Assembly: GCF_003334405.1 (NCBI RefSeq) | Contig: NZ_QOWM01000012.1 | Source: Escherichia coli | GTDB taxonomy: Bacteria > Pseudomonadota > Gammaproteobacteria > Enterobacterales > Enterobacteriaceae | Length of the DNA stretch: 64,000 nt | Reading direction: 5' to 3' (one strand) | Part shown: positions 1 to 64,000 of the stretch, in pieces | Layout: each line of letters begins with the position of its first letter | Position numbering within the stretch: the stretch's first letter is position 1 | Position numbers and translations under genes: made by a program | The notes under the pieces: model-generated | What the model was told of the DNA's origin: nothing | The model's database searches: none | The model's input: only the letters and a program-made list of their open reading frames with translations

Positions 1-2534
1 GTGTTTTTCGTCCCCAAATCCGTACTGGATGCGCTGGCGCTGTGGGTGTGCGATTTAATGCCGTCCTGTTCCTGAGACAATACGGCACGACCACTGGCGG
101 GTTTGCCCTTAATCGTCCAGCCACGCATATCAGGGATCACGCCTGACGGATAAGCGGCTGCAAGTTTCGGGTATGCAGATTTGTCAAAAGTCTGTCCCTG
201 CATCAGGGCATAGCCAGACGGAACGGTATCTGATGGCCACGGGATTGGTGCGCCAGGCGGATAAAACTGCTCTGATGGCGTATAGAGTGAATAAACTGTA
301 CCGTCCGTTAACCCTTCCGGCTTATTAGCAGAATATGCTGGTGACGTATGAATCGTCACGCTGGCATTACTGGTATAATCCCATTGAATATTTACACCAG
401 TCGCATAATTTCCGATTGCAACGTAAATATCGTAAGTATCACCAGATGTATTGACCCAGGCAAAATTTGTAAACCCTGTCGATGTGCGCTGCCATAAAGC
501 ACCAGTAATCCCCTTCGGATTACCATTACCTGCACGCAAAACAAGTTCAGATATACCTGCCTGTTGAGGTGACCCCACGTTAAATCCCGCGCCACCAATC
601 AACGTAATTGAAACAACAGAACTCGCCTGTGGCATGGTTACCGTTGCTAATTTGAACCAACCAGCACCACCGCTGAATGACATTGTTGTTGAGTTAAGCG
701 TACCAATATCTTTCGGCGTCAGTGTTATATCCGCTGAAAGCGCCTTACCATTCACCTTACGGGCAGAAGGTACCCGACCATTCGCATTATCATTAGCTGC
801 TTTCACTGCTTTCGGTGTCGCGGCAAGCGTTTCAGATGCGCTGTTGGTTGCACTACTGAGCTGGACAATTCCTTTTTGTGCTGTCGTAGCGTCCTGAGCA
901 GTATATTTCCCGTTAGCAAGGTCATAGGCTGCCTTTACCGACTTTGGCGTTGCCGCCAGCATTTCAGATGTGCTGTTGGTCGCGTTGCTAAGCTGAACTA
1001 TCCCTTTCTGTGCTGTCGTTGCATCCTGTGCGGTGTATTTCCCGTTAGCCAGCTCATACGCGGCCTTAACGGCTTTTGGCGTTGCCGCCAGTGACTCGGA
1101 AGTGCTGTTAGTCGCACTGCTGAGCTGTACTATCCCCTTTTTCGTCGTGCTCGCATCCTCAAGCGCCACGGCGGATGCAATATCCTCTGCCCGTTTTGCC
1201 GCTGTCTCGGCGCGCGTTGCCGCGGATTCCGCCGTACTTTTGCTCTGAGCTGCCGCCGTCGCACTGCCAGCTGCCTCTGTCGCCTTCGTGGATGCCGTCG
1301 TGGCGCTGCCCTTTGCTGCTGACGCCTGTCTGGTCGCCTCATCTTTTGAAGCAGACGCAGATGATGCCGATGACGCCGCCGAACTGGCGGACGATGCGGC
1401 AGCCGTTTTTGAGGATTCTGCGCTGGTTTCCGACGCTTTCGCGTTCGTCTCGGATGTCTTCGCTGCGGAAGCAGACCTCGCTGCTGCGCTGGCCTGTACA
1501 GCGGCTTCGCCAGCCTTCGTTGTGGCTGTTGAAGCAGACGATGCAGCACTTTCTGCCGATTTTCCGGCGGCGGTGGCACTGGCTGAGGCCTGCCCGGCAC
1601 TTGTTGACGCGGCACTGGCAGATAATGCAGCCGCTGTTTTTGAGCCTGCCGCAGCTGAGGCGCTCTGTCCCGCTGCCGTTTCAGAAGACCTGGCGTTCGT
1701 CTCGGACGTTTTTGCCGCCTTCGCAGAATTTGCTGCCGCCGTTGCCGAGGAAGCTGCGCTGCTGGCGCTCGAGGCTGCGTTCGTTTCTGATGATTTTGCC
1801 GCCTCTTTTGAAGCCGACGCATCCCGTGCTGAAGTGGCTGCTTCTGACGCTTTCGTGGTCGCGGTGGATGCAGAAGTGGCTGCTGATTGTTGTGACGCTG
1901 CCGCATTCGTTTCTGACGTTTTCGCCGCACCGGCACTGGTAGCCGCCGCGCTTTTTGAGGACTCTGCAGCGGCAGCACTTTTTGATGCCTCAGAGGCTTT
2001 TGCTGATGCCGTTCCTGCGCTGGAAAAAGCCTCCTGAGCCGACGTCGCGGCCTGTCCGGCTGACGTGCTGGCTGCACGTGCTGAGCCTGCAGCATCAGTC
2101 GCATGGGTTGCCGCCTCACTGGCAGATGTGCTGGCATCACTGGCTGACTTCTTCGCGGCTGCCGTGTTCTGTGCCACTGCGGACGCGTTACGCACCACCT
2201 CTTCCACCATCAGTTCAAAACGTCGCAATGCCTCCGGACGGGCATCATCCTCCGTCATGGCACCGAGAAAATCATTCAGCGTACCGGGTTGAGAATCTTC
2301 ATACACGGTGATGGTCCCGGCATGTGACGGCGGGAATCCTTCCACCAACAGAATAACGCTGTACTGACCGTACTCAACGTCCATGCTGTAACGCCCGGCT
2401 TCATCCGGATTTTCTGAGGCCAGCGTGTTCACCACCACCGTGGTGCTGTTACGTTTTGCTTTCAGCTGGATTGTGCAGTTCTGTACCGGTTTTCCTGTGC
2501 CGTCTTTCAGTACACCTGAAATCTTTACTGCCAT
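1..2534 (-). CDS. stf: Side tail fiber protein Stf, partial (C-terminal end lies beyond the window start)
   Basis: Minus-strand ATG at 2534 gives [30 protein letters not shown]..., matching the lambda Stf N-terminus; a fragment at 1141-1200 translates [19 protein letters not shown] in the same frame; my manual scan of that frame from 1140 to 1 found no stop. Absent from the ORF track because it has no stop inside the window. Confidence 0.8.
780..1150. repeat. About 2.5 tandem copies of a ~132-bp unit inside stf (44-aa peptide repeat)
   Basis: Recurring blocks gctgttggt...tttcccgttagc...ggcgttgccgccag at ~132-bp spacing. Confidence 0.6.
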
Positions 2535-2545
2535 ATTCACCCCAC

Positions 2546-2576
2546 AAAAAAGCCCGCCTGAACCGGCGGGCTGTCA
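2546..2576 (-). terminator. Putative rho-independent terminator between lom and stf
   Basis: Minus-strand hairpin gcccgccggttcaggcgggc followed by a T-run. Confidence 0.5.
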
Positions 2577-2598
2577 TAACACTGTGTTACCTGGCTAA

Positions 2599-3198
2599 TC
2601 AGAATTTATAACCGACACCCATGATGAAACCGTCAGTGCGCCAGTCGCCACTGCCGGAGCCTTCATAAGCAATATCAATGGCCACGGATTCGGTCGGGTT
2701 AAACTGCACGCCAGCTCCCCACGCCAGAGACGTGTTGCTGTGGCGACCGTCATCACTTCCGGTCAGCACGTCGTGCGTTTTCCCCTTGTTGTCAGTTACG
2801 CGGAGATAATCCCCGGAGAAAGTCGACACACGGCTGTAAGCCACACCCGCCATCGCATACGCGCTGAACCATTCATTCACGCGCACAGACGGCCCCGCCA
2901 TCACGCTGAACCAGCGGTTACGAACGGAATCTTCATGCCAGCGGGTATCGCTGTAATGGGTCAGCTGGCGATTCTTGTCTCCTGCATAGCTGAATGACGT
3001 CACCATCCCCAGTGTGTCCGTAAACTCATAACGGTATTTCACGTTAATCCCGTTCAGATCATCGCTGCCGGGAACGTTCGTCGAGGCATGAAGATACCCC
3101 GCGCTCAGCGTGGACTGATGTTCAGATGCCCATGCAGGCGCACCGGATACGGCCAGACAAATGGCTGCGGAAAAAATGGCGGCATAAAGTTTACGCAT
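2599..3198 (-). CDS. lom: Lom/Ail-family outer membrane beta-barrel protein
   Basis: 199-aa ORF with signal peptide MRKLYAAIFSAAICLAVSGAPAWA and C-terminal GVGYKF; sits between J and stf as in lambda. Confidence 0.85.
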   Translation of the reverse strand: MRKLYAAIFSAAICLAVSGAPAWASEHQSTLSAGYLHASTNVPGSDDLNGINVKYRYEFTDTLGMVTSFSYAGDKNRQLTHYSDTRWHEDSVRNRWFSVMAGPSVRVNEWFSAYAMAGVAYSRVSTFSGDYLRVTDNKGKTHDVLTGSDDGRHSNTSLAWGAGVQFNPTESVAIDIAYEGSGSGDWRTDGFIMGVGYKF

Positions 3199-3220
3199 AA
3201 TTACCTCTCGCTTTTCTGCA

Positions 3221-3250
3221 ATAAAAAAGGCACCATTTCTGGTGCCCTTA
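3221..3250 (-). terminator. Putative rho-independent terminator downstream of the J remnant
   Basis: Minus-strand hairpin ggcaccagaaatggtgcc followed by ttttttatt. Confidence 0.45.
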
Positions 3251-3267
3251 TATGGGTTATAACAATT

Positions 3268-5294
3268 TCAACGAATACTGATGCCGGAAGCGGCTTTTTT
3301 GGTCACAATCACCGTACAGTCGGTGATATTACCTGCCCGCTGATTGCCTTTATGGAAAACCTTAAACTCCAGAGTGACGCTTCCCCTGCCACTCGGCATA
3401 TCAATAACCGCACTGTAGCTACCGGGAATGGCCCCTTTAGTTTCTCTGGATGCGATTAATACACCGTTTTTGCGAACTTCAAAACCATAACCCGTGTATC
3501 TTGTACCTCCCGGGTTATTACCACTTCCCGGATCGCTATACGCTATTCCGTTAAAGATAATGGGCGGAATAATAATCTGACGGTCAAAGTTATGATCATC
3601 GCTGATGGTGACTGTAACCGTCCCGTTTGGTGTTTCCGTGTTACCCCACGTACCAGCCTGTTTCGGAAATGATTTGGATACAGCTTTAACGAAGTCACCT
3701 CTGACCTGAGTCGCCTCCAGCATGCCCTTAATCGTACAGTTTTCATTTACCGTGACATTGTTGAGCGTCCCGGCGTTCGCATTCACACTGCCACTGATAT
3801 CCGCATTTTTAGCGGTCAGCTTTCCGTCCGGTGTCAGGGAAAATGCCGGTGGATTTCCACCGCTGGTAATGGTGGGGGCCGTCAGGCGTTTCAGGAACAC
3901 GTCGTTCATGAATATCTGATCGCCCTGACCAACAAACATCGGTTTTGTGTTGCCATTCGCAGGATTAACCATCGCAATCCTGTCCGCCGCCAGCAGCACC
4001 TGACTCTGCATGCCGTCAGGGGTGTTCTCAATACCGGCACCAATACCCGCGATATAAAGGCGTCCGTCCTGCATCTGCTGCAGCTTCACAGCCCACATGC
4101 TGTTCAGGTTATTATTTGTATCAACCTGAACCTTCTGTATCTGCTGAATTGCCGCACTCTGGTCTTCCAGTTTCTTATTGACGGTCTGCGTGATTTCATT
4201 GCTGACATCCGTAATGGACGTCCTGATTTCAGCCAGGTCAGGCGCAAGCTGACCGTTATCAATCTGCGTCCACAGCTCCTGAGCCAGATGGGTTTTCCCT
4301 ATCTCGCCTTTGAAAAAATCCAGATAGCCGGATGCATCATCACTCGGCCGACCAACAGCCTCCACGAATGCCGATTTGCCAACGGTGTTCACACTGCGAA
4401 CGTAAAAATAATAATCATGGCCCGGTTTGATATTGATACTGGCGGCTATCCAGTACAGCGCCGTACCAAGATAACGCGCGCTGGTTTCAACCTGCCTGAT
4501 ATCAGCAATCCGTTTTTCCGAGAACCAGAACTCAAACTGTACCGTCGGATCATAAACCGCAAGATGCGGCGTGGCGGTTATCTGAAAATAGCCCGGCGTC
4601 AGCTCAATCCGCGACGGCGCTGCCGGTGCGGCAACAGGCGCTGGCGCAACGTCGGCAGCTTCAGCCCCCATACGCTGTATTCAGCAACGCCGTCAGGAAC
4701 ACGGCTCACTTTCACCTTCACGCCGCCGGTGACGGACTGAACCTCCACGCTGACCGGACTCCCCTGCCCGTCAACCAGGCTTATCAGCGTGGTACCGGAG
4801 GATGGCAGCGTGATTTCACGGTCGAGCGTCAGCGTCCGGGTCTGGCTGTTTACCGCCAGCACGCGCCCGCCGGTGCGGATACCGGCATAGTCATCATCGC
4901 AGATTTCAATGACATCGCCCGGTACATGGCGAAGCCCTTCGGCACCCACGCTGAAGTCCACGGTCTGCGTTTCCAGCAGTTCTGTTTTAATCAGCCACAG
5001 CCCGGCGCGGTGTGCCTGCCCCCGGCTGGTACAGCCAAAGGCATCCATCTTCGTGACGTTACGACCGTAACGGGCAATGGCCTGCGTGTCCTCCACAAGC
5101 TCTGTTGCCGTCTCCCAGCCGTTGTCCGGGTCAATCCAGTTCACCTCAACGGCATTATGGCGGTCCTTCAGGGCGCTGAAGCTGTAGCGGAACGGCGCGT
5201 CATCATCCGGCATCACCACATTACTGCGGTTATAGGTCCACACCTTATCCCGAAGAAAACACCACCAGAGAGACCGCAGGTCCGGACAGAGCAT
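3268..5294 (-). pseudogene. J: Tail tip host-specificity protein J remnant: N-terminally truncated, with an internal out-of-frame deletion near 4640-4680
   Basis: ORF 4599..5294 matches the central region of lambda J (FRYSFSALKDRHNAVEVNWIDP...[14 protein letters not shown]); ORF 3268..4671 matches the J C-terminus ([36 protein letters not shown]...); the two frames overlap at 4599-4671. Confidence 0.8.
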
Positions 5295-5413
5295 TCAGCT
5301 CTGCCAGTGTTTCTCCCGGGATCACAGTCATATCGACATCATTAATCGAGGCTGTCTTTCCCATCTTTCTGACCGTGATAGCATCCATACGCGCTGCCAG
5401 CCGGGAAAAGGGA

Positions 5414-5782
5414 TCAGACATTGAGTTTTACCGGCACTTCTTCTGCACTGGTTCCGGCATCTGCCCAGACAACCCCGACCAGCGGATCAGAGCCGCTGTT
5501 AGTCAGCTGAATTTTTCCGGACTTCAGATAAACCTTCTTACCCGTTTTCATGTCATCCGTTTTCAGCTTAGGCAGCATAAACACACCTTCGGTCATGCCG
5601 TCGCCTGTTTCACCCTGTGGAATATCGGTCAGCGCCACCGCAAAAACATCGCCCACCTGCACCAGATCTCCGCTGCTGATGGCTGCACTGGCAACAATCG
5701 CCACCGTTTTTCCTTCTTCTACAAAATTCTTTGCCATAACTGTCTCCGCACAGCCCCGTTCAGGGGCTGATTTCAGGTACAA
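5414..5782 (-). CDS. Small head decoration/cement-like protein (DUF2190-like)
   Basis: 122-aa ORF MAKNFVEEGKTVAIVASAAISSGDLVQVGD..., directly downstream of the capsid gene. Confidence 0.6.
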   Translation of the reverse strand: MYLKSAPERGCAETVMAKNFVEEGKTVAIVASAAISSGDLVQVGDVFAVALTDIPQGETGDGMTEGVFMLPKLKTDDMKTGKKVYLKSGKIQLTNSGSDPLVGVVWADAGTSAEEVPVKLNV

Positions 5783-5823
5783 AAAAAGCCCTTACGGGCC
5801 ATCAGAGTTGTTGTCTGCGACGT

Positions 5824-7782
5824 TTACGCCGTACATTTCACCAGACCGCGGTGATCAACTGGCGCGACACCGGCGTCAATACGCACTTTCGTTGTCACGC
5901 CATCCACACTGAAGCCCTCCATCTGATCAATATATGGCGTATCCACACCGTTGAGATAAGCCACTTCAATCGTATCGGAGCCTTTTGACGCAGCCAGGTA
6001 GAAGGTGGTCTGGCTGTTATCATCAAGACGAGGCTCTGCAATAACGGTCGCAAAATCTTTCACCGGGTTAATAATACCGGCGTTAATGTCAGCCCCCTTG
6101 ACACTTGAGGAGCGAATGACCTGGTTAGCAACAGACTCCATCGCCGTCGGTACCAGTACGAACGCAGGACGAATATTCAGATGACGCTCCCCCTCTTTCT
6201 GAACGCGCATCAACTGGCGGGCTTTATCCAGCGATGCCACGTCCATTGCAGCGCTCTCCAGTACGTTTGCATGTTTCGCTTTATCGAACAGACTTACATT
6301 ATCTGTGGAGATTTTCGGGTTAGACGTCAGAATGGCATAAACCAGATCGGCAATAGTGGATTTCGCCGCACGGCCCAGTTTCATCGGGACATCGGTCAGC
6401 ATATTCAGATCATCATTGATAATGGCCTGACGGGTGATACTGAACAGCTCGCCATAGGTCGCCAGTGCAATAGTGGCCTGTTTATCTCCGGTGGTGACGT
6501 ATTTATATTCCGCCCCTTCACGCACCTGACGCAGAGCACTGAAGCCCCCCATACCCACACGATGGGCAATTTTAAAATCAGACAACTGACCTTTCCGCGT
6601 CCACTGTTCATAGGTTTCAGGGGCATCTTCCCAGCCCTGCAGAATGGCTTTGTTCGCAACATCCAGCAGAATATTACCGAAGTCAGACGTACTGTGTGTG
6701 AACGCCGCACCGACCATCTGCATCGGGTTATAACCGGAAACCCCAATACCCCGTTCAGTTAGTGACATACGGGCATATTCACGCAGGGTCATCCCGTTGT
6801 AGACATTATCACGTTCGGTTTTTTCAAATCCGGCACGCGCCATCAGCGCCTGGCGAATCCCGTCCCCCACAAAATTACCGTTACCGGCATAAATATGAGC
6901 CGGGGTATTTTTATTGGATGGCGTGGACTCGCGCCCCATCTCGTTCAACAGCTTTTCACGGGCCTGCTCCAGCGAACATTCAGGATCGGCAAGACACTGA
7001 GCCTGCAGCGTCTGATAACGCCCGCCAAACATGGCAAACAGATCATTAATACCGTTTACACGCGCTTTTTGCTCTGCCAGTACCTGCGCACGGATGCTGT
7101 TTTCATCCACCACGGGTGCTGCTGCCTGCACTGGCGTCCGGGAGGCTTCAGATTCATTATCCTGTACGCGTGGAGCACTGTTGCGTGGCGGAGTAATCAT
7201 GTTTCGAATGGATTCCGGCATCTTTTTAAATTCCTCTGTACGTTTTGACTGAATACATGCCATTGCCTTAACGGCTGGCGTTACCTGATCAGCAAATCCA
7301 TGTGCCAGACATTCGGCACCGGACATCCAGGTCTCATCCGCCAGCATGGCAGCAATTTCATCGGTGGTTTTCCCGGTTTTCTGTGCATAAGCGGGTAACA
7401 GAACCGCCTCAACTTTATCGAGCAGGTCGGCATAGGTGCGCATGTCCTCCGCATCACCGCCCGTAAAGCCAAATGGTTTATGAATCATCATGAAGGTGTT
7501 TTCCGGCATAATGACCGGGTTTCCTACCATCGCAATGACCGACGCCATTGACGCCGCCACACCGTCGACATAAACGGTAATGGACGCACCATGTGTTTTC
7601 AGCGCATTAAAAATGGCGATGCCTTCAAAGACATCGCCACCCGGTGAATTAATATGGAGATTAATGTGGGTGATATCGCCCAGTGCATTCAGATCACTGA
7701 TAAACTGCTTCGCTGTAACACCCCAGAAACCAATCTCGTCATAAATATAAATATCCGCGTCACTCTGGTGACCAGCCTGCAT
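5824..7782 (-). CDS. ClpP-like prohead protease fused to an HK97-fold major capsid protein
   Basis: ORF track gives 5824..8043 (739 aa); the first ~87 codons overlap the terminase ORF, so the likely start is the ATG at 7782 (MQAGHQSDADIYIYDEIGFW). ClpP-like block NSPGGDVFEGIAIFNALK...ASMASVIAMVG, then a capsid-like C-terminal half. Confidence 0.8.
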   Translation of the reverse strand: MQAGHQSDADIYIYDEIGFWGVTAKQFISDLNALGDITHINLHINSPGGDVFEGIAIFNALKTHGASITVYVDGVAASMASVIAMVGNPVIMPENTFMMIHKPFGFTGGDAEDMRTYADLLDKVEAVLLPAYAQKTGKTTDEIAAMLADETWMSGAECLAHGFADQVTPAVKAMACIQSKRTEEFKKMPESIRNMITPPRNSAPRVQDNESEASRTPVQAAAPVVDENSIRAQVLAEQKARVNGINDLFAMFGGRYQTLQAQCLADPECSLEQAREKLLNEMGRESTPSNKNTPAHIYAGNGNFVGDGIRQALMARAGFEKTERDNVYNGMTLREYARMSLTERGIGVSGYNPMQMVGAAFTHSTSDFGNILLDVANKAILQGWEDAPETYEQWTRKGQLSDFKIAHRVGMGGFSALRQVREGAEYKYVTTGDKQATIALATYGELFSITRQAIINDDLNMLTDVPMKLGRAAKSTIADLVYAILTSNPKISTDNVSLFDKAKHANVLESAAMDVASLDKARQLMRVQKEGERHLNIRPAFVLVPTAMESVANQVIRSSSVKGADINAGIINPVKDFATVIAEPRLDDNSQTTFYLAASKGSDTIEVAYLNGVDTPYIDQMEGFSVDGVTTKVRIDAGVAPVDHRGLVKCTA

Positions 7783-7795
7783 CCTGAACCAGGAA

Positions 7796-9592
7796 TTATT
7801 CTTCGGACTGGTCGTCGGTGTGCTGCGGCTCCTGTCGTTTCGTTGCGGCACTACTGCCTCCTTTATCACTGGCCGGATCGGTATCAAATACCAGATCCAG
7901 CTTGCGGTTTTCATCAATTTCGGCCTTGCGCCGACGTTTGACATCATCCGGATTACGACCACCAGCACGTACCCAGTCTGATTCTGTCGCCGCTCCACCA
8001 CGAATCTGGATTTTCCAGGCCTCAGCCTCCTTAACAGGGTCAATCCACGGCATCACTGGTCCGGAATACACCGCGGTATACAGTGAAGAACGGTCAAGAT
8101 CGCGGGGTAGCCTGATAACACCGGATGCCACAGCCTGTTTCAGCCACGCACGATACATCGGGCGGGTGACGGCACCAATAAACCAGTCCTGCAGGATCAG
8201 GTAGCTGGCCGGATCAATTCGCTGGCTCTCCCCGTCGCTGTCACCGCGCAATGACTGCGTGATGTTGTAACGATCAATAATCCAGCGTTCGCCACGGCTG
8301 CCATAGCCCGTTACCTGAACCACAAAACGGCGATGACGTCCCGCCTGCACATCCACTGTCGCCACAAGGAAATTAACGCCATCCGGCACACTGCGGGAAG
8401 GAACTGGCTCTGCCCGCTGCTCAAGCAGTTCACTTTTTCGTTGCTCCATGCTGGCGCGGGGAAGATAAGGTAATCCCCAGTCGGTATTGATAACCGTCTT
8501 GAGTGTTTCTTCACTTCCGGTTGTCTCGTATTCCTGTTCTGCAGTAAGCAGTTTGTAAACGAGTTGCGAGAGTGTCTGGTAAGCAGCTGCCGGACCCTCC
8601 ATCCAGAATGACGCAATACGTGAGCGTCGGGGATCACCATAACGACTGCCATCCGCATTGATGGATTCACCATCCCGCAACCAGACCCCACGTCCGTTCA
8701 GCTCACGTTTGTGTTCAGGCATAATCCGTCCTGAACAGGAAGGACACTGAATATAAGCCGCCTCACTTGCCAGCACGGGATCGGCAATATCACGGAAACC
8801 AGCAACCACATCGCCGCAGGGCTGAAAATACTCACCACAGTGTGGACAGGGCCAGTACCAGCGACGGCGATCGCCACGGTTATAGAGCGACAGTATCCCC
8901 GTGGTTGGTGGAGCCTCATGCGGTGAAGTCCGTCGCCATTTCACATCCTTCACATCCCTGCCGGGGGAACTCTCCACAAGCGTCATACCACTGGACATAA
9001 ATGTTGTGGTACGTTTTGAGGCAAGAGAGAAAGCATCCCCCTCGCCATCAATATCTTCCGGAAAACGGTCATAATCCGTCAGCGCGACGCATTTATAATC
9101 TGATGAGGACATGATATTGACTGACGGCCAGCCGATTTTCAGGTAGTTACCAGCAAGGAATGTTCTGTCATAAACGTTGTTGTCATTTTTGTTCGGACTC
9201 AGGCGACTGACCACTTCCGGGCTGACGCGAAACGTTCTGGCGAGTCGTTTTTTGGAGTGTTCGCGGGCTTTTTCCTCCGTCATCTGAATGATCAGCATAT
9301 CAGCAGGATCGCAAATCACGTTGTAAATCACCCAGCCGTCAATCAGGCCGATAGTCTTGCCGGTTCGTGCCGGGCCAACAAATATCACTGCGTCGTATTC
9401 ACGCGAGGCCAGGCAGTTCATCGGCTCAATAACATACGGTGCCACCAGCGGATCCCACGGGACTGAGTTCCCTGCCCCCATGGGCACCCGCATATACTGA
9501 GCAACGGCATCAGCAACCCGCATTCGTCTCGGTGCGCGAAGGATATAACCTGAATCGGTTCGTGCTGCCTTTGCGGTTTCCTGATTCAGCAT
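7796..9592 (-). CDS. Terminase large subunit, lambda GpA family (the C-terminal ~90 aa may be a fused remnant, see findings)
   Basis: 598-aa ORF with Walker A VGPARTGKT and zinc-finger-like WPCPHCGEYF...CPSCSG, typical of GpA-type terminases. Confidence 0.85.
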   Translation of the reverse strand: MLNQETAKAARTDSGYILRAPRRMRVADAVAQYMRVPMGAGNSVPWDPLVAPYVIEPMNCLASREYDAVIFVGPARTGKTIGLIDGWVIYNVICDPADMLIIQMTEEKAREHSKKRLARTFRVSPEVVSRLSPNKNDNNVYDRTFLAGNYLKIGWPSVNIMSSSDYKCVALTDYDRFPEDIDGEGDAFSLASKRTTTFMSSGMTLVESSPGRDVKDVKWRRTSPHEAPPTTGILSLYNRGDRRRWYWPCPHCGEYFQPCGDVVAGFRDIADPVLASEAAYIQCPSCSGRIMPEHKRELNGRGVWLRDGESINADGSRYGDPRRSRIASFWMEGPAAAYQTLSQLVYKLLTAEQEYETTGSEETLKTVINTDWGLPYLPRASMEQRKSELLEQRAEPVPSRSVPDGVNFLVATVDVQAGRHRRFVVQVTGYGSRGERWIIDRYNITQSLRGDSDGESQRIDPASYLILQDWFIGAVTRPMYRAWLKQAVASGVIRLPRDLDRSSLYTAVYSGPVMPWIDPVKEAEAWKIQIRGGAATESDWVRAGGRNPDDVKRRRKAEIDENRKLDLVFDTDPASDKGGSSAATKRQEPQHTDDQSEE

Positions 9593-10086
9593 TACTCCTC
9601 CTGCTGTAATTCCTCCTCATCATCCGCACCTGCTTCAGTCACCCGCAGGGCTATCTGATCGCGCAGATCATCAATAATGGACTGAACACGGCTCACAGCG
9701 GCAGGCTGCAGACCGCAGTCACGTTCAAGAATATCCGGTAATGTCTCCAGCACCTGCACGACCGCTTTTGCCCAGATGGCAAACTCCCGTCTGACATCAC
9801 TGGCCGGAATGAGTTGTGCCGTTTCCTGTTCGAACTTAAGACGCTCACGTTCAGACTGATACCAAGCTTTGCGCTCATGCGCGTCCATTTCGCCTTCTGC
9901 AACCGGCGGTGGTAATGCCAGAAATGCCGACACAATATCAACCACCCGATAAAGCTTGAGGTTGCTTTCATGCCCCCCTGCAACGGGTAGATTTTGCAGC
10001 CTTGCCGCAGCAGTCTGGCGATGTACACCTGACAGTGCCGCCAGTTGACTGATATTCAGCGTCAGATTTTTCAACTCTCGATCCAT
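9592..10086 (-). CDS. Terminase small subunit (Nu1-like)
   Basis: 164-aa ORF directly upstream of and overlapping the terminase large subunit start; N-terminal HTH-like LTLNISQLAALSGVHRQTAAARL; acidic C-terminus. Confidence 0.75.
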   Translation of the reverse strand: MDRELKNLTLNISQLAALSGVHRQTAAARLQNLPVAGGHESNLKLYRVVDIVSAFLALPPPVAEGEMDAHERKAWYQSERERLKFEQETAQLIPASDVRREFAIWAKAVVQVLETLPDILERDCGLQPAAVSRVQSIIDDLRDQIALRVTEAGADDEEELQQEE

Positions 10087-10249
10087 ACCCGCTCCAGAAT
10101 GTTTTAAACATGCATCTTGCGAACAACTTTAGGCAAACGGTGTTAGCGATGAACAAAAAACAATCAAAATCGACACCGTAAAAATAAAAACACTGTAATA
10201 TCAATATATTACAGTAGTGGTGATGACGAATAAAATTTCAAAAACTAGC

Positions 10250-10290
10250 CTTTTTCCGCGACGCTCCCGCCCCGTGGCAGGCCACCCCAC
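10250..10290. other. Candidate cos site
   Basis: Minus-strand CACGGGGCGGGAGCGTCGCGG followed downstream by TTCGTCAT, resembling lambda cosN GGGGCGGCGACCTCGCGG...CTTCGTCAT; lies just upstream of the Nu1-like gene. Confidence 0.4.
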
Positions 10291-10539
10291 CGGAAGGACC
10301 CGCCAAAATGAGAGTGATTATCACCATTGCTGATGAATAAATTGATGAAAATCATTGAAACGCCTTTCAGCAAGATAACGGCGACGGTCGTTGTTGAACT
10401 CCGTAGCTCTGCTACTAAGGTTAAAAGCATGGCCATCTTTTGCCACCGGCAAATCTTCAATGGATTTCCCCTGCCGGTTTTTTATTCCTCACATTATCGC
10501 AGCCCCTCAGTGAAGGGCTGCTGTAATGCCTGCTCTTAC

Positions 10540-10902
10540 TCAGTAACGACCGCGCCTTCCGGTAATTTCATACCGGCAAATACCGGACAGCCCGGGGATC
10601 GTTATCTGCAGCTGGTTAGCCAGGGAGTTAATCTCAGCGACCAACACTGGCTTCGTATAGCGCCATGCCGCCAGCCCTTGTCCACAGAAGCTCGCCATAT
10701 CTTTTTTCTGATCAAACTCATGACACTTCATATTGAGCTGCGCACTTAAGCTGTTGCGATGCTGAAGTTCTCCGGTGAAGTAGTCATCCAGGACTTTATA
10801 GGCTGCATATTTAAATCCGGGGTTTAGCCATGCTGCATAATCATAAGCAACAAACTTCCCGCCATATGTTCCACCGTGTACACCGCGCTCAGTAAAAACC
10901 AC
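10540..10902 (-). CDS. Hypothetical phage protein with a KilA-N-like motif
   Basis: 120-aa ORF; GGTYGGKFVAYDYAAWLNPGF resembles the conserved KilA-N core also seen in the 265-aa ORF at 16986..17783. Confidence 0.45.
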   Translation of the reverse strand: MVFTERGVHGGTYGGKFVAYDYAAWLNPGFKYAAYKVLDDYFTGELQHRNSLSAQLNMKCHEFDQKKDMASFCGQGLAAWRYTKPVLVAEINSLANQLQITIPGLSGICRYEITGRRGRY

Positions 10903-10923
10903 AGATTCGTGTTTTTTCTCCAG

Positions 10924-11391
10924 CTACTTAATGCGCTGGGTGCGGATATATTCCTGCGCCCCTTCCAGTTGCTTCTGCATCGTCATCAACCGTTCTCTGA
11001 GGGTGAAATAATCCCGTTCAGCGGTGTCTGCCAGTCGGGGGCTGGTTGCATTATCCATGCTGGTGGGTCCGGTGGCTTCACGCACGGCTGCGGAGCAACT
11101 GGCATTGACCCGCAGGCGCTTACGACCAGCGGCAACATCAGCGCGCAGAGTTTCATTTTCAGTTTTCGCATCGGCTAACTCCTTCGTGTATTTTGCATCG
11201 ATCGCAGCAACATCACGCTGACGCTGCTGCATGTCAGCGATGGTGGCGGTCGCCTGCTTCAGCTCACTGACTTTTTTATCACGCTGTTCTTTGTAGGCGA
11301 TGGCGTTATCACGGTAATGATTGACCGCCCACGACAGGCAGACGATGATGCAGATAACCAGAGCGGAGATAATCGCGGTTACTCTGCTCAT
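10924..11391 (-). CDS. Rz: Spanin inner-membrane subunit Rz
   Basis: Strongly similar to lambda Rz ([31 protein letters not shown]...); ORF track start is 11403, likely start is MSRV at ~11391. Confidence 0.85.
10986..11171 (-). CDS. Rz1: Spanin outer-membrane lipoprotein Rz1, embedded in Rz in another frame
   Basis: 61-aa ORF with lipobox LVVSAC and proline-rich [29 protein letters not shown], as in lambda Rz1. Confidence 0.8.
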
Positions 11392-11885
11392 TGTTGCCCC
11401 CACAAACAGACTTCACGCTCAATCTCACGACGAGTCATCAGGCCTTTCCATTGCTTACCGCCAGCGTATGTCCAGCGACGTAGCTGGTCACATGCGCCTT
11501 TGATATCGCCCTGGTTGATTTTGCGAAGAAGCGTCGATGTTCTGAAATTGCCAGCACCCACGTTGTAGACGAACGAGTAAAGAGCGCCGCGCGTTGTTTC
11601 CGGTATATCGACTTTGATGTACGGGTTAATTTGTCTGGCGACCGTGGCAAGGTCTTTATTCAGGAGGGCTTTGCATTCTGCTTCGGTATACGTTTTACCT
11701 AGCATGATGTCTTTTCCGGTGTGTCCGTGACATACAGTCCATACGCCAACGATATCTTTGTATGGTATGTAGCTGACACCTTCCAGGCCATCGTCACCAC
11801 TCGGACCAGTGATGAGCACAGACGCTATGGCAACAGCCCCACCACCAATAGCAGCAGCAACAGCCTTGCGTAATGATGGCGACAT
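11388..11885 (-). CDS. R: SAR endolysin (phage lysozyme, phage 21 R-like)
   Basis: 165-aa ORF with an N-terminal weakly hydrophobic signal-anchor-release segment [18 protein letters not shown], then a lysozyme-like domain. Confidence 0.9.
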
Positions 11886-12100
11886 TATTCACCTCTCGCA
11901 GCCTTACGCTTATCTTCTTTAATCTTGAAATAAAGGTTTGTCAGATACGTCAGCAAGCCAAATACCAGACTACCTAGCACACCTATTGCCGCCCACTGTG
12001 AGGGCGTGACTTTATCGAGCAACTGTAAAAACCAGTACCCGGCACTACCTGCTGAGGTGCCATAGGCGACACCCGTTGTTAACTTATCCATGGATTTCAT
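11885..12100 (-). CDS. S: Pinholin (phage 21 S-like)
   Basis: 71-aa [29 protein letters not shown]... with the dual-start MKSM motif and two transmembrane segments, paired with the SAR endolysin. Confidence 0.9.
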
Positions 12101-12166
12101 AACCCCACCTCGCAGATGCGGGTGCTGTGTAATGGAAATAAAAAGGCCACCTACGTGGCCACCAGA

Positions 12167-13219
12167 TTATTTCCCCACCAGCTCGTTTATCTCTTTCACT
12201 GTCTGGTTAAACCGCTCTGACTCAAGCTCAACACCTAAGGCCCGACGCCCCAGCGCCATTGCTGCTTTTATTGTGGAACCGGATCCCATAAAAAAATCAG
12301 CAACCAGATCACCAGGTCGACTACTGGCATTGATTATTTGCCGGAGCATATCCGCAGGTTTCTCACACGGATGTTTACCCGGGTAGAACTGAACGGGTTT
12401 ATGCATCCAGACATCGGTATAAGGCACGGAGACTGATACGGAGAAATAGCGCCGGAGAGATTTAAACTCATCCAGCAATTCAGAATATTTGCGATTCAGT
12501 GAATCATAAGATGCCACCAGCTGGTGGTGTGGTTGTTCCAGTTGTTGTTCCTGAAACTTCTCTGCCGCTATACGGGAAAACAGTGCCTGTAACTTCCGAT
12601 AGTCAGCCTCATTCGGCAACTGCCACTGACTGGCACCAAACCAGTGGGAAACCATATTTTTCTTACCTGTGGCTTCGGCAATTTGTTTTGCCGTTATACC
12701 CAGTTCGGCACGAGCATCCCTGAAATACGATATCAGCGGTGCCATTATGTGCTGTTTGAGTTCCCTTTCTTTTGCCGCATAGCCGTCACTTTTGCCGCGA
12801 TATGGCCCCTGGTAATGTTCAGCAAACAGAACGCGCTCTGTGGCAGGAAAATATGCGCGCAGACTTTCTTTATTACACCCATTCCAACGTCCGGACGGCT
12901 TCGCCCAGATGATATGGTTAAGCACGTTGAAACGTTCACGCATCATGATCTCAATATCAGATGCCAGGCGATGCCCACAGAACAGGTAAAGGCTTCCGGC
13001 AGGTTTCAACACCCGCCAGAACTGGGCCAGACAGTGGTCCAGCCACTTAAGGTAATCTTCGTCCCCTTTCCACTGATTGTCCCAACCGTTGGGTTTCACC
13101 TTGAAGTAAGGCGGATCGGTAACAATCAGGTCAATGGAATCATCAGGCAGGGACTGAATAAAATGCAGGCAATCAGCGTTGATTAAATCAACACTGTTTA
13201 TTTTTACAGTATTTTTCAT
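12167..13219 (-). CDS. Orphan DNA methyltransferase (N6-adenine/N4-cytosine beta class)
   Basis: 350-aa ORF with motif IV DPPY near the N-terminus (LIVTDPPYF) and motif I FFMGSGST near the C-terminus. Confidence 0.85.
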   Translation of the reverse strand: MKNTVKINSVDLINADCLHFIQSLPDDSIDLIVTDPPYFKVKPNGWDNQWKGDEDYLKWLDHCLAQFWRVLKPAGSLYLFCGHRLASDIEIMMRERFNVLNHIIWAKPSGRWNGCNKESLRAYFPATERVLFAEHYQGPYRGKSDGYAAKERELKQHIMAPLISYFRDARAELGITAKQIAEATGKKNMVSHWFGASQWQLPNEADYRKLQALFSRIAAEKFQEQQLEQPHHQLVASYDSLNRKYSELLDEFKSLRRYFSVSVSVPYTDVWMHKPVQFYPGKHPCEKPADMLRQIINASSRPGDLVADFFMGSGSTIKAAMALGRRALGVELESERFNQTVKEINELVGK

Positions 13220-13368
13220 GGATCAGTAAGCGTAACTCTGGTAGGCTCACTCTGCTTTTGCGCTAAAGCAGTGGGCCGTGGTTCGCTTGTGACCAGTAAG
13301 CATGAGCGAATGGCTGGCAGGTGCTACCAACACCCACCAGCCGCCCATTTTCACAAATTAAAAGTCCT

Positions 13369-13587
13369 TCATTGCTGAAGGCGTCTGTAACAGCCGAACT
13401 GGTAATCTGCCAGCCCCGCCATAACCAACTGGGTCAGTATTAACTGACAGCGTTCGCGTGAAAGATATGTGTTTTGTGCAATCTCCCCGACTGTTGCCGG
13501 TTCGATGCTTAATTCATTAAAAACAACTTTCGCCGTTTCTGTCATATCTTGCTGTTTTAGCATGTCTTTTTTCCTTCTGGTTAACAT
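13369..13587 (-). CDS. Small hypothetical protein, possible winged-helix DNA binder
   Basis: 72-aa ORF; segment TVGEIAQNTYLSRERCQLILTQLVMAGL looks HTH-like. Confidence 0.4.
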   Translation of the reverse strand: MLTRRKKDMLKQQDMTETAKVVFNELSIEPATVGEIAQNTYLSRERCQLILTQLVMAGLADYQFGCYRRLQQ

Positions 13588-13662
13588 GACATACCAATAA
13601 CTCTTGTCTAAAAAGCCAGCAAGATAAAAAGTCAGTATTCACGACCACCAGCGTGTTTACCG

Positions 13663-13697
13663 TACTGCACCAGGTTTACAGGTACAAAAAAACCCGC
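13663..13697. terminator. Strong intrinsic terminator hairpin, candidate tR'-type element on the minus strand
   Basis: aaaaaaacccgctcgacggcgggttt; the minus-strand reading has the stem followed by seven T. Confidence 0.45.
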
Positions 13698-13975
13698 TCG
13701 ACGGCGGGTTTAAGTTGTGTGGCGAAGTAACCACTCTTGAGAGCATATCTGATTATTTACGATTGTAAATAATATATTCCCCCCAATAATTAGATTGAGA
13801 AAACATTACCATATTGATAATAAGGCAATTGACATAATTATAAAAATCATTCTTGGTTGATTTTAAAACAACAAATGCACGATATTTACCCAATCATTGA
13901 TGAATACATCTCTAAATGTTATAAATTTATTGTTTTTCTAAAGATAACTCTCATTCATATCAGGAAAGATAAAAA

Positions 13976-15427
13976 ATGTCAGACATAAAAAATATACTAA
14001 AATGCATGTACTTTGATAAAAATAGATACTCAAACTTTGGCTCCGTAATTAAAAGTCTAGAGATAAATGGATTTCGAGGAATAAAAAAACTAACATTAAA
14101 TATAAATTTTCCGGTAACTGCAATATCAGGGCTAAACGGCGCTGGGAAAAGCACTCTTGGGCAGTTAGCAATATGCGCATATAAAAAACCAGTTACAGCC
14201 CGTGAATATAAGAGATTATATATTAAAGATTTTTTCCCTGTATCTAAAGCCGATCCAGCCCCTTTCGATAATGACGCCAGTGTCATTTATAAATATGAAA
14301 CAAATGATTCAACGAAAACACAAGATGTGACTGTCACTCGCATAAAGTCTTCTTGGTCTGGATATAAAAGACAACCAGAAAGACACTGTTTTTACATTGG
14401 TTTTACTGTCTATATTCCAAAAGTAGAACGTAGAGATATAAGTGTTTATGGCGGTAAAGACTTTGATTTAACAGAGAGAAGAAGCGTCGACCATTCAGTA
14501 ATATTGAAGATGGCAAAAATAATAGGTCATCCATATGATGATATCGCATTCCAAGGAATTTCTCATAGAGCACGTCGTTCAGAAATTGGTATTGTTGAAA
14601 GACTTGGGTATTCTTATTCTGAAAATAACATGGGGTTTGGCGAAGGAAGAGTTCTTTATACGGTTGATATGCTTGAAACAGCTCCAGAGCAAAGTCTTTT
14701 CGTACTAGAAGAACCAGAAACATCTCTTCATGAAAGCGCACAGTATGAATTTGCAAAATATTTAATGGAAGTATGTCAACGTAGAAAACATCAAATAATA
14801 TTATCAACACACTCAAGTGTGATATTAAATGCTTTACCTCCTGATGCACGAAAATTACTTATTAGAGATCAGACTGGTGTCTATATCAAAGATGGAATTT
14901 CAACAACTCATGTGAGATCAATACTGTCTGATGGGCAGTTTAAAGGGCTGCATATTTGCGTAGAAGACCAGTTTGCAAAAGTTTTACTTAGTGAAGTAAT
15001 TAGAGCAAAGCGGAGAGACATTCTTAAATCCATTCAAATCACTGATATTGGAGATAAAGATGCAGTCCGACAAGCAGTCGAGGTATTCAAGAAAGCAGGC
15101 CTTAATGTTATTGCCGTAAGAGATGCAGATGTTGGAGAAAACATTAAAGATGATTTATTTTCTTTCCCTGGCAATAGGCCACCAGAAGTAGAAGTATTTC
15201 AACATGAGGAAGTAAAAAAATTCCTCTACAAGGAGTATCATATTGATTTTGATTGGTTAATAAAAAAGGAAGGGATTAGTGATCATCACAATTACACTCA
15301 AGCAATTGCTAAAGAAGCAGAATGTGAGGAGGAAGTAATTAGAACTTTAGCAATAAAAAAATATATTGAAATTATTGATGAGAAATTTGACCCACTTATT
15401 ACAAATATAGTAAGCAAAATAAAATAA
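13976..15427 (+). CDS. OLD-family-like ABC ATPase with C-terminal TOPRIM-like nuclease motifs; candidate single-gene anti-phage defence moron
   Basis: 483-aa ORF on the opposite strand to the phage operons, in an AT-rich island; Walker A GLNGAGKST, Walker B/D-loop LFVLEEPETSLH, H-loop LSTHSS, then ICVEDQ and IAVRDADVG (Toprim-like E and DxD); SD aggaaag upstream. Confidence 0.8.
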   Translation: MSDIKNILKCMYFDKNRYSNFGSVIKSLEINGFRGIKKLTLNINFPVTAISGLNGAGKSTLGQLAICAYKKPVTAREYKRLYIKDFFPVSKADPAPFDNDASVIYKYETNDSTKTQDVTVTRIKSSWSGYKRQPERHCFYIGFTVYIPKVERRDISVYGGKDFDLTERRSVDHSVILKMAKIIGHPYDDIAFQGISHRARRSEIGIVERLGYSYSENNMGFGEGRVLYTVDMLETAPEQSLFVLEEPETSLHESAQYEFAKYLMEVCQRRKHQIILSTHSSVILNALPPDARKLLIRDQTGVYIKDGISTTHVRSILSDGQFKGLHICVEDQFAKVLLSEVIRAKRRDILKSIQITDIGDKDAVRQAVEVFKKAGLNVIAVRDADVGENIKDDLFSFPGNRPPEVEVFQHEEVKKFLYKEYHIDFDWLIKKEGISDHHNYTQAIAKEAECEEEVIRTLAIKKYIEIIDEKFDPLITNIVSKIK

Positions 15428-15599
15428 CAAACCAGCAGGCGCTAATTACTAAAAACCTTGTACATTAGCGCCACCCTCAAATAAATTAGTGGTTATTAAA
15501 TCCCCACAAAAACATTAATATAAAGCACAAACAGTCCACCCTCCTTAATTTCATGCTAACAATACAAATTAAAAATCCAGATACTCATAAAATATCTTT

Positions 15600-15986
15600 C
15601 TAGATATTTGAGTCCATTTCCAATTCTATTTCTAACATTATCAACATACCTTCAATGATGCCTTCTGCCTTTTGCAATAAGCGCCCAACCCAGCAATCAG
15701 AACGCCCATGTTTACGGGCAAGCGCCATAAACGTCATACCACCTACATAATAATCTACTAATAAATCGTGCAAATCGCTGTTGTTCTTTTTCAGACGGGC
15801 CATGCACCCGCAAATGATCATCGCGTCATCGTCACAACATTGCGGACGGGATTTTACTTTTGAAGGAAGTAATCCCTTAAAACCGGCAGCAATGGACGAC
15901 CAGGTCACATCCTCATGATTATTAGCCGCCCATGCCCCCCAACGTTCAAGAACCATTTGAATATCACGCATCAACTTCCTCCACAA
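15600..15986 (-). CDS. Q: Late-gene antitermination protein Q
   Basis: 128-aa ORF with Cys-rich zinc-binding block [14 protein letters not shown]; sits upstream of the lysis and packaging genes. Confidence 0.8.
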
Positions 15987-15988
15987 AA

Positions 15989-16984
15989 TCAGGCCAGCAC
16001 GCCTATTGCCAGCGCACGATCGATAAAACGAAATATCAGCTCCAGCTGGGAACCATACTTCTCTTCAAATGCCACGGTATCCGCATGCAGCTCGTCGTGA
16101 TGCTTTCTGCACAAAGGCAACACAAAGAGGTCATGCGCTTTTGTAGCCATTCCACCCTGACCGTGGCCTATCAGGTGGTGGGGATCATCAGCAGGCTTTC
16201 CACAACATGCACACGGCTGTGTCTTAACCCAGCGTGTGTACTTTTCATTAACCCAGCGGCGACGTTTTGGGCGTAACATAAAAGACTCCGGCGACTCCGG
16301 ATCCACTTTCAGCGCCAGCACCTTTTTCGCCTTATCCTGGATGATGCTGGTGGCAGGAACCGAAGGCACAAGGTCACTTTCCCGGGTGACAGACGGCACA
16401 ACAGGCTTCGGTAATCTCAGTGCCTTACGGGCTGCACTTTCCGGTAAGGCATCCGCCAGGTCATTACGAATCAGCCACCAGCACAGTTCCGGCATTGTCA
16501 CAACGTGACTGTCATCAAAACCGAGATCCCGACGCACAACAGACAACACCCAGCGGGCACAGTTATCCGTTGCCATTGATTCCAGCCGTTCCGTGAACTG
16601 ATCACGCAGCTGGTTATCGCAGTGCCAGCACAGACGGATTGCGCCCGGCGCGTGTCGCATTGTTGTCATGTTCTCGCTGTGCCAGTCGGAATGAGGCCAC
16701 TGGCAGCCTTTTTCACGAAGTAACCAGCTTTCAAGACATTCCACGCCACCAGCACGACGGATCACTGCCTCATTGCGGAACACGGCCCGAACGGCAGGAT
16801 CATCCGCCAGCGGTTGTGATGCCGCCGGAACGGCACCACTGGCGAAAGATGAATAACGTTCCGGCTCAGGCTCCAGCAGGACACGCCCCTGCATAAACAG
16901 GGGCATCAGCTCTGAACCTGGTCTGAACAATACGATCCCCATACGCGGGGCAATTTCAGGGGTCAGTAGTGCTCTCACGGTCAC
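15989..16984 (-). CDS. Phage protein (DUF968-like) with a C-terminal Cys/His zinc-binding motif
   Basis: 331-aa ORF; C-terminal [14 protein letters not shown]...CRKHHDELH. Confidence 0.65.
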
Positions 16985-16985
16985 C

Positions 16986-17783
16986 TCAATGAACGGTATC
17001 GAGCAGCTTTAACAGCTCAGGGAATCGGGATTCGAAGAAATGCGGCTGCGTCTCGCGCGGATTTGCGGGACTGGTGATGTTCTTGCCGAACATGCAACCT
17101 TTCGCTGTCAGCGACCAGAATTTTTTGATGTTGTTAATCGCGGTACGGCTGTATCGTTCGCGTTGTTCCACGATCCCCAGCTTCGCCATCTGGTGATATG
17201 CCTGATTAGCCGTCAGGCAGATACCATACTGTTTCAGCAGTGCACTCAGTGACAGTGTCGGGCGACTTGAGCCATCAGGCGCGTCAGCAGGAGCATCAAT
17301 GGCATAGCGTGGTGCCAGATTCGGTAAGCCAACAGCCTCCTGGAGTTTCTGACAGGCCCCAAGCACAGATGAGTTAGACAGGTTTAACTCCCGGCGCATA
17401 AAGTCCAGCAGAATCACGCCAGCCTGCATCTTGTCAGCAGCCTGCCCGGATAATTTTTCCGGTGCGCTGGTTACCATATCGAAAGTACGGATCACCTTCA
17501 GATGGAATGACGGGCTGATCCACATTGCATAGGCATACACCAGTTCTTTGCAGACATACGTCCCCTGGTTATTTCCGCCACGACTAACGTTAACTGGCTC
17601 TATATTGACCGAGTTGCAAATCTGCAACTCGCTTATTAAACGTTCGGTTTGCTCATTGCGGAGCCAGAATGCAGGCTTATGCTTATCCTGAGAACCGGCA
17701 GCCCTGTGCAGATCGTTCAGGCTGTAACGCCCATAAGCATCACGACGAACTTCAATACCATCAATGACCATCAGATTATTCAT
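16986..17783 (-). CDS. KilA-N domain protein (antirepressor-like)
   Basis: 265-aa ORF; N-terminal MVIDGIEVRRDAYGRYSLNDLHRAAG and GTYVCKELVYAYAMWISPSF are typical of KilA-N. Confidence 0.7.
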   Translation of the reverse strand: MNNLMVIDGIEVRRDAYGRYSLNDLHRAAGSQDKHKPAFWLRNEQTERLISELQICNSVNIEPVNVSRGGNNQGTYVCKELVYAYAMWISPSFHLKVIRTFDMVTSAPEKLSGQAADKMQAGVILLDFMRRELNLSNSSVLGACQKLQEAVGLPNLAPRYAIDAPADAPDGSSRPTLSLSALLKQYGICLTANQAYHQMAKLGIVEQRERYSRTAINNIKKFWSLTAKGCMFGKNITSPANPRETQPHFFESRFPELLKLLDTVH

Positions 17784-17802
17784 ACTTCGTTTCTCCTCTT
17801 AA

Positions 17803-18192
17803 TCAGGCGGCTGCACCCGCCGTTTTCTCGTACTTACTGATAGTGATCTCGACCTTCCCTTCCGGGATAACCGGCCCCCACTCCACCAGCATTCTTTTCA
17901 CCTGGCTGTCGTCTTCCCACACCCCCGCGTGGGTCAGGGCGTCAAACAGCGCCTTGTTATAGTTGTCCAGATCGCGGATCCGGTTATCCGGAGGAAACAA
18001 CACGATCTCCACTGAAGCAGGTGCCGACGTTGGTTTCGGCAGACGACGTAACTGCTCAACTATTGCTGCGCACGCCGCGCTCTGGAATTTTCGCCCCGCC
18101 TCGCTTATCAGGCTTTTACCTACAAACGCCCCTTTGTTGGGGTGTCGCCAGTACGTGTTCACGCTGGGCGGGAAAGGCAAGATCAGCTTCAT
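17803..18192 (-). CDS. rusA: RusA-family Holliday junction resolvase
   Basis: 129-aa ORF LILPFPPSVNTYWR...DLDNYNKALFDALT. Confidence 0.85.
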   Translation of the reverse strand: MKLILPFPPSVNTYWRHPNKGAFVGKSLISEAGRKFQSAACAAIVEQLRRLPKPTSAPASVEIVLFPPDNRIRDLDNYNKALFDALTHAGVWEDDSQVKRMLVEWGPVIPEGKVEITISKYEKTAGAAA

Positions 18193-18515
18193 ACTTTCAG
18201 GCCTCTCTCATGTAACCAGTGGGCTGCACGCAGCCTGGCTTTTTCCTCACCGGCAAGCAGTGCGCGGATAATCCCGACCGCCTCGCTGTCGTCGTCCTTC
18301 ACCGCGGTATGAAGCGTTATCCCCCGGGCCACGCCACGCTTTATCGTGATGACGCCTTTTTTCTCCAGTGCACGAAGATGCTCTACCGCTGCATTCACTG
18401 AACGGTATCCCAGCATGGTTGCCACCTCCTGATTGGTTGGCGGAAAGCCACGCTCTTTCTGGTAAGAAATCAGCATATCCAGCACCTGCTGCTGGCATTG
18501 AGTTAACGTCGTCAT
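18189..18515 (-). CDS. Phage regulator with a LexA-like N-terminal DNA-binding domain
   Basis: LTQCQQQVLDMLISYQKERGFPPTNQEVATMLGYRSVNAAVEHLRALEKKGVI resembles the LexA winged-helix domain; ORF track start is 18548, probable start is MTTLTQ at 18515. Confidence 0.55.
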   Translation of the reverse strand: MTTLTQCQQQVLDMLISYQKERGFPPTNQEVATMLGYRSVNAAVEHLRALEKKGVITIKRGVARGITLHTAVKDDDSEAVGIIRALLAGEEKARLRAAHWLHERGLKV

Positions 18516-19009
18516 TACGCCCCCACGTAATTCCCTGACAGATACCACTCATCACTCGATACAGCGCGCTTGCTGCTTTTCCGTAAACACTGCTCACGAC
18601 GCGCCAGAAAATTGTTTCGTTCTGGCTGGGAGTGGCTTTCACGGAATGCCACCATCCACACCGTTGCAGCACGACGGTATAAGCCCCTGGACTCCAGTTC
18701 TTCAGCCTGGCGGGTCAGGCACAAAATCTCCCGCTGGTCGTTAGTGCCGACATAGAAATTGCGCACAGGTCTGGTTTCACGAACTGGTTGCGGTTCCGCC
18801 TCCTGCGCTCTCTCAGTCAGGCGCGGGAAATGTCTGCGTGTATCCCCTTCACAACGGTGAGCCACACGACCACTCTGACGTAACTTGCTTGCTGACTGCA
18901 GAACGCGCTGCCGTGAGTAACCTGCAAAAGCATCCGCAATGTCTCCGGAAGTACACCCCGGATGGGCTTCAATGAATTTCTGAACGTCATTCAAAAGACT
19001 CATAATCAC
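18515..19009 (-). CDS. PerC/Pch-like regulator homolog
   Basis: 164-aa ORF; LESRGLYRRAATVWMVAFRESHSQPERNNFLARREQCL resembles the PerC-family core. Confidence 0.5.
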   Translation of the reverse strand: MIMSLLNDVQKFIEAHPGCTSGDIADAFAGYSRQRVLQSASKLRQSGRVAHRCEGDTRRHFPRLTERAQEAEPQPVRETRPVRNFYVGTNDQREILCLTRQAEELESRGLYRRAATVWMVAFRESHSQPERNNFLARREQCLRKSSKRAVSSDEWYLSGNYVGA

Positions 19010-19947
19010 CCCCTGAATCCTGCCGGGATCTGGCTGTAGTCCACGTTGTCGTAACTGGCTTTGAAGTACGGGTCTTCGCGTTTTTCGGTGTACGTGCTGA
19101 CGGACGGCGTTAAGCGCAGGGAAAGCTCATCCCATTTTTCCCGCAGCTTCGACGGGCTGAGCACGTTACGGCACCAGAACGGATCGCGACTGACGCGGCT
19201 GTACATCTCGCAGATTTGTTTATGAGTACGACCATCCTGCACACACATCAGGCGAATTTCGTTTGCCCAGGCTGTCCAGTTCGGTTCTTTGGGACGAACC
19301 ACCTCGCCGTCACATTCGGCGGCATGCTCGTACAGGGCGATGATTTTTTTCCAGAGCCACTGTGCGCAGGTCAAATCATCCTGCGTTCCCCACTGGCGCT
19401 TTTTAGGGCTGAATACAACCGCATCAGGATGGCGAGTTAAAAACTCCTGTTCAGCCGTCTGCGTGTCCGGTTGCGAAGCGTCCGGACGAGAAGTTTTTTT
19501 ATCTGACGGATCATGTTTTGATTTTACTGACGGATCCCCGCCAGATTCTGACGGGTGAAAACCCGCTTTTTTGCCAGATTTCGACGCATCAAATTTTGAC
19601 GGGTCAGATTTTGATGCGTCAGATTTTGACGGGTCAGAATCTGACAGTTGAGAAAATGCCGCTGCCTGAAGCTTCGCAACGTTAAGCTGATAAACATTCG
19701 ACGCATTGCGGTTACCCTGGCGACGCGCCTTACGCGTTAACCAACCTTCTGCTTCCAGCCGTGCGATAGCCGTCCTGACGGTACTCATCCCCGCGCCAAT
19801 CTGACGGGCAATGGTTTCAATTGATGGCCAGCACACACCTTCGTCATTACTGAAATCAGCCAGGCGGGCCATAATTGCCACGCTGGATAATTTCATGCCT
19901 GACGCTGCGCAACCATCCCATACATAGCCGGTTAATTTAGTGCTCAT
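19006..19947 (-). CDS. Replication initiation protein (O-like replisome organiser) containing the ori iterons
   Basis: 313-aa ORF; N-terminal HTH region; internal peptide repeat SDPSKSDASKSDPSKFDASKSG encoded by DNA direct repeats. Confidence 0.7.
   Translation of the reverse strand: MSTKLTGYVWDGCAASGMKLSSVAIMARLADFSNDEGVCWPSIETIARQIGAGMSTVRTAIARLEAEGWLTRKARRQGNRNASNVYQLNVAKLQAAAFSQLSDSDPSKSDASKSDPSKFDASKSGKKAGFHPSESGGDPSVKSKHDPSDKKTSRPDASQPDTQTAEQEFLTRHPDAVVFSPKKRQWGTQDDLTCAQWLWKKIIALYEHAAECDGEVVRPKEPNWTAWANEIRLMCVQDGRTHKQICEMYSRVSRDPFWCRNVLSPSKLREKWDELSLRLTPSVSTYTEKREDPYFKASYDNVDYSQIPAGFRG
19520..19660. repeat. Iteron-like direct repeats (putative phage ori) inside the replication gene
   Basis: Repeated units tttgacgggtcagattttgatgcgtcagattttgacgggtcagaatctgac and variants. 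Confidence 0.5.
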
Positions 19948-19956
19948 GACCGACCT

Positions 19957-20295
19957 CTATTTCCCTGAATTTACGACGAAACTGTTCGAGCGGACTGAAG
20001 CACTCATGCTCATAGCCTTCGCGGAGGTAGATAACCCGTTGTGTTTCCGGTTCCCAACGAATGACTCTGACGGGCACTCCGTAGTGATCTTTGAACCAGC
20101 GGTTAACTTGTCGCAAAGGACTGTCTCCTTCTGCCGGTTGAAATCCCCCACAGCCCACTCTGCAAAGCTGTGGGTTACAATTTCCCTGTCACCTGGTACA
20201 TTCACTGCATAGCAATACTCCACCTTCGCTTTTCCACCCGGTACAGGAAGCGCAATCAGTTGCGAGCGACGGTAGTGTGTTGTTAAACTGTTCAT
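19957..20295 (-). CDS. Hypothetical phage protein
   Basis: 112-aa ORF whose ATG overlaps the upstream stop as ATGA; an alternative 73-aa ORF at 19937..20158 in another frame cannot be excluded. Confidence 0.35.
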
Positions 20296-20855
20296 GCGTT
20301 AGTTTCTCCACAGTCACGACACGCCACGGCGCCCGGAGCTGCACACTCGCGGGCGTCACTACTTTCTGAAACGCAAAAGATTTTGTAGACCAGTGCTGCA
20401 TGCTCCTGCAGCTTCGAAATTGAGAGGTACAGCTCGTCGTTAATTGCTGTCTTCTCATGCGGTTCCACTACACCGTCTTCAATTGCTGAACGAATCTGTT
20501 TTGAATAACTGCCGATCTGTTCAATGACCTCCAGCAGGCGTTGGTTGATATCGGCGTTGTCCACATCCTCGACATCAGGAAGAGACACAAAAACGCCATT
20601 TGCAGACTGCGCCACAGCGTCAGCAATGAAGTGAGTTCCACCAGCACGTTGCAAAATCATTGCCCATCCCAGCGGGAAAATCTGATCGCCATCGGCACGA
20701 AGGCGGTTAAATAATGCGTTCTCTGTTACATCCAGCCAGTCAGCCGCTTCAGCGTAACCACCCGGCAACGCCGCGATAGTTTTTCTGACAGCTTTCACGT
20801 ACCACTCAGGCTGTTTTTCTATTTTCCAGTGATGCTTACCCACGATTAGCCTCAT
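20292..20855 (-). CDS. YdaT-like phage protein
   Basis: 187-aa ORF immediately downstream of the Cro-like gene, the same arrangement as racR-ydaS-ydaT in the Rac prophage. Confidence 0.55.
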
Positions 20856-20886
20856 CGTTCTGTGGTTAAAAATTGAAAGTGTTCTG

Positions 20887-21087
20887 CTAATCTTTCGGAT
20901 AGATATCCGGTCTTAAGTCAGATTTCGTAATTGCACCTGACGTGCATTGCTCAAGTTTTTTAGCCAGCACAAAACTGGCTTTTTTATAGCCATTGAAAAC
21001 CAGCCGTAAGTAGCCAGGTGTTGAGCCAACTTTTCCGGCCAACTCGCCCTGCTGTTCTTTGGTTAAAGAGTCCCAATACGCTTTCAT
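20887..21087 (-). CDS. Cro/YdaS-like small HTH regulator
   Basis: The ORF track extends this to 21390 (167 aa), overlapping the cI start; the plausible gene is the last 66 aa (MKAYWDSLTKEQQGELAGKVGSTPGYLRLV...), divergent from cI. Confidence 0.6.
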   Translation of the reverse strand: MKAYWDSLTKEQQGELAGKVGSTPGYLRLVFNGYKKASFVLAKKLEQCTSGAITKSDLRPDIYPKD

Positions 21088-21177
21088 ACAATATGTACCT
21101 CCGGTATACATATTACATGATTGAAATGAACCTTCAAGATACTTGTACCTTAACGGTACAAGGGTTTTAATTTCGTT
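21088..21177. promoter_or_regulatory. Divergent cI/cro promoter-operator region with palindromic operators
   Basis: CTTGTACC-ttaac-GGTACAAG perfect inverted repeat and ATATGTACC-tcc-GGTATACATAT; more TGTACC half-sites at 21890-21925. Confidence 0.5.
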
Positions 21178-21852
21178 ATGAAAACAATCCATGACATCCG
21201 GCGGTCTAACGCCAGAAAACTGAGAGATGGTGTTGGCGGGAATTCTTCCTTTGCCACTATGATTGATCGCGAGCCAACCCAAACCAGCAGGTTTATGGGA
21301 GATGGTGCTACTAAAAATATCGGTGACAGCATGGCACGACACATCGAAAAATGTTTCGACCTGCCTGTCGGATGGCTCGATCAAGAACACCAGACAACGA
21401 ACATCACAAAAAAACCTGATGTTTCAATCACTAATAAACAAATCACATTAGTCCCTGTCATATCATGGGTACAGGCCGGAGCATGGAAAGAAGTTGGATA
21501 TTCTGAGGTTGATTTGAGCACAGCAGAAACGTATCCCTGCCCTGTACCCTGTGGGGAAATGACTTATATCTTGCGGGTGATAGGTGATTCAATGATTGAT
21601 GAGTACCGCCCGGGAGACATGATTTTTGTCGATCCTGAAGTACCTGCCTGCCACGGTGACGACGTTATTGCATTGATGCACGATACAGGTGAAACCACCT
21701 TCAAAAGGTTGATAGAAGATGGGACACAGCGTTATCTCAAAGCGTTAAACCCAAACTGGCCTGAGCCTTACATTAAGATCAACGGTAATTGCTCTATAAT
21801 TGGTACTGTGATTTTCTCAGGAAAACCAAGAAGATACAAAATCAAAGCTTAA
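21178..21852 (+). CDS. CI-like prophage repressor with LexA-type S24 autopeptidase domain
   Basis: 224-aa ORF; C-terminal half has the S24 Ser/Lys dyad context (VIGDSMIDEY ... TFKRL). Confidence 0.8.
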   Translation: MKTIHDIRRSNARKLRDGVGGNSSFATMIDREPTQTSRFMGDGATKNIGDSMARHIEKCFDLPVGWLDQEHQTTNITKKPDVSITNKQITLVPVISWVQAGAWKEVGYSEVDLSTAETYPCPVPCGEMTYILRVIGDSMIDEYRPGDMIFVDPEVPACHGDDVIALMHDTGETTFKRLIEDGTQRYLKALNPNWPEPYIKINGNCSIIGTVIFSGKPRRYKIKA

Positions 21853-21855
21853 TCA

Positions 21856-21882
21856 ATGTTTATGAACCTGCTTCGGCAGGTT
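21856..21882 (+). terminator. Rho-independent terminator after the repressor gene
   Basis: gaacctgcttcggcaggttttttta. Confidence 0.5.
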
Positions 21883-22086
21883 TTTTTATACTTGACAATG
21901 TACCTTTGAGATACATAATGTACCCAAGAGAAACAACAAACAGGCAGGACGCTCACGAAGTAGCCGCCTGGGGCATATGAAGTCCAGGATGATTCGTTAG
22001 CAACAAAAAAGCGCCCTACAGGACGCTTAGCTCTTTAACAATCTGGTCCCCATCAACAAGTAACTGATAACTTGAGGAGGTGTGAA

Positions 22087-22293
22087 ATGCACAAAACAGA
22101 ACCCAAAATCGTTGCGCCTGGCTACACAGATGAGGAAATTTATGAGTGGATGACAAAGAAGCTGGCAGCTATAAACCAGCTTCGTGAAGTGCTGTCTTAT
22201 CGACAGGAAACAATAGACTCCTTAAAAAAACTGGATCAGGAAATCACGGTTTTATCACAGGATGTTACTTTAGATATTGTGCAGACAAATTAG
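22087..22293 (+). CDS. Hypothetical small protein
   Basis: ATG preceded by gaggagg; MHKTEPKIVAPGYTDEEIYEWMTKKLAAINQLREV...; AT-rich island. Confidence 0.4.
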   Translation: MHKTEPKIVAPGYTDEEIYEWMTKKLAAINQLREVLSYRQETIDSLKKLDQEITVLSQDVTLDIVQTN

Positions 22294-22699
22294 GATCCCA
22301 TTCATTTTCGTCAAAATCATCAAAGTGATGAATTTGTGATCTCCAGTCTCGATAATCTAAAAATTTCTGGGCGGTTACGCTTATTTTATCAAGTGTGAGT
22401 TCATCCTGAATTGAAAGAAGAAGTTCATCAAATTTCATCTCATTAATCTGTTTTGGCATCCAGTGATGCTTCATCAGAATAAGGTGAACCAGTGCCTTTT
22501 TCCCATTCAACTGATTATAGGGAGTGCCGAATTTCTTCCGGTGCTCATGTAAGACAAGGTCCAGAAGAGTAAGTAATGTTGCCCTTGATTCCACTTTGCT
22601 TATTTCGACTGATGACACTACCCCACTGATTTCAATGCCCCGATACTTTCCAACATTTTCACAGTGGGATTTGTACAGCGTGTAGATATTACCGGACAT
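22265..22699 (-). CDS. Hypothetical protein, candidate moron
   Basis: 144-aa ORF in an AT-rich island, convergent with the previous ORF; no recognisable motif. Confidence 0.45.
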   Translation of the reverse strand: MSGNIYTLYKSHCENVGKYRGIEISGVVSSVEISKVESRATLLTLLDLVLHEHRKKFGTPYNQLNGKKALVHLILMKHHWMPKQINEMKFDELLLSIQDELTLDKISVTAQKFLDYRDWRSQIHHFDDFDENEWDPNLSAQYLK

Positions 22700-22739
22700 T
22701 TCTTTTCCTTTTGCGTTGTTGGGGATAACCAGATTAACC

Positions 22740-23200
22740 GAATCCTTGTTGTTGGGGAATAACCAGGTCCACCTCGCCTGATGTGGCTAAAAGCAGGCAC
22801 ATAACAGCTAAGTATTTTTAACCAGAGAGAATCCTTAGCGTTGTGGTGAATGCGGCTCAGCGCACGCGGGTTAAGGTTGAGGCTGACAGTCGACCTTCTG
22901 TGGATACCCACCCGTCTGGTGTGCAACCTTCGCCAGGCACCGGGAGGCACCCGGCACCACAACTTTATGCTGTGTGTAGTCCTGGAGGTACCAGTTTGTA
23001 CCCTTGCTTCCGGCTGGTACCGTCCTTTTTACAAAACAGAGAAGAGCATCACCGGACGACGGGCTCATAACCCAATCCATCCGGGCGGCTGCCACCGCAG
23101 GTGTTCTTCTCTGTTTTGTGGAGAAACTAACCGCCCCTACGGGGGCATTCATGGAAATGTAATTGACTCAATAATCGCCGGACGGTGAGGGCTTCCTTTT
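22740..23200. other. GC-rich ORF-free segment, candidate structured non-coding RNA or decayed gene
   Basis: All overlapping ORFs are Arg/Pro-rich and look non-coding; long-range complementarity GTTGTGGTG...CACCACAAC and local stem GGTACCAG...CTGGTACC. Confidence 0.3.
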
Positions 23201-23216
23201 ACCCGAATTCAGCGCG

Positions 23217-23780
23217 GTGCAGCGCATATACGTGGAGAGCAAAATGTCATTTATTAAAACTTTTTCCGGGAAGCATTTTTATTATGACAGGATAAATAAA
23301 GACGACATCGATATTAACGATATCGCGGTTTCCCTTTCAAATATCTGTCGCTTTGCCGGTCATCTTTCGCACTTCTACAGCGTCGCCCAACATGCGGTTC
23401 TTTGCAGCCAGCTGGTGCCGCAGGAATTTGCTTTTGAAGCGTTAATGCATGATGCAACAGAAGCGTATTGCCAGGACATTCCCGCACCACTGAAACGCCT
23501 TCTTCCTGACTATAAACAAATGGAAGAAAAAATAGACGCCGTAATCCGTGAGAAATACGGGTTACCCCCAGTTATGAGTACGCCCGTGAAATATGCCGAT
23601 CTCATCATGCTGGCAACCGAACGCCGCGATCTCGGGCTTGATGATGGCTCTTTCTGGCCTGTACTGGAAGGTATCCCGGCAACAGAGATGTTCAACGTGA
23701 TTCCACTGGCACCGGGCCATGCCTACGGGATGTTTATGGAACGCTTTAACGAGTTATCGGAGTTACGCAAATGCGCATGA
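23217..23780 (+). CDS. HD-domain phosphohydrolase (YfdR-like 5'-nucleotidase)
   Basis: 187-aa ORF with HD signature FAGHLSHFYSVAQHAVL...MHDATEAY; probable start MSFIKTF at 23244. Confidence 0.7.
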   Translation: MQRIYVESKMSFIKTFSGKHFYYDRINKDDIDINDIAVSLSNICRFAGHLSHFYSVAQHAVLCSQLVPQEFAFEALMHDATEAYCQDIPAPLKRLLPDYKQMEEKIDAVIREKYGLPPVMSTPVKYADLIMLATERRDLGLDDGSFWPVLEGIPATEMFNVIPLAPGHAYGMFMERFNELSELRKCA

Positions 23781-24133
23781 ATGTTTTCGAAATGGAAGGG
23801 TTTCTTCGTGGGAGATGTGTACCGCGAGATCTGAAAGTAAATGAAACAGATGCTGAATACCTGGTGCGTAAATTCGATGAGCTTGAAGCTAAATGTGCAG
23901 CACAGGAAAACAAAGTAATACCAGTGTCAACTGAACTGCCACCAGCAAATGAAAGTGTTTTGTTATTCGATGCTAACGGAGAAGGCTGGCTAATTGGCTG
24001 GCGTTCTCTCTGGTACACCTGGGGACAAAAAGAAACCGGAGAATGGCAGTGGACATTTCAGGTCGGGGACCTTGAAAACGTCAATATCACTCACTGGGCA
24101 GTAATGCCAAAAGCACCGGAGGCTGGAGCATAA
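23771..24133 (+). CDS. Hypothetical phage protein (DUF551-like)
   Basis: 120-aa ORF with Trp-rich C-terminus WLIGWRSLWYTWGQKETGEWQW. Confidence 0.5.
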   Translation: MRMNVFEMEGFLRGRCVPRDLKVNETDAEYLVRKFDELEAKCAAQENKVIPVSTELPPANESVLLFDANGEGWLIGWRSLWYTWGQKETGEWQWTFQVGDLENVNITHWAVMPKAPEAGA

Positions 24134-24438
24134 TGACCACTTTTACCGACAAAGAACTGATTAAAGAAATTAAAGAGCGTATCAGCAGCCTTGACGTGCG
24201 AGACGATATTGAGCGCCGTGCTTATGAAATCGCACTCCTATCTCTGGAAGTAGAACCAGATGAACGCGAAGCTTATGAATTATTCATGGAAAAGCGTTTC
24301 GGTGACTTAGTAGATCGTCGGAGAGCAAAAAACGGCGATAACGAATACATGGCATGGGATATGACTCTCGGTTGGATCGTCTGGCAGCAACGAGCTGGTA
24401 TCCATTTTTCAACAATGTCACAGCAAGAGGTGAAATAA
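24133..24438 (+). CDS. Hypothetical phage protein
   Basis: 101-aa ORF, translationally coupled to its neighbours. Confidence 0.5.
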   Translation: MTTFTDKELIKEIKERISSLDVRDDIERRAYEIALLSLEVEPDEREAYELFMEKRFGDLVDRRRAKNGDNEYMAWDMTLGWIVWQQRAGIHFSTMSQQEVK

Positions 24439-24788
24439 TGGAGCCATACAGCCTCACACTCGATGAGGCCTGTCATTTTCTCAAGATATCCAGACCGACT
24501 GCCATTAACTGGATACGCACAGGGCGTCTTCAGGCAACACGCAAAGATCCCACTAAGAATAAATCTCCTTACCTCACAACACGACAAGCCTGCATTGCGG
24601 CTCTTCAGTCTCCGCTGCATACTGTCCAGGTGAGCGCGGGTGATGGCATAACAGAGGAAAGAAAATGTCACTCTTCCGCAGAGGTGAAATATGGTACGCC
24701 AGTTTCACATTGCCGAACGGTAAAAGATTTAAACAGTCTCTTGGAACAAAGGACAAAAGGCAGGCGACAGAACTCCATGACAAGCTAA
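24438..24788 (+). CDS. xis: Excisionase (P22 Xis-like, long form)
   Basis: Starts [37 protein letters not shown] (HTH); ~117 aa, overlapping the int start as in P22. Confidence 0.6.
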
Positions 24789-25828
24789 AGGCTGAAGCAT
24801 GGCGGGTCAGCAAACTTGGTGAAATACCTGATATAACGTTCGAGGAAGCGTGTGTCAGGTGGCTTGAAGAGAAAGCATATAAAAAATCACTGGACGATGA
24901 CAAAAGCCGGATCGGATTCTGGCTTCAACATTTCGCAGGAATGCAACTAAGAGACATTACTGAATCAAAAATTTATTCAGCAATGCAGAAAATGACGAAC
25001 CGGCGTCATGAGGAAAACTGGAAACTCAGGGCAGAAGCATGCAGAAAAAAAGGGAAACCTGTTCCAGAATACACGCCAAAACCAGCGTCCGTTGCAACGA
25101 AGGCTACGCATCTTTCATTTATAAAGGCCCTACTAAGAGCCGCAGAGCGTGAATGGAAAATGCTGGATAAGGCACCAATTATTAAAGTGCCTCAACCAAA
25201 GAATAAACGGATCCGCTGGCTGGAGCCCCATGAAGCACAAAGGCTGATTGATGAATGTCCGGAGCCATTAAAGTCTGTTGTTGAATTTGCACTGGCAACA
25301 GGCTTAAGACGCTCGAACATCATCAACCTTGAATGGCAACAAATAGATATGCAGCGCCGGGTGGCATGGATAAACCCGGAAGAGAGTAAATCAAACCGCG
25401 CAATCGGCGTTGCGCTGAATGATACTGCATGTCGCGTTTTGAAAAAACAAATCGGGAATCATCACCGTTGGGTATTTGTGTACAAGGAAAGCTGTACCAA
25501 ACCAGACGGAACGAAAGCGCCAACAGTAAGGAAGATGCGGTATGACGCAAACACAGCCTGGAAAGCGGCGCTGAGACGGGCTGGTATTGATGATTTCAGA
25601 TTTCACGACTTGAGACACACCTGGGCAAGTTGGCTGGTTCAAGCCGGAGTCCCGTTGTCAGTGTTACAGGAAATGGGAGGCTGGGAGTCTATCGAAATGG
25701 TTCGTCGATATGCTCACCTTGCACCTAATCACCTTACCGAACACGCACGGCAAATAGACTCGATCCTGAACCCATCGGTCCCAAATTCGTCCCAGTCAAA
25801 AAATAAGGAAGGTACTAATGATGTGTAA
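24665..25828 (+). CDS. int: Tyrosine integrase (P22 Int-like), thrW-specific
   Basis: 387-aa [37 protein letters not shown]...; catalytic region [39 protein letters not shown]; adjacent to the tRNA-Thr 3' end. Confidence 0.9.
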
Positions 25829-25841
25829 CTTATTGATTTAA

Positions 25842-25917
25842 ATGGTGCCGATAATAGGAGTCGAACCTACGACCTTCGCATTACGAATGCGCTGCTCTAC
25901 CAACTGAGCTATATCGG
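25842..25917 (-). tRNA. thrW: tRNA-Thr (anticodon CGU)
   Basis: Minus-strand read GCCGATATAGCTCAGTTGGTAGAGCAGCGCATTCGTAATGCGAAGGTCGTAGGTTCGACTCCTATTATCGGCACCA; coordinates +/-1. Confidence 0.9.
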
Positions 25918-26032
25918 CCCTGAAAGGACATGTTCACGAACGTGAATCACGGTGGACAAGGTTAAAACTAACCGGGCGATGCGTCAATGGCCTTGTGAAT
26001 CAAATGGCTACTTTTGCATCACCCGGTTTTAT

Positions 26033-27286
26033 TTACGCACGAATGGTGTAATCACCAATGCCGATCCACTTGTAAGTGGTCAGTGCTTCCAGCCCCATTG
26101 GGCCACGCGCGTGGAGTTTTTGTGTGCTTACCGCCACTTCCGCACCCAGACCAAACTGGCCGCCGTCGGTAAAACGCGTAGAGGCGTTAACGTAAACAGC
26201 GGACGAATCCACTTCGTTAACAAAACGCTGGGCGTTGCGCATATCGCGGGTCAGGATCGCATCGGAGTGTTGTGTGCCGTGTTCACGAATATGGGCGATG
26301 GCATCGTCAAGATCGCTGACGATTTTGACGTTCAAATCTAATGACAGAAACTCATCGTCATACTCTTCGGCTTTAACAGCAACCACCTTCGCAGGGCCTG
26401 CCTGCAACTGCGCCAGTGCAGCTGCATCTGCGTGTAATGTCACGCCGCTTTCCGCCATTTGTTTGCTTAATGCGGGCAGGAAGCTATCGGCGATGTTTTT
26501 ATTCACCAGCAACGTTTCAACCGTATTACATGTGCTCGGACGCTGAGTTTTCGCGTTGACGATCACTTTTAATGCTTCAGCGATCTCTACACTTTCATCA
26601 ACGTAAATATGGCATACGCCTATACCACCTGTGATCACCGGGATTGTCGACTGTTCACGGCACAGTTTATGCAAACCAGCGCCACCACGCGGGATCAGCA
26701 TGTCGATGTATTTATCCATACGCAGCATTTCACTGACCAGCGCACGGTCAGGATTATCAATCGCCTGCACGGCACCCGCCGGTAAGCCGCAGGATTTCAG
26801 GGCGTCCTGAATCACCGCCACCGTTGCAGCGTTAGTGCGACACGTTTCTTTGCCACCGCGCAGGATCACCGCATTACCGGTTTTCAGGCACAGCGAAGCG
26901 ACATCAACCGTCACGTTCGGGCGCGCTTCATAAATCACGCCAATAACCCCCAGCGGTACGCGACGACGCTCAAGACGCAGGCCGCTGTCCAGTACGCCGC
27001 CATCGATTACCTGCCCCACCGGATCGGCGAGGTTGCACACCTGACGTACATCGTCGGCAATGCCTTTCAGCCGTGCGGGCGTCAGTGCCAGACGGTCAAG
27101 CATCGCTTCGCTAAGGCCATTGGCTCGCGCGTCAGCAACATCCTGGGCGTTAGCGTTGAGGATGATTTCGCTTTGTGCTTCCAGTTCATCGGCGATTTTT
27201 TCCAGCACGCGATTTTTTTCGCGGCTGGAGAGTTGCGCTAATTTATACGAGGCTTGCTTCGCGGCAATGCCCATTTGTTCCAGCAT
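26033..27286 (-). CDS. proA: Gamma-glutamyl phosphate reductase
   Basis: 417-aa ORF with the conserved ProA sequence. Confidence 0.95.
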
Positions 27287-27297
27287 CAGCCTGCTCC

Positions 27298-28401
27298 TTA
27301 ACGGGTAATCATGTCATCACGGTGAACGGCAACCGGGCCGTATTCATATCCCAGTATTGCATCAATTTCTTGCGAGTGGTGTCCGGCAATACGGCGTAAT
27401 GCATCGCTGTTGTAACGACTGACGCCGTGGGCGATATCGCGGCCTTCGAGGTTGCAAATGCGGATGACTTCACCACGCGAGAAATTGCCAGTCACGCTTT
27501 TAATGCCTTTCGGCAACAGGGAGCTGCCGCGTTCCAGAATGGCGGCAGTTGCCCCTTCATCTACCGTGATTTCACCCGCCGGCGGCGCACCGAAAATCCA
27601 GCGTTTACGGTTTTCAAGCGGAGTCGCCTGGGCATGGAACAGCGTACCGACGGAAATGCCTTCCATCACATCACCAATAACGCCCGGCTTGCTGCCCGCG
27701 GCAATAATGGTGTCGATACCCGCACGGCAAGCCACGTCAGCGGCCTGCAATTTGGTACTCATGCCGCCAGTTCCGAGGCCTGAAACGCTGTCACCGGCAA
27801 TCGCGCGCAGTGCGTCATCAATGCCGTAAACATCTTTAATCAGTTCTGCCTGCGGATTGCTGCGCGGGTCAGCGGTATACAAACCTTTTTGATCGGTCAG
27901 CAGCAACAGTTTATCGGCACCCGCAAGAATCGCCGCCAGCGCAGAAAGGTTATCGTTATCGCCGACCTTAATCTCTGCCGTAGCGACAGCATCGTTCTCA
28001 TTGATTACCGGAACGATATTGTTATCGAGCAACGCTCGCAGGGTGTCGCGGGCGTTCAGGAAGCGTTCACGGTCTTCCATATCAGCACGGGTCAGCAGCA
28101 TTTGCCCGACGTGAATGCCATAAATCGAAAACAGCTGTTCCCACAGTTGAATCAGTCGACTCTGCCCTACCGCCGCCAGCAGTTGTTTCGAGGCGATGGT
28201 CGCTGGCAGTTCCGGGTAACCCAGGTGCTCACGTCCGGCGGCGATCGCGCCCGACGTCACAATAACAATCCGATGCCCGGCGGCATGTAACTGCGCGCAC
28301 TGGCGAACAAGTTCAACGATATGGGCACGGTTCAGACGGCGCGATCCGCCTGTTAGCACACTGGTGCCGAGTTTTACCACCAGCGTCTGGCTGTCACTCA
28401 T
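27298..28401 (-). CDS. proB: Glutamate 5-kinase
   Basis: ORF track gives a 396-aa form from 28488; the conserved ProB start is [12 protein letters not shown] at ~28401. Confidence 0.9.
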
Positions 28402-28589
28402 GATTCTCTGCCATTCAATTTTAGGAAAAATGATATCAAACGAACGTTTTAGCAGGACTGTCGTCGGTTGCCAACCATCTGCGAGCAAAGCATGGCGTTT
28501 TGTTGCGCGGGATCAGCAAGCCTAGCGGCAGTTGTTTACGCTTTTATTACAGATTTAATAAATTACCACATTTTAAGAATATTATTAAT

Positions 28590-28615
28590 CTGTAATATAT
28601 CTTTAACAATCTCAG
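28590..28615 (+). promoter_or_regulatory. Pho box (PhoB binding site) of the phoE promoter
   Basis: ctgtaatatatctttaacaatctcag upstream of phoE. Confidence 0.5.
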
Positions 28616-28688
28616 GTTAAAAACTTTCCTGTTTTCAACGGGACTCTCCCGCTGAATATTCGCGCGTTAATTAAAATCAGGAATGAAA

Positions 28689-29744
28689 ATGAAAAAGAGC
28701 ACTCTGGCATTAGTGGTGATGGGCATTGTGGCATCTGCATCTGTACAGGCTGCAGAAATATATAATAAAGACGGTAATAAACTGGATGTCTATGGCAAAG
28801 TTAAAGCCATGCATTATATGAGTGATAACGCCAGTAAAGATGGCGACCAGAGTTATATCCGTTTTGGTTTTAAAGGCGAAACACAAATTAACGATCAACT
28901 GACTGGTTATGGTCGTTGGGAAGCAGAGTTTGCCGGTAATAAAGCAGAGAGTGATACTGCACAGCAAAAAACGCGTCTCGCTTTTGCCGGGTTGAAATAT
29001 AAAGATTTGGGTTCTTTCGATTATGGTCGTAACCTGGGGGCGTTGTATGACGTGGAAGCCTGGACCGATATGTTCCCGGAATTTGGTGGCGATTCCTCGG
29101 CGCAGACCGACAACTTTATGACCAAACGCGCCAGCGGTCTGGCGACGTATCGGAACACCGACTTCTTCGGCGTTATCGATGGCCTGAACTTAACCCTGCA
29201 ATATCAAGGGAAAAACGAAAACCGCGACGTTAAAAAGCAAAACGGCGATGGCTTCGGCACGTCATTGACATATGACTTTGGCGGCAGCGATTTCGCCATT
29301 AGTGGGGCCTATACCAACTCAGATCGCACCAACGAGCAGAACCTGCAAAGCCGTGGCACAGGCAAGCGTGCAGAAGCATGGGCAACAGGTCTGAAATACG
29401 ATGCCAATAATATTTATCTGGCAACTTTCTATTCTGAAACACGCAAAATGACGCCAATAACTGGCGGCTTTGCCAATAAGACACAGAACTTTGAAGCGGT
29501 CGCTCAATACCAGTTTGACTTTGGTCTGCGTCCATCGCTGGGTTATGTCTTATCGAAAGGGAAAGATATTGAAGGTATCGGTGATGAAGATCTGGTCAAT
29601 TATATCGACGTCGGTGCTACGTATTATTTCAACAAAAATATGTCAGCGTTTGTTGATTATAAAATCAACCAACTGGATAGCGATAACAAATTGAATATTA
29701 ATAATGATGATATTGTCGCGGTTGGCATGACGTATCAGTTTTAA
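28689..29744 (+). CDS. phoE: Outer membrane phosphoporin PhoE
   Basis: Signal peptide [21 protein letters not shown], porin body and C-terminal F; the ORF track begins two codons earlier at 28683. Confidence 0.9.
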
Positions 29745-29749
29745 TGAAT

Positions 29750-29776
29750 ATTGCCGGATGTGATGCATCCGGCACA
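29750..29776. terminator. Bidirectional hairpin terminator between phoE and crl
   Basis: gccggatgtgatgcatccggc palindrome. Confidence 0.5.
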
Positions 29777-29782
29777 TTTCAC

Positions 29783-30241
<459 letters not shown>

Positions 30242-31486
30242 TTAACACAAGCGTTTTTCGATCCAGTCGGTGATTTCCTGAAGACCTTTGTCAAAATTCC
30301 GATACACCGGGTTAAATGGGATCTCTAATAATTTACCGTCAGCAGATGATGAGGTGATTAAGCGTGAGTCCTCTTCCGGGCTGAACGGATCGTTCTTCCA
30401 GTAGCCTGATAACATTGGCGTTGGGCAGCGACGTCCCAGCAATCCTTGCACTTTTAATGAATAGCGATTCAGCTCCACGCGCAACGCTTCATCGGAAGCA
30501 TCATGCATCCCCAAACGACTGGCCAGAACGTCAAGATACATTTCCGGCACCTGTTGCTGGCACTTAAAATCACTCAACAGGGTATGAACTACCGGACCAA
30601 GACAGGCAACCGCTTTCAGACGCGGCGATTCAAGGTATGCCAGACGCACGGCAACGTTAGCGCCGAAACGGAAACCAAAGGCCGCGACGCGAGTGTGATC
30701 CACCCACGGTACGTTAGGCAGCGCCTTTAAGACGTGCTGATGCAACAGGCTGGAGTCCTGGGTGAGCTTCCATTTTGAAGAAAAGCCCACCGACGGCATA
30801 TCAATAGTCAGCATCGCAATGCCGCGCGGCGCAAAATAACGTTCATACAGGCTGTAATAGTCCGTCTGCATCGCATCCAGACCACCACACATTAATACCG
30901 TCGGGAACGGGCCATCGCCTTTCGGCATATGCAAAAAGCCGGTGATGGGCGCACCGCCGGGTACGGTAAACTCCATCTGCCGCATCGTGCCCGGTAGACG
31001 CTGAGCGGCCTCTTCATAGGCGCGGTTTGACAAAGCCTGCGCTTGCTCGGCCAGGTCATCTCCTTTCAGATGAGGATAGGCGGCAATGTTGTACAACGTA
31101 GCCGCATGCAGCCAGTGACGACCACTGAGTTGCGGATCGTCTTCCGCACAGGCTTTTTGTTGCCACACCATCGCCTGGGTGGCCCACTCATAAATCCAGT
31201 TGCCGCCACGGTAGCCAATCACCGTATCGTATAAATCATCGTCGGTACGTTCGGCATCGCTCATCACAATACGTGCCTGGACGTCGAGGATTTCGCGTGG
31301 GTCAATGCCGCGCCAGATCCACATCAGACGGTTAATCATGCGATACCAGTGAGGGATGGTTTTACCATCAAGGGCCGACTGCACAGGCGGTTGTGCGCCG
31401 TGATTAAAGCGGCGGACTAGCGTCGAGGTTTCAGGATGTTTAAAGCGGGGTTTGAACAGGGTTTCGCTCAGGTTTGCCTGTGTCAT
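30242..31486 (-). CDS. frsA: Esterase FrsA
   Basis: 414-aa alpha/beta hydrolase ORF matching FrsA. Confidence 0.9.
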
Positions 31487-31577
31487 GGATGCAGCCTCCA
31501 GAATACTTACTGGAAACTATTGTAACCCGCCTGAAGTTAAAAAGAACAACGCCCGGCAGTGCCAGGCGTTGAAAAGA

Positions 31578-32036
31578 TTAGCGACCGGAGATTGGCGGGA
31601 CGAATACGACGCCCATATCCCACGGCTGTTCAATCCAGGTATCTTGCGGGATATCAACAACATAGTCATCAACCAGCGGACGACCAGCCGGTTTTGCGAA
31701 GATGGTGACAAAGTGCGCTTTTGGATACATTTCACGAATCGCAACCGCAGTACCACCGGTATCCACCAGGTCATCAATAACGATGAAGCCTTCGCCATCG
31801 CCTTCTGCGCGTTTCAGCACTTTAAGCTCGCGCTGGTTGTCGTGATCGTAGCTGGAAATACAAACGGTATCGACATGACGAATACCCAGTTCACGCGCCA
31901 GTAACGCACCCGGTACCAGACCGCCACGGCTTACGGCAATAATGCCTTTCCATTGTTCAGAAGGCATCAGTCGGCTTGCGAGTTTACGTGCATGGATCTG
32001 CAACATGTCCCAGGTGACGATGTATTTTTCGCTCAT
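31578..32036 (-). CDS. gpt: Xanthine-guanine phosphoribosyltransferase
   Basis: 152-aa [26 protein letters not shown]... Confidence 0.95.
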
Positions 32037-32296
32037 GTGAAGTGTCCCAGCCTGTTTATCTACGGCTTAAAAAGTGTTCGAGGGGAAAATAGGTTGCGCG
32101 AGATTATAGAGATCTGGCGCACTAAAAACCAGTATTTCACATGAGTCCGCGTCTTTTTACGCACTGCCTCTCCCTGACGCGGGATAAAGTGGTATTCTCA
32201 AACATATCTCGCAAGCCTGTCTTGTGTTGACAACATTTTCTGCTAACCCTGTGACCTGCAATACTGTTTTGCGGGTGATCGACAAGGAGACTTAAC

Positions 32297-33754
32297 GTGT
32301 CTGAACTGTCTCAATTATCTCCACAGCCGCTGTGGGATATTTTTGCCAAAATCTGTTCTATTCCTCACCCGTCCTATCATGAAGAGCAACTCGCTGAATA
32401 CATTGTTGGTTGGGCAAAAGAGAAAGGTTTCCATGTCGAACGCGATCAGGTAGGTAATATCCTGATTCGTAAACCTGCTACCGCAGGTATGGAAAATCGT
32501 AAACCGGTCGTCTTACAGGCCCACCTCGATATGGTGCCGCAGAAAAATAACGACACCGTGCATGACTTCACGAAAGATCCTATCCAGCCTTATATTGATG
32601 GCGAATGGGTTAAAGCGCGCGGCACCACGCTGGGTGCGGATAACGGCATTGGTATGGCCTCTGCGCTGGCGGTTCTGGCTGACGAAAACGTGGTTCACGG
32701 CCCGCTGGAAGTGCTGCTGACCATGACCGAAGAAGCCGGTATGGACGGTGCGTTCGGCTTACAGGGCAACTGGTTGCAGGCTGATATTCTGATTAACACC
32801 GACTCCGAAGAAGAAGGTGAAATCTACATGGGTTGTGCGGGGGGTATCGACTTCACCTCCAACCTGCATTTAGATCGTGAAGCGGTTCCAGCTGGTTTTG
32901 AAACCTTCAAGTTAACCTTAAAAGGTCTGAAAGGCGGTCACTCCGGCGGGGAAATCCACGTTGGGCTGGGTAATGCCAACAAACTGCTGGTGCGCTTCCT
33001 GGCGGGTCATGCGGAAGAACTGGATCTGCGCCTTATCGATTTCAACGGCGGCACACTGCGTAACGCCATCCCGCGTGAAGCCTTTGCGACCATTGCTGTC
33101 GCAGCTGATAAAGTCGACGTCCTGAAATCTCTGGTGAATACCTATCAGGAGATCCTGAAAAACGAGCTGGCAGAAAAAGAGAAAAATCTGGCCTTATTGC
33201 TGGACTCTGTAGCGAACGATAAAGCTGCCCTGATTGCGAAATCTCGCGATACCTTTATTCGTCTGCTGAACGCCACCCCGAACGGTGTGATTCGTAACTC
33301 CGATGTAGCCAAAGGTGTGGTTGAAACCTCCCTGAACGTCGGTGTGGTGACCATGACTGACAATAACGTAGAAATTCACTGCCTGATCCGTTCACTGATC
33401 GACAGCGGTAAAGACTACGTGGTGAGCATGCTGGATTCGCTGGGTAAACTGGCTGGCGCGAAAACCGAAGCGAAAGGCGCATATCCTGGCTGGCAGCCGG
33501 ACGCTAATTCTCCGGTGATGCATCTGGTACGTGAAACCTATCAGCGCCTGTTCAACAAGACGCCGAACATCCAGATTATCCACGCGGGCCTGGAATGTGG
33601 TCTGTTCAAAAAACCGTATCCGGAAATGGACATGGTTTCTATCGGGCCAACTATCACCGGTCCACACTCTCCGGATGAGCAAGTTCACATCGAAAGCGTA
33701 GGTCATTACTGGACACTGCTGACTGAACTGCTGAAAGAAATTCCGGCGAAGTAA
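32297..33754 (+). CDS. pepD: Cytosol nonspecific dipeptidase
   Basis: 485-aa M20-family ORF matching PepD. Confidence 0.95.
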   Translation: MSELSQLSPQPLWDIFAKICSIPHPSYHEEQLAEYIVGWAKEKGFHVERDQVGNILIRKPATAGMENRKPVVLQAHLDMVPQKNNDTVHDFTKDPIQPYIDGEWVKARGTTLGADNGIGMASALAVLADENVVHGPLEVLLTMTEEAGMDGAFGLQGNWLQADILINTDSEEEGEIYMGCAGGIDFTSNLHLDREAVPAGFETFKLTLKGLKGGHSGGEIHVGLGNANKLLVRFLAGHAEELDLRLIDFNGGTLRNAIPREAFATIAVAADKVDVLKSLVNTYQEILKNELAEKEKNLALLLDSVANDKAALIAKSRDTFIRLLNATPNGVIRNSDVAKGVVETSLNVGVVTMTDNNVEIHCLIRSLIDSGKDYVVSMLDSLGKLAGAKTEAKGAYPGWQPDANSPVMHLVRETYQRLFNKTPNIQIIHAGLECGLFKKPYPEMDMVSIGPTITGPHSPDEQVHIESVGHYWTLLTELLKEIPAK

Positions 33755-33810
33755 TTATTTGATTTGCTGCCGGATGGCGTTTAATCGCCTTCCGGCAGTT
33801 TCATCCTTCA

Positions 33811-34368
33811 TTATCCTTCGATAAAAGCCATCCCTGTAAATGTCCGTCGCGGGTTGCCACGTTCAATCTGGTGATGGAACATTCGCCGCTGCGATTTCAG
33901 CGCCGCGCTATTTTCCTGTTGCTGTTGCTCCAGCTTCCAGGCAATCAGCAATCGTGCCAGCCGCTTGTTAGCATGCTGACTACGCTCTGACTGAACCTTC
34001 ACGCTAATACCGGATGCCAAATGCGTGGCGCGTACCGCCGAGTCGGTTTTATTGACATGTTGACCGCCCGGCCCCGACGAACGCAGCGTCTCATAACGGA
34101 TTGCATCCGATTGTTCCTGCTCATCAGCGGTAAAACGCCCAATGCCCAGAAACCAGTTTTTGCGCCCATGATGAGGCCGATACGGACTCGGACAAATCCA
34201 CTGAATAGTGCCACACCAGCTTTCGCTTAATGCCCATGCGTTATCGCCATCGAGAGAAACCAGCGCCGAACGCAGTGTGTCAGAGTAGCGGCCCGTTTCT
34301 GTTTCCAGCACCGTTACCGCGACGTCTTGCCGGGTAAAAACGACCAACAGAGAAGAACGCTGCGCCAA
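33811..34368 (-). pseudogene. prfH: Release factor homolog PrfH, 5'-truncated
   Basis: Retains GGQ motif [16 protein letters not shown] but lacks the native N-terminus; abuts the rtcB fragment. Confidence 0.7.
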
Positions 34369-34546
34369 TCGGGTAGCCGCGTCCGGGGTGTAAATCTGGC
34401 ATCCCCACTACGCGCTGCATGTTGGGTAAATTTGCCGTGGTGTGTAATTGTTGGATCGCTAAACTCTCGATCCACAGGTCATCAGATGCGATGGTAAATA
34501 CCGCATCGGATAAGGGACGAATATATTTGCCCATGTACCATTCCAT
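34280..34546 (-). pseudogene. RtcB-family RNA ligase N-terminal fragment (ykfJ-like)
   Basis: 88-aa ORF with [18 protein letters not shown], the RtcB N-terminal motif, then loss of frame into prfH. Confidence 0.55.
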
Positions 34547-34851
34547 TTATACTCGTCATACTTCAAGTTGCATGTACTGCGACTGCGTTCGTTCACCCCA
34601 GTCACTTACTTATGTAAGCTCCTGGCGATTCACTCGCTTGTCGCCTTCCTGCAACTCGAATTATTTAGAGTATATAAATATAAAAATCAGGAAATGGCAG
34701 ACGAATCCAGGGCAAGAAAAAAAGAATTAATCCTGGAAAGGTCTGCAAAGAGTCATTGATAAAGGATTTGTCATGATTTACCTCCTTGCAGTTTGTGGAA
34801 TCAGAAAACGCGCACATACCAGGCGGGCGTTATTTTCATTGCAAGCTGGAT

Positions 34852-35304
34852 TTAATGTTGCGGTTTATATCGCATATAAAAATTAGTAAACCACGCTCCC
34901 CGGCATTCAACGCGCTGCTGCTTAACTGTCTGAAAACCATAACGTTCAAAAAAGGGTTTTGCGGTTATGCTTGCGTCCACCGTAAGTTCGGATTCAGACT
35001 TAATCAAAGGTTTTAACAAAGCGCTGGCAACCCCACGGCGGGTGTATTCAGGGTCAACAAATAACATATCGATATAATGTTCAATGCGGGAAATAAAACC
35101 AACCGGTTGTGCATTAATGATCGCAACCCACACTTGTGATTTCGCGAGTTTCTCCTTCCAGCGAGATTCGTCAATCTGCGCCCAGGCGGAAATTTGTTGT
35201 GGTGAATAATGCTGACTGGCGGTCATCGTAACCGCTCTAATGAAAATAGCGCATAGTTGCTGAAAATCGCCAGGCTGATAGTTTCTTATTTGTATGTTAT
35301 TCAT
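34852..35304 (-). CDS. yafP: GNAT acetyltransferase YafP
   Basis: 150-aa ORF, last gene of the dinB-yafNOP operon. Confidence 0.85.
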   Translation of the reverse strand: MNNIQIRNYQPGDFQQLCAIFIRAVTMTASQHYSPQQISAWAQIDESRWKEKLAKSQVWVAIINAQPVGFISRIEHYIDMLFVDPEYTRRGVASALLKPLIKSESELTVDASITAKPFFERYGFQTVKQQRVECRGAWFTNFYMRYKPQH

Positions 35305-35313
35305 AATATAAAT

Positions 35314-35712
35314 TCAAAAACGCATGCGAAACGCTTCTGCCATTTTCCCAATTTTATGCATTTGGTTGTTATCTCGAGCCAGTTTATGAGGTTCAGGTTT
35401 CAGAATGGCAATGAGCAACCATGCTTGCTCATCAAACGCCCCCTGACAATATACCAAATGCGCTTCGTCATTCGTTCTGCTGAATTGGCGCAACTGTGGC
35501 GGAAATGGATTATTCTCATTTGCCAGATGAATATGAGCAACTCGCTCAAATTTGATTAATGGCCAGGTAAAGGAGTCGTCGTAGAGTGCATCGCGACCAA
35601 ATATATCTGGCAAAACACCGTCACGCTTATAGGAAATAAAATCCGCCGTTAACGCATCAAGTTCCTCTGCTGTAAGTTGCAGGCGAATAAGTTTTGTTTT
35701 GAATACCCGCAT
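35314..35712 (-). CDS. yafO: Toxin YafO
   Basis: 132-aa ORF in the conserved position. Confidence 0.85.
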   Translation of the reverse strand: MRVFKTKLIRLQLTAEELDALTADFISYKRDGVLPDIFGRDALYDDSFTWPLIKFERVAHIHLANENNPFPPQLRQFSRTNDEAHLVYCQGAFDEQAWLLIAILKPEPHKLARDNNQMHKIGKMAEAFRMRF

Positions 35713-35714
35713 CC

Positions 35715-36008
35715 TTATTCCTTAAAGTCATTGAAATCATCATCCGTCATATCATTAAGATATTGTTCAGCGCGGCGTGTAATTTCCTCTAATCTTGCAG
35801 CACTTGGACGGAAGCGCGCCTTTATGGGCTTTTTCTCCTCTTGTTCAGCAAGCATGTCCATTAACGCTTCGAATGCGCTGGCACTTAAGAGATATCCTGC
35901 GGGGCGATTATTAGAAAGAACCGCAACCGGTTGATCAATAAAGTATTTAGCTGGGTTTTTACGTAACTCAGTGATATTGACCGATTTTTCAGCGAGAATT
36001 CGATGCAT
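35715..36008 (-). CDS. yafN: Antitoxin YafN
   Basis: 97-aa ORF upstream of yafO. Confidence 0.85.
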   Translation of the reverse strand: MHRILAEKSVNITELRKNPAKYFIDQPVAVLSNNRPAGYLLSASAFEALMDMLAEQEEKKPIKARFRPSAARLEEITRRAEQYLNDMTDDDFNDFKE

Positions 36009-36059
36009 ACAGTGATACCCTCATAATAATGCACACCAGAATATACATAATAGTATACA

Positions 36060-37115
36060 TCATAATCCCAGCACCAGTTGTCTTTCCATTTGCGGGTCAA
36101 GCAACGTCACATGCAGCCCCACCAGACGCACACCGCGCCCGCCGCGGCGTTCATCCCAGGTTTTACGCGCGGTGGCGATTAGATCAGCTTTATTCAGCCG
36201 CGGCCAGACGTGCTCCTGGGTGGTTTGCTGAAAATCGTCGAACTTTAATTTCACCCCCTGGCGAGCAATCAGTAAATCAGGTTTTACCTTTGCCAGACGG
36301 CGTTCAAGTTCCGGATACAGCCGCTCGATAATCGCTTCACATTCAGACCAGTGATGAATATCTTCCGCCATCGTGCGTTCCACGCCGACGGATTTTCGCA
36401 ACCGTTCGCTGTTAACATCGCGTTCGTCAATCCCCTGACTACGCTCCCACAAAATGCGGCCAAATTTGCCAAAGCGTTTAAGCAGCATCACCAGATCACA
36501 CTTTTGTACATCACCGCAGGTCCGCAGCCCCATCGCTTCCAGTTTTGCCGCTGAGACTTTGCCGACGCCGGGGATTTTTGCCAGCGGTAAGGTTTGTAAA
36601 AATGCCGGAACTTCTGCCGGCGTAATCACAAACTGGCCGTTGGGTTTATTCATGTCGGAGGCGATTTTGGCGAGAAACTTTACTGGTGCCACGCCCGCAG
36701 ACGCCGTCAGTTGCAGCTCGTTGAAGATTGTCTGGCGGATTTCCTGGGCGATGAGGGTCGCAGAACCGTGGCAATGGACGCTATCGGTGACATCGAGATA
36801 AGCCTCATCCAGTGACAACGGTTCAATGCGCGAGGTGTAGCGCGAGAAGATTTCACGGATATGATTTGAGGCTTCTTTGTAGGCGTCAAAGCGCCCCGGA
36901 AGCAAGGTGAGATGTGGGCATAATTTGAGCGCCATCCCTGTCGGCATAGCGCTACGTACGCCAAATTTACGCGCGGGATAATTGGCGGTGCTGATCACCC
37001 CCCGACGTTCGCGGCTGCCGCCAATAGCAATAGGGATATCGCGCAGGGCGGGATTGTCGCGCATCTCCACTGCGGCGAAAAAGCAGTCCATATCCACATG
37101 AATGATTTTACGCAT
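36060..37115 (-). CDS. dinB: DNA polymerase IV
   Basis: 351-aa Y-family polymerase [29 protein letters not shown]... Confidence 0.95.
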
Positions 37116-37129
37116 TGCTCACCTCTCAA

Positions 37130-37149
37130 CACTGGTAAAGTATACAGTG
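37130..37149. promoter_or_regulatory. LexA (SOS) box of dinB
   Basis: cactggtaaagtatacagtg, i.e. CTGT-N8-ACAG, just upstream of the dinB start. Confidence 0.7.
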
Positions 37150-37185
37150 ATTTCAGGGTTTGAGAAATGCGTAAAGATTCAGCAT

Positions 37186-38109
37186 TTAACGCGTTCGCTG
37201 CGAAAGCACCTGCTGCTTATCCAGCTTTTGCACCAGCGGCTGCACCACTTTATCCCCATGCTGACCAAAGTATTGATACAGCGTATCGGACGCACTTTTG
37301 GTCAGCACCATAATCTCAATGCGCCGGTTGCCCGCGCTTTGCGGATTTTTGGAATCCAGCAGCATCTGGTCCGCCATTGCGCTTACCTGCATCACTTTAT
37401 CTTCCGGCATTCCGGCCTCTTCCAGCACCCGACGAGCCGAAAGCGCGCGGTCACCCGAAAGGTTCCAGTTGTTGTAGATATTGTTTTTGTAGGCCATCGC
37501 ATCGGTATGCCCGGTAATAATAATTTTATTATCGAGCGAGTCGAACACTGGCGCGAGCTCCACCAGCAGCGTTTTAAAGAACGGCATAATCTTCGCGCTG
37601 CCGCGTTCAAACATATTGCGGTTCTGGTCGTCTTTAATCAGCACGCGTAATCCCTGGGGAACAATCTCCATCTCCAGATTCGCTTCCATATGCGCATCAC
37701 GGGCAATGGTGTTGATACTGGTTGCCAGCTCACCAAGCTCGGTGGCGGATTTCTTCTTCAGCAGCGCCGTTTTCTCATTCACATCACGCGCTTTTTTCTC
37801 CGTCTCTTCCGGCACCGCCACGGTGGCAGGTTTTGGCGGATGAGACGGGCTGATTTTATTTAACGGCGACAGCCCACCACCGTTAAAAATCGACTGCCCG
37901 TGCAGCGCGGCGATAATGCTTTCACGCTCGGATTTACTGACGCTGTTGACAATCCACAGCGTCATAAACAGCGCCATCATTGCCAAAGTAAAGTCGGCGA
38001 ACGCCACCTTCCACGCCCCGCCGTGGTGCCCGGCATGATTCTTTTTGATCTGCCGCCGGACGATGGTGGTTTTTGCCCCACGATCGCGGCGGTTACCCGT
38101 CTTTCTCAT
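37186..38109 (-). CDS. lafU: Lateral flagellar stator protein, MotB-like
   Basis: OmpA-like C-terminal domain (NRRIEIMV); the ORF track extends to 38142, probable start MRKTGN at ~38109. Confidence 0.8.
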   Translation of the reverse strand: MRKTGNRRDRGAKTTIVRRQIKKNHAGHHGGAWKVAFADFTLAMMALFMTLWIVNSVSKSERESIIAALHGQSIFNGGGLSPLNKISPSHPPKPATVAVPEETEKKARDVNEKTALLKKKSATELGELATSINTIARDAHMEANLEMEIVPQGLRVLIKDDQNRNMFERGSAKIMPFFKTLLVELAPVFDSLDNKIIITGHTDAMAYKNNIYNNWNLSGDRALSARRVLEEAGMPEDKVMQVSAMADQMLLDSKNPQSAGNRRIEIMVLTKSASDTLYQYFGQHGDKVVQPLVQKLDKQQVLSQRTR

Positions 38110-38111
38110 GC

Positions 38112-38975
38112 TTATTCTTGCTCCAGCATCGCATTCACCCACGCGTCGAGGTTGGCGAAGGTCGGTTTGGACGCCAGATGCAGTAGCTTACGCCCGGCGT
38201 CCACCGCCAGCAGCGTCGGTTTGCCGCCTGCCTGCGCCACCAGCACGGTACGCACGCATTCCAGCAAAGAATGTTCTGCCCGCGCCTGTTGTTCCATGGC
38301 GTTGGCGAGTGGGTCCATCAGGCAGTAGCAGATAAAGACGCCTAAAAATGTCCCCACCAGCGCTGCCGCCACTTTCAGGCCAATCAGGGCGATAGAGCCG
38401 TCAATCGACTGCATGGTGATGATGATGCCCAACACCGCCGCACAAATGCCAAACCCCGGCATCGCTTCGGCGGTACGTTGCAGCGAGCGCGACGGCGTTA
38501 GCAGCGACTCTTCCGCGGTGTCCAGTTCCTGATCGAGAATGCCTTCCAGTTCATGGGCGTCGATTTTACCCATCGCCATCAGGCGAAAGTTATCGGCAAT
38601 AAAGGTCACCAGCCGCTTCTGGGTTAACACCAGCGGGTATTTCTGGAAAATGGTGCTCTCTTCCGGTTGCTCAATATGTTGATCCAGCATGCGCAGACCA
38701 CCGTTTTGCACCATTTCGAGTAACTCATACAGGCACATTAATAGCTGGCGCTGAAACTCCGGCCCGAGCTGTTTTTTACTGATTACGCCTTTAATTTGAT
38801 GGGCAATCTCTTTCAGCACATGTTTCGGGTTACCAATAATCATCGCCCCGAAACCGGCACCCAAAATAATGATCATTTCCGCCGGTTGCCAGATAGCCAC
38901 TAATTGCCCGCCCGCTTCAAAATAACCGCCAAATACGCAGCCGAGCACCACCAGTAAACCTAATATTTTTTGCAT
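38112..38975 (-). CDS. lafT: Lateral flagellar stator protein, MotA-like
   Basis: 287-aa polytopic membrane ORF with MotA/TolQ/ExbB-like sequence. Confidence 0.85.
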   Translation of the reverse strand: MQKILGLLVVLGCVFGGYFEAGGQLVAIWQPAEMIIILGAGFGAMIIGNPKHVLKEIAHQIKGVISKKQLGPEFQRQLLMCLYELLEMVQNGGLRMLDQHIEQPEESTIFQKYPLVLTQKRLVTFIADNFRLMAMGKIDAHELEGILDQELDTAEESLLTPSRSLQRTAEAMPGFGICAAVLGIIITMQSIDGSIALIGLKVAAALVGTFLGVFICYCLMDPLANAMEQQARAEHSLLECVRTVLVAQAGGKPTLLAVDAGRKLLHLASKPTFANLDAWVNAMLEQE

Positions 38976-38987
38976 GATTTCTTCACT

Positions 38988-39704
38988 TTAATTCGGATAG
39001 ACAAAATCACGAATTTTCTGCGCGATCTGTTTATTCAGTTGACAAATTCGGGCCTCGGTTAGCCCTAATACCAGCGCAATCTCTTTGAGATTCATCTCAT
39101 GCTGGTAATACATGGAGAGGATCAGTTGCTCTTTTTCGCTTAATTGTGAAAGCGCCTGTTGCAGCATTTGCTGGGTGACAAACTGATCTTCCAGCTCCCT
39201 GCCAGCAAGCAGAATGCCAGGCCCTTCGCCGTTCAGCAGTTCGTCCAGGCTGGCGAGCGTTTCCGCCCCTTCCAGTTGCTGATATTCGAGATAATCTTCA
39301 TGCGAGATCCCTTCCACGGCCAGTTCTGACCACTCCGGTTCGTGCCCCAGTTTTTTGCGCGTTTCGCGAATCAGATCTTTCATCTGATGATATTTCTGTC
39401 GCAGCTGGCGCGGTCGCCAGTCGAGAGCGCGCAGCTCATCCAGGATCGCGCCGCGAATACGGTGCACGGCATAGCCCGCAAAACCTTCGTCCGGCAGCCC
39501 GTAGCGACGGATGGCATTAAGCAGCCCCATTAACGCCGTTTGTTCCATATCCTGACGATCAATAATGCAATTACACTGCGGGGCAAGTTGCCGCACCACT
39601 TTACGCACCAACGGTAAATAGGCCTGCAAGTAGTGGCTCTCCTGCTGCGGGGTTAATACCGGCGCGGCAGCAAATTCTTCCGACTCGAATACATCCTGTA
39701 GCAT
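38988..39704 (-). CDS. lafS: Lateral flagellar sigma factor (FliA/sigma-28 family)
   Basis: 238-aa ORF with sigma-70 regions 2 and 4 (LVRKVVRQL..., LSEKEQLILSMYYQHEMNLKEIALVLGLTEARICQL). Confidence 0.85.
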   Translation of the reverse strand: MLQDVFESEEFAAAPVLTPQQESHYLQAYLPLVRKVVRQLAPQCNCIIDRQDMEQTALMGLLNAIRRYGLPDEGFAGYAVHRIRGAILDELRALDWRPRQLRQKYHQMKDLIRETRKKLGHEPEWSELAVEGISHEDYLEYQQLEGAETLASLDELLNGEGPGILLAGRELEDQFVTQQMLQQALSQLSEKEQLILSMYYQHEMNLKEIALVLGLTEARICQLNKQIAQKIRDFVYPN

Positions 39705-39723
39705 ATTTATATCCGCCTGGTGA

Positions 39724-40191
39724 TTACTGGAAGACCACTTTTTTCACCAGCAAATCCTTATACGGTGCGCTCATTTTGCGACGCTGAAGATCTTTCTTTA
39801 ACGCGTCAGAAATGAGTTTGCGGATGGCGGATATTTTCATGCCACGCAAATCTTCAAATTTCATTTCCGTCAGGCATTCAACCGCAATACTTTGATACAG
39901 CGGCTCCTGATGTTTTATTTTTTCCGCTTCTTTGTCACTGGCGACCACCATCACTAATTCCGCCGACAAATAATGGTCCGCGCCGTTGTTGTCATGCAGC
40001 GTGACAATGGTTTCCGGCAACGTCACAAACACGCTTTTGCTTTCATCCAGGGTTTCCACCGTTTCCGTCTGCGCGGCGGCAGTCGGTTTTCCTTTTCCGG
40101 CATAATGATGCCAGACACCCCATCCAGCTCCGGCCCCCACCACCAACGCCAGAACGGCGCTGACCACGCCCGCCACCACGATTTTCTTCAT
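39724..40191 (-). CDS. lafF: FliL-like basal-body-associated protein
   Basis: 155-aa ORF with one N-terminal TM helix, FliL-like. Confidence 0.7.
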   Translation of the reverse strand: MKKIVVAGVVSAVLALVVGAGAGWGVWHHYAGKGKPTAAAQTETVETLDESKSVFVTLPETIVTLHDNNGADHYLSAELVMVVASDKEAEKIKHQEPLYQSIAVECLTEMKFEDLRGMKISAIRKLISDALKKDLQRRKMSAPYKDLLVKKVVFQ

Positions 40192-40198
40192 ATTGCCT

Positions 40199-41260
40199 TT
40201 ACACTTTGATCAAAACGGATTCGTTCTGTTGAAATTGAGGCGCATCATCAAGCTGTAAGGCGGCACTCACCTCTTCCTGCTGATGGCCCGACTGTTGTTG
40301 TTGCTGCGACTGCCCTTCGGAGGAGACCTGTACGTTCACCTCCATAAAATTTTGCGCCGTCAGATGCTGGCGGAGATCGTCGCTAAACTGCTGTAACGCG
40401 CGGCAAACTTCACTTTGGTTCGCGCCGATGTGCACCATCAGTTTGCCGTTGTCGAGTTGTACGGCGATCTCGAGCTTGCCAAGCGACGGTGGATCGAGAC
40501 GGATGGTGGAGATCTGCTGTTGTTTGTTGAGCTGAAAGTGGATCTGATCTTTCAAAAGCGTCGTCAGTTTTTCGCCCAGTTCGTCCATCGAAAGCGTGGC
40601 TGGTTTGGCGACAATCTCCTGATGCTCGCTGAGCAGCTCCGGCGTCTTAACCTGCAACACCGCACGCGCAATAACCGGTTCGCTGTCCGGCACTTTTTCC
40701 GTTTTACGCTCGACCTGCGGGCGCGCGGTCACACGGGTTAGTTCAGGTTTTGGGCGAGCTGGCTGTGTTGAAACGCGCGGCTGCGTCGGCGCAATGGCAT
40801 GTAAATCTTCACTGGCGTAAGTCGCCAGTCTGGCCTGCTGTTCGGGCTTCGCCTGTGGCAACTGACTGATCAGTTCCTGCAACTGCGGCGGCAACGGCGT
40901 GAGTTCCTGCTGTTGCGTCTGGCGTTGCGGCGCGTTTTGCACCACCGCTTTCGTCAATTGCTGGATAACCGGCGATGTTGCGACGTTTCGCGGCTGCGGC
41001 GTGTGCTGATGCGGCGCGGCAGGTTGTGGAAGTAACAGCGCCATTAGCGCCTGCATCGCCACCGGATCGTTCTCCTGCGGGCGCGTCGCCTGTTGCTGAC
41101 TGGTTTTAGCGCTATGAACGCGCTCCGCCACCGCCGCGACCGCCATTTTCGGCAGGGTAAACGCGGGCGCGTTTTCACCGCTCACCGGCGGTAAAATATC
41201 CGCCTTCAACGAAGCGGTTTCCGCAAGCGTTCCGAGCGTGGCAAGCAATGCCGGATTCAT
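40199..41260 (-). CDS. lafE: Hook-length control protein, FliK-like
   Basis: 353-aa Pro/Gln-rich ORF with a FliK-like C-terminal domain. Confidence 0.7.
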   Translation of the reverse strand: MNPALLATLGTLAETASLKADILPPVSGENAPAFTLPKMAVAAVAERVHSAKTSQQQATRPQENDPVAMQALMALLLPQPAAPHQHTPQPRNVATSPVIQQLTKAVVQNAPQRQTQQQELTPLPPQLQELISQLPQAKPEQQARLATYASEDLHAIAPTQPRVSTQPARPKPELTRVTARPQVERKTEKVPDSEPVIARAVLQVKTPELLSEHQEIVAKPATLSMDELGEKLTTLLKDQIHFQLNKQQQISTIRLDPPSLGKLEIAVQLDNGKLMVHIGANQSEVCRALQQFSDDLRQHLTAQNFMEVNVQVSSEGQSQQQQQSGHQQEEVSAALQLDDAPQFQQNESVLIKV

Positions 41261-41568
41261 GACTTCTCCGAAAGTAAATTAACAATTGAGTAGGCGAGCA
41301 CACCTTCCTGATGCCGCTGATGCTGTTCCATACGCGCCTTCAACACTTCTGCGCGCTGCTCGCGCCGTTTAATCAGGGCATTAAACGCGCCGTACAAATG
41401 CGCCTTTACCGCACAGAACTGCGCCGCGTCGGTTTCCGCCGCCGCGTAATCGTGAAACTGGCGCATCAACTGCTGATGCAGTGCCGGAAGGCGTCGCCAG
41501 CGTTGCTTGTCGAGGGCTTCATTCATCGCCTCGACCAGTGCGAAAAGTTGCCTGCGTTGTTTTTCCAT
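41257..41568 (-). CDS. lafD: FliT-like export chaperone
   Basis: 103-aa helical ORF downstream of the fliS homolog. Confidence 0.55.
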   Translation of the reverse strand: MEKQRRQLFALVEAMNEALDKQRWRRLPALHQQLMRQFHDYAAAETDAAQFCAVKAHLYGAFNALIKRREQRAEVLKARMEQHQRHQEGVLAYSIVNLLSEKS

Positions 41569-41572
41569 CGTC

Positions 41573-41965
41573 TTAACCCAGCTTGCCCGAAAGCCCTTCC
41601 CAGCCTTCGCGCAGGTTGCTTAAGATCAGCATCACTTCATCGATTTTCTCTGCCGATAATTCGCCGCTGGCCTCATACAATCGGTAAACGCAGTGGTCAT
41701 AGAGTCGCGAAAGGTTGACCACCAGCTCACCGCCGGTTTCAAACTCCAGCGAACTGGTAAGCGCATTGAGAATGTCGATGCATTTATTGATGCTCTGGGC
41801 TTTCTTCTCGAAACGCCGCCCTTCAATATGGCTTTTGGCGCGTTCCAGCTCGTCCATCAGGCCAGAAAACAGCACCAGCACCAGTTCCAGAGGCGATGCC
41901 GCCGCAGTACGCGCCGCGAGATCGATCTCTTTATATTGTGAATAGCCGTCCTGTACTTGGTACAT
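41573..41965 (-). CDS. lafC: Flagellin chaperone, FliS-like
   Basis: 130-aa ORF with FliS-like sequence. Confidence 0.8.
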   Translation of the reverse strand: MYQVQDGYSQYKEIDLAARTAAASPLELVLVLFSGLMDELERAKSHIEGRRFEKKAQSINKCIDILNALTSSLEFETGGELVVNLSRLYDHCVYRLYEASGELSAEKIDEVMLILSNLREGWEGLSGKLG

Positions 41966-41987
41966 CTTTAGGGATATTCCTTCTGAG

Positions 41988-43304
41988 TTACGCGAATGCC
42001 GCCATGCTGGCTTTCATGGTGTACACCTCGACCAGCGTGTTGGTGTACTCCTCGAGATAACGGTCGTAGTTGGCGTTATAGGTATCGGTAAGCTGATCGC
42101 CTTCGTCCTGAATTTTGCTCATCTGATCGTCAATGTTCTGCTGGCGCAGGGTGATGATGCCGTTGCTGGAGTCCGTGTAGGTGTTAATCAGGTCGTCCAT
42201 CTGCGCCACCATGCTGTTGTCGCCAACGAAAATAGAGGTCAGACCGTCAGGATTTTTCGCCATTTCGTCGTTGAACTGGTCGGAGTCAATCTGTAAGTGG
42301 CCGTGAGAATCAAGCGTGATGCCATAGTCAACAATCGACACGCCGTTGTAGTTGGCATGGGCGATGTCATCGAGCTGGTTCGCCAGTGAATTGAGTCCGG
42401 CGTCGCCTGCAAATACCCCGGCGCTGGTACTGTCATCACCATGAGTAGTCAGTGAATCAACCGTATCAATCAAGGTGTTATAGGCATCGACAAAGGTCTG
42501 TACTTTCTCCTGACTGGCGCTGGAATCTTCGCTGATGTTAAAGGTAGTGAGATCGCTGTCAGAATCGCTGACTTCGGTGAAAGTCATGGTGACGCCGGGG
42601 ATCACATCATCAAATGTATTGCTGCTGTTGGTGATCTCAGGCCCTGTGGCGCTACCGAGATGAATAATCGCGTCCTGAGCGGAGGAAACATCCGTGGCAA
42701 CGGGCGCGCTGGCGCTATCGTTGCTGGCATCATGCCCCGTTACGCTCACCGAAAACGCGCTCTGCGCCCCGGTGCTATCCGAGGTGAGCATAATCGTGGT
42801 GGTGCCGTCGGTTTTTACCAGCGCAGCCGACACGCCCGGATTGTCATCGGAGTCGTTAATCGCATTCACCAGTTCACTGGCGTCGATAAAACCGTCGCCG
42901 TCACCGTTCTGATCCGCCGCCGCCAGATCAATATCCATGGTGCTGTCGCCCATGGTCATTTCGAACGTCCCCGTCGCAGAAAAGGTGTCATCACCCATAC
43001 TGAACGTGGTCTGCTGCCCCTGCGCCAGTTGTTCAACGAAAAACGAGTAGCTTCCCGCCTGCGCCTGCGAGTTAGCGGAAACGGTCGCCGAGTCATTATT
43101 GCTGGTGGCAGCGAAGGTCACCGGGCCGTCGGTATCGCTGTTTAGCGCATCCACGGCGCTCTGGAAATCGCTCAACGCCGAGCTGAGCGAGTCCAGGCCG
43201 CTGCTTTCGGCATCCAGCTCCGTTTGCTTCTCCTGCAAGTTTGCCGCCTGAGTGGCGACATCTGCATAAGCGATTTCTTGCGCAATGGTTCTTGGGTTGA
43301 TCAT
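41988..43304 (-). CDS. lafB: Filament cap protein, FliD-like
   Basis: 438-aa ORF with FliD-like N- and C-terminal coiled-coil regions. Confidence 0.8.
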   Translation of the reverse strand: MINPRTIAQEIAYADVATQAANLQEKQTELDAESSGLDSLSSALSDFQSAVDALNSDTDGPVTFAATSNNDSATVSANSQAQAGSYSFFVEQLAQGQQTTFSMGDDTFSATGTFEMTMGDSTMDIDLAAADQNGDGDGFIDASELVNAINDSDDNPGVSAALVKTDGTTTIMLTSDSTGAQSAFSVSVTGHDASNDSASAPVATDVSSAQDAIIHLGSATGPEITNSSNTFDDVIPGVTMTFTEVSDSDSDLTTFNISEDSSASQEKVQTFVDAYNTLIDTVDSLTTHGDDSTSAGVFAGDAGLNSLANQLDDIAHANYNGVSIVDYGITLDSHGHLQIDSDQFNDEMAKNPDGLTSIFVGDNSMVAQMDDLINTYTDSSNGIITLRQQNIDDQMSKIQDEGDQLTDTYNANYDRYLEEYTNTLVEVYTMKASMAAFA

Positions 43305-43484
43305 TGATGACTCCGGATAACGATGTCAGGTTATTGGCAAAAGGCGTGCCAATAATTTTTATGTGAATAATCAATAGATTGAAAAATGGGCGGAAAGGCC
43401 ATTTCCGGTCTGGTGGAAATACGCCTGCCGCAGAAAGAACAACACCGCCCGCAGGCGGTGTTGAGACTGATGACAAACGCAACA

Positions 43485-43590
43485 CTGCCTGATGCGCTGC
43501 GCTTATCAGGCCTACAAGGTTTCTGCAATATATTGAATTTGCAATATTTTGTAGGCCGGATAAGGCGTTCACGCCGCATCCGGCAAGTCC
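43485..43590. repeat. REP elements between lafB and lafA
   Basis: cctgatgcgctgcgcttatcaggcctac ... gtaggccggataaggcgttcacgccgcatccggcaag. Confidence 0.7.
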
Positions 43591-43594
43591 GCCA

Positions 43595-44509
43595 TTACTG
43601 CAGCAGGCTGGAAACCATGCTGGACATGCTGTTGGACTGTTTCAGCATGGTGATGCCGGTCTGCATCAGCACCTGCTGTTTGGTCATATTGGACGCTTCC
43701 GTAGCGTAGTCGGTATCCATGATGTTACCGATAGCAACTTCGGTGTTGTCCTGCATACTGGTCAGGTTATTAGCCGTGTCGTTCAGACGGTTGATAGACG
43801 CACCCAGCTTGGACTGGATCTGCGAAACATCATCCATCGCGGTAGAAATGCTGGTGATCATCTGGTTAGCCGAGCCAGACGCAGTCAGTTCAGTACCGCC
43901 AGAAACGCCTGCGGTGCCTGTGGTGTCTGCCTGATCCGCACTGAAGGAGTTGCTGATAGCAGAAAGGTCAGTCACCAGCGTGTTCAGTTGGCTAGAGATG
44001 TTCACGGTCATGGTGTCGGAAGATTCCGCGCCCACCTGGAAAGTTACCGCGCTCTGGAACAGGCCGTCAGTACCGGTGTTGCTGGTGCCGGAAACACCGA
44101 ACAGGTTGGTGCCGCCGTAGGTGGTGTTTTGCAGCATGTCAGACATCTGCTGGCCCAGTTCGTCGTATTCGTCCTGCATCGCCTGCAGATCGTCGTCGCT
44201 GTAGGTGCCGTTCGCTGCCTGAGTTGACAGGTCTTTCATACGACCCAGCACGTCAGACATTTCGTCGAACATGCTGTCGGCGGTTTGCAGCATCGCGGTG
44301 GCATCATTGATGTTGCTCAGCGCAACATCCATACCGCTGGACTGTGCTGTCAGACGGTTAGCAATTTGTTTGCCTGCGGCGTCATCGGCAGAAGAGTTAA
44401 TCCGGTTACCTGTCGCCAGGCGTTCCATAGATGTAGACAGAGAAGAGCTGCTTTTGCTGATTGCATTAACGGCGGCCATTGAGGCGTTATTGGTGTTAAT
44501 AGATAACAT
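43595..44509 (-). CDS. lafA: Lateral flagellin
   Basis: The ORF track starts at 44575; the conserved flagellin N-terminus MLSINTNNASMAAVNAISK begins at ~44509; conserved C-terminal D0 region. Confidence 0.85.
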   Translation of the reverse strand: MLSINTNNASMAAVNAISKSSSSLSTSMERLATGNRINSSADDAAGKQIANRLTAQSSGMDVALSNINDATAMLQTADSMFDEMSDVLGRMKDLSTQAANGTYSDDDLQAMQDEYDELGQQMSDMLQNTTYGGTNLFGVSGTSNTGTDGLFQSAVTFQVGAESSDTMTVNISSQLNTLVTDLSAISNSFSADQADTTGTAGVSGGTELTASGSANQMITSISTAMDDVSQIQSKLGASINRLNDTANNLTSMQDNTEVAIGNIMDTDYATEASNMTKQQVLMQTGITMLKQSNSMSSMVSSLLQ

Positions 44510-44943
44510 GATACTGCTCCTTGGGATTAATCGTTTTCGTTTCGATACCCTGTAAAAACGACACCTCGGGAGCAAACTTAAAACCGCCGTTAAAAAAATT
44601 TCACTGCGGTTTATCTGATGCCACTTTTAGCTAAAAAAAGCAGAGTTTAAATTCAGATAAAAAGATTATTAGCAATATCTGCCACATGGCCAGGTATCAA
44701 AATATGTCTTTATCAAACGCTTGATATAGTTAAGATTACCATCAATTAACGCGTTTTCTTCTCAATGTACTGATGCCAAAATTTACATTGCGTTGCAAAT
44801 AGTACACATTTGGCTATTGTACCTGTCCTGTCATTTCGTTACATTTCCACGCCATATAGTGATTAAGAATAATCCTATTACCATAAAATATTAATTATCA
44901 CGCAGAAAAATCATCTTCTCAGGGACGTATAAGACTGTGCTTT

Positions 44944-45837
44944 ATGCAAAGCACTATCAGGAAACATTTATCCCTTGCTAAGGTAAACTCAACTATGAGT
45001 ATTATTATCAACAACTGGCGGATGGACCCGTCGCTTAATGCCTTAATACATTGCGAAACGGGTGAAACACGTCGTCTCGGCGAATACCATTTTATTTTGC
45101 TGGAAACATTAGCAAAAAATGCCGATGTGGTTTTATCGCGATCTTATTTATGTGCCGAAGTATGGAAGAACCGCATTGTCGGCGGTAACAGCCTGCCGAC
45201 GGCGATACATGCATTACGCGTTGCTATCGACGATGATGGCAAACAACAGAACATTATTAAAACCATCCCGAAAAAAGGTTACCTGTGCAATAAAGAGTAT
45301 GTGTCTTTGCCGGAGTCATCGCCTGCGGAAGCGCTGATTATTACCAACCAGGTACAGGAAACTGTGCCAGGAGAGATATCTTCGACAACCCTGCCTGTGC
45401 CTGTTAGAAAAAAACATAAAGGACTGATGGGGTTAGCGTTGACCGCGGCTGTTATATTTATTGGCTCGACCGTGGGGTATTCACACTTGAAAAGTACACC
45501 TGACGCCCCGCAACTGGTAAAAGAGTCAATTAACAGCCCAAGAATAAAAATATTTCACCTTAGTTCTGGAAAAGAAAATAATTCCGCACCGTTACTGTCA
45601 CAAACCCTCGCACCAGGAAAAGACAAACTCGATAATTTATTGTCAGCGCATAATATGACAATGACAACCTATTATAAATATGTTCGTAACCGACTGGAGA
45701 GTGATATTGTTCTGCGCAACCAGTGCAACGGTAGCTGGCAATTAACCTTTAATGTGGATGAGTGGCAGAATAGCGATATTAATAGCGCGATGTATCAGAA
45801 TTTAGAGAAGTTGTTAAATACTGTGCAGAAGTGCTGA
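44944..45837 (+). CDS. lafZ: ToxR/CadC-like membrane-anchored transcriptional regulator
   Basis: N-terminal OmpR/PhoB-type winged helix, single TM helix GLMGLALTAAVIFIGSTVGY, periplasmic C-terminal domain; start may be MSIIINN at 44995. Confidence 0.7.
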   Translation: MQSTIRKHLSLAKVNSTMSIIINNWRMDPSLNALIHCETGETRRLGEYHFILLETLAKNADVVLSRSYLCAEVWKNRIVGGNSLPTAIHALRVAIDDDGKQQNIIKTIPKKGYLCNKEYVSLPESSPAEALIITNQVQETVPGEISSTTLPVPVRKKHKGLMGLALTAAVIFIGSTVGYSHLKSTPDAPQLVKESINSPRIKIFHLSSGKENNSAPLLSQTLAPGKDKLDNLLSAHNMTMTTYYKYVRNRLESDIVLRNQCNGSWQLTFNVDEWQNSDINSAMYQNLEKLLNTVQKC

Positions 45838-45844
45838 TGAGTGC

Positions 45845-45892
45845 CAATATATGCCGGATGCGACGCTAAACGCGTCTTATCCGGCCTACCGA
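45845..45892. repeat. REP element
   Basis: gccggatgcgacgctaaacgcgtcttatccggcctac. Confidence 0.6.
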
Positions 45893-45895
45893 TAA

Positions 45896-46873
45896 TTATC
45901 CCAATAAACTCCTCACCGTCTGGCTGGAAATTCGCGCCTGACCATTCACCGCCTGCAATAACACCTGATAGTTATGATTCGCGCTATCCAACACGCCGCC
46001 GAGATTTTCCGACGCCTGCACGGCGTTTTCCGTTTGCGGGAAGCGGGACATGCCGTCGATCAACTGGCGGGCTTTTTCCTGCTGCACCGCCATTTGCGCG
46101 CGCTGCTGATTAATGTTTTCTAACATCTGGGAAATCCCTGCCCCGCCCTGTTGCAGGCTTTGCGCTAAACGCTCGGCCTGCGACGGTTCGGCAAAGGTTT
46201 TTAGCGGCATAAACGCCGACTTATCACCATCGGTGCGCACGCTTAAGGTGCTTTCAATGTTGGGCCACTGCTTTTCGGTGGTGGAGAAGCTGATGCCGTC
46301 CGCTTGCTGATGCAGTTGCACACCCACGCGGCGCAGGGCGTTGGTCAGCCGCGTCTGATACTGCGCGGCGCTGTCATCCTCAGACAGCATCACCGCCGAA
46401 AGCTGAGTCTGCCGCCCGTCAGAGACGCTGAACATGCGCGTTCCCGGCGTGGGGTTGTGTACGAGATTCGCCAGATCCGGCGAGTGAAAAGTCACCCGCG
46501 CCTCGCCCTGCAACACTGGCTGCAACTGGCGGTCTACCGCACCGCCGGAAAGCGCGGTGCGTTTGTCCAGCATCTGCATCAGCGCCGTACTCTGCGCCTG
46601 CCCGCCCTTACGCTGGCTGTGACGATAATCGAGCAACTGCTGCTCCAGTTGCCCGAGGTAGTGATCCGCCTGCTGCAACGTGGTGAGCTGGTCGTTAAGC
46701 TGCACGCTGTAACGCTGCGGGCGAGTGGTAATCAGCGGCGAGGCCGGATATTCACTCGCCGTCGCCGGGAGTTTTTGCCGCACCGCCTGAGTGGGCGCAA
46801 CGGTTGACGACGATACCGCAGCGCTATGCGCGCTGCCGGTGGCGAGTGACGAAGAAGTAAGTCCGACCTGCAT
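45896..46873 (-). CDS. lafW: Lateral-flagella-specific protein of unknown function
   Basis: 325-aa Gln-rich ORF at the conserved position between lafZ and the flgL homolog. Confidence 0.6.
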   Translation of the reverse strand: MQVGLTSSSLATGSAHSAAVSSSTVAPTQAVRQKLPATASEYPASPLITTRPQRYSVQLNDQLTTLQQADHYLGQLEQQLLDYRHSQRKGGQAQSTALMQMLDKRTALSGGAVDRQLQPVLQGEARVTFHSPDLANLVHNPTPGTRMFSVSDGRQTQLSAVMLSEDDSAAQYQTRLTNALRRVGVQLHQQADGISFSTTEKQWPNIESTLSVRTDGDKSAFMPLKTFAEPSQAERLAQSLQQGGAGISQMLENINQQRAQMAVQQEKARQLIDGMSRFPQTENAVQASENLGGVLDSANHNYQVLLQAVNGQARISSQTVRSLLG

Positions 46874-46889
46874 ACGGTTCCTGAAAGAG

Positions 46890-47819
46890 TTAGAGAACGC
46901 TGAACAAATTCAACTCACTCACTTTCGAGTAAGTCTTGAGAGTAGCTTCCATTGCCACTTCCAGTCCGGTAAAGGTGATCGACGCCGGGCCGTAATCGAG
47001 ATCCTGTAAAGAACCAATCAACTCATCATTAGAGGTAGAAATATCGGTCTGCGCATCGCTCAGCATCGACATGGTGTTCTGCGTCTCGCCAAGCGACGCA
47101 ATTGAGGCGTTGAGATCGTCCGAAGCGGTATCCACCACATCAACGGCGTTCTGAATATCGCTCTGCACCTGCGGATCTGCCGGGTCAACGTTGGGGGCTT
47201 GCAACTCCTGAGAGAGCGAATTGAGCGTGTTGAGCACATCTAAATTGCTACCGAAGAAATCGCTCGCCGCCACGTTGGTATCCACTTCCACGCCGTTCGA
47301 AACGGTGGTCTGGCGGTGGTCGCTGTTGCCCTGATAGCTGTAGCTATCGGTCACGCCGTCGCCGTCATCGTCCACCGCCACAATCGGCGGCTGATCGTTG
47401 ATAGTGCCGCCAAACACGTAGTGCCCGTCTTCGTCCTGATAGTTCAGCGCCGCGACCATTGATTCGGTGAGCGACTCAATATCCTGCCCGAGACTTGCGA
47501 GCGAATCGGCGGTATTGGTGCCGTTCGCTGCTTCCAGCAGGTCGTCACGCACCGCCAGCAGGCTGTTGTTGACGCCATCGAGAATTGATTCCTGCTGGCT
47601 TAACCCCGCCGACGCGGAGTCGATATTGCTCTGATACTGCTCAATCGCCGACTGCTGGCGGTTTAACTGGGTAATGCGCGTGGCGGCGATCGGGTCATCG
47701 GACGGCTGCAAAATCTGCTTGCCGGTTGCCATCTGCTCGACCACATGCGCCAGATCGCCGGAGAGATCATTAAAACTTTGCGTCATCGAGACGTAGGTTT
47801 GTTGGGTGGTTACTCGCAT
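46890..47819 (-). CDS. lfgL: Hook-filament junction protein, FlgL-like
   Basis: Flagellin-like N- and C-terminal helices; ORF track start is 47843, likely start MRVTTQQ. Confidence 0.8.
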   Translation of the reverse strand: MRVTTQQTYVSMTQSFNDLSGDLAHVVEQMATGKQILQPSDDPIAATRITQLNRQQSAIEQYQSNIDSASAGLSQQESILDGVNNSLLAVRDDLLEAANGTNTADSLASLGQDIESLTESMVAALNYQDEDGHYVFGGTINDQPPIVAVDDDGDGVTDSYSYQGNSDHRQTTVSNGVEVDTNVAASDFFGSNLDVLNTLNSLSQELQAPNVDPADPQVQSDIQNAVDVVDTASDDLNASIASLGETQNTMSMLSDAQTDISTSNDELIGSLQDLDYGPASITFTGLEVAMEATLKTYSKVSELNLFSVL

Positions 47820-47833
47820 TTTCGCGCTCCCGC

Positions 47834-49210
47834 TTAGCTGCACATTTCCAGCACCGAATCGAAAATCTCGGCCCCGGCGGAAATGACTTTCAGATTGGCT
47901 TCATAAATTTGTTGATAGGTGATCAGGTTAACCGCCTCTTCGTCCATGCTGACGCCGCTGACGCTGCTCTGCTGGTTTTGCGCTGCGGAATAGACATTGG
48001 ACGCGGCATCGACTTCCGTCTGGTTTTGCTGGCTGTAAATGCCGATATTGCTGATGATTGACGAGCACGCCTGCCCGACCGTCACACTGCCAAGATTGGC
48101 AATTTCCAGCGGTTCGGTGGAGATGTTGATCAGCGCCTGCAGGTTGTCGCTGTTACCGCTTTCGTCCGGCGAACTGGAAAACGCCAGCTCATCGGCGGTG
48201 ATATCCGGGTTAACGGTCAGTGGGCCATCGGCATTGCTGGCGTCATAAATAAACAGCGGCTCGCCGGGGTTACCGTTGAGATCGTAGCCCTGCGCCAGCT
48301 GGTTGTTGACCGCATCGGCAAACTGCGAGGCCATGCTGTTGATGGTGTCGGTCAACGGCGTCAGCACATCGTTTTGATAATCAAACAGTGCGCCTAATGA
48401 ACCTCCAGTGTCGGTGGTCATCGTCGAGGTGGTGCCAGCGAAGGTCAGCGACATGGTCGGCGTGCCGTCGGCGTTGGTTTCCAGCGCGATGGTCGAGCTT
48501 TGTTGCCCGCTCACCAGCGGCTGACCGTTTTTCAGGGTGACGTTGTAGTTGCCCTGGTCGTCGATATTGACCTGCACTTCCATCATCCCGCTCAGTTCTT
48601 CCACCATCTGATCGCGGGCGTCGTACAGCGCAGAGGCGTTATCACCGTTGGCTTCGGCCTGAGCAATTTGCTGGTTATAGCTGGCGATACCGCTGGTGAG
48701 CGTGTTGATTTGCGACACCATCGCCTGCTGCTGGCTGATGATTTCCGTGCTTTGCGAGTCGACGTAATCGAGCGTGTTATCAATACGCAACGACAGCGCC
48801 CCGGCTTCGCTGATCACCTGCTCGCGCAGGGCGGAATCATCGGGGCTGGTGGTCGCTTCGTTAAGGGCGGCGAAGAAGTTATCGAAGCCGCCGCTCAGGC
48901 TGCTGTTATCGTCGCTTAGTACCGCTTCCAGTTGGCTGAGATACCCCTGCTGGGTGCTGTAATAGCCGTAATCGCTGGCGGCATACCACACCTGATTCAC
49001 CTGATACTGGTTGGAGACGCGGCGAATGCTGTCCACCTGTACGCCGTTACCGGCGCTGTTCGGCGAACCGCCGCTGGCACCGATGGTGCTGATCTCCGCC
49101 ACCTGGCGAGTGTAGCCAGTGATCATGGCGTTAGCGGTGTTTTGCGCCGTGACGTTCAGCTCCACCTGCGCGGTTGATGCGCCGCTGTAGCCGATGTTAA
49201 TCATGTCCAT
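47834..49210 (-). CDS. lfgK: Hook-associated protein, FlgK-like
   Basis: 458-aa ORF with FlgK-like termini. Confidence 0.85.
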   Translation of the reverse strand: MDMINIGYSGASTAQVELNVTAQNTANAMITGYTRQVAEISTIGASGGSPNSAGNGVQVDSIRRVSNQYQVNQVWYAASDYGYYSTQQGYLSQLEAVLSDDNSSLSGGFDNFFAALNEATTSPDDSALREQVISEAGALSLRIDNTLDYVDSQSTEIISQQQAMVSQINTLTSGIASYNQQIAQAEANGDNASALYDARDQMVEELSGMMEVQVNIDDQGNYNVTLKNGQPLVSGQQSSTIALETNADGTPTMSLTFAGTTSTMTTDTGGSLGALFDYQNDVLTPLTDTINSMASQFADAVNNQLAQGYDLNGNPGEPLFIYDASNADGPLTVNPDITADELAFSSSPDESGNSDNLQALINISTEPLEIANLGSVTVGQACSSIISNIGIYSQQNQTEVDAASNVYSAAQNQQSSVSGVSMDEEAVNLITYQQIYEANLKVISAGAEIFDSVLEMCS

Positions 49211-49274
49211 GTTGGATCCTTACCGGTAAATCGTGCCGGTTAAAAGCGGCGTGAAGATGGGGATTCTTAAATTC

Positions 49275-49500
<226 letters not shown>

Positions 49501-49513
49501 GAACGTCGGAGCC

Positions 49514-49813
49514 TCACCTATGCTTCGGCGACAACTGCTTCACAATCATCGCCGCAATCCCAATCCCGTGCTGCTGCGCCAGGGTGTTACACAACTCATC
49601 GTCATAAAATCCCTGCATCATGCGCACCGAATCGCTGTTAAATGGGTTATCTTTCGAATCAAACAACTCGTTGGTTTTACGCATCTCTTTCAGCATGTTG
49701 CGTAAAAAAATCGCCTCAAACTGTTCGGCGGCCTGCCTGATATCATTGGCCTGAACCTTCGGCCCCATTAACGCATCGCTGCCGTCAATCCCGCCGCTGC
49801 CGTTAACTTTCAT
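49514..49813 (-). CDS. lfgJ: Rod-binding protein, FlgJ N-terminal-domain-only homolog
   Basis: 99-aa ORF carrying only the rod-binding region; no muramidase domain. Confidence 0.75.
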   Translation of the reverse strand: MKVNGSGGIDGSDALMGPKVQANDIRQAAEQFEAIFLRNMLKEMRKTNELFDSKDNPFNSDSVRMMQGFYDDELCNTLAQQHGIGIAAMIVKQLSPKHR

Positions 49814-50928
49814 CAGATCACCTCCAGGTCGGCATCCAGCGCGCCCGCTTCATGCAGCGCCTGCAAAATTGACATAATGTCATCCGGCGTCGCACCTAAA
49901 CTGTTCAACGCATTGACCAGCGTTTTCAGGCTGCTCGACTCCGGCAAACTCACCACGCCCGGACGGGCATGATTCACCGCGATATTGCTCTGCGGCGTTA
50001 CCGCTGTGCGCCCGCCCGCAAAGGCATTCGGCTGGCTGACGTTGCTGGTTTCGTTAATCGAAACGGTCAAACTGCCGTGCGACACCGCCGCCGCGTGCAG
50101 CGCAACGCCATCGCCCATCACCACCGTGCCGGTACGCGAGTTAAACACCACGCGAGCGCGGATTTTCTCTGCCTGCACCTGCACATCGTCCAGTTGCGAC
50201 ATAAACGCCACCCGCGCACCGGGGCTGGTAGGCGCACGCACGGTAACGTTGGTGGAACTCTGTGCGGTGGCAATGCCACCAAACGAGGCGTTAATCGCCG
50301 CCGCAATGTTGTTAGCGTCTTTAAACGACGGACGTTTCAGGTTGAGGGTGATAGTGTCGCCCATCTGAAAATCGCTGGGGATCTCGCGCTCCACCGTTGC
50401 GCCGTTAGGAATTAACCCGGCGGTTGGAGTATTAACCGTTACGCTGGAGCCACTAGCCCCGGTGGCGTTCATCCCGCCGACCACCACGCTGCCCTGCGCC
50501 AGGGCATACACTTCACCATCTGCGCCGTGCAACTGCGTCAACAGCAAGGTGCCGCCGCGAATACTTTTCGCATCGCCAATCGACGAGACGGTGACATCAA
50601 TGGTCTGCCCGCGCGAGTACATCGGCGGCAACGTGGCGCTCACCGCCACTGCGGCGACGTTTTTCACCTTCGGGTCGATTTTATTCGGCAACTGCACGCC
50701 AAACTGGCGCAGCATATTGGTGATGGTCTGGTTGGTGAATTTGACCTGGTTTTTATCACCGGTACCGTCGAGGCCGACCACCAGGCTGTAGCCGACCAGT
50801 TGGTTTTCACGCACGCCCTGTACGTTAACCAGTGACTCCAGCGATTGCGCCAGCACCACGCCGGGTAGCGCCAGGCTTACGGCTACGACCACTGTTTTTA
50901 TCCAGTTTTGCATTGCACTCTCCGGCAT
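49813..50928 (-). CDS. lfgI: P-ring protein, FlgI-like
   Basis: 371-aa ORF with signal peptide and FlgI-like sequence. Confidence 0.9.
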
Positions 50929-51593
50929 TAAATCGGGAACAGAGGATGGTTAAACAACCGCGTCAGCCAGCCTGCGGCATTGGCGTCGCTTAACGCGCCA
51001 CGTCCGGCATAGGAGATACGGGCGTCGGCGATCCGCTGGGAGGAAACCGAGTTGTCGTTCTGGATGTCGTCGGCGCGCACCAGGCCGCTTAAGCGGATGT
51101 ACTCATCGCCCTGGTTGAGGGTGAGCCATTTCTCGCCGCGAATTTCCAGGATGCCGTTGGGCTGCACCGCATGGACGGAAACGGTGATCTCCCCGCGCAG
51201 GCTGTTCTGCTGCTGGGAAGTGGCGCTGCCGTCAAAGTCGCGGTTGGCGTCGATAGAGCCGGAAAGCTTATCTTTAGTGTGACCAAAAATGGTCGGTGCG
51301 CCGATATCGACGGTGTTGCTTTTGCCGAAGTTGGTTTTCGCCTGTTTGCTCGACTGGGTGGATTCTTCGAGGATCACCGTCAGGATATCGCCCACGCGAT
51401 AAGCCCGCCGATCGGCGGTCAGCGACCAGTTGTAGCCAGTTTCAAATACACCGCCAGCACGCCCGTCTGCCGGAGGCGGTGCTTCGGTTTTCGGTGGCGC
51501 AAAGTATGCGTCGTCTTTTTTGACCAGAATGGCCTGCGATTCACACCCGCTAAGCAGGGGAAGCAGTGCCACCAGCCAGAGATAATTTTTCAC
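50928..51593 (-). CDS. lfgH: L-ring lipoprotein, FlgH-like
   Basis: 221-aa ORF with lipobox LLSGC. Confidence 0.85.
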
Positions 51594-51631
51594 GTTCTGC
51601 CTGTTTTAAATACAGTGAGTTATGTGCTCTT

Positions 51632-51795
51632 GTAGGTCGGATAAGACGCGTCAGCGTCGCATCCGACAACAAGCGTGTGCACATTGCCCGATGCGCGTGT
51701 GGACGGTTTATAAACGGTTAATCAACCAAACTATGTGCACCGTCCACTCGCTTATCGTGCCTACAAGGGCGTCAGCGTCGCATCCGACATTTCGC
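51632..51795. repeat. REP-like palindromic elements
   Basis: gtaggtcggataagacgcgtcagcgtcgcatccgac and an inverted copy. Confidence 0.6.
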
Positions 51796-51796
51796 C

Positions 51797-52582
51797 TTAC
51801 AGCGTCTGGCTGATGTACTGCAACATATCGTCCGCCGCCGACACCATTTTGGCGTTCATCTCGTACGCGCGTTGCACCGTAATCATCGCCACCATTTCGT
51901 TGACGATATCCACGTTCGAGCCTTCCAGTGCGTTGTCCTGCAAAGTGCCAAGCCCATCTTCGCCCGGCACACCTTCTGTCGGCTGACCGCTGGCGGCGGT
52001 TTCCAGATACAGGTTGTCGCCCTCGGCGGAAAGCCCCGCCGGGTTGGCGAAGTTAACCAGCGTCAGTTGCCCTAACTCGGTCGCGTCGCTGTCGCCGGGT
52101 AAGATCGCCGTCACTGTGCCATCCTCACCAAACGCGACGTTGGTGGCCCCTGCCGGAACGTCGATTTCCGGCTGCAACGGCAAGCCCTGCGAGTTGGTCA
52201 GCACGCCGTCGGCGTTCACCTGCAAGTTGCCATCGCGGATATAGGCGATATCGCCGTTAGCCTTTTGCACCTGCAAAAATCCCTGCCCCATAATGGCGAC
52301 ATTCATCGCGTTGTCGGTGGTTTCGACGTTGCCTTCGGTGAAGGTTTTCTGGGTACCGACAATGCGCACGCCGCTACCGAATTGCAGCCCGGTCGGCATG
52401 ATGTTGTTCTGGTCGAGCATCGCGCCCGGCGCTTCCTGGGTCTGGTAGAACAGATCCTGAAACATCACCCGGTCGCGCTTGAAGCCGGTGGTATTAACGT
52501 TGGCGATGTTGTTGGCAATCGCGCTCATTTCAGCATCCTGCGCCGAGAGGCCGGTTTTGCTGATCCATAATGCTGCGTTCAT
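51797..52582 (-). CDS. lfgG: Distal rod protein, FlgG-like
   Basis: 261-aa ORF with conserved rod-protein termini. Confidence 0.9.
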   Translation of the reverse strand: MNAALWISKTGLSAQDAEMSAIANNIANVNTTGFKRDRVMFQDLFYQTQEAPGAMLDQNNIMPTGLQFGSGVRIVGTQKTFTEGNVETTDNAMNVAIMGQGFLQVQKANGDIAYIRDGNLQVNADGVLTNSQGLPLQPEIDVPAGATNVAFGEDGTVTAILPGDSDATELGQLTLVNFANPAGLSAEGDNLYLETAASGQPTEGVPGEDGLGTLQDNALEGSNVDIVNEMVAMITVQRAYEMNAKMVSAADDMLQYISQTL

Positions 52583-52606
52583 GGTGGTAAATTCCGTGTT
52601 ATTTTT

Positions 52607-52650
52607 GGGCCGCGGTTGCCGGATGCGGCGTGAACGCCTTATCCGGCCTA
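52607..52650. repeat. REP element
   Basis: gccggatgcggcgtgaacgccttatccggcctac. Confidence 0.6.
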
Positions 52651-52660
52651 CGATGTGCGG

Positions 52661-53398
52661 TTACGAGCCGCGCAATAAGCGGTTGCCCGCGTCGCTGATA
52701 TCTTCGGCGGTTTTCATCATCTTGATCTGCGCTTCGAACTGGCGGTTCATGGCGATGGACGACATCATTTCGCTCACCGCCGAGACGTTGCTGCCCTCGA
52801 GAAAACCGCCGCTGACTTTGATATTTTCATCGCGCTGGGCCGGAACGCCGTCCGCCGTTATCAACATCCCTTCAGGATTTTTCGCCAGGTTAGCGACCGG
52901 GATATCCACCAGCTTCAGGCGGTCGATATCCATCGTCGCGGTCACGTCGCCGTCATCGGGCGTCACCGACAGCGTGCCGTCGCTGCCAAACGAAGCAATG
53001 GCATTCGGCGGCAGAATGATCGGGCCGTTATCCCCCAGCACCAGATTGCCGTCGATGGCCAGTTGCCCCTGGTCGTCCTGCTGAATGTTGCCGTTGCGGG
53101 TATACACTTCGTTGCCGTTTTTATCCTGCACCGCAATGTAACCCGCGCCCTGAATCGCCACGTCCAGCGGGCGTTCGGTTTTCTCCGCTACACCCGTGCT
53201 GTCGTTCACGCCGCTGGCCCCTTCCTGCGCCATATAGCGCGTGTCGAAGCCGCCGCCTTTCACCTTGTCGTTGGTTGCCATTGCCATATCGGCGCGAAAA
53301 CCGTTGGTGTTGACGTTCGCCAGGTTGTTGGCGCTAATCTGCTGCTCGTACAGGGTCTGAGAAGCACCGCTCAGGGCGGTATAAATCAGGCGGTCCAT
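52661..53398 (-). CDS. lfgF: Proximal rod protein, FlgF-like
   Basis: 245-aa ORF with rod-protein termini. Confidence 0.85.
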   Translation of the reverse strand: MDRLIYTALSGASQTLYEQQISANNLANVNTNGFRADMAMATNDKVKGGGFDTRYMAQEGASGVNDSTGVAEKTERPLDVAIQGAGYIAVQDKNGNEVYTRNGNIQQDDQGQLAIDGNLVLGDNGPIILPPNAIASFGSDGTLSVTPDDGDVTATMDIDRLKLVDIPVANLAKNPEGMLITADGVPAQRDENIKVSGGFLEGSNVSAVSEMMSSIAMNRQFEAQIKMMKTAEDISDAGNRLLRGS

Positions 53399-54600
53399 TA
53401 CATTGCCTGGAACAGCGCGTCATCGAGCTGCGTGCTGGTAGCGATAACTTTGGTGTTGGCCTGATAGTTACGCTGGGCGGTCATCAGGTTGACCAGTTCG
53501 CTGGTGATATCGACGTTAGAGCTTTCGAGCACGCCGGACGACAGCGTACCGCAGGTACCGGAGCCGGGAACGCCAATCAGCGGGGTACCGGATTCCCCGG
53601 TTTGTACCCACGCGGTGCCGCTTACCGCTTCGAGTCCGTTTTCATTCGGGAAAGTCGCCAGCACCACCTGGCCCTGCAACATGCGCTCGCCGTTGCTGTA
53701 GGTAGCGTAAACTTTGCCATCGTCATCGACCTGCACACCGTTCTGAGTCGCGGAAGCGTAGCCGTTGGCGGCGTTGGTGGTGACCGAGAAGTCCGAGCCG
53801 TATTGCGTACAGGTCGAGTAATCGACGGTTAAGTCGATGGGTGCGGCGGCGTCGGTTTGAAATTCAATGGTCTGCGGCGTGGTTGGCGAGGTCAGCTTCC
53901 CGGTGTTCGGGTCGAAGGTTAACGTCGTCGCCGGAACACCAGTCTGCTGCTGACCGTCGAAGGTGTACTGCACTTCCCAGGTGTTATCGCTGGTTTTGGT
54001 GAAGTACTGGCATACCGAATGTTCGTTGCCTAATGAGTCATATACCGTGGTGGTGTAGCTGTCGGTGTACGAGCTGCTGTTGGTCGCATCAAACGGTACG
54101 GTTGTACGGTCGATAGCATCGTCGCTGGCATCGAAGTTGGCGGTAAAAGTCAGGCTGCTGCTGGCCTGCGCCGGGATATTGCCGGTTTTGATCTGGATAT
54201 CGGTGACCGTACCGGTTTGCAGAGTGCCAGTGTCATCGACCGGATAGCCCTGCAAATAAGCGCCCGAGGCGTTGACGATATAGCCGTTTTTGTCGGTTTC
54301 AAACGATCCGGCGCGGGTGTAGGAAATGTTGCCCGCGCTGTCGCAGGTAACAAAAAAGCCGTCGTCGTTAATCGCCAGATCCAGCGCGTTACCGGTGGAG
54401 ACCAGCGAACCGCCGCGCGAAATGCTCTGCGCCGTACCCGCCACGCTGACGCCCATCGCCTGACTTCCGGCATACATAGCTGAAAACTGAGTGGTCATCG
54501 ACTTATAGCCCACCGTTCCGGCGTTGGCGATGTTGTTACTGATCCCGTCCAGTTGTTCGTTAACGGCATTCAGCCCCGTCGCGGCAATTTCATAACTCAT
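53398..54600 (-). CDS. lfgE: Hook protein, FlgE-like
   Basis: 400-aa ORF with hook-protein termini. Confidence 0.85.
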   Translation of the reverse strand: MSYEIAATGLNAVNEQLDGISNNIANAGTVGYKSMTTQFSAMYAGSQAMGVSVAGTAQSISRGGSLVSTGNALDLAINDDGFFVTCDSAGNISYTRAGSFETDKNGYIVNASGAYLQGYPVDDTGTLQTGTVTDIQIKTGNIPAQASSSLTFTANFDASDDAIDRTTVPFDATNSSSYTDSYTTTVYDSLGNEHSVCQYFTKTSDNTWEVQYTFDGQQQTGVPATTLTFDPNTGKLTSPTTPQTIEFQTDAAAPIDLTVDYSTCTQYGSDFSVTTNAANGYASATQNGVQVDDDGKVYATYSNGERMLQGQVVLATFPNENGLEAVSGTAWVQTGESGTPLIGVPGSGTCGTLSSGVLESSNVDITSELVNLMTAQRNYQANTKVIATSTQLDDALFQAM

Positions 54601-54643
54601 TGTGTCTTCCTGTTAATTCAAATTTTGACAGCGTGCCCGTTGT

Positions 54644-54725
54644 TTTGCCGGATGCGGCGTGAACACCTTATCCGGCCTACAAAACAATGCAGTTTCATGT
54701 AGGCCTGATAAGCGAAGCGCATCAG
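54644..54725. repeat. REP elements
   Basis: gccggatgcggcgtgaacaccttatccggcctac ... gtaggcctgataagcgaagcgcatcaggc. Confidence 0.6.
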
Positions 54726-54743
54726 GCAATTTGGCACCGGACA

Positions 54744-55457
54744 TCACGCCACATCACTGTCGGCATCGGGTACGCCAAACTGGCTAATCATGGTGAACGG
54801 CACTTCGCCCACGCCTGCAACGTTGAGCACCGGAGAGCTGCCGTCGAGCGGGATGCGCACATCTTCTACTTCGCCGGAGACTTCAATCGGCACCTCTTCT
54901 TCGCCGGTGTTGGTCACCACCGAAACGTCGTAATCGCCCGGCGGGATGCCGTAATCGGCGGGATCCACCGAGAAATCCACCTGGCCTGGCCCGACGGACG
55001 AACTACCTTGCGGGATCAGCGAGACGGTGTAGTCATCGCCTGCGGCATCGGTAAAGTGGAGATCGGCGGTGGTACAGGCGTCGTCCAGCGTGGCGCGACC
55101 GTTAATGGTCTGGTCGCTGACCTGCAAGGCGGTGGTCTGCACCATAATGTCGTCGCCCACCAGGTTGCCGAGCGCCATCACCTGAATGTTGCTCATCAGC
55201 ACCGCGTTGGTGTTGGCCTGCACGCTCATCTCTTCCATCATCGCCACCTGCGCCATCGACGAAAGCTGGTCGATATATTCGGTGGCGTCGGTTGGGTCGG
55301 TCGGGTCCTGGTTTTGGATCTCGGCGACAAACAGCGTCAGGAAGGTATCGACGGGCGAGCTATCGCTGCTGCTTGTCGTGTCGCTGGCCGCCACATTATT
55401 GCTTTCCGCCGTGGCGGTCGGCTGCGGCGATTGCGCATTCAGCGCCAGGGTATTCAT
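54744..55457 (-). CDS. lfgD: Hook capping protein, FlgD-like
   Basis: 237-aa ORF at the conserved position between flgC and flgE homologs. Confidence 0.8.
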   Translation of the reverse strand: MNTLALNAQSPQPTATAESNNVAASDTTSSSDSSPVDTFLTLFVAEIQNQDPTDPTDATEYIDQLSSMAQVAMMEEMSVQANTNAVLMSNIQVMALGNLVGDDIMVQTTALQVSDQTINGRATLDDACTTADLHFTDAAGDDYTVSLIPQGSSSVGPGQVDFSVDPADYGIPPGDYDVSVVTNTGEEEVPIEVSGEVEDVRIPLDGSSPVLNVAGVGEVPFTMISQFGVPDADSDVA

Positions 55458-55888
55458 CAGGCTTCTCCCAGTTTCAGCAAACTTTGCTGCATACTTTTCA
55501 CGTTGTTGAGCACATCGACATTGGTTTCGAAATCGCGCGAAGCCGACATCATGTCCGCCATCTGTTCCACCACGTTGACGTCGGGATACCAGACATCCCC
55601 GTTAGCATCCGCCAGAGGTGAATGCGGTTCATAGCGTTTCACCGCCCCGCCGGTTTGCAGCACGTCCTGCACCTGCACGCTGGCAGCGTCAATGGCATGA
55701 CGATGTGTACCCGCCAGCAAGCTGTGGTGATACACCGCCGCAAACACCGGGCTGCGCGCTTTATACGCCTGCGCCTCGCTACCGGCAGGCGCCTCGGCGT
55801 TCGCCAGGTTACTGGCGACGGTATTCAGGCGAATGGTCTGTGCCGTCATCGCCGAGCCGGAAATCTGATAGATATCAGTAAATGACAT
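55457..55888 (-). CDS. lfgC: Rod protein, FlgC-like
   Basis: 143-aa ORF with FlgC-like sequence. Confidence 0.9.
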   Translation of the reverse strand: MSFTDIYQISGSAMTAQTIRLNTVASNLANAEAPAGSEAQAYKARSPVFAAVYHHSLLAGTHRHAIDAASVQVQDVLQTGGAVKRYEPHSPLADANGDVWYPDVNVVEQMADMMSASRDFETNVDVLNNVKSMQQSLLKLGEA

Positions 55889-55890
55889 GC

Positions 55891-56226
55891 TTATTTCCCT
55901 TCAATGGCCTCTCTGATGCCGCTGATTTGCAGATTCAGAAAGGTCAGACTGCTTTGATAATCCATACTATTTTGTGAAAACCGCGCCTGTTCGCTGTTCA
56001 GCTCCACGGTGTTGCCATCTTCCGACGGCTGCATCGGCACGCGGTACTGGACATCCACCGCCGCGTTATTTGCCCGTTGCATCTCCCTGGCAAAATCAAT
56101 ATCTTTAGCCTTGAAATTTGGCGTATCGACGTTCGCCAGATTCGCAGTCAGTAGCTCGGTCCTCTCAAGACGTAACTTCACTGCCTGCGGATGTACTCCC
56201 AATGCCTGTTGAAAACTGATCCCCAT
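55891..56226 (-). CDS. lfgB: Rod protein, FlgB-like
   Basis: The ORF track starts at 56256; an internal start MGISFQQALG at 56226 leaves room for a divergent promoter with lfgA. Confidence 0.8.
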   Translation of the reverse strand: MGISFQQALGVHPQAVKLRLERTELLTANLANVDTPNFKAKDIDFAREMQRANNAAVDVQYRVPMQPSEDGNTVELNSEQARFSQNSMDYQSSLTFLNLQISGIREAIEGK

Positions 56227-56307
56227 TTCCTGCGTCACTCCTGCTTCAATCCGCATACGCTAAGCAATCGCCGTGCCATTTTTTAAGTGACTGATGAGAA
56301 AGGGTTT

Positions 56308-57045
56308 ATGAGTTTTCAATTTTGCAGGCGGAAGTTTTATTTCCTCCTGGCGCTGGCCTTACCGGGCTACGCCGCCGTCCACCCCGTGCAGCACAGCGCG
56401 CGGGAACAAGTCAACGCCCAGGTGCTGAATGCCGCGAGCCAAAAAATTGAATCGCTGGCGCAACAGCGGCAGTGGCATGACTATCACTACACCTTTAAGG
56501 TCTACATTCCCTCGCAGATTGCGACCGCCGCGCCCTGTGCGACTACACCCGGCGTTACGCTCACTTCGCCTGCGGAAATCGCCCTCAACCGGATGAACTT
56601 CACCGTCAGTTGCCCGCAAAGCTGGCAGATGAACGTGGCGGTGCGCCCGGATGTGCTGGTGCCGGTGGTGATGACAAAGTCACTGGTTGCCCGCGATACG
56701 CCGCTCACGGCAAATGATGTGGAGTTGAAGCCCTACAACGTCAGCGCCCAGCGCAGGGAGGTGTTGATGGAACTCGATGACGCGATTGGTTTCAGCAGTA
56801 AACACGCGCTGCAACCAGGCAGGCCAATCACCAAAGAAGAGCTGGTGTCTCCGGTGCTGGTCGGGCGCGATCAGCCGGTGATGATTGTTTACCAGAGCGC
56901 GGGGATCACCGCCTCGATGCCCGGCGTGGCGCTGAAAAATGGTCGCAAAGGCGAGATGGTGAAAGTGCGTAACGCCAGCAGCCAGCGGGTCATCAGCGCG
57001 ATGGTGGCGGAAAGCGGCGTGGTGACAACGGTAAGCGCGGAGTAA
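56308..57045 (+). CDS. lfgA: P-ring assembly chaperone, FlgA-like
   Basis: The ORF track starts at a GTG at 56287; the ATG at 56308 has SD gagaaaggg and begins a signal peptide MSFQFCRRKFYFLLALALPGYAA. Confidence 0.75.
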   Translation: MSFQFCRRKFYFLLALALPGYAAVHPVQHSAREQVNAQVLNAASQKIESLAQQRQWHDYHYTFKVYIPSQIATAAPCATTPGVTLTSPAEIALNRMNFTVSCPQSWQMNVAVRPDVLVPVVMTKSLVARDTPLTANDVELKPYNVSAQRREVLMELDDAIGFSSKHALQPGRPITKEELVSPVLVGRDQPVMIVYQSAGITASMPGVALKNGRKGEMVKVRNASSQRVISAMVAESGVVTTVSAE

Positions 57046-57125
57046 TTTGCGCTGGCGATTAAAGTTTTGCCGCCTGTTAACCGCTTTACCGGAGTAACCC
57101 ACCCAAATACCGAGACGAGGTTGCG

Positions 57126-57404
57126 ATGAAAATCACCCCGACTATGCCAGGCAATCGCCCAACAACCACAACGGCAGGCTCCAGCCAGCCGCGCAAAACC
57201 ACGGCGACCACCACCACGACGCTGAGCGCCGACGACATTACTCAGGCGGGATTGCAGTCTGCCCAGCAAACGCTGAACGACCAGCAAGAGAGCGATATCG
57301 ACAGCAACAAAGTGGCGCAAGTGCAGGCGATGCTGGCGTCCGGCAGCCCGCAAGTGGACACTGAACAGTTAGCCAGCGACATGCTGAGTTTTTTCCAGAA
57401 CTAA
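57126..57404 (+). CDS. lfgM: Anti-sigma-28 factor, FlgM-like
   Basis: 92-aa ORF with Thr-rich disordered N-terminus and a conserved C-terminal region. Confidence 0.7.
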   Translation: MKITPTMPGNRPTTTTAGSSQPRKTTATTTTTLSADDITQAGLQSAQQTLNDQQESDIDSNKVAQVQAMLASGSPQVDTEQLASDMLSFFQN

Positions 57405-57416
57405 GAGGCCGATGAA

Positions 57417-57845
57417 GTGAGTATCCGGTTACAACAGGTGAAGGCGTTGTTGCAGGGAATTCGTGACGACGACGCGCTGTATGATTCCCTGCGCGAACGT
57501 CTCCAGCGCCAGCGGATCTGCATGATTCGCCGCGCCAGCGAGGAGTTGCTGGCGGTAAACGATGAGATTACGCATCACTATGAGCAGTTACACAGCCATA
57601 GCCATCAGCGGCATAGCCTGCTGAAAATGCTCGGTGTTAGCGTAAATCGTGACGGTCTGGCGCAGGTGTTTGCCTGGCTTCCGGCGGTACAAAAAGCGGC
57701 AGCACAACAATTGTGGCAACACCTTGAGCAAAAAGCGGAACGCTGCAAAGCCTACAACGATAAAAACGGCGAGTTGTTGATTCGCCAGTATGAATTTATT
57801 CAGTCGTTTTTAGGCAGCGAAGCAGATTTTCTGTATCAGGAATAA
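57417..57845 (+). CDS. lfgN: Export chaperone, FlgN-like
   Basis: 142-aa helical ORF immediately after the flgM homolog. Confidence 0.65.
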   Translation: MSIRLQQVKALLQGIRDDDALYDSLRERLQRQRICMIRRASEELLAVNDEITHHYEQLHSHSHQRHSLLKMLGVSVNRDGLAQVFAWLPAVQKAAAQQLWQHLEQKAERCKAYNDKNGELLIRQYEFIQSFLGSEADFLYQE

Positions 57846-57933
57846 CGACAATACCTTCCCCCATCGCGGAAACGGATTTTCCGCCTGATTGCCAATCCCT
57901 TGTTTTTGACTACAAAAAATCCCGGCACGCTTA

Positions 57934-58902
57934 TTGCACATCCTGCACAGCATTAAAGACTGGAAGCCACCTATGAGTTTTATTGAATGTTACGAACCGG
58001 AATACGTGCGCAATTTTATGACGCAATACCCCGGTTCGCCTTTATACGTCCGCAAGGTGTGGAAAAACGAGATTCGCCTGAGCCTGATGCTGACAGAGCC
58101 AGAAAGCTGCGAAGCGATGCTCAACGATGTCAGGGCCTTTGATTTACAGCTCACCTACCGTCCTGTGGAAGAAAATGCCGCAGAGCTTTCCGCGCGCGAT
58201 GCGATAGTAAACCAGGTGATTTTGAGTACCCTCACGCTCCGTGATTTAACACCAGAACTGTCATTGTATGCCGTCGGTATCCTGCTCTCCCGCGCCAGTA
58301 AAATGCCGGGCAGAGACGGAGATATTCTTGCCCGTTTGACGACGCTGCCGCAGGCGCTGGCCGATCATGCGAAAAAAGGCATCCTACAGGCACAGTTCGC
58401 CCAGCTGCCGCCCGTGCCACAGCTGGTGCGTCACCTGGCCACGTTACTCGGGAGTTTTACGTTTGACTGGTCGATTTTGCCGGAAAGCCCGCGCAAAACT
58501 TCGCTGCCGTTGCAGATGCCTTTGCTGACGCTGCATGACGCTAACAGCGAAGCCCTGTTACAACAGCAGCTTCAGACGCAGTGGCAAACCACCTGGCAAC
58601 AGCATTTTGCCACCGCGCCCTGGATGATGCGTAACTGGCTGATTTACCGCGTTTACCACGATGTGATTGGGCAGACTGACGGGGCGGATTATTTCCCGCT
58701 GGTGTGCGATTTTTATCTCCTCCGCACGTTAATCAGTTTATGGACGCTGGATGGTTCTTCGCTGCGGCAGGAGGATATTTTCGCCCTCTTTGCCATGTTT
58801 GAACGCTGGCGAGCCAGTGAAAATGCGCTGTTGGTTCGCCAGCAAATTCAGTCGTTATGTGCCGCCGACCCGCTGCTTTCAGCGTTTTCGCTGCTAACGT
58901 GA
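57934..58902 (+). CDS. Hypothetical protein embedded in Flag-2
   Basis: 322-aa ORF with no recognised motif; precedes the glycosyltransferase. Confidence 0.5.
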   Translation: MHILHSIKDWKPPMSFIECYEPEYVRNFMTQYPGSPLYVRKVWKNEIRLSLMLTEPESCEAMLNDVRAFDLQLTYRPVEENAAELSARDAIVNQVILSTLTLRDLTPELSLYAVGILLSRASKMPGRDGDILARLTTLPQALADHAKKGILQAQFAQLPPVPQLVRHLATLLGSFTFDWSILPESPRKTSLPLQMPLLTLHDANSEALLQQQLQTQWQTTWQQHFATAPWMMRNWLIYRVYHDVIGQTDGADYFPLVCDFYLLRTLISLWTLDGSSLRQEDIFALFAMFERWRASENALLVRQQIQSLCAADPLLSAFSLLT

Positions 58903-58904
58903 GT

Positions 58905-59045
58905 CGCTCTGTGCGCGCTTTGCCCCTCACCCTAACCCTCTCCCCAAAGGGGCGAGGGGACCGATCGAGCACAGTGTTAAAATCGGCGCTGATTTTCTCC
59001 CTCTCCCTGTGGGAGAGGGTTGGGGTGAGGGCATCAGCGCGCACA
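58905..59045. repeat. Long imperfect palindromic repeat element, distinct from REP
   Basis: gcccctcaccctaaccctctccccaaaggggcgagggg ... ctccctctccctgtgggagagggttggggtgagggc. Confidence 0.5.
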
Positions 59046-61525
59046 TTCATCACATTCACCCATTAACTCACCCAAACACCATGCCAACACCAACCATCAT
59101 CAAAACACTCAACACCCACCGCGAAAAACCGTTTGTCAGCGTCGTCACGCCAACCTGGAACCGCGGCGCATTCCTGCCGTACCTGCTCTATATGTACCGC
59201 TATCAGGATTACCCGGCAGACCGCCGCGAACTCATCATCCTCGACGATTCCCCACAAAGCCATCAACACATCATCGACCGCCTGACCAATGGCACGCCGG
59301 AAGCCTTTAACATCCGCTACATCCATCACCCGGAAAAACTGCCGCTGGGCAAAAAACGCAACATGCTCAACGAACTGGCGCGCGGCGAATACATCCTCTG
59401 CATGGACGATGACGACTACTACCCGGCAGATAAAATCTCTTACACCATCGCCATGATGCAAAAACACCGGGCGCTCATCTCCGGCTCCGATCAGATCCCC
59501 ATCTGGTACAGCCACATCAACCGCATCTTTCAAAGCCGCAGCTTTGGCCCGCATAACATCCTCAACGGCACCTTTTGCTATCACCGTAACTACCTGAAAA
59601 AGCACCGTTACGACGATGATTGCAATTTAGGCGAAGAGAAACGTTTCACCGACAATTTCAGCGTAAACCCGCTGCAACTGCCCGGCGAGCGCACGATTCT
59701 GTGTATCTCGCATAGTCAAAACACCTTTGATAAAGATTTTATTCTCGGGGCCAGCACGCCAGTAAACGCGGCGCTTACGGATATCGTCCGCGATCCGCTG
59801 CTGCGCAATGCTTATCTGAGTCTGCATAACGCCACTCATCACCAGGCGATCAACCATCAGGCGATCGATCAGATCGTTCTGCTGAATCTGGATAAACGCC
59901 CGGATCGCTTACAACAGATCCGTGAAGAACTGGCATTGCTGCATATTCCACCTGAGAAGATCACCCGCCTTGCCGCCAGTGAAGATGAAAACGGTCAACG
60001 GGGCCGCCGTCAGTCGCACTTACAGGCGCTGCGCCTGGCGCAACAGCACGGCTGGCAAAACTACCTGCTGCTGGAAGATGACGCGGTTATTCTCAAGCAG
60101 GAGAAACATATTCAGGTACTGAACACGCTGCTGGCGAGCCTGGCGAAAATTCCCTGGCAGGTGATGATCCTCGGTGGCGAAATTTCGCAGGGAACGATGC
60201 TAAAAAGTTTGCCGGGGCTGGTGCACGCGCGGGACTGCCGCAAAGTGTGCGCGTATCTGGTGAACAGCCGCTACTACCCGCAACTGGCGCAGCAGATGAG
60301 CAACGATGAGCACTCGCTGGAAGCCTGCTGGCAGCCGCTGCTACGCGCCGACAAATGGCTGGCCTGTTACCCGAGCCTTTGCTACCAGCGACCGGGTTTT
60401 AGTGATATCGAGAAAAAAACGACTGATAATATTGCTCACTATTTCAATAAGTTACCCGTAGCCACCAAGCCATCTACATTACCCATCGCCGATACCATCG
60501 GCTTTTTTATGGAAACCTCATTCCACTACACGCTGTACCGCCCAATCATCACCGCTCTACAGGCGCAGGGGCAGAGCTGCACACTAGTGATCAATGACCG
60601 CGTGTTTAAACCGTTTCTTGATGAGATGCTGGAAACACTGAAAAACATCGACGATCCGCAGCTTAAAGGTATGCGTCTGTCAGAAATGCAGACACATGGT
60701 CAGCGGGTGAAATGCCTGGTCAGCCCCTACCACACGCCTGCGCTCAATGGCCTGGCGGCGGTGAACATCCGCGCTATGTACGGCTTAGCCAAAGAGACGT
60801 GGAACCACGCCGACTGGAATCGTTTTTACCAAAGCATTTTGTGTTATAGCCACTACAGTCAGCAGGCGCTGGCGCATTTCGGCAGCGCAAAAGTGGTCGG
60901 CAACCCGCGCTTCGACGCCTGGCATAACGGCACGTTCGATCGCGCGTTGCCGGAAAACATCCAATCAGATTACCGTAAACCTACGGTGCTCTATGCCCCA
61001 ACGTTTAGCGCATTAAGCTCCCTGCCCCACTGGGCTGAAAAATTGGGCCGCTTGAGCGGTGATGTGAACCTGATTTGCAAACTGCACCATGGCACCTGCT
61101 CACGCCCGGAAGAAGCAGCATCGCTGGCCCTGGTGCGCAGGCATTTAAAACAGCGCACCGACTCCGCCCGCCACACGCTGGCGCTGCTGGCAAAAGCCGA
61201 TTACGTGCTGACCGATAACAGCGGGTTTATTTTCGATGCTATCCACGTTGATAAGCGGGTGATCCTGCTCGACTTTCCGGGCATGAATGATTTGCTCGAC
61301 GGTGAGAAAAGTTATTCCACGGCAGAGAGCGCCGACCAGCGAATCCGCGAAATATTGCCGGTTGCTCATGATGTTGCAGAACTGCGTTATTTGTTGTCAG
61401 AGGCGTTTGACTGGGGGTCGGTGCAGGCGCGGCTTACGGAGATTCGCCATCACTATTGCGATGCGTTTATGGATGGCAAGGCGGGAGAACGGGCGGCGAT
61501 TGTGATTGTGGAGGCGCTGGGGTAA
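59009..61525 (+). CDS. Multidomain glycosyltransferase: N-terminal GT2-like, central GT25-like, C-terminal TagF-like CDP-glycerol glycerophosphotransferase
   Basis: 838-aa ORF; VSVVTPTWNR...ILDDS and CMDDDDYY (GT-A DxD motifs); LLNLDKRPDR (GT25-like); VLYAPTF and YVLTDNSGFIFDAIH (TagF-like). Likely start MPTPTII at ~59081. Confidence 0.75.
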   Translation: MGEGWGEGISAHIHHIHPLTHPNTMPTPTIIKTLNTHREKPFVSVVTPTWNRGAFLPYLLYMYRYQDYPADRRELIILDDSPQSHQHIIDRLTNGTPEAFNIRYIHHPEKLPLGKKRNMLNELARGEYILCMDDDDYYPADKISYTIAMMQKHRALISGSDQIPIWYSHINRIFQSRSFGPHNILNGTFCYHRNYLKKHRYDDDCNLGEEKRFTDNFSVNPLQLPGERTILCISHSQNTFDKDFILGASTPVNAALTDIVRDPLLRNAYLSLHNATHHQAINHQAIDQIVLLNLDKRPDRLQQIREELALLHIPPEKITRLAASEDENGQRGRRQSHLQALRLAQQHGWQNYLLLEDDAVILKQEKHIQVLNTLLASLAKIPWQVMILGGEISQGTMLKSLPGLVHARDCRKVCAYLVNSRYYPQLAQQMSNDEHSLEACWQPLLRADKWLACYPSLCYQRPGFSDIEKKTTDNIAHYFNKLPVATKPSTLPIADTIGFFMETSFHYTLYRPIITALQAQGQSCTLVINDRVFKPFLDEMLETLKNIDDPQLKGMRLSEMQTHGQRVKCLVSPYHTPALNGLAAVNIRAMYGLAKETWNHADWNRFYQSILCYSHYSQQALAHFGSAKVVGNPRFDAWHNGTFDRALPENIQSDYRKPTVLYAPTFSALSSLPHWAEKLGRLSGDVNLICKLHHGTCSRPEEAASLALVRRHLKQRTDSARHTLALLAKADYVLTDNSGFIFDAIHVDKRVILLDFPGMNDLLDGEKSYSTAESADQRIREILPVAHDVAELRYLLSEAFDWGSVQARLTEIRHHYCDAFMDGKAGERAAIVIVEALG

Positions 61526-61534
61526 ACCGCGCAA

Positions 61535-61620
<86 letters not shown>

Positions 61621-61642
61621 AATACATCTCTGTTTTAGTACT

Positions 61643-62038
61643 TTATAAAAGCCCTCTAATCACCTCAATAATCCCCGTCGTCGACACCGACGGCGTGCGG
61701 GGGAAATAGACCACCTCACAAATATACGCAAAGCTGTCAAACTTCCCTGCCCAGTCATCCCCCATCACTAAAATATCCGCACTGTACCCGCGCAAATACT
61801 CCGCTTTTTGCTCCAGCGACTCTTCCAGAAATACGCCATCCACGCACGCCAGCCCGGCGATGATCGCCATGCGGTCATCCTGATGGTAAACCGGTGCCCT
61901 GCCCTTTTTGGCGATGTTCAGGGCGTCGGACGATACGCCGACCAGCAGCCGCTCGCCCAATGCGCGGGCGCGTTGTAAAAGGCGCAGATGACCGACATGA
62001 AACACATCGAAGGTGCCGAAGGTGATGACCGTTTTCAT
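61643..62038 (-). CDS. Glycerol-3-phosphate cytidylyltransferase (TagD-like)
   Basis: MKTVITFGTFDVFHVGHLRLL (HxGH motif) and VMGDDWAGKF...VVYFPRTPSVSTTGII match TagD; the ORF track extends to 62176, which would overlap lfiJ. Confidence 0.8.
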   Translation of the reverse strand: MKTVITFGTFDVFHVGHLRLLQRARALGERLLVGVSSDALNIAKKGRAPVYHQDDRMAIIAGLACVDGVFLEESLEQKAEYLRGYSADILVMGDDWAGKFDSFAYICEVVYFPRTPSVSTTGIIEVIRGLL

Positions 62039-62040
62039 GG

Positions 62041-62502
62041 CTACTCCGCTAATTTGTGCCGCAGCCAGCACTGCACGGCGATGTCGTCCACCGCTTTTTG
62101 CGCTTTCGCCGTGGCGCTTTCTTGTTGCTCGCGGCGTTTGTCGTCCAGCGTCAGGGCGACTACTTTCTCTTCGCACGCCGCCGCCGTGAGGTTTTTCTGC
62201 ATTCGCGTGGCTTTGATATTGGCCAGCGTTTTTTCCTGCTCCTGCCAGGCGATTACCTTGCGCAGGGTGCCTTTGTAGCCGCTGACGTTTTTCAGCGATT
62301 CCACCGACACCGCCGCACCCGCAGATGTTTTCTCGACAAGGTAGCCTAACGCCTTGATATTGTTGTCATAACCCGCGCAAATCTGTTTTTGCTTTGCCAG
62401 CTCGACGGTTTTGTCTTTGACCGATTTATCCCGCAGGCGCTGCAACTGCGCCAGGGTGTCGATGATTTGTCGCATAGTTACTGTTCTGCCTTTTTGGCAC
62501 AA
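62041..62502 (-). CDS. lfiJ: Export apparatus protein, FliJ-like
   Basis: Coiled-coil ORF directly downstream of the fliI homolog; start may be the internal M at ~62475. Confidence 0.7.
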   Translation of the reverse strand: MCQKGRTVTMRQIIDTLAQLQRLRDKSVKDKTVELAKQKQICAGYDNNIKALGYLVEKTSAGAAVSVESLKNVSGYKGTLRKVIAWQEQEKTLANIKATRMQKNLTAAACEEKVVALTLDDKRREQQESATAKAQKAVDDIAVQCWLRHKLAE

Positions 62503-63815
62503 GGAAAGAGGATTTGCAGGCGGCTTTGCACCAGTTCGAGGGAGGCGGGTTCGCGCATCTCCTGGCGCAAAAATCGCTCAATGGCCGGAAACATTTTCAC
62601 CGCTTTGTCGACGCTGGCGTCGGCACCTGCCACATAGCCGCCGAGCGGGATCAGAGGTTTGATCTCCATATAGGCGGCATAGTTTTGCTTTAACGCGCGG
62701 GCGGATTGCTGATGTTCCAGGCTGGTGACCTGGTTCATGCAGCGGCTGATCGACTGGCCGATATCAATGGCCGGATAGTGCCCCGCTTCCGCCAGTTTGC
62801 GGGTTAATACGATATGCCCGTCCAGCACCGCGCGCGCGCAGTCGACAATCGGATCTTGCTGGTCGTCACCTTCCGCCAGCACGGTGTAGATGGCGGTCAT
62901 CGATCCCGCGCTTTCGCTGTTGCCTGCGCTTTCGACCAGTTTGGGGATCATGCCGAATGCCGATGGCGGATAACCTTTGGTGGCGGGCGGTTCGCCGAGC
63001 GAGAGGGCGATTTCCCGCTGCGCCATCGCGTAGCGGGTCAGGGAATCCACCAGCAGTAAGACGTGATGCCCGCGGTCGCGAAACCAGGCGGCGATGGAGT
63101 GGCACAGTTCGGTGGCTTTCAGACGCATCAGCGGCGATTCATCGGCAGGCGCGACGACGACGATAGACTTTGCCAGCCCGTCCGCGCCCAGCGAGTGGTC
63201 GATAAACTCTTTCACTTCGCGCCCGCGTTCCCCAATCAGCCCAACCACCACGATATCGGCTTTGGTCTGGCGGGTGATCATCCCCAGCAGCACGCTTTTC
63301 CCGACGCCGCTGCCTGCCATTAGTCCGACGCGCTGGCCTTTGCCGATGGTCAGCAGGCCGTTGATCGCTTTCACGCCCACGTCCAGCGGTTCGTCTACCG
63401 AACGACGAGTTAAGGGATTAACCGAGGGCGGCAACGGCGGCAGAAGGTCGTTGCCGTTCAGGCGGCCTTTGCCATCCAGCGGTTCGCCGAGGCCATTCAC
63501 CACGCGGCCTAACCAGCTTTCGCCTATCAGGATGTCGTGGGCTTTTTCTTCCGGGAAGACGCGTGCGCCTGCCATCAGGCCGACCGGCTGTTTAAACGGC
63601 ATTAAATAGGTGATGTCGCGATTAAAGCCCACGGCCTGCGCGTCGATCAGCGTGTGATTGGCACTTTCGATGCGGCACAGCTGCCCGGTCATTAGCGGGC
63701 AGCCGACACTCTCCAGCAGGATGCCGTTAAGGCGCACCAGCCGCCCGGCGACGCGGGCCAGCGGGATCGACTCCAGCGAGCGCAGGGCGTTATCGAACGC
63801 AGAAAAATCACTCAC
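62478..63815 (-). CDS. lfiI: Flagellar export ATPase, FliI-like
   Basis: 445-aa ORF with Walker A GSGVGKS and F1-ATPase-like fold; GTG start. Confidence 0.9.
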   Translation of the reverse strand: MSDFSAFDNALRSLESIPLARVAGRLVRLNGILLESVGCPLMTGQLCRIESANHTLIDAQAVGFNRDITYLMPFKQPVGLMAGARVFPEEKAHDILIGESWLGRVVNGLGEPLDGKGRLNGNDLLPPLPPSVNPLTRRSVDEPLDVGVKAINGLLTIGKGQRVGLMAGSGVGKSVLLGMITRQTKADIVVVGLIGERGREVKEFIDHSLGADGLAKSIVVVAPADESPLMRLKATELCHSIAAWFRDRGHHVLLLVDSLTRYAMAQREIALSLGEPPATKGYPPSAFGMIPKLVESAGNSESAGSMTAIYTVLAEGDDQQDPIVDCARAVLDGHIVLTRKLAEAGHYPAIDIGQSISRCMNQVTSLEHQQSARALKQNYAAYMEIKPLIPLGGYVAGADASVDKAVKMFPAIERFLRQEMREPASLELVQSRLQILFPCAKKAEQ

Positions 63816-64000
63816 CCTGCGACTCCGGCGTGAGTGTTTCTTTCAGCGCGGTCATGCATTGTTCAAGGCGATGCTCGCAGCCGATATCCAGTTCGGATTT
63901 GTCGGTGATCACCCGGCATTCGCCCGGTGGCAGATCCGGCGAAGGCGTCAGCCCCCATTCGCTGACCTTTTCCGGCACCGCGTCGCGCAGGCGGTTAAAC
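63809..64000 (-). CDS. lfiH: FliH-like export component, partial (N-terminus beyond the window end)
   Basis: Open minus-strand frame ending ...LEQCMTALKETLTPESQGE with its stop overlapping the fliI homolog start. Confidence 0.5.

Follow-up and report, generated by a model that had tools for sequence, protein, structure and literature searches.

A defective and probably young lambdoid prophage at thrW of Escherichia coli

The window analysed here, the whole 64-kb stretch of DNA, is an Escherichia coli draft contig sequence (GCA_003334405.1, contig QOWM01000012.1, starting at the contig end) carrying at thrW a lambdoid prophage that is very probably young and defective. The element is a mosaic of an SfIV/SfV-type early region and integrase and an mEp460-type, lambda-like head and tail module, its late genes being 99% identical to those of phage mEp460 and of intact E. 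coli prophages. Three deletions (D1 to D3), attributable to illegitimate recombination, would have destroyed virion assembly, and in all likelihood the prophage is unable to make virus particles by itself. A co-resident helper phage elsewhere in the draft genome could complement these defects. The two ends of the element and its integration genes are as follows.

25843–25918, minus strand: tRNA-Thr (CGU) gene thrW, the integration site (ARAGORN)
24665–25828, plus strand: tyrosine integrase, full length, 387 aa, 99.5% identical to SfIV Int (tblastn)
24345–24785, plus strand: excisionase, full length, 147 aa, 100% identical to SfIV (tblastn)
1–2534, minus strand: side tail fibre (Stf-like) gene, 844 open codons, running off the contig end (translation)

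SfIV homology (blastn) reaches window position 25888, 46 bp into thrW (25843–25888), and the att core would correspond to these 3' 46 bp of the tRNA gene, where such a core is expected. As in lambdoid phages, int and xis lie next to the att site. Beyond thrW, proA-proB-phoE-crl follow and match E. coli at 100%. The prophage's far end, with its second att site and any further cargo, lies outside the window, beyond the contig end; the ∼26 kb that are visible, plus an estimated few kb past that end, amount to roughly 65–72% of the 44.5-kb mEp460 genome. The Stf-like ORF was established by direct translation: the mEp460 Stf query gave no tblastn match in the window, although the DNA aligns to mEp460 nt 19933.

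Deletions in the packaging, head and tail genes

Base-precise positions for D1, D2 and D3 come from alignment with two intact relatives, mEp460 and the E. coli M10 prophage, the comparison by which the initial annotation had proposed to locate the deletion endpoints. Flanking sequence is 99–99.7% identical to these relatives (99.7% for the M10 prophage), and all three junctions are clean, with 0–4 bp of microhomology and no inserted DNA. As judged from these alignments, the pattern is not due to chance. D1 falls in the packaging and head region, which contains the following features.

9592–10111, minus strand: small terminase TerS, DUF1441 type, 164 aa, with the mEp460 record-end region (phrog_141)
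7796–9592, minus strand: in-frame chimera TerL(1–464)::portal(368–502), 598 aa, WP_165838114.1 (PHROGs, Pfam, tblastn)
8202–8205, minus strand: D1 junction, microhomology GCTA (blastn and base-level alignment to mEp460 and the intact M10 prophage)
5824–7782, minus strand: ClpP-like prohead protease/major capsid fusion, full length, 652 aa (phrog_133 over residues 1–652)
5414–5740, minus strand: head decoration (cement) protein, full length, 108 aa (phrog_122, tblastn)

D1 removes 2,023 bp (mEp460 nt 1910–3932). TerL loses residues 465–700, the greater part of its nuclease domain among them, the portal loses residues 1–367, and gp03, the W-like adaptor, disappears altogether. What remains is a chimera composed of TerL (8204–9592) and portal (7796–8203) parts. 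In PHROGs, residues 1–454 match phrog_15 and residues 463–597 the portal families phrog_537 and phrog_21; in Pfam, GpA_ATPase is complete and GpA_nuclease is matched only over model positions 1–116 of 294. The chimera retains the TerL ATPase and the first 40% of the nuclease domain, and its residues 464–598, the last 135 of the portal, are 100% identical to mEp460 portal 368–502. The initial annotation had the coordinates right (ORF 7796–9592, capsid start at 7782, decoration gene end at 5414) but took this ORF for the large terminase subunit itself; TerL is in fact truncated, and the W-like adaptor is lost as well. Its claim that the portal is absent applies to residues 1–367, whereas the last 135 residues survive just outside the interval that it had delimited. 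The RefSeq label of WP_165838114.1, "terminase gpA endonuclease subunit", masks the broken gene, and it is in annotation that the practical value of the finding lies. With TerL stopping at residue 464 of 700, the packaging and head gene set is incomplete.

The genes around the chimera are undamaged. Window positions 10305–9900 align unbroken (97%) over the joined ends of the mEp460 record, and the record-end position at ∼10111/10112 is presumably cos. The protease-capsid fusion, with its ATG at 7782, 13 nt past the chimera ORF, is 99.1% identical to mEp460 gp05 (tblastn). The orphaned capsid genes differ from those of an intact prophage by 8 mismatches over 2,960 bp, none of them disabling. 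The tail region is reduced to remnants around the other two junctions.

5245–5421, minus strand: remnant of gp07 (Gifsy-2 family head-tail joining), codons 1–58 of 91 (tblastn, Pfam PF13856, ORF list)
5246–5249, minus strand: D2 junction, microhomology GATA, out-of-frame join (alignment to mEp460 and the M10 prophage; tblastn)
4632–5249, minus strand: fragment A of J (central tail fibre/tip), codons about 366–570 (phrog_31, phrog_7997, tblastn, frame analysis)
4628–4632, minus strand: D3 junction inside J (pairwise alignment, three-frame translation)
3268–4631, minus strand: fragment B of J, codons about 712–1137, the C-terminal receptor-binding part (phrog_2148, tblastn)
2599–3198, minus strand: Lom (Ail/Lom outer-membrane protein), full length, 199 aa (phrog_108, tblastn)

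D2 removes 9,154 bp (mEp460 nt 6889–16042), joining gp07 codon 58 to J codon 366. The gp07 remnant is 100% identical over residues 1–58 (codons at 5248–5421), and its stop arises at the junction. Lost with D2 are the gp07 C-terminus, gp08, the equivalents of U, V, G, T, H, M, L, K and I, and J codons 1–365, the N-terminal third of J; in functional terms, these are head-tail joining, tail tube, chaperone, tape-measure and tip genes. Homologues of the W-like adaptor, gp08, U, V, G, T, H, M, L, K and I were not found anywhere in the 64-kb window (tblastn with mEp460 proteins), which bears out the loss of tail shaft and tip genes described initially. D3 removes a further 421 bp (mEp460 nt 16656–17076; the same gap appears against the M10 prophage) and shifts the J frame, so that fragments A and B lie in different frames. 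The tail module is incomplete, J being frameshifted and without codons 1–365 and about 571–711. The earlier description of J as following the decoration gene within about 120 bp, from its central region only, is correct as to the region (J homology begins at codon 366 of 1137), but the gap between the two holds gp07 codons 1–58. True J sequence starts at 5249: the ORF at 4599–5294 opens on a spurious ATG within gp07 sequence in another frame, and the 421-bp frameshift deletion had gone unnoticed.

Intact early, lysis and accessory genes

From int to TerS, all genes that were checked against a reference proved full length. The following features were identified in addition to integrase and excisionase.

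21178–21852, plus strand: cI-type S24/LexA-like repressor, full length, 224 aa, 100% identical to SfIV p37 (tblastn)
20890–21087, minus strand: cro-like gene, intact (tblastn)
15612–20843, minus strand: early-right operon, every gene full length (tblastn against SfIV and vB_EcoS-569R4 proteins, Pfam labels)
19009–19947, minus strand: O-like replication protein, full length (tblastn)
13976–15427, plus strand: ABC ATPase-TOPRIM protein, 483 aa, HEC-04/IbfA-like, a moron between Q and the lysis genes (PADLOC)
10924–13219, minus strand: methyltransferase and lysis cassette block (tblastn, PADLOC, Pfam)
12167–13219, minus strand: DNA N6-adenine methyltransferase, full length (tblastn, PADLOC MTase_II, Pfam labels)
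11885–12100, minus strand: holin, full length (tblastn, Pfam labels)
11388–11885, minus strand: endolysin, full length (tblastn, Pfam labels)
10924–11403, minus strand: Rz-type spanin, full length (tblastn, Pfam labels)

The early-right operon encodes cII-like, p40, O-like, PerC-family, LexA-like, RusA, KilA-N, DUF968/HNH and Q antiterminator proteins. Against SfIV, vB_EcoS-569R4 and mEp460, the lysis, immunity, replication, integration and accessory genes are full length with 97–100% protein identity, in agreement with the initial annotation; Q, KilA and Rz are divergent alleles, still full length. The immunity, replication, Q and lysis functions of a lambdoid phage are all present at full length by comparison with SfIV and vB_EcoS-569R4 proteins. 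An apparent fourth deletion of ∼1.3 kb at 23133–23144, through which the yfdQ-like DUF2303 gene and a portion of its neighbour are missing relative to SfIV, 569R4 and mEp460, was rejected as a decay step. Window positions 21935–27000 match the thrW prophage of E. coli FORC_081 without gaps (99.0%), and because the morphogenesis module of that prophage is complete, the absence is regarded as a standing variant.

As far as gene intactness allows prediction, SOS induction would probably still lead to derepression, excision, replication and cell lysis. With only small terminase, a non-functional terminase-portal chimera and shells lacking a portal being made, no infectious particles would be expected. 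The element is a defective prophage in that virion-essential genes present in its intact close relatives (mEp460, M10 prophage) are lost. It should be scored as virion-incapable, yet it may be inducible and lethal to its host, and would then not be a locked-in relic.

A plausible cargo is present, consisting of a putative HEC-04/IbfA-like defence ATPase, Lom and the DNA methyltransferase. The first of these matches PADLOC HEC-04 over residues 5–410 (E=3.9e-47) and ATPase-Toprim_I-B over residues 238–470 (E=2.5e-22), and its predicted architecture, an ABC ATPase with a C-terminal TOPRIM domain, is of the HEC-04/IbfA type. HEC-04 has been reported to act in phage defence (10.1101/2024.01.29.577857). 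Local GC content at the gene is 36%, and it has no DNA match among 50,697 phage records.

Rarity, order and significance of the deletions

The deletions are rare. Neither the D1 nor the D2 junction occurs in any of 5,426 complete E. coli genomes, though about 2,000 of these have the genes, and exact 30-mer scans for D1 found no match in JGI metagenome contigs or GTDB species representatives. The 90%-identity protein cluster of the chimera has one member among about 15 billion proteins. The sequence with the deletions is recorded for several samples, including an independent Logan-run assembly (L003) that is 100% identical over 10.8 kb and spans all three junctions. In another sample (L004), D1 and the chimera protein are identical and the tail deletions differ (mEp460 7047–7789 and 10044–17128), with gp07, V, G and T retained; the capsid and decoration genes are intact in both. 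This suggests that D1, the loss of packaging and portal, was probably the first inactivating event, after which useless tail genes would have been lost independently, an order that fits the deletion-bias view of prophage decay. The window and L004 thus provide a small natural example of the order of prophage gene loss.

Around the common D1 junction, 45 of 4,727 bases distinguish the window from L004, so that a single origin of D1 requires later recombination with intact relatives; both flank haplotypes occur in intact prophages at 99.9–100%. D1 could also be shared through independent recurrence or through transfer of the deletion allele. The occurrence of the same chimera protein on two flank haplotypes (∼1% apart) is compatible with a fusion allele that is kept or spread, and is equally explained by one neutral deletion plus recombination with intact relatives. 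The two chimera ORFs are separated by 12 synonymous substitutions and no nonsynonymous one, a pattern suggestive of purifying selection on the fusion. This reading was rejected: because both TerS-TerL' haplotypes exist in complete genomes (99.9–100%) with full-length TerL, the differences represent imported standing variation.

The rarity of the junctions and the undamaged state of the orphaned capsid genes make the defectiveness look recent, rather than a product of long-term retention. This bears on the initial description of the element as a grounded prophage kept for its cargo, that is, a domesticated prophage retained by selection for cargo of benefit to the host, which would be the defence ATPase, Lom, the methyltransferase and immunity. 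An intact HEC-04/IbfA-like gene in the moron slot between Q and lysis genes, together with Lom, an orphan adenine methyltransferase and the repressor, would suit such a role, which is nonetheless unlikely. Grounding denotes irreversible lysogeny resulting from att or recombinase damage (Ramisetty and Sudhakari 2019, PMC6379469), whereas here int and xis are intact, matching those of the functional phage SfIV, as is the thrW-side att core, the second att site lying outside the window, and on the visible evidence the term does not appear to apply. The lysis cassette, costly to the host, is also intact, few samples have the junctions, and an intact prophage would carry the same cargo equally well. 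Recent decay is the preferred reading.

A satellite-like element dependent on a co-resident mEp460-like helper for its portal, terminase and tails is much less probable still. The inferred cos region, TerS, int, xis and replication genes are intact, and the tail genes are missing, as in tail-less satellites; the contig also ends in a tail-fibre gene, a break that repeats common to another prophage could cause. However, identity to a complete phage is 99% outside three random-looking intragenic junctions, and the estimated length of the element would fall under lambda-type headful limits of about 75–78%. Capsid-forming PICIs likewise possess capsid and small-terminase genes and no tail genes, but they also encode an intact portal, terminase and head-tail connectors of their own, and are without lysis genes and a full phage early region. 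The element shows the opposite arrangement, its portal and TerL being destroyed and its lambdoid early region and lysis cassette (holin, endolysin, spanin) present, and does not qualify as such a satellite.

Only a slight chance, marginally smaller again, is given to the chimera acting from the late operon, with intact TerS, as a dominant-negative decoy that would poison packaging of superinfecting or co-resident mEp460-type phages; if true, the late genes still present would be more than debris and the chimera a form of prophage-encoded interference. An assembly artefact, with contigs mis-joined over short repeats and the genes really there, is scarcely credible: the assembly is a short-read draft and the contig ends within a repetitive tail-fibre gene, but 0–4 bp is far too short to mislead an assembler, the Logan contig passes through all three junctions, and D1 recurs in an unrelated run with a different haplotype.

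Comparison with related phages and prophages

The head and tail gene order of the element is that of mEp460 (NC_019716), cdtI, Ayreon, vB_EcoS-569R4 and the M10 prophage: DUF1441 TerS, gpA-type TerL, W-like adaptor, portal, ClpP-capsid, decoration, Gifsy-2-family gp07, lambda-like tail, J, Lom and Stf. Nucleotide identity to this group is 99–99.7% over TerS-TerL', portal'-gp07' and the mEp460 record-end region. The element differs from these phages in lacking 2,023, 9,154 and 421 bp, which leaves TerL, portal and J incomplete and takes away the W-like adaptor and tail shaft; it also carries an SfIV-type integrase and early region in place of those of the mEp460 type.

Conversely, SfIV, SfV, SfII and the SfV-like thrW prophage of FORC_081 share the early half of the element, with int, xis, immunity and replication genes 97–99% identical, and integrate next to proA as it does. 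The FORC_081 prophage, unlike the element, has an HK97-type head and contractile-tail module, as do SfV and SfIV. Next to the integrase of SfIV are gtr genes for serotype conversion; none are visible in the window, in which the far end of the prophage is unassembled.

The cryptic prophages of K-12 (DLP12, Rac, Qin, e14, CPS-53/KpLE1) are likewise deletion-defective lambdoid prophages that have kept some accessory genes. Early genes of the related FORC_081 prophage bear the RefSeq names yfdN, yfdR and yfdT, after K-12 yfd genes that we take to belong to CPS-53/KpLE1, as a KpLE1 note in the mEp460 record supports. Those K-12 elements are ancient, occur widely and have eroded heavily, whereas the present element has three disabling lesions only, keeps int, xis and the immunity, replication and lysis genes intact, and occurs in few samples. 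It is an ordinary defective prophage that leaves what is known of prophage decay unchanged.

Late-gene deletions and the chimeric terminase ORF

The nearest complete phages to the prophage are mEp460 and its relatives (99% identity), and the intact prophage of E. coli M10 matches it at 99.7% identity. Alignment to intact relatives, which the initial annotation had proposed for locating deletion endpoints, resolves three clean breaks against mEp460 and the M10 prophage (D1 to D3, numbered by mEp460 nucleotide). The late genes that remain lie where they had first been placed, in agreement with the ORF list and the PHROGs scan.

Late genes retained in the window (ORF list and PHROGs scan)
7796-9592, minus strand: 598-aa ORF read as a terminase
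start at 7782: ClpP-protease/major-capsid fusion, 652 aa, matching phrog_133 over its full length
end at 5414: decoration gene
4599-5294 and 3268-4671: J-like sequence, in two ORFs
2599-3198: Lom

Searching the whole window by tblastn with all mEp460 head and tail proteins recovers none of the adaptor gp03, gp08, U, V, G, T, H, M, L, K or I. The earlier statement that a portal gene and the tail-shaft module are missing is correct.

D1 removes mEp460 nt 1910-3932 (2,023 bp), its junction lying at window positions 8202-8205 within a shared GCTA. The break joins TerL codon 464 (of 700) in frame to portal codon 368 (of 502), so the ORF at 7796-9592, correctly delimited at the outset, is not a whole terminase but a TerL::portal chimera. 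In the PHROGs scan, residues 1-454 match the terminase family phrog_15 and residues 463-597 match the portal families phrog_537 and phrog_21; in Pfam, the gpA ATPase domain is complete and the gpA nuclease is represented only by model positions 1-116 of 294. The final 135 residues are the C-terminus of the mEp460 portal (100% identity, tblastn). TerL loses its C-terminus and the greater part of its nuclease domain through D1, and a 70-aa W-like adaptor and portal residues 1-367 go with them. The chimera is deposited as WP_165838114.1, and its RefSeq name, ‘terminase gpA endonuclease subunit’, is an annotation trap, because the terminase so named is truncated and continues into the C-terminus of a portal.

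D2 removes mEp460 nt 6889-16042 (9,154 bp), and its two ends share GATA at the junction (5246-5249). Here gp07, a 91-codon head-tail joining gene of the Gifsy-2 family, passes out of frame from its codon 58 into J codon 366, and a stop codon arises at the join. The initial reading that J survives only from its central region holds from codon 366 onward, but the ‘J’ ORF opens with an ATG (5294) that belongs to gp07 sequence in another reading frame. D3 lies inside J (mEp460 nt 16656-17076, 421 bp; junction 4628-4632) and shifts the frame, leaving only codons ∼366-570 and ∼712-1137, in two frames. In alignments against mEp460 and the M10 prophage, no inserted DNA or mobile element is found at any of the three junctions, and the pattern of breaks is, on sequence evidence, that of illegitimate recombination.

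In its C-terminal receptor-binding part (3268-4671, minus strand), J shares only ∼78% protein identity with mEp460 J, and ∼170 nt of it (4100-4268) have no DNA-level alignment to that phage. Such divergence is the mosaicism usual for the host-range region.

Occurrence and history of the deletions

The defect is genuine, and it is both rare and recent. In Logan, run SRR3989531 was assembled into a 10.8-kb contig that spans D1, D2 and D3 at 100% identity to the window, and the contigs are on record for several samples. Neither the D1 nor the D2 junction occurs in any of 5,426 complete E. coli genomes, though the terminase and portal genes concerned are present in ∼2,000 of them; a scan for the 30-mer across D1 likewise found nothing in JGI metagenome contigs or GTDB species representatives. 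Among ∼15 billion proteins, the 90%-identity cluster of the chimera has a single member (WP_165838114.1). Across the retained protease-capsid, decoration and portal remnant stretch, 8 of 2,960 bases differ from the intact M10 prophage, and none of the changes is disabling.

A second lineage is represented by L004 (positions 1-7323 of Logan contig 286, run SRR29542960), which has the identical D1 junction and the identical 598-aa chimera. It retains gp07, V, G, T and the start of H, and its deletions differ from those of the window, spanning mEp460 7047-7789 and 10044-17128 (from H into J). The two sequences differ at 45 of 4,727 bases, with the differences clustered in patches. The simplest reading of this sequence comparison would be that D1 arose once, that recombination with intact relatives came later, and that each lineage lost tail genes on its own. 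It seems unlikely that D1, identical in both, arose independently twice at its 4-bp microhomology.

Within the chimera ORF, the two lineages show 12 differences, all synonymous. Selection on the chimera was considered from this pattern and rejected, as both haplotypes of TerS and the truncated TerL occur in prophages with full-length TerL: in complete genomes, the L004 haplotype finds such a prophage at 100% identity and that of the window at 99.9%.

Integration site, early region and cargo

Read from its end, contig QOWM01000012.1 (E. coli draft assembly GCA_003334405.1) matches the window without a difference over its first 64 kb. The host genes proA, proB, phoE and crl, which lie to the right of the prophage, are found at 100% identity in several complete E. 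coli chromosomes.

Integration-site, early, lysis and accessory genes
25843-25918: thrW, tRNA-Thr (CGU)
24665-25828: tyrosine integrase gene, abutting thrW
13976-15427, plus strand: 483-aa ABC ATPase-TOPRIM ORF between Q and the lysis genes (moron slot), on the opposite strand to them
1-2534, minus strand: Stf-like side-tail-fibre gene, 844 codons open on translation, the contig ending inside it
full length, early-left and immunity: int, xis, three small early-left genes, cI-type S24 repressor, cro-like
full length, early-right: cII-like, O-like replication protein, PerC-family, LexA-like, RusA, KilA-N, DUF968/HNH, Q
full length, before TerS: adenine methyltransferase, holin, endolysin, spanin

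The prophage begins at thrW, as the abutting integrase and homology to Shigella phage SfIV extending 46 bp into the tRNA gene indicate. It carries its late genes on the minus strand and leaves the contig at position 1 within the side-tail-fibre gene. The product of this gene has an extended region rich in Ala and Ser as well as three ∼40-residue tandem repeats; the contig may break here at a repeat common to other prophages of the same genome. On the host side, a high-GC stretch (55-59%; 33800-58000, probably to 64000) adjoining pepD, gpt and frsA carries flgK, fliD, flgE, flgI, fliK and other flagellar genes. From its gene names, we take it to be the Flag-2 lateral flagellar locus; at least 80% of it is found in 1,054 of 5,426 complete E. 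coli genomes.

From int to TerS, every gene compared is full length against SfIV, vB_EcoS-569R4 and mEp460, which upholds the initial description of the lysis, regulatory, replication and accessory genes as intact. The sequence at the mEp460 record ends, the expected location of cos, is contiguous in the window at 97% identity.

The absence of a yfdQ-like DUF2303 gene (junction 23133-23144) was considered as a fourth decay deletion and set aside, since the element is not alone in it. That layout is also present at thrW in E. coli FORC_081, the strain with the nearest chromosomal backbone (L009), ungapped at 99.0% identity over 5 kb (window 21935-27000 against 43702-48767), in a prophage whose morphogenesis module is complete. 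That prophage is a different one, SfV-like with an HK97-type head and a contractile tail, whereas its int-to-repressor region is 99.0% identical to that of the window prophage and both lack the yfdQ-like gene. The pair clearly illustrates how modules are exchanged at a single att site.

The 483-aa ORF sits in a stretch of 36% GC and matches PADLOC HEC-04 (E=3.9e-47) as well as an ATPase-TOPRIM model. HEC-04 is an ABC ATPase-TOPRIM protein that defends against T4 and T5 (10.1101/2024.01.29.577857) and is homologous to the plasmid protein IbfA (PMC12111858). The predicted product matches IbfA-like single-gene phage defence. In 50,697 phage records, the gene has no DNA-level match, and its flanks alone are matched. 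Further candidates for cargo are Lom and the methyltransferase. The suggestion that the element is kept for its cargo is unnecessary, because the deletions are recent.

Expected behaviour and relation to known elements

The gene content shows that the prophage has no means of making a portal, a complete large terminase, a head-tail adaptor or a tail of any kind. How far the lytic programme would run is suggested by the intact genes and by what holds for lambda in general. Cleavage of the S24-type repressor in the SOS response would start it, Int and Xis would excise the prophage, the O-like protein would replicate it, and Q would switch on late transcription; the holin, endolysin and spanin, all intact, would lyse the cell. 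The lysate would contain TerS, at best capsid shells lacking a portal, and the 66-kDa chimera, which has neither a complete nuclease nor the C-terminus that docks on proheads. The host may still pay a price for carrying the prophage. The label ‘grounded’, given initially, does not demonstrably apply: it was coined for prophages unable to excise (PMC6379469), and int and xis are full length here. The element is therefore better described as morphogenesis-defective.

Mobilisation by a helper phage is conceivable, since the putative cos region and TerS are intact. Against it, the visible ∼26 kb plus an estimated few kb amount to ∼65-72% of the mEp460 genome, below the usual lambda packaging limit.

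The analysis yields a base-level deletion map, a TerL::portal chimera behind an annotated ‘terminase’ and a two-lineage example of stepwise decay. The element is not a functional lambdoid phage, as packaging, portal and tail were each checked and found deficient. Nor is it a capsid-forming satellite: its portal and TerL are disrupted, it carries lysis genes, and its identity to a complete phage is 99%. Surveys find that incomplete prophages preferentially lose packaging, replication and release genes (PMC7744054), and what was probably the first hit here fell, as such a survey would predict, in packaging genes. The element is an instance of a very familiar kind, the deletion-defective lambdoid prophage.

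Follow-up and report, generated by a model that had tools for sequence, protein, structure and literature searches.

The window, by which we mean the whole 64-kb stretch of E. coli DNA analysed, carries on its minus strand a homologue of the phage lambda tail-tip gene J that lies in two pieces. J fragment 1 (4634–5250, −) comprises J codons 366–571, including most of the Pfam Phage-tail_3 region, the hub domains, and has no start codon of its own; it continues into a frameshifted end (4599–4631, −) that stops at TGA 4601–4599. J fragment 2 (3268–4632, −) comprises J codons 712–1165 and the stop codon, with an open frame that reaches upstream to an ATG at 4671, and it retains the FNIII-2/Ig_J_second, Phage_Tail_Tip central fibre and Ig_GpJ_C receptor-binding domains. 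Neither fragment contains further stop codons or indels. A terminator-like hairpin that is kept in phi458 lies past the J stop codon (3226–3249, −), and an intact lom gene for an Ail/Lom outer-membrane protein (2599–3198, −) is situated directly downstream of the J remnant; the J-lom-stf gene order and the terminator after J are the same as in lambda and phi458. The contig begins within the side tail-fibre gene downstream of lom (1–2534, −). Positions 269–1206 of this gene have no match in the related prophage of E. coli YZMc17-1 and so appear to be a mosaic tail-fibre segment, and a 336-residue sub-ORF (1130–2140) gave no PHROG match.

The homology of these pieces to gpJ is clear, with 95–99% nucleotide identity to phi458 J (nt 407–3904 of the extracted phi458 stretch; OP434518, Orf42), 79–95% identity to lambda J (NC_001416 nt 15505–18903) and matches to PHROGs 31 and 2148. 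Compared with lambda and phi458 J, however, codons 1–365 and 571–711 are gone, what remains is split between two reading frames, and the tail genes that lie upstream in those phages are missing. The window thus has no continuous ORF of ∼1,130–1,165 codons with the full J domain series (taken as FNIII-A, hub domains, FNIII-1, FNIII-2, central fibre and receptor-binding domain), and its J homologue does not close a tail operon with H, M, L, K and I ahead of it.

The first-pass annotation had quoted two J translations and proposed that two lambda-type J segments were joined out of frame by an internal deletion, with the upstream frame stopping past the junction. Both translations are real, being the end of the minus-strand ORF 4599–5294 (the upstream J frame) and the start of the minus-strand ORF 3268–4671 (the downstream J frame), and the rest of the proposal is borne out by alignment. 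BLASTN matches window 5250–4628 to phi458 J nt 1095–1716 (95.8% identity) and window 4634–3268 to J nt 2132–3498 (98.9% identity), and these two collinear pieces abut at window 4633/4632. The junction (4632–4633, −) reads ...CAGCGCCTGTT/GCCGCACCGGCAGC..., where the slash marks the breakpoint, with a 2-nt TT microhomology, and the longer sequence spanning it is ...CGCCTGTTGCCGCACC.... In intact J the left breakpoint reads ...CGCCTGTT/CCGCTGCG... and the right breakpoint ...CCGGATT/GCCGCACC...; only TT is common to both, together with an offset CCGC that accounts for the 7-nt apparent overlap of the two alignments, an alignment artefact. The gap is exactly 421 nt whether measured against phi458, the intact YZMc17-1 prophage or lambda, in which the nucleotide alignment across the junction places the absent stretch at nt 17221–17641. 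This corresponds to 140 codons plus 1 nt (140×3+1), residues 571–711, and the first-pass figure of roughly 180 missing codons was therefore too large. Since 421 is not a multiple of three, the J segments are out of frame, and translation from fragment 1 would end at the TGA 31 nt beyond the junction. Neither the deleted 421 nt nor J nt 1–1094 has a copy elsewhere in the 64-kb window. When window 3200–5450 (−) was compared with phage genomes by megablast, many lambdoid phage J genes matched, always in two pieces, and the same two-piece match, in which 401 nt of query extend over 822 nt of subject, was obtained in 4,324 of the 5,426 complete E. coli genomes.

The residues removed from J (571–711, FRCVSIREND...SVSFRI) can be placed on the protein. 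In intact J, Pfam assigns the first Ig-like domain (Ig_J) to residues 610–714 and Ig_J_second to 716–818. Structures of J in the lambda tail tip have been solved (PDB 8IYK and 8K35), and in the cryo-EM structure of lambda gpJ hub domain IV is followed by a linker and then by FNIII-1 and FNIII-2, past which lie a helix bundle, the central fibre and the receptor-binding domain (PMC10721106). On this correspondence, the 421-nt loss takes out the linker and FNIII-1 and ends almost exactly at the FNIII-1/FNIII-2 boundary. The C-terminal J fragment (window 3271–4671, −) also aligns with the extreme ends of two head-gene profiles, phrog_15 (terminase large subunit) and phrog_94 (head maturation protease), which implies that head-gene::J fusion proteins of decayed prophages have probably been built into those families.

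A concern raised at the outset was that the junction might be an assembly error, such that the FNIII-1 region is truly intact and a short-read assembler misjoined J segments, for example among several prophage J copies. The source is a draft whole-genome shotgun contig, J-like sequences occur in a median of 2 and as many as 8 copies per E. coli genome, and multiple copies of this kind are a classic cause of misassembly. However, a Logan assembly of SRR3989531, made with a different assembler, contains a contig on record in 3 samples that matches window 222–11028 (10,807 nt) at 100% identity, all three of the deletion junctions described in this work included. The exact 231-residue frameshifted J product is present both in that assembly and in the NCBI draft contig QOWM01000012.1 (GCA_003334405.1), which is 100% identical to window 1–19592 and of which the window is the first 64 kb. 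The junction is therefore found in more than one assembly, and its end points share 2 nt only, leaving no repeat of k-mer length that an assembler could collapse. A search of phi458 J for long direct or inverted repeats bracketing the deletion found none beyond chance. A weak inverted pair of 14 nt with 79% complementarity does bracket it (phi458 stretch 2092–2105 and 2540–2553), and was rejected as a cause of the deletion, being no better than many chance pairs. Moreover, microhomology of this kind also marks the neighbouring deletions, one of which is common to a lineage that has diverged by 1%. The concern is thus largely answered by the Logan contig and the repeat-free end points, and a one-off artefact at the J junction is unlikely given reproduction at 100% identity in a contig from 3 samples, although those samples may not be independent of the NCBI strain. 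That FNIII-1 is intact in the genome itself we regard as very improbable.

The wider context of the J remnant was defined by comparing window 1–27000 with the intact prophage that occupies this chromosomal location in E. coli YZMc17-1 (NZ_CP123255.1 3771252–3810499). The two share the integration site, integrase, regulatory, replication, lysis and head genes at 94–99% identity. The YZMc17-1 prophage has a full set of terminase, portal, ClpP-capsid fusion, tail genes, J, lom and stf, whereas the window copy has three gaps in the morphogenesis genes, of 421, 9,155 and 2,023 nt. The 9,155-nt deletion has its junction at 5246–5250 (−), with a 5-nt GGATA microhomology, and J homology accordingly begins only at codon 365 (window 5250). 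It joins J codon 365 to a truncated FII-like/Gifsy-2-family head-tail joining gene (5245–5421, −; 58 of 91 codons; PHROG 153, Pfam Gifsy-2), and it has removed the whole tail module, with the counterparts of Z, U, V, G, T, H, M, L, K and I, together with the 5′ third of J (codons 1–365). The view of J as a gene with an internal deletion thus holds for the 421-nt loss itself, but the upstream frame is in turn an orphan fragment whose 5′ end went with the 9,155-nt deletion. The 2,023-nt deletion (junction 8202–8205, 4-nt GCTA microhomology) has produced an in-frame terminase-large::portal fusion ORF of 598 residues (7796–9592, −) that combines terminase residues 1 to ∼463 with portal residues 368–489.

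Further alignment gaps of ∼0.8–1.2 kb relative to the YZMc17-1 prophage appear to be mosaic replacements, which affect some segments of the early region. IS elements were considered for window 10302–11141, 19081–20282 and 21998–22769 and rejected, as the relative has similar or larger segments there. Between the Q antiterminator and a DNA methyltransferase, on the opposite strand, lies a gene (13976–15427, +) for a 483-residue ABC/AAA_15-type ATPase whose best PADLOC match is HEC-04 (E=4e-47), with weaker AriA/GajA-like matches; the copy in a relative is annotated as 'ATP-dependent nuclease', and the gene is probably a prophage-borne candidate for anti-phage defence. The prophage ends with a tyrosine integrase (24665–25828, +) adjoining a tRNA-Thr(CGU) gene (25843–25918, −), after which the core chromosome resumes with proA, proB and phoE. 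In other strains this tRNA-Thr(CGU) site is occupied by different prophages; E. coli FORC_081, whose chromosomal flank is 100% identical, is one such strain. The identical region (window 39001–64000) contains a second flagellar cluster of the Flag-2 kind (flgK, flgE, fliI, fliD and a glycosyltransferase).

With an integrase beside its tRNA attachment site and with terminase/portal, the tail module and J all deleted or disrupted relative to intact relatives, the element has the features expected of a defective lambdoid prophage at tRNA-Thr(CGU)/proA, with other lesions besides that in J. Defective prophages of E. coli, such as the cryptic prophages of K-12 and the pool in O157 Sakai, typically keep int, regulation, lysis and cargo genes while their structural genes are eroded by deletions. 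The window conforms to this pattern, with a lambdoid element that keeps int, regulation, lysis and cargo (lom and the candidate defence gene).

All three junctions have microhomology of 2–5 nt, the two flanks account for the whole of each sequence, and no IS or foreign DNA is present. At each of the three deletions a short direct repeat occurs at both ends in the intact sequence, with one copy kept. Junctions that consist only of the two flanks, share 2–5 nt of sequence and lack foreign DNA are a signature of illegitimate recombination or replication slippage. From this anatomy and the absence of long homology, we infer that the 421-bp loss most likely arose by RecA-independent illegitimate recombination or by replication slippage between sites that share TT and the offset CCGC. 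At least three such microhomology-ended deletions (those of 421, 9,155 and 2,023 nt) have together destroyed the morphogenesis region. With the tail genes and the 5′ third of J lost, J would no longer matter for virion production, whether this was so before the 421-nt loss or only since then, and the prophage is presumably unable to build tails. We therefore consider it highly probable that the lesion is a pseudogene lesion, in which a defective lambdoid prophage lost 421 bp of J by ordinary decay.

Both reading frames are open for ∼70 nt around the junction, as would be needed if a programmed −1 ribosomal frameshift in the 4599–4671 overlap rejoined them into one shortened J. However, direct reading of 4671–4599 revealed no slippery heptamer of the form X XXY YYZ, and fragment 1 has neither a start codon nor a ribosome-binding site, beginning in J codon 365 immediately after the stop of the truncated gene. 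In addition, the 421 nt are present in all intact relatives, where J is one continuous frame. The probability that frameshifting restores a J product is accordingly almost negligible.

The J junction was absent from the 5,426 complete E. coli genomes when searched with a 50-nt probe, and exact-pattern scans found none in GTDB species representatives, IMG/VR or JGI metagenomes. Looser patterns returned five matches from GTDB representatives and JGI metagenomes, all of which were rejected, four being unrelated sequence and one an intact J with an A>G SNP. The J junction thus appears to be a private lesion of one lineage. The same applies to the junction set (0 of 5,426 complete genomes), unlike defective E. 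coli prophages generally. A second lineage (SRR29542960, Logan) shares the terminase::portal junction with the window at 99% identity, keeps part of the tail module and has deletions of its own, among them one in which H is joined out of frame to J at the position corresponding to window 4580. As the terminase::portal junction is shared and the tail deletions differ, the terminase::portal deletion is the older, and erosion of the tail genes appears to have continued independently after it.

The sole complete genome to match the junction probe, SW070917 (NZ_CM129862.1; comparison region in the window, 4608–4657), carries a different event. At the att-lambda/bio locus of this strain, another decayed prophage contains a lambda-type terminase-A::J in-frame fusion (∼5990–6040 of the extracted stretch). 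On the right, its breakpoint is at exactly the J nucleotide where the window's deletion ends (/GCCGCACCGGCAGCGCC), and its left flank, CAGCGCCCGTT/ compared with CAGCGCCTGTT/ in the window, matches at 10 of the last 11 nt (CAGCGCCYGTT). Unlike in the window, however, the left partner is terminase gene A (...CATTATTCAGCGCCCGTT/), the fusion is in frame, the prophage and its integration site are different, and the deletion is ∼15.8 kb in lambda coordinates. GTTCC is present in all three parental breakpoint sites. A precursor allele lacking the 7-nt CCGGATT, which would explain the common breakpoint through GTTCC(G) microhomology, was not supported; no such J allele was found in complete genomes, where every full-length match is an intact J with a 7-nt gap. 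A hotspot, inheritance from a common J-deleted allele, or chance may each explain the common breakpoint, with two cases at the same nucleotide and a third, that of SRR29542960, bringing all three within 52 nt. It is unlikely that the FNIII-1/FNIII-2 position (lambda nt 17641/17642) is a recurrent, sequence-directed deletion breakpoint, or that the C-terminal module of J is preferentially kept with lom, stf and tfa.

In a related proposal, the C-terminal J ORF (467 residues from ATG 4671; gene finders predict 374) is expressed and, along with lom, stf and tfa, forms a domesticated module maintained by selection. This would account for the 455 J-derived codons that are free of stops and indels and 98.9% identical to phi458, and for the retention of J from nearly the same point in the window, SW070917 and SRR29542960, which decayed independently. 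An exact look-up of the 467-residue product found nothing, a result explained by the later start chosen by gene callers. Three cases are nevertheless too few to establish clustering, and a fragment left by a recent deletion would be expected to be free of further lesions, in keeping with a junction that occurs in one lineage only. A promoter scan detected no sigma-70-like promoter on the minus strand in 3100–5900, the fragment has no export signal, and J works as a trimer that the tail hub anchors, a hub that this prophage has lost by deletion. We thus judge selection for an expressed module to be very unlikely. The lack of additional stops and indels in the J fragments would fit recent decay, while being compatible also with selection on the C-terminal part.

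Ordinary decay therefore remains the preferred reading. Since fragment 1 lacks a start and ends early, and fragment 2 lacks a promoter-like site and the anchoring hub, the J locus is best regarded, on the sequence evidence, as a pair of pseudogene fragments. In annotation, neither 'tail-fibre gene' nor 'possible assembly error' is an apt label, and the locus should be entered as two J pseudogene fragments in a defective prophage. The breakpoint shared with SW070917 is a small lead for surveys of prophage erosion. The J lesion itself is an instance of ordinary prophage decay of a kind already known, and the prophage is best classed as non-inducible with respect to virions, although lom, side tail-fibre genes and a candidate, HEC-04-like defence gene remain in it.

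Follow-up and report, generated by a model that had tools for sequence, protein, structure and literature searches.

The closest described relatives of the locus analysed here are the cryptic lambdoid prophages Qin, Rac and DLP12, which have lost morphogenesis genes, carry several short-homology deletions and contain fragments fused into chimeric open reading frames (ORFs). The head module of mEp460/cdtI-type phages has the gene order DUF1441 TerS, GpA-family TerL, small adaptor, lambda-family portal and ClpP-capsid fusion. Two described recombination processes are also comparable. Lambda bio transducing phages form at short-homology hot spots of illegitimate recombination that use fixed pairs of sites; one site is reused and the junctions are a few base pairs long. 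Excision of 'type b' by IEE (Kusumoto 2011, as relayed in PMC9330008 and PMC9943667) is described as IS-free, variable in length, anchored at one point, possible in either direction and associated with microhomology of a few nucleotides.

We analysed a 64,000-nucleotide stretch of Escherichia coli DNA, referred to below as the window (nt 1-64000 of QOWM01000012.1, assembly GCA_003334405.1). Its prophage shares the losses, deletions and chimeric ORFs of Qin, Rac and DLP12, and Qin-type copies have a terL truncated at exactly this nucleotide. It differs from these cryptic prophages in keeping a complete early, lysis and terS region together with an intact protease-capsid gene, and in that its terminase fusion is in frame and hence annotated as an ordinary protein. 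The gene order of the head module is that of mEp460, without mEp460 nt 1910-3932. In contrast to the lambda bio hot spots, the terL breakpoint has one fixed end and at least 14 different partner sites. Unlike in the 'type b' excisions as relayed in those sources, an IS at the anchor was found in no terL copy searched.

Identity of the fusion ORF and its junction

The ORF under study lies between the small terminase gene and the protease/capsid gene. Its parts are as follows.

9592..7796, minus strand: fusion ORF, 598 aa
8202..9592, minus strand: terminase-large-subunit part, codons 1-464 (Pfam, BLASTP, phrog_15, DNA identity to mEp460)
7796..8203, minus strand: portal-derived part, portal codons 368-502 and the portal's own stop (mEp460 gp04 identity, PHROG, tblastn)
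8202..8205, minus strand: deletion junction, a 4-nt microhomology GCTA common to terL (…CCAGCTA^TCC) and portal (…ATGGCTA^CCTG; carets mark the join)

Pfam recognizes a complete GpA_ATPase domain (PF05876; residues 41-304, model positions 2-247 of 247, E = 4e-72) followed by a partial GpA_nuclease domain (PF20454), in which residues 326-448 cover only model positions 1-116 of 294. The endonuclease domain is therefore not full length, and only its first ~40% is kept. Pfam reported no domain in the last 150 residues, evidently because the portal Pfam model stops short of the last 135 portal residues; a PDB sequence search also returned no match. The identity of the tail was settled by pairwise BLASTP and PHROGs. 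Residues 1-464 equal residues 1-464 of the 700-aa mEp460 TerL with one substitution, and residues 464-598 are identical to residues 368-502 of the mEp460 portal protein gp04 (135/135, E = 6e-92). Consistent with this division, phrog_15 (terminase) covers residues 1-454, and the portal families phrog_537 (positions 99-231 of 233) and phrog_21 match residues 463/464-597. When window positions 7300-9700 were compared with phage genomes by megablast, the matches split sharply at query position ~1498/1499: query 1-1499 aligned at ~99% with terminase genes of mEp460-like phages, and query 1498-2400 with 'portal | protease/scaffold' genes. Judged by these alignments, the portal likeness of the tail is not a chance resemblance. 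The exact fusion protein is deposited as WP_165838114.1, a singleton in its 90% cluster, under the label 'terminase gpA endonuclease subunit'; its intact relatives at 99% identity are 700 aa long.

The junction was placed by BLAST and by base-by-base comparison with mEp460. Window positions 10111..8202 correspond to mEp460 1-1909 and positions 8205..5246 to mEp460 3929-6888, with 99.3% identity on the terminase side and 98.8-99.3% across both sides of the junction. Relative to mEp460, 2,023 bp (nt 1910-3932) are gone, comprising TerL codons 465-700, the whole adaptor gene gp03 and portal codons 1-367. The one-frame offset between terL and portal is exactly compensated, and the ORF reads on to the portal's own stop. 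The portal C-terminal region is thus present, and the N-terminal and central portal fold (residues 1-367 of 502) is absent from both the ORF and the window. In a tblastn search of the 64-kb window with mEp460 proteins, the portal gene, the head-tail adaptor gp03 and the portal N-terminus were all absent, and portal residues 368-502 were the only portal sequence found.

These results bear on the original prediction, which had read the end of a 598-aa terminase ORF as an in-frame fusion to a remnant of another gene. The ORF is where it was said to be, and its tail is indeed not terminase-like, the Pfam nuclease match ending at residue 448. The foreign tail is real and longer than proposed, with 135 residues (464-598; window 7796-8203) instead of ~90. 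The transition had been put at about residue 510, which is incorrect, as TerL identity ends at residue 464. The highlighted interval, 7796-8100, covers the distal three quarters of the foreign tail and misses the junction at 8202-8205. An in-frame deletion of the terminase 3' end and most of the portal gene had also been suspected, together with a missing portal; both agree with the single 2,023-bp gap, the matching frames and the tblastn result.

We considered whether the ORF is instead a full-length natural terminase variant with a different charged C-terminal domain and no deletion, as its plain NCBI name and the silence of Pfam on the tail might suggest. By the original prediction, colinearity of all 598 residues with full-length GpA-family terminases would have refuted a fusion, and this colinearity fails at residue 464. 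The tail matches the portal C-terminus of a close relative at 100% identity, with colinear DNA into the next gene; the nuclease domain breaks off at model position 116 of 294; portal and adaptor genes are missing; and intact relatives at 99% identity have 700 residues. The TerL and portal BLASTP results and the base-by-base comparison with mEp460 refute a natural variant, to which we assign a negligible probability.

Alternatively, two prophage fragments could have been wrongly joined in the draft assembly. The window is part of a draft contig, E. coli often carries several near-identical lambdoid prophages, and a junction probe found the exact junction in none of 5,426 complete E. coli genomes, so the exact junction is rare and its support comes mostly from draft or Logan assemblies. 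However, the overlap at the join is just 4 nt, far under any assembler k-mer, and thus cannot be an assembler join. Separately assembled runs share the junction. The Logan assembly SRR3989531 is 100% identical to the window over 7.7 kb, and SRR29542960 carries the same junction with 45 SNPs in 4,727 positions and retains tail genes U, V, G, T and H. The latter copy, from a lineage ~1% diverged and with other downstream genes, implies that the terL-portal deletion is independent of the tail deletion in the window. Analogous junctions at the same terL end also occur in complete genomes. We regard the junction as real, given its recurrence in independent assemblies, one of them from a diverged lineage with tail genes, and consider a mis-join very improbable. 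A further allele of the fusion protein (P0059) differs from the window protein at two residues. Within the fusion ORF, 12 SNPs in 11 codons separate the window from the SRR29542960 copy, and all are synonymous. The fusion ORF is intact in every copy observed.

Taken together, ORF 9592..7796 on the minus strand is almost certainly a chimeric pseudogene created by a deletion, and the E. coli lambdoid prophage that carries it is defective and of mEp460/cdtI type. Illegitimate recombination via GCTA removed 2,023 bp in a single event and joined terL codon 464 to portal codon 368. The reading frame was kept by chance, so that translation runs from the terminase ATG to the portal stop.

State of the prophage and consequences for the fusion product

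The genes on either side of the fusion and further downstream record the condition of the prophage.

9592..10086, minus strand: small terminase subunit of DUF1441 type, intact, its stop overlapping the fusion ATG (ORF list, phrog_141; PF07278 on the identical locus L002)
5824..7782, minus strand: ClpP-like prohead protease/major capsid fusion gene, intact, 652 aa (tblastn against mEp460 gp05, phrog_133 full length)
5245..5421, minus strand: truncated minor-tail gene, 58 of 91 codons, ending at the second deletion junction (PHROG, BLAST map, tblastn)
3268..5294, minus strand: central tail fibre gene J, left as two remnants that overlap and are out of phase (phrog_31, phrog_2148, BLAST map, junction sequence)

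The protease/capsid gene lies directly 3' of the portal remnant and aligns over 652 of 652 residues with mEp460 gp05 at 99% identity (tblastn). Beyond it, a second deletion has removed mEp460 6889-16038, with a junction at window positions 5246-5249 and the microhomology GATA; this took away the genes for tail shaft, tape measure and tip as well as the 5' end of J. A third deletion, within J, has removed mEp460 16660-17076 (window ~4628-4632) and separates the two J remnants. The prophage therefore carries three deletions relative to the near-identical mEp460, the first two at GCTA and GATA. The fusion and the deletions are ordinary prophage decay.

A separate observation concerns the J fragment of the window, which matches positions 987-1271 of the PHROG terminase family phrog_15. 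From this match, chimeras of a similar kind appear to have entered family profiles.

The predicted fusion product would keep the TerS-proximal N-terminus and the packaging ATPase, and would be devoid of ~60% of the nuclease domain and of the C-terminal region. In lambda, the C-terminal region of gpA docks on the portal. From its domain content, with the nuclease and C-terminus lost on the terminase side and the N-terminal and central fold lost on the portal side, the product would presumably be incapable of cutting or packaging DNA and of forming a portal ring. The prophage is likewise predicted to be unable to form particles, either heads or tails, because the portal, adaptor, tail shaft and tape measure genes are absent.

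A chimera that arose by deletion could still have been kept for some benefit. A dominant-negative TerL able to bind TerS or DNA without cutting or docking might, for instance, hamper packaging by superinfecting mEp460-type phages. The preserved frame, the intact ORF in all copies, the intact TerS and ATPase domain and the existence of further in-frame fusions at the same end (P0137, P0065, P0128) would fit such retention, and the 11 synonymous versus 0 non-synonymous codon differences between two lineages could, taken alone, suggest purifying selection. However, junctions at this end that are out of frame or run straight into a stop are no less common (H26, L006, L007, L009, L011), and the junction is rare. 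The synonymous-only pattern fits variation imported from functional phage alleles, and both this pattern and the intact frames are explained equally well by exchange with intact alleles of phages or by repeated independent events at the hotspot. We therefore consider retention for a function improbable and continue to treat the ORF as a pseudogene.

A recurrent breakpoint in terL

In two complete genomes, the match to the junction probe was split into two pieces. In one terminase pseudogene, that of NZ_CP024245.1, the terminase part again spans 463 codons and breaks at the same nucleotide (…CCAGCTA^GCGGCG), here joined out of frame to portal codon 262. The split probe matches prompted pattern scans and a protein census, from which the following catalogue of junctions was compiled.

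Left end …GATCCGGCCAGCTA to portal codon 368: the window, L003, L004, P0059
Left end …GATCCGGCCAGCTA to portal codon 354: P0137, in frame, protein level only
Left end …GATCCGGCCAGCTA to portal codon 262: L005
Left end …GATCCGGCCAGCTA to portal ~codon 446: L013, continuing into the protease-capsid gene as a 1,178-aa ORF
Left end …GATCCGGCCAGCTA to the tape-measure gene: L006
Left end …GATCCGGCCAGCTA to a tail-assembly gene: L011, L012
Left end …GATCCGGCCAGCTA to J: L144, a cryptic prophage of Qin type with a terL allele of just 81% overall identity
Left end one nucleotide earlier, to J: L149
Left end …GATCCGGCCAGCTA to lom: L008, in frame, 628 aa
Left end …GATCCGGCCAGCTA to stf, two sites: L007, L151
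Left end …GATCCGGCCAGCTA to two further partners: L009/L010, L150
Right-anchored, cro-like early gene to TATCCGGAAGAC…, which is terL from codon 464 on: three IMG/VR contigs (cro^TATCCGG)

The terL-side end …CCAGCTA^T is thus a nucleotide-precise breakpoint at mEp460 1905-1910, with use from both sides. Left-anchored junctions number at least 13, and at least one right-anchored junction was found. About 15 junction types within six nucleotides are far more than a uniform distribution of breaks would give. The left-end partners comprise four sites in the portal gene, the tape measure gene, the tail assembly gene, two sites in J, lom, two sites in stf and two others. Deletions at the breakpoint span 1.7 kb to more than 20 kb and extend in both directions, and they occur in unrelated E. 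coli, Qin-type cryptic prophages among them. The undeleted partner site of the cro junction is present in the window at 20897-20926. All nine partners for which the undeleted sequence was recovered share 2-4 nt of microhomology with terL. A central TA is common to terL and eight of these nine, as TA, TAT, TATC or GCTA; the ninth, L149, joins one nucleotide earlier via CT/AGCT. None of the about 15 junction types contains an IS end. The tail of L007 had been a candidate IS end, with a 27-mer present in more than 120 viral contigs, and was ruled out as native stf sequence.

The test of a hotspot versus ASCERTAINMENT used identical 90-nt probes at the site and at two control points of the same gene, one 200 bp upstream and one 200 bp downstream, applied to the 5,426 complete genomes. 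Copies present only in broken form accounted for 34 of 1,953 records at the site, compared with 5 of 1,975 and 6 of 1,908 at the controls, an approximately 6-fold excess that is to be read as approximate since the records are not phylogenetically independent. Other terL breakpoints exist at aa 36, at aa 438 and at mEp460 2040, and between aa 199 and 523 among 50%-identity representatives, which indicates that deletion decay is general. Literature searches for a terminase deletion hotspot and for IS629 insertion in terL returned nothing relevant, and no published description of a recurrent, nucleotide-precise terL breakpoint was found.

The terL-side end of the deletion was not random. It falls in a zone of at most 6 nt (AGCTAT, mEp460 1905-1910) in which a DNA end repeatedly arises in E. 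coli prophages, and this end is joined again to distant sites by terminal microhomologies of 2-4 nt.

Candidate causes of the fixed end

Three types of event could generate a fixed end with variable partners. As a candidate, a break that is specific for site or structure ranks slightly above IS/IEE excision and template switching.

The first possibility is that a sequence- or structure-specific DNA-breaking enzyme cuts the site and the end is rejoined by microhomology. The enzyme could be a homing-type or defence nuclease, an HUH/Y1 enzyme or a serine-recombinase-like enzyme with a 2-bp stagger. Such an enzyme would account for the nucleotide-level precision, for use of the site from both sides and for the central TA in eight of nine recovered partners. 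The hotspot 18-mer is unique in the phage, and a search allowing up to 3 mismatches found no second cos-like copy. The position of the TA coincides exactly with the 3' edge of the left arm in an inverted repeat, GGCCAGCT (1901-1908) and AGCTGGCC (1953-1960), and a 121-nt stretch around the repeat folds better than shuffled sequences (z = -3.3). No IS has ever been observed at the site. Against these points, the stem is short, with 8 bp enclosing a loop of 44 nt, and folds of 61 nt do not reach significance. An insertion of an intein or homing endonuclease at the homologous position was found in none of the best 150 representatives of diverse GpA homologues. Restriction-type causes were dropped: the sites concerned (TCCGGA, AGCT and an EcoP15I site 19-20 nt away) are frequent elsewhere and their spacing does not fit. 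Overall, we rate cleavage by a dedicated enzyme as plausible, at somewhat below an even chance.

A second possibility is that an IS was once inserted at the TA and was removed by IEE-type, transposase-dependent excision with a variable amount of flanking DNA and microhomology end joining, as in 'type b' events. In published IEE events, an IS is removed with adjacent DNA, 'from a few nucleotides to >40 000', and the ends are joined by 2-6 nt of microhomology (PMC9943667, PMC9330008). The terL events are similarly IS-free, anchored at one point and bidirectional, and they range in length from 1.7 kb to over 20 kb, with microhomologies of 2-4 nt. The left products end in …GCTA and the right product starts with TATCC…, which is compatible with a 2-bp TA duplication. 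The absence of an IS end from all junction types argues against this origin. In addition, the target is hit even in the terL allele that is 81% identical overall, so the IS would need strong target specificity. A non-exhaustive search for an IS-occupied allele of the site found none in IMG/VR, scanned for left and right flanks that were not intact, in JGI metagenomes, in a 60-row, 2-kb split-match sample of complete genomes or with a chimeric terL-IS30 probe. Past insertion and excision of an IS is a possible but rather unlikely explanation.

Thirdly, replication may stall at the base of a local hairpin, whereupon the nascent 3' end (…GGCCAGCTA) would switch template to a distal site that matches its terminal nucleotides. 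Terminal microhomology is always present, the predicted secondary structure starts right after the break point, and the other two deletions of the window prophage are also microhomology-mediated. However, partners are up to more than 20 kb away and lie on both sides, which is far for slippage within a fork, and small hairpins are also found in the control regions, where breaks are not in excess. We give template switching the same low probability as excision of an IS.

The idea that the TA at terL codon 464 is the target of a specific DNA-breaking activity, which recurrently destroys packaging and head genes in many unrelated E. coli lineages, is put forward as tentative and on balance doubtful. 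The same tentative grade applies jointly to its candidate agents, namely a nuclease, an HUH/recombinase-type enzyme or a highly target-specific IS that was later excised.

The fusion itself matters mainly for annotation, since WP_165838114.1 has been deposited as a normal terminase; it also suggests that the prophage in the window is probably unable to package DNA. Of greater interest is the recurrent breakpoint. Should prophage terminase genes be cut repeatedly at a single nucleotide by a defined activity, part of what appears to be random prophage decay would be site-directed. This would represent a directed route to prophage disarmament or inter-phage conflict, used by bacteria or by competing mobile elements.

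Recurrent breakage within the large terminase gene

The terminase-portal chimera arose by a deletion whose left-hand partner, the large terminase gene terL, is broken at a site shared with many other loci.

Window 8202-8205 (mEp460 1905-1910): terL end of the deletion, a recurrent two-sided breakpoint
Window 7959-7966, (-) strand: Chi sequence GCTGGTGG in the portal remnant

At the terL site, a stretch of 6 nt holds approximately 15 distinct junctions, found in unrelated E. coli as well as in contigs of IMG/VR and of metagenomes (loci L005, L006, L007, L008, L009, L011, L013, L135/L136/L140, L144, L149, L150 and L151). Microhomology of 2-4 nt is present at the terL junctions in all partners with recoverable undeleted sequence, and no IS was seen among the roughly 15 junction types. 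Broken terL copies are about 6-fold commoner at the breakpoint than at control probes placed 200 bp to either side in the same gene (5,426 complete genomes). At locus L013, the terL junction lies 3 nt upstream of Chi GCTGGTGG, a proximity that may be coincidental; mEp460 has GCAGGTGG where the window has Chi.

Copies and annotation of the chimera

Logan assembly SRR29542960 (L004) carries the same junction as window 7796-9592 and encodes an identical protein. The two copies differ by 12 SNPs in 11 codons, all 12 of them synonymous. Recombination with functional phage alleles could account for this pattern, as could a separate, independent event at the hotspot; selection acting on the chimera is a further candidate.

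At NCBI, the chimera carries a plain terminase name. The C-terminal fragment of the tail fibre gene J (window 3268-4671, (-) strand) matches positions 987-1271 of phrog_15, a PHROG profile of 1,330 positions named 'terminase large subunit'. Family models and annotations seem to be contaminated by terminase-J and terminase-portal chimeras.

Other features of the window prophage

Besides the terL-portal deletion, the prophage shows two more deletions relative to mEp460, the first of which fuses a truncated minor-tail gene to mid-J.

Window 5246-5249: deletion of mEp460 nt 6889-16038, microhomology GATA
Window ~4628-4632: deletion of mEp460 nt 16660-17076, inside J
Window 13976-15427, (+) strand: AAA-ATPase gene, 483 aa, low GC (36%)

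Located on the opposite strand, the AAA-ATPase gene has the Q region on one side and the methyltransferase and lysis genes on the other. Its top PADLOC match is the HEC-04 candidate defence family (E = 4e-47); ATPase-Toprim, AriA and GajA-like ATPases come next. The gene is probably a defence moron carried by the prophage.

Possible further recurrent breakpoints

A second common terL truncation occurs at codon 438 (…GERWI|KTWTLTGCC*) in Qin/Rac-like contexts (loci L142/L143, proteins P0121-P0133). Many NCBI 'partial' terminases also stop at a contig end after aa 436-440, which points to either a further frequent junction or the boundary of a repeat. In stf, the site GGATAT|TGCATCC (window 1173-1185, (-) strand) serves as the right-hand junction for terL, for J and for a third, different left partner (loci L007, L024 and L127). 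Because this site is reused in this way, other small recurrent breakpoints may exist in these prophages.

Follow-up and report, generated by a model that had tools for sequence, protein, structure and literature searches.

A probable single-gene phage defence of the HEC-04/IbfA type in a lambdoid prophage of Escherichia coli

Introduction

HEC-04 ('Hma-embedded candidate 04', WP_044502283.1), from E. coli MOD1-EC5853, is a single gene that protects E. coli from T4, T5 and other coliphages, and its defence is lost both in a K62A mutant and in an E319A/D375A/D377A mutant (Payne et al., bioRxiv 10.1101/2024.01.29.577857). Over-induction of HEC-04 is toxic. IbfA, reported to be homologous to HEC-04, is encoded by the IncI1 plasmids R64/pUA1135, combines an ATPase with a TOPRIM domain, and gives an abortive-type interference with unrelated phages (PMC12111858). 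A 2023 review of OLD-type nucleases, from which we take the definition of the OLD classes used below, asks whether broad defence can come from a single ATPase-Toprim protein, and what such a protein would sense and cut (PMC10568477).

Here we analyse a 483-aa ATPase-Toprim protein encoded within a 64,000-nucleotide stretch of E. coli DNA (hereafter the window), examining the integrity of its gene, its domain folds, the conservation of its catalytic residues, its family, its stand-alone context and its status as mobile cargo. We consider it likely that the gene belongs among the single-gene phage defences of the HEC-04/IbfA type and is a moron of a lambdoid prophage.

Results

An intact, AT-rich gene on the strand opposite to its neighbours

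The gene occupies 13976..15427 of the + strand (ATG start; annotated by PGAP as an 'ATP-dependent nuclease', WP_032083250.1), and its reading frame is intact. The original prediction described an AT-rich 483-aa ORF with its own Shine-Dalgarno sequence, oriented against the surrounding phage genes, and each of these points was confirmed. All flanking phage genes lie on the - strand, a Shine-Dalgarno sequence read directly from the DNA (AGGAAAG, 13962-13968, +) lies 5' of the ATG, and GC content falls to 0.29-0.37 over 13600-15600 from approximately 0.45-0.57 outside, with a value of 0.34 for the reading frame itself against about 0.5 in its flanks. The motifs quoted at that time were also all found, namely GLNGAGKST (residues 52-60), LFVLEEPETSLH (241-252) and LSTHSS (276-281), followed in the C-terminal part by ICVEDQ (327-332) and IAVRDADVG (379-387). 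Apart from shadow ORFs within 13976..15427, the cassette that holds the gene contains no further ORF of at least 60 aa. Our literature search found no paper mentioning WP_032083250.

A consensus scan gave a weak candidate for the gene's own promoter, TTGATA-16-AATTAT, at 13814..13841 (+; 9/12 matches). Because the region is AT-rich, consensus matches arise by chance, and the 13 promoter-like matches seen around the gene compare with 9.3 expected; the 13814..13841 element might thus be the promoter of the defence gene, and we treat it as a tentative assignment.

An ABC ATPase head joined to an OLD/AriB-type Toprim domain

The N-terminal domain is an ABC ATPase. Its head, of the SMC/Rad50 type, spans residues ~24-305 (14045..14890, +) and carries a Walker A motif at G52-T60 (with K58), a signature-like G220-x-G222-E223, a Walker B motif with catalytic E245-E246, an LH pair at 251-252 and an H-loop at T278-H279. 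The predicted structure of the remainder is an OLD/AriB-type Toprim fold, in which a beta-alpha-beta-alpha-beta-beta core (residues ~324-400; 14945..15175, +) contains the conserved acidic and nearby residues E330, D331, G359-D360-K361, D383-x-D385 and F397-P398-G399. The core is followed by a helical extension (residues ~401-483; 15176..15424, +), whose helices at 403-482 are modelled with pLDDT >90 and in which P403, E404, W427, D436-H437-H438 and E447 are conserved. Of the 168 modelled residues of the Toprim domain, 141-148 align with AriB and BpOLD, and part of the helical region is thus common to all three. The architecture proposed in the original prediction, an ABC ATPase followed by a domain with Toprim-like catalytic residues, is therefore what was found, and the structure prediction that it called for does give a Toprim fold for the C-terminal part.

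Across 27 representatives at 22-52% identity there is no variation at K58, E246, H279, E330, D331, D383 or E404, and conservation is at least 90% at D385 and at H438. The motifs are also held in common by HEC-04, one plasmid relative and one Paraburkholderia relative.

For want of a deep alignment, AlphaFold gave a full-length model of mediocre quality (mean pLDDT 68, pTM 0.52); in the head, pLDDT falls below 50 in two stretches, 52-96 and 121-160, which hold the inserts of the ATPase. Sequence models gave little for the Toprim domain. Among the Pfam Toprim families, PF20469 (OLD-like_TOPRIM) matched residues 336-385 in the correct register with an E of only 0.59, and 0/31 family members reach an E of 0.1 with it. 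In NCBIfam no model passes its curated cut-off, the best matches being short ATPase motifs, and the C-terminal domain alone matched nothing; in the PDB, searching by sequence and by profile recovered the ATPase head alone. With no significant Pfam or PDB match, the Toprim assignment draws on the predicted structure and on two PADLOC models.

The protein is a divergent member of the HEC-04/IbfA class

Among 124 PADLOC matches the best was to the HEC-04 model, PDLC04149 (E 3.9e-47, 159 bits), which aligns its profile positions 7-403 of 494 (80% of the model) with protein residues 5-410. This is comparable to the score of the tested HEC-04 against its own model (5.2e-53, with a model coverage of 0.83, in the authors' table; bioRxiv 10.1101/2024.01.29.577857). 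Aligned directly, the two proteins are colinear over approximately 400 aa (26% identity, E 5e-30), and the residues on which defence by HEC-04 depends are all present: K58 corresponds to K62, and E330, D383 and D385 to E319, D375 and D377, so that the Toprim-like residues first noted in ICVEDQ and RDADVG coincide with the E/D/D metal site of a tested defence protein. PHROG 3940 also matched strongly (E 1.5e-77). Like HEC-04, the protein is one chain of about 480-490 aa in which an ABC ATPase precedes a Toprim domain, without a partner gene. It differs from HEC-04 in its low identity and in that the model match ends at residue 410, which implies that the C-terminal helices have diverged. It differs too in its setting, HEC-04 being chromosomal and embedded in an Hma system, whereas the present gene is prophage cargo.

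Like IbfA, the protein combines an ATPase with a TOPRIM domain and is encoded by a single gene on a mobile element, but IbfA is plasmid-borne and 518 aa long, where the present gene is prophage-borne and encodes 483 aa. Plasmid-borne relatives are about 23% identical to our protein and have 30 additional residues inserted behind the DxD motif; the relative that we aligned (L015) is 521 aa long and may not be IbfA, so the identity to IbfA proper is known only indirectly. Thus, we conclude that the protein is a divergent member of the already known HEC-04/IbfA-type class and no new kind of system. The earlier suggestion of a compact single-gene variant holds, for a class that has already been described and tested. 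Its defence activity, and the dependence of that activity on the Walker A and E/D/D residues, are taken from the homolog literature. Because the protein shares only 26% of its residues with HEC-04 and about 23% with the plasmid-borne relatives, neither its specificity nor even its activity in E. coli is to be assumed.

Alternatively, the protein might be strictly a Class 1 OLD nuclease of compact size, related at the ortholog level to P2 Old or to the Thermus scotoductus enzyme TsOLD (PDB 6p74, 528 aa). In that case an autoinhibited oligomer would sense aberrant or replicating phage DNA and then cut tRNA anticodon stems. [quoted passage not shown] Class 1 proteins also have a dimerisation domain inserted in the ATPase, in the part of the head where our model falls below pLDDT 50. 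However, the protein resembles OLD sequences only around Walker A and along Walker B and the D-loop, it is approximately 45 aa shorter than TsOLD, the Pfam OLD-like_TOPRIM match is not significant, and while HEC-04 scores 159 bits, no Old model appears among the top 25 PADLOC matches. The OLD-like architecture of the original prediction stands, but we regard strict Class 1 identity as distinctly unlikely. The Class 1 OLD and HEC-04/IbfA readings differ chiefly in classification and in the commitment of the former to a tRNA substrate.

A PARIS-type fusion, also named in the original prediction, would have AriA and AriB in one chain, be triggered by anti-restriction proteins such as Ocr and cut host tRNA. 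At the level of fold the comparison holds, since AriB is among the structures with which the Toprim domain aligns. At the level of sequence models it fails: neither an AriB-type Toprim (DUF4435) nor AriA was recovered, AriB giving no significant sequence match and the match to AriA being confined to the Walker B region. PARIS moreover consists of two proteins or of a fusion of about 700 aa, against 483 aa here, and we consider this reading very improbable. Unlike Gabija GajA (Class 2 OLD) and the type I-B retrons (Class 3 OLD), the gene adjoins no helicase and no reverse transcriptase: no GajB-like helicase was found in the cassette, in its flanks or beside the homologs examined, and no reverse transcriptase ORF, which in a type I-B retron accompanies the effector together with an ncRNA, in or beside the cassette or those homologs. 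When the family alignment was compared by hhalign with HEC-01B, a TOPRIM-like protein (DUF4276) that stands alone, the probability of 1.5% amounted to no real match; a single-sequence template carries too little signal.

A conserved, widely distributed gene that moves as cargo

The reading frame is no product of chance. A word-index search returned 736 homologs across the Gammaproteobacteria, most of them 482-484 aa long and 57-78% identical, and the clade comprises 128 representative clusters (at 50% identity; E <=1e-30) across the same class. Between homologs whose proteins are 64-75% identical, dN is 0.18-0.29 and synonymous sites are saturated, so that dN/dS is not computable and the conclusion is qualitative: the comparison points to purifying selection. 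Within E. coli the full locus is present in 11/5426 complete genomes, and the copy in E. coli H8 is 100% identical at the nucleotide level. The gene was not found among the phage records of the collection searched.

The gene is mobile cargo. In four genera its GC content lies 10-17 points under that of its flanks, and its relatives sit in unrelated islands, in prophages and in a satellite-like element, where no neighbour is conserved; those in E. coli, Klebsiella, Pseudomonas, Aeromonas and an uncultured phage contig have wholly different neighbours. Neither at the locus nor beside the homologs examined was there a helicase, a reverse transcriptase or another conserved partner, in keeping with the original remark that no such gene lies nearby, and this context argues against an obligatory partner.

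The gene fills a variable slot between Q and a probable late promoter module

The gene is the sole gene of a variable, AT-rich cassette of approximately 1.84 kb (13770..15612) that lies between the 3' end of the antiterminator gene Q and a promoter/terminator module. The boundaries are given by blastn homology to the sister phages PhiR40_1, cdtI and SfV, which on the left breaks off at 13769, 13738 and 13710 and on the right begins again at 15613. Q (15600..15986, -; PGAP 'antiterminator Q family protein') is of the quuD type, 86.7% identical to quuD of DLP12, and convergent with the defence gene. The module (13688..13769, -; 82 bp) holds a promoter-like TTTACA-16-TATGCT at 13769..13742 and a strong intrinsic terminator at 13711..13690 (fold -22.6 kcal/mol, z = -3.0), which is annotated as a terminator in phage SfV. 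It recurs in DLP12 between nmpC and essD, at 86.6% identity and with the same Q type, which suggests that it travels with quuD-type Q and is probably the Q-dependent late promoter and terminator (pR'/tR').

Further along the - strand come a 72-aa ORF (13369..13587), a 350-aa DNA methyltransferase (12167..13219), a holin (11885..12100), a lysozyme (11388..11885) and Rz (10924..11403). The gene had been placed between Q and the lysis cassette, and it does lie beside Q, although the 72-aa ORF and the methyltransferase separate it from the lysis genes. Likewise, a slot for moron cargo is what we find, but not in the position of stx: the cassette lies upstream, not downstream, of the 13688-13769 module, and the slot is therefore of the nmpC/lc type. 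As with the morons of that type in DLP12, the cargo lies on the opposite strand, from quuD-type Q to the 82-bp module and upstream of the lysis genes; the likeness is restricted to the slot, DLP12 carrying a porin gene where the nuclease gene lies here.

SfV has nothing in this slot, and PhiR40_1 (148 aa), cdtI (313 + 147 aa) and DLP12 (nmpC) have other cargo there, likewise on the opposite strand. Five states have now been seen: empty, porin, lipoprotein, two-gene cassette and this nuclease. PADLOC matched neither the cargo proteins of PhiR40_1 and cdtI nor the 72-aa neighbour. The prophage copy in the window is degraded, with tail genes lost and the terminase and portal ORFs fused; the defence gene is intact all the same.

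These observations bear on whether the protein serves immunity at all. It might instead maintain the prophage or do housekeeping work, for instance as an addiction-type toxin, or be an SbcCD/RecF-like DNA-processing ATPase-nuclease for phage replication, recombination or repair: its ABC head resembles SMC, Rad50 and RecF, HEC-04 is toxic when overexpressed, and the IbfA authors raise non-defence roles for chromosomal homologs (PMC12111858). However, the gene is opposite in strand to every phage operon, has no Mre11/SbcD-like partner, and is dispensable to the phage, given that the slot is empty in SfV and filled with unrelated cargo in sister phages. It is also present in just 11 of the 5426 E. 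coli genomes although its flanks are common (13600-13770 is matched in 1243/5426), its relatives in other genera adjoin defence-type genes (HEPN, TIR-like), and its homolog HEC-04 protects against phages. We therefore hold a non-immunity role to be highly unlikely.

Discussion

A defence gene of the HEC-04/IbfA type would work as a sensor and effector in one polypeptide, with the ABC-ATPase head as the sensor or switch and the OLD/AriB-type Toprim domain as a metal-dependent nuclease. Judging from the tested relatives, the lysogen would express the protein from the gene's own promoter and keep it in an inactive form, probably a homo-oligomer. An infecting phage would then supply a cue that, coupled to the binding or hydrolysis of ATP by the head, frees the Toprim active site, formed by E330, D383, D385 and probably E404, and the nuclease would cut an essential nucleic acid, either tRNA or DNA. 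Phage production would be stopped, probably at the expense of the infected cell. We infer the oligomeric autoinhibition, the trigger, the substrate, the abortive outcome and the expression from the gene's own promoter. P2 Old and PARIS AriB cut tRNA, and Gabija GajA cuts DNA; since the top structural neighbours of the Toprim domain include tRNases as well as DNases, the fold does not separate the two substrates.

With these findings, the single-gene ATPase-Toprim defences would gain a well-conserved and widely distributed clade that is seen as the cargo of prophages and satellites. The gene is a convenient test case for the questions raised by the OLD-type review, being short, natural to E. 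coli and confidently modelled in its nuclease domain. In quuD-type lambdoid prophages, the interval from Q to the probable late promoter is, in turn, a cargo hotspot useful for mining prophage-borne immunity genes; a literature search for a described defence hotspot in the Q slot found nothing specific.

The placement of the gene in this slot may itself be regulatory. The defence gene and Q are tail-to-tail, and between them lies a 35-bp inverted repeat, GGCGCTAAT(N17)ATTAGCGCC, at 15438..15472. At induction, early-operon transcription reading through past Q may run antisense to the nuclease gene and silence it, which may spare the phage's own replication while leaving the gene freely expressed in the lysogen. 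If true, the Q-to-pR' slot of quuD-type lambdoid phages would be a dedicated 'lysogen-only' site for toxic immunity cargo. Taken jointly with the further proposal that the 483-aa clade has a trigger or substrate unlike those of HEC-04, IbfA, Old and PARIS, this idea is speculative and rather unlikely to hold in full. The repeat is possibly a bidirectional terminator or an insulator, to judge from its predicted folding: RNA from the + strand has a folding energy of -17.1 kcal/mol (z = -3.1), and on the - strand a U-rich run follows the stem, with a fold z of only -0.64.

We also considered the 350-aa methyltransferase as a restriction-modification-like partner of the nuclease, and rejected it because it occupies the same place in SfV, PhiR40_1 and cdtI, where the slot is empty or holds other cargo.

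An intact predicted defence gene in a deleted prophage

The original prediction placed a 483-aa gene at 13976..15427, and the ORF is real: it lies on the + strand with an ATG start, and all five quoted ATPase and Toprim-like motifs were found in its product (residues 52-60, 241-252, 276-281, 327-332 and 379-387). The predicted Shine-Dalgarno sequence, AGGAAAG, is present at 13962-13968 (+), and a weak consensus match at 13814-13841 (+) is a candidate promoter for the gene. The interval 13600-15600 is as AT-rich as claimed, with a GC content of 0.29-0.37 compared with ~0.45-0.57 on both flanks. Every neighbouring phage gene runs opposite to the defence gene, again in agreement: Q (15600..15986), a 72-aa ORF (13369..13587), a 350-aa DNA methyltransferase (12167..13219), and the holin, lysozyme and Rz genes are all on the - strand. 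The cassette contains a single gene, the remaining ORFs of the interval being short or shadow ORFs within the defence gene.

The defence gene is intact despite the state of the prophage around it, which is a deleted remnant (window 1-10300, especially 7796..9592, 5824..8043, 3268..5294 and 2599..3198). In the ORF at 7796..9592, residues 1-454 belong to the terminase large subunit and residues 464-597, joined to them in frame, to the portal C-terminus; ~2 kb is missing here relative to E. coli H8. Directly after a capsid-protease gene come fragments of the tail-tip gene J, and lom; genes for the tail tube and tape measure are absent, and no contiguous match to the remnant stretch was found among complete E. 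coli genomes.

A cargo slot beside a probable late promoter

Alignment to sister phages by blastn put the cargo boundaries at ~13770 and 15612. SfV has an empty slot, in which an annotated terminator comes ~100 nt after Q. In PhiR40_1 the slot contains, on the opposite strand, a gene for a predicted 148-aa lipoprotein (3545..3991 of the compared locus; signal …LLSATIISGC…), and in cdtI, also on the opposite strand, genes for a 313-aa protein and, after it, a multi-pass membrane protein of 147 aa (3553..4941 of its locus). A PADLOC search of these three proteins gave no match; their genes may have exclusion or defence roles not yet characterised. The cryptic K-12 prophage DLP12 offers a further likeness, with opposite-strand cargo, nmpC, at the equivalent position and the same quuD type of Q (86.7%).

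Just left of the cassette, a promoter-like TTTACA-16-TATGCT (13769..13742, -) is followed by a strong intrinsic terminator (13711..13690, -; -22.6 kcal/mol, z = -3.0). The 82-bp module containing both (13688-13769) is 86.6% identical to a segment between nmpC and essD in DLP12 (6196-6277 of locus L017). The module thus recurs with the same Q type but other cargo, and therefore travels with quuD-type Q whatever cargo intervenes. From its sequence and this co-occurrence, we infer that it is probably the Q-dependent late promoter and terminator (pR'/tR') of this Q type. On that reading, the late operon would not include the defence gene, which would point away from the late promoter and towards Q. 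In Stx phages, stx lies downstream of pR'. The proposed analogy with the stx slot is loose, the defence gene being placed upstream of the probable late promoter. Between the defence-gene and Q stop codons lies a perfect inverted repeat, GGCGCTAAT…ATTAGCGCC, with a 9-bp stem and a 17-nt loop (15438-15472). Its + strand fold has z = -3.1 and on the - strand the stem is followed by a U-rich run; the repeat may act as a bidirectional terminator or insulator.

A predicted Toprim nuclease domain

Searching the whole protein against the Pfam Toprim models gave OLD-like_TOPRIM at E 0.59, below significance (0/31 family members reached 0.1), and sequence-profile searches of the PDB found the ATPase and left the C-terminal third unmatched. 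Three independent lines nevertheless establish this third, at the level of prediction, as a Toprim nuclease domain. When searched alone, the C-terminal 179 aa matched two PADLOC models in their Toprim portions: HEC-04 (6.6e-7) and the retron type I-B 'ATPase-Toprim' (3.9e-5). The predicted structure behind the assignment is very confident, the ATPase head being modelled poorly at residues 52-160. Finally, across 27 representatives sharing only 22-52% identity, E330, D331, D383 and E404 do not vary and D385 is at least 90% conserved; these are the acidic residues that a Toprim metal site should have. ATPase residues K58, E246, H252 and H279 are likewise conserved in this sample, and both sets of catalytic motifs are intact in the window protein. 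Because these lines support a Toprim nuclease domain, as originally suggested, the fold predicted for the C-terminal 190 aa is Toprim rather than a non-nuclease one.

Relation to HEC-04, IbfA and the OLD family

By far the best family match is PADLOC HEC-04 (E 3.9e-47, 159 bits, residues 5-410, 80% of the model), followed by the retron I-B ATPase-Toprim model (2.5e-22) and, over the ATPase only, AriA, NsnB, MAD3 and GajA. PHROG 3940, of unknown function, matches the full length (1.5e-77). The window protein is colinear with residues 1-399 of the HEC-04 protein that was tested, taken from the authors' Table S2 (26% identity, E 5e-30), with K58 aligned to K62 and E330/D383/D385 to E319/D375/D377. 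Plasmid-borne relatives, ~23% identical, keep the same motifs. Together, the model match, the colinear alignment and the kept motifs place it in the HEC-04/IbfA group, as a divergent member. Whether this group belongs to the OLD family, whose architecture the original prediction invoked, is a question of definition: it fits Class 1 (PMC10568477) by ATPase-Toprim architecture, stand-alone context and fold, but the Pfam nuclease-domain model OLD-like_TOPRIM does not fit it. The ATPase dimerisation insert of that class would fall in the poorly modelled part of the head.

Systems of this kind are already known and experimentally validated. HEC-04, described by Payne et al., protects E. coli from several phages, an effect abolished by mutation of the Walker A lysine (K62A) or by the triple mutation E319A/D375A/D377A (bioRxiv 10.1101/2024.01.29.577857); a later paper summarises its range as T4 and T5, and not T7 or lambda. 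Over-induction is toxic. According to a 2025 paper, IbfA, through which IncI1 plasmids interfere with phages, is homologous to HEC-04, and its interference with a P22-like phage is of an abortive type (PMC12111858). By analogy with these tested homologs, the window protein would be protective and depend on both active sites; beyond this, its mechanism may resemble that of better-studied ATPase-Toprim systems. P2 Old is kept inactive in a tetrameric form until DNA structures at the phage's origin activate it, and after ATP hydrolysis it cuts the anticodon stems of tRNA. PARIS couples its Toprim effector, AriB, to the ATPase AriA and can be neutralised by a tRNA that a phage encodes. Once released from AriA, AriB cleaves host tRNA-Lys. 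GajA introduces nicks into DNA, and ATP inhibits it (PMC10568477).

The new elements are modest: a clade of candidate defence proteins that is both divergent and conserved, the fact that a lambdoid prophage carries it, and a sharper outline of the cargo slot between Q and the probable late promoter. Of the readings considered, the most novel has a low probability: the slot would restrict toxic immunity cargo to expression in the lysogen, by read-through from Q that runs antisense once the prophage is induced, and the clade would have a trigger or substrate of its own.

Distribution, selection and mobility

A word index returned 736 homologs, those among the matches listed being mostly 482-484 aa and 57-78% identical, from hosts including Klebsiella, Vibrio, Pseudomonas, Aeromonas, Shewanella, Methylomonas and Acidithiobacillus. 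Exhaustive search of 1.84 billion cluster representatives gave 128 at E <=1e-30, nearly all colinear and of 470-530 aa. These sequences point to a tight and widespread clade around the window protein. Against orthologs from three genera, dN is 0.18-0.29 with synonymous sites saturated, and the gene is clearly under selection. Of 5426 complete E. coli genomes, 11 carry the entire locus, always beside Q and annotated 'ATP-dependent nuclease', whereas the flanking 170 bp occurs in 1243. None of the deposited phage genomes searched carries the gene.

The defence gene is a stand-alone mobile gene, its GC content lying 10-17 points under its surroundings in every host compared. The Klebsiella ortholog borders a satellite-like element, at its edge and beside a HEPN gene (L005-L007, 1-7452), and in Pseudomonas it adjoins a weakly ThsB_TIR-like gene and a 146-aa ORF (L008, 7703..8522); both contexts look like defence islands. 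In Aeromonas (L011/L012/L013) it lies in an integrase island, where a same-strand gene for a 268-aa DUF3427/HNH protein (7468..8274) begins 13 nt past its stop codon. This neighbour is absent in the other genera compared, and could be either a partner particular to the lineage or a defence gene in its own right. Another copy, 78% identical, lies at the end of a different phage-like contig. No neighbour recurs across E. coli, Klebsiella, Pseudomonas, Aeromonas and this contig, in keeping with the proposal of a single-gene system with no partner nearby.

Two further observations concern individual loci. The Klebsiella satellite-like element also has an AAA_25 primase-like gene and a capsid-protease fusion. 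On an Acidiphilium multivorum plasmid (NZ_CP041720.1, 129531-131973), a 49%-identical copy is in two pieces, apparently split by an IS630-family transposase (annotated 'AAA family ATPase' and 'IS630 family transposase').

Follow-up and report, generated by a model that had tools for sequence, protein, structure and literature searches.

A hairpin beyond a prophage defence gene as the probable tR' terminator of a compact, Q-dependent late cassette

Gene order at the locus

The stretch of Escherichia coli DNA analysed here, 64,000 nucleotides in length and referred to as the window in the following, carries an E. coli lambdoid prophage that adjoins a tRNA-Thr gene and has its rightward and late genes on the minus strand. 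Along this strand, a DUF968 gene precedes the gene for a late antiterminator, Q, which is followed by a low-GC region with a counter-oriented ATPase-TOPRIM gene and then by the hairpin that is the subject of this study (Table 1). Downstream of the hairpin, and again all on the minus strand, lie a small open reading frame, a DNA adenine methyltransferase, the holin, the endolysin, Rz and the small and large subunits of the terminase. Holin and endolysin are annotated as essD and rrrD in the Z247 prophage, and the lysis genes of phage 21 have the same order.

Table 1. Features of the locus in the order of minus-strand transcription, with their positions in the window
Feature	Position	Strand	Basis
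DUF968 gene, before Q in transcription order	15989-16984	minus	
Late antiterminator Q, QuuD-like, Q21 family, 123 aa from ATG	15600-15971	minus	Pfam PF06530
Insert-specific low-GC cargo ('moron') between Q and late promoter	13770-15612		homology breakpoints, GC, distribution
Possible terminator hairpin, GGCGCTAAT...ATTAGCGCC, where the Q and defence genes converge	15438-15472	either	sequence and folds
ATPase-TOPRIM defence candidate, 483 aa, counter-oriented	13976-15427	plus	PADLOC HEC-04, E = 3.9e-47
11-mer ATTGGGTAAAT, an exact match to part of lambda pR', considered non-functional as late promoter	13884-13894	minus	
Predicted pR', -35 element TTTACA	13764-13769	minus	promoter scan; homology to other QuuD-type phages resumes at 13769
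Candidate Q-binding element, 8-mer ACAATCGT, near-palindrome over -35 and spacer	13759-13766	minus	tracks Q class
Predicted pR', -10 element TATGCT	13742-13747	minus	promoter scan, spacer 16 nt
Near-invariant 23-nt segment AAGAGTGGTTACTTCGCCACACA, start site and most of leader	13716-13738	minus	cross-class comparison
Predicted late transcription start, A, 7 nt after -10	13735	minus	homologous K-12 Cappable-seq site
Probable tR', intrinsic terminator of the short late-promoter transcript	13686-13711	minus	scan, fold, homologous annotated site in SfV
First late-operon ORF, 64-72 aa, 'TrmB family transcriptional regulator' in some records	13369-13587	minus	
DNA adenine methyltransferase, second late gene	12167-13219	minus	NCBIfam NF008572, E = 1.2e-31, and record annotations
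Second terminator-like hairpin, GGCCACGTAGGTGGCC then TTTTTATTT, just upstream of holin gene	12145-12160	minus	scan
S21-type holin	11885-12100	minus	ORF
Endolysin	11388-11885	minus	ORF
Rz	10924-11403	minus	ORF

The Q protein matches its Pfam family over the entire model (E = 2e-51, model positions 1-118 of 118), shows distant similarity to the structures of phage 21 Q (6P18/6JNX, E = 2.6e-8) and is named 'antiterminator Q family protein' by PGAP in near-identical genomes. Its last few codons are specific to the insert that follows, with homology to relatives stopping at 15613. The gene is not immediately upstream of the predicted late promoter, pR', as 1,830 nt separate its stop codon from the -35 element in the window. 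A position of Q next to pR' is the canonical layout, but the mechanism does not require it, because Q can diffuse.

The counter-oriented gene is named 'ATP-dependent nuclease' by PGAP. Besides the best PADLOC match given in Table 1, it matches ATPase-Toprim_I-B (E = 2.5e-22) and, more weakly, the AriA/GajA-type ATPases. Between this gene and the convergent Q gene lies a hairpin that we considered as a clear terminator after Q. On the plus strand (15438-15472) its fold has a z-score of -3.1 and no T tail follows, while on the minus strand (15472-15438) the T-rich tract TGCTGGTTTGTTATTTTATTTT follows and the fold is not better than that of shuffled sequences (z = -0.2). Given the minus-strand shuffles and the missing plus-strand T tail, we rejected it as a clear terminator and list it as a possible one.

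The terminator hairpin

Read on the minus strand, the hairpin upstream of the late genes has the sequence AAACCCGC-CGTCGA-GCGGGTTT, in which a stem-loop (13711-13690) with a stem of 8 bp, five of them G-C, and a loop of 6 nt runs into a T7 run (13692-13686). A stem of this kind followed by U7 is the make-up of an intrinsic (Rho-independent) terminator. The element is the top-ranked terminator-like site in a scan of 10 kb, and its fold of -12.0 kcal/mol (z = -3.0) was equalled by none of 200 shuffled sequences. Sequence and position are both kept in SfV, cdtI, phiP27, mEp460, PhiR40_1, the DLP12 prophage of K-12 and more than 150 viral contigs, so that its occurrence is far beyond chance. The small reading frame directly after it is kept in SfV, phiP27, cdtI and loci without an insert.

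An earlier note on this DNA had described, for the minus strand, a GC stem that ends in seven Ts and is placed between the defence gene and the methylase and lysis genes, about 1.9 kb downstream of Q, and had taken it for a strong terminator upstream of the lysis-side genes. Such a hairpin is present, but it extends from 13686 to 13711 and not from 13663 to 13697; the latter interval, offset by ~14-25 nt, comprises only the 3' arm and the tail together with ~23 nt beyond. The location relative to the genes is as described, with the plus-strand ATPase gene on one side, the minus-strand late genes on the other and 1,889 nt between the stop codon of Q (15600) and the start of the stem (13711), and the assignment as a terminator of the late genes is supported by the evidence presented here. 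A role as the terminator of the defence gene itself was rejected, since the hairpin lies upstream of the start of that gene and the plus-strand T tract is weak.

Searches against Rfam, conducted for the whole window at gathering thresholds and for 13300-14100 in E-value mode, returned no match above threshold at the site. Below threshold, it resembles the Trp and Leu leaders (22 and 18 bits versus cut-offs of 41 and 50), look-alikes that reflect only the shape of a leader followed by a terminator. For K-12, a search of the supplements of one study that mapped RNA 3' ends gave no entry for the homologous region (PMC7815308).

The second terminator-like hairpin, just upstream of the holin gene, has a counterpart in the SfV record, where a putative terminator is annotated at the equivalent place. 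In an Stx2c phage, the terminator described above is duplicated around a cargo gene. In the window, it probably also blocks read-in from the insert, and it would do the same for read-in by early transcripts.

The predicted late promoter and its leader

The promoter that the scan places in front of the terminator matches the consensus at only 9 of 12 positions, and one promoter-like site, TTAAAA-18-TATAAT on the minus strand (13866-13837), scores above it, 100 nt further upstream in insert DNA. The earlier note had seen weak evidence for a promoter within 13660-13975; the predicted pR' (13769-13735) falls into this interval, though not at the position that the note had named. Across related loci, which we assign below to six classes by their Q, a -10-like hexamer (TATGCT, TATCCT, TATCGT, TAATCT, TATTAT or CAGTAT) is equidistant in every class from an invariant core, the 23-nt segment AAGAGTGGTTACTTCGCCACACA. 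This segment is unchanged in almost every locus, whichever of the six Q classes it belongs to, and has a single copy in the window. From 13735, the predicted leader with its terminator extends over ~50 nt, and a transcript from this promoter would meet an intrinsic terminator within tens of nucleotides.

Within the leader, a 5-bp hairpin is possible at +2..+17, and three variants of the core neither support nor break its pairing. Given its invariance in all classes, the 23-nt leader could have a function of its own, for instance as a pause/loading signal, a small RNA or a recombination linker. A convincing sigma-dependent pause element was not found in +1..+20. AAGAGT is the sole hexamer near the start with an A at position 2 and a T at position 6; it lies across the start site, at -3..+3, a position that is atypical compared with the pause elements of lambda (about +1..+6) and phage 21 (+2..+8).

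An insert between Q and the late promoter

For a comparison across phages, we scanned viral contigs for the leader motif and combined the result with a search for Q relatives, which gave 169 loci; 139 of them have Q upstream on the same contig. In phages with the same Q type but other inserts, among them PhiR40_1 and a DLP12-like prophage with a porin gene, homology to the window ends in the last codons of Q, at 15613 or 15640, and is back exactly at 13769, the first base of the -35 element TTTACA. Phages with an unrelated Q, such as SfV with its Q of the lambda family (PF03589), share sequence only from the terminator stem onward (13710). It follows from this pattern that the terminator belongs to the downstream late-gene module, and that the ~58 nt preceding it are tied to the Q type.

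Eight related loci of three sequence types have no insert: the stop codon of Q is just 10-17 nt from the position of the -35 element, and the same small reading frame and methylase follow. By sequence, these loci represent the canonical Q-pR'-tR' arrangement. Elsewhere, the gap between Q and pR' accommodates 28 insert clusters, many of them with matches to defence families.

In the window, the breakpoints relative to PhiR40_1 and the DLP12-like prophage lie at 15613 and 13769. They delimit an insert of 1.84 kb with a GC content of 23-40%, compared with ~50% in the flanks. Of 5426 complete E. coli genomes, 11 contain this insert, in each case in the same slot, and it is absent from all phage records searched. 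Sequence comparison thus identifies the defence gene and its flanks as counter-oriented cargo that was inserted between Q and pR'. Because the insert is located upstream of the predicted late start, late transcription is not expected to run over the defence gene. This bears on the proposal in the earlier note that late transcription from Q would run antisense over the ATPase-TOPRIM gene and could shut it off during lytic growth: with pR' downstream of the gene, the antisense course is not supported for late transcripts, and a shut-off by this route is unlikely. Antisense RNA over the defence gene is possible from early-operon transcripts that read past Q.

The homologous cassette of K-12

A closely comparable arrangement is found in the DLP12 prophage of K-12, with the layout quuD - nmpC (a counter-oriented porin) - promoter/terminator - essD rrrD rzpD. 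It is long established that nmpC and lc lie between Q and the lysis genes. The DLP12 cassette, which is located between the nmpC porin pseudogene and essD, reads TTTACG-16-TATGCT-gtt-AAGAGTGGTTACTTCGTCACACA, followed by the same hairpin; with an identical -10 element and 22 of 23 identical core bases, it is directly homologous to the cassette in the window. In both cases, counter-oriented cargo lies between Q and the cassette and S21-type lysis genes come after it. The two loci differ in their Q class (…GKHCCSDGYIGKRLQ… in DLP12) and, in parallel, in the 8-mer of the promoter (ACGTACGT in DLP12), as well as in their cargo, which is a porin interrupted by IS5 in DLP12 and a nuclease in the window. 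Furthermore, DLP12 has neither the small reading frame nor the methylase between terminator and holin, and its T run is shorter (T5).

Before inspecting published start sites, we computed the DLP12 nucleotide that is homologous to the predicted start at 13735. It is NC_000913.3 577229, corresponding to U00096.2 576452 with an offset between these two versions that we take to be 777 nt, the sole check on this value being that it puts two start sites 7 nt past -10-like hexamers. At exactly 576452, the Cappable-seq data list a plus-strand start with a low relative read score of 1.7 (Ettwiller et al., PMC4782308, Additional file 1); as the local density is about one start site per 470 nt per strand, such an exact coincidence would occur by chance with a probability of ~0.2%. 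Between 573406, inside quuD, and 575093, ~1.5 kb beyond the quuD stop codon, this table lists no plus-strand start, and it therefore provides no evidence for a promoter just after Q. It does contain a strong plus-strand start at U00096.2 576081 (score 90), which is nmpC-proximal, 371 nt upstream of the cassette and pointing at it (PMC4782308). A search of the literature for promoter mapping at QuuD/essD yielded nothing usable, and one DLP12 paper only cites a promoter fragment from -121 to +650 (PMC7918800).

A promoter element that tracks the Q class

At positions 4-11, the promoters contain an 8-mer that matches the helix-turn-helix class of the respective Q without exception, over 139 loci, six classes and 28 insert clusters. 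The 8-mer of the window, ACAATCGT, is found with the window's Q class in 48 loci with four insert sizes, whereas ACGTACGT pairs with K-12 QuuD, GCGTACGC with mEp460-like Q, CGGTCCGC with cdtI-like Q, GGAATTCC with the Q of phiP27 and GTTATAAC with a sixth Q class; most of these class-specific 8-mers are palindromic. One combination of spacer and -10 element, aaaaattcttgTAATCT, is seen with two different 8-mers, each beside its own Q class, which means that the 8-mer follows Q and not the rest of the promoter.

The L058-type phages, which have the window's Q class without the conserved leader, at first appeared to be counter-examples. In each of the 11 L058-type loci, however, TTTACAATCGTAAA occurs exactly once, as predicted, ~1.9 kb after Q and within the best promoter-like site of the region. 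Their promoters also keep CAGAGT, the counterpart of AAGAGT.

From these comparisons, we infer that the 8-mer is a candidate Q-binding site. Its link to the Q class could in part be a matter of co-inheritance, as the two sites are only 0.6-3 kb apart, yet the link persists through 28 insert clusters and a change of leader. Combining these observations with the layout of the loci, QuuD-type Q may read an 8-bp, mostly palindromic and class-specific operator over the -35 element, with at least six specificities, and not tandem repeats like those of phage 21, and the stretch from Q to this operator may serve as a dedicated hotspot for cargo in the opposite orientation, the genes of which would be active in the lysogen while remaining outside late transcription. 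We put this combined proposal forward tentatively, with a shade more doubt than belief. If true, an 8-bp operator would imply a different geometry of Q loading. The literature that we searched describes neither the gap between Q and pR' as a cargo slot nor class-specific 8-mers, which is weak evidence of absence.

Proposed mechanism and alternative explanations

We consider it very likely that the hairpin is the tR' of a self-contained, compact, Q-dependent late cassette of the phage 21/DLP12 type, with pR' located downstream of the defence gene. By analogy with phage 21, the sigma-70 promoter (13769-13742) would start transcription at about 13735, and without Q the polymerase would halt ~50 nt on at tR', leaving the small reading frame, methylase, holin, endolysin, Rz and packaging genes silent. 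Upon induction, Q produced from the early operon would bind the class-specific promoter element, for which ACAATCGT (13766-13759) is the candidate, and would load onto the early elongation complex, presumably at a pause, to render it resistant to hairpin-dependent termination. The polymerase could then pass both tR' and the second hairpin (12160-12145) and proceed into the late genes.

The model of the earlier note differs from this cassette in placing pR' beside Q as in lambda, from where late transcription would run 1.9 kb antisense through the ATPase-TOPRIM gene and silence it in lytic growth. This layout has precedents, as pR' directly follows Q in lambda, phage 21 and the eight loci without an insert, and the convergent orientation of Q and the defence gene fits as well. 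In the window, however, the 173 nt that follow Q belong to the insert and show no conservation with the Q type, and in the promoter scan the minus strand has no promoter-like site from the stop codon of Q to the end of the defence gene (15600-15430). The conserved promoter with its class-specific 8-mer is instead found on the far side of the insert from Q, and in K-12 the start site coincides with the distal cassette, with none listed just after quuD. Against this evidence, we regard a promoter beside Q as very improbable. Even less credible is a lambda-like pR' at about 13890, for which the note had pointed to a short match. The match itself is genuine: the window has one copy of the 11-mer ATTGGGTAAAT, on the minus strand, which agrees at every base with the spacer/-10 region of lambda pR' (positions 770-780 of our lambda locus, L210), and a leader of ~190 nt from there to the terminator would resemble lambda 6S RNA in length. 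Its proposed role as the late promoter did not hold, since there is no -35 hexamer 16-18 nt upstream, and the DNA around it comes only with the insert (11/5426 E. coli genomes), and none of the other phages with this Q has it. Moreover, no more than 11 nt of lambda pR' match, which is not rare for a query of ~60 nt against 128 kb of AT-rich sequence, and a lambda Q-binding site is irrelevant here because the window's Q belongs to PF06530, not PF03589. We therefore attach next to no probability to this reading.

It is also conceivable that the hairpin serves mainly as an insulator against early read-through past Q or against transcripts from promoters in the insert, and not as a Q-regulated terminator. 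The promoter-like site in the insert (13866-13837, minus strand) and the strong K-12 start at U00096.2 576081, which is aimed at the cassette, would provide transcripts to insulate against, and the terminator is common to phages with unrelated Q families and duplicated around the cargo gene of the Stx2c phage. Nevertheless, such a role is compatible with the Q-dependent cassette, as one hairpin could do both, and the fact that promoter, leader and terminator stay tightly and invariably linked, together with the parallel in phage 21, argues for Q-regulated termination as the primary role. Insulation as the main function is therefore improbable in our view.

For the widespread E. coli prophages of the DLP12, mEp460, cdtI and phiP27 types, the Q-dependent cassette implies that the late promoter travels with the terminator and not with Q, and that cargo after Q is consequently outside the late transcription unit. 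This bears on the expression and insulation of prophage defence genes and of porins such as nmpC, and also on the annotation of pR' in Stx and other converting phages. The class-specific 8-mers, in turn, provide directly testable predictions on Q specificity.

Comparison with known systems

In phage 21 (record OL657228), Q is directly followed by a -35 element, a spacer with two Q-binding subsites of 8 bp, the -10 element, the start site, a sigma-dependent pause element at +2..+8 and a terminator that spans +3 to +50. The Q proteins of phage 21 and of the window belong to the same Pfam family (PF06530), and both loci combine a promoter that has a regulatory element in its -35/spacer region, a candidate in the case of the window, with a terminator that begins within ~25 nt of the start and yields an RNA of ~50 nt, followed by an S21-type holin and an endolysin. 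Yet the two systems also differ in several respects. In an alignment, the window's Q, with 123 aa, lacks a loop of about 18 residues that is part of the DNA-binding motif in Q21, and the ATTGAGCA/AATGAGCA tandem repeat of phage 21 is absent from the window, where the class-specific 8-bp near-palindrome stands in its place. Unlike phage 21, the window has no clear pause element at +2..+8, and Q and promoter are separated by 1.84 kb of cargo instead of 6 nt. Because the candidate element is a near-palindrome and not a tandem direct repeat, the mechanism of phage 21 may not transfer in detail.

SfV (U82619) shares the downstream part of the cassette: the 'putative rho-independent terminator' annotated after its Q is the same hairpin, a site that is also found in Stx2c phages, and from 13710 onward SfV and the window are 97.7% identical, with the same small reading frame, methylase and second terminator. 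However, the Q of SfV belongs to the lambda family (PF03589), the ~107 nt from this Q to the terminator bear no relation to 13712-13769 of the window, and no cargo is found there.

In its logic, the predicted cassette resembles the pR'-qut-tR' system of lambda with its 6S RNA, in which a constitutive late promoter, early termination and Q-dependent read-through control the lysis and structural genes. The same logic underlies the short pR' transcript of Stx phages, the small RNA StxS (PMC7547250). Lambda differs from the window in its Q family and Q-binding site, and its leader is 194 nt long compared with about 50 nt. On the whole, the element in the window is homologous to the DLP12 cassette and built like that of phage 21, from which it departs in the missing tandem repeat, the atypical position of the pause candidate and a Q gene set apart from its promoter.

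A class-specific motif and an invariant leader

A distinct 8-mer overlapping the -35 element accompanies each of the six helix-turn-helix classes of the late antiterminator Q, both in the window and at the equivalent position of the related loci, and most of these six 8-mers are palindromes. From this pairing of Q class and 8-mer, a motif was predicted for the L058-type phages, which carry the window's Q class together with cargo unlike the window's, and was afterwards located there. We regard the class-specific 8-mers as a candidate Q-binding code. By contrast with the promoters and terminator loops on either side of it, which differ between loci, a 23-nt leader segment, AAGAGTGGTTACTTCGCCACACA, is invariant in all Q classes.

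The L058-type phages, which are without the conserved leader, are also arranged differently. A strong terminator lies about 100 nt past their Q gene, and 1.9 kb farther along comes a pR'-like promoter, that is, one resembling the late promoter. No terminator directly follows this promoter in these phages; in L058, the next hairpin with a T-run downstream lies just 5' of the holin gene.

Features of the late region in the window and related loci
Feature	Locus	Position	Strand
8-mer overlapping -35	window	13759-13766	-
23-nt leader segment	window	13716-13738	-
Insert between Q and late promoter	window	13770-15612	
Promoter-like site	window	13866-13837	-
Second terminator-like hairpin, between methylase and holin gene	window	12145-12160	-
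DNA absent relative to Z247	window	~8202-8205	
Counterpart of the absent DNA	L090 (Z247 prophage)	20776-22794	
Post-Q terminator	L058	5477-5500	
pR'-like promoter	L058	7257-7284	
T-run hairpin 5' of holin	L058	8355-8376	
Terminator hairpin copies	L007 (Stx2c phage LC727876)	3326; 4003	

Cargo and possible module exchange

Judging from the related loci (L002-L209) and from the window itself, the stretch separating Q from the late promoter seems to be a hotspot for cargo. The inserts of 132 related loci fall into 28 clusters, in 25 of which the largest open reading frame is counter-oriented. Six of the ten insert representatives tested have PADLOC family matches, namely to PDC-M53A, PDC-S20 (KAP NTPase-like), PDC-M68A (HNH), TIR-TM, PDC-S33 and HEC-04.

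The terminator hairpin appears to serve also as a joint for module exchange. The Stx2c phage has two copies of the window's hairpin, and between them lies a sense-strand open reading frame for a lipoprotein-like protein of 141 residues. This reading frame comes after the late promoter region that belongs to the phage's Q, a long protein (264 aa) of the SfV-like kind. Farther downstream in the window, the second hairpin would be a further site that Q-modified polymerase must pass.

State of the prophage copy

About 2.0 kb of the near-identical Z247 prophage is absent from the window, where the large terminase gene lacks its 3' end, the portal gene lacks its 5' end and a small gene between them is missing. 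The window's copy of the prophage is probably defective for packaging. Two Rfam matches, at 49347-49424 and 43508-43550 (-), fall in the window's chromosomal part; they are to naRNA4, with 83.9 bits, and to ES036, with 44.6 bits, respectively, and have no relation to the terminator finding.

Comparison with known systems

In the DLP12 region of K-12 (L089), the slot after Q that the insert fills in the window holds the porin pseudogene nmpC. Beside the nmpC start, Cappable-seq data show a strong start site on the plus strand (U00096.2 576081, L089 ~3359; score 90) that is directed at the late cassette and precedes the weak pR' start site by 371 nt. A promoter-like site comparable to it is present in the window. 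In the record of SfV, a putative terminator is annotated at the position corresponding to the window's second hairpin. The candidate Q-binding code of class-specific 8-mers differs from the tandem repeats of phage 21.
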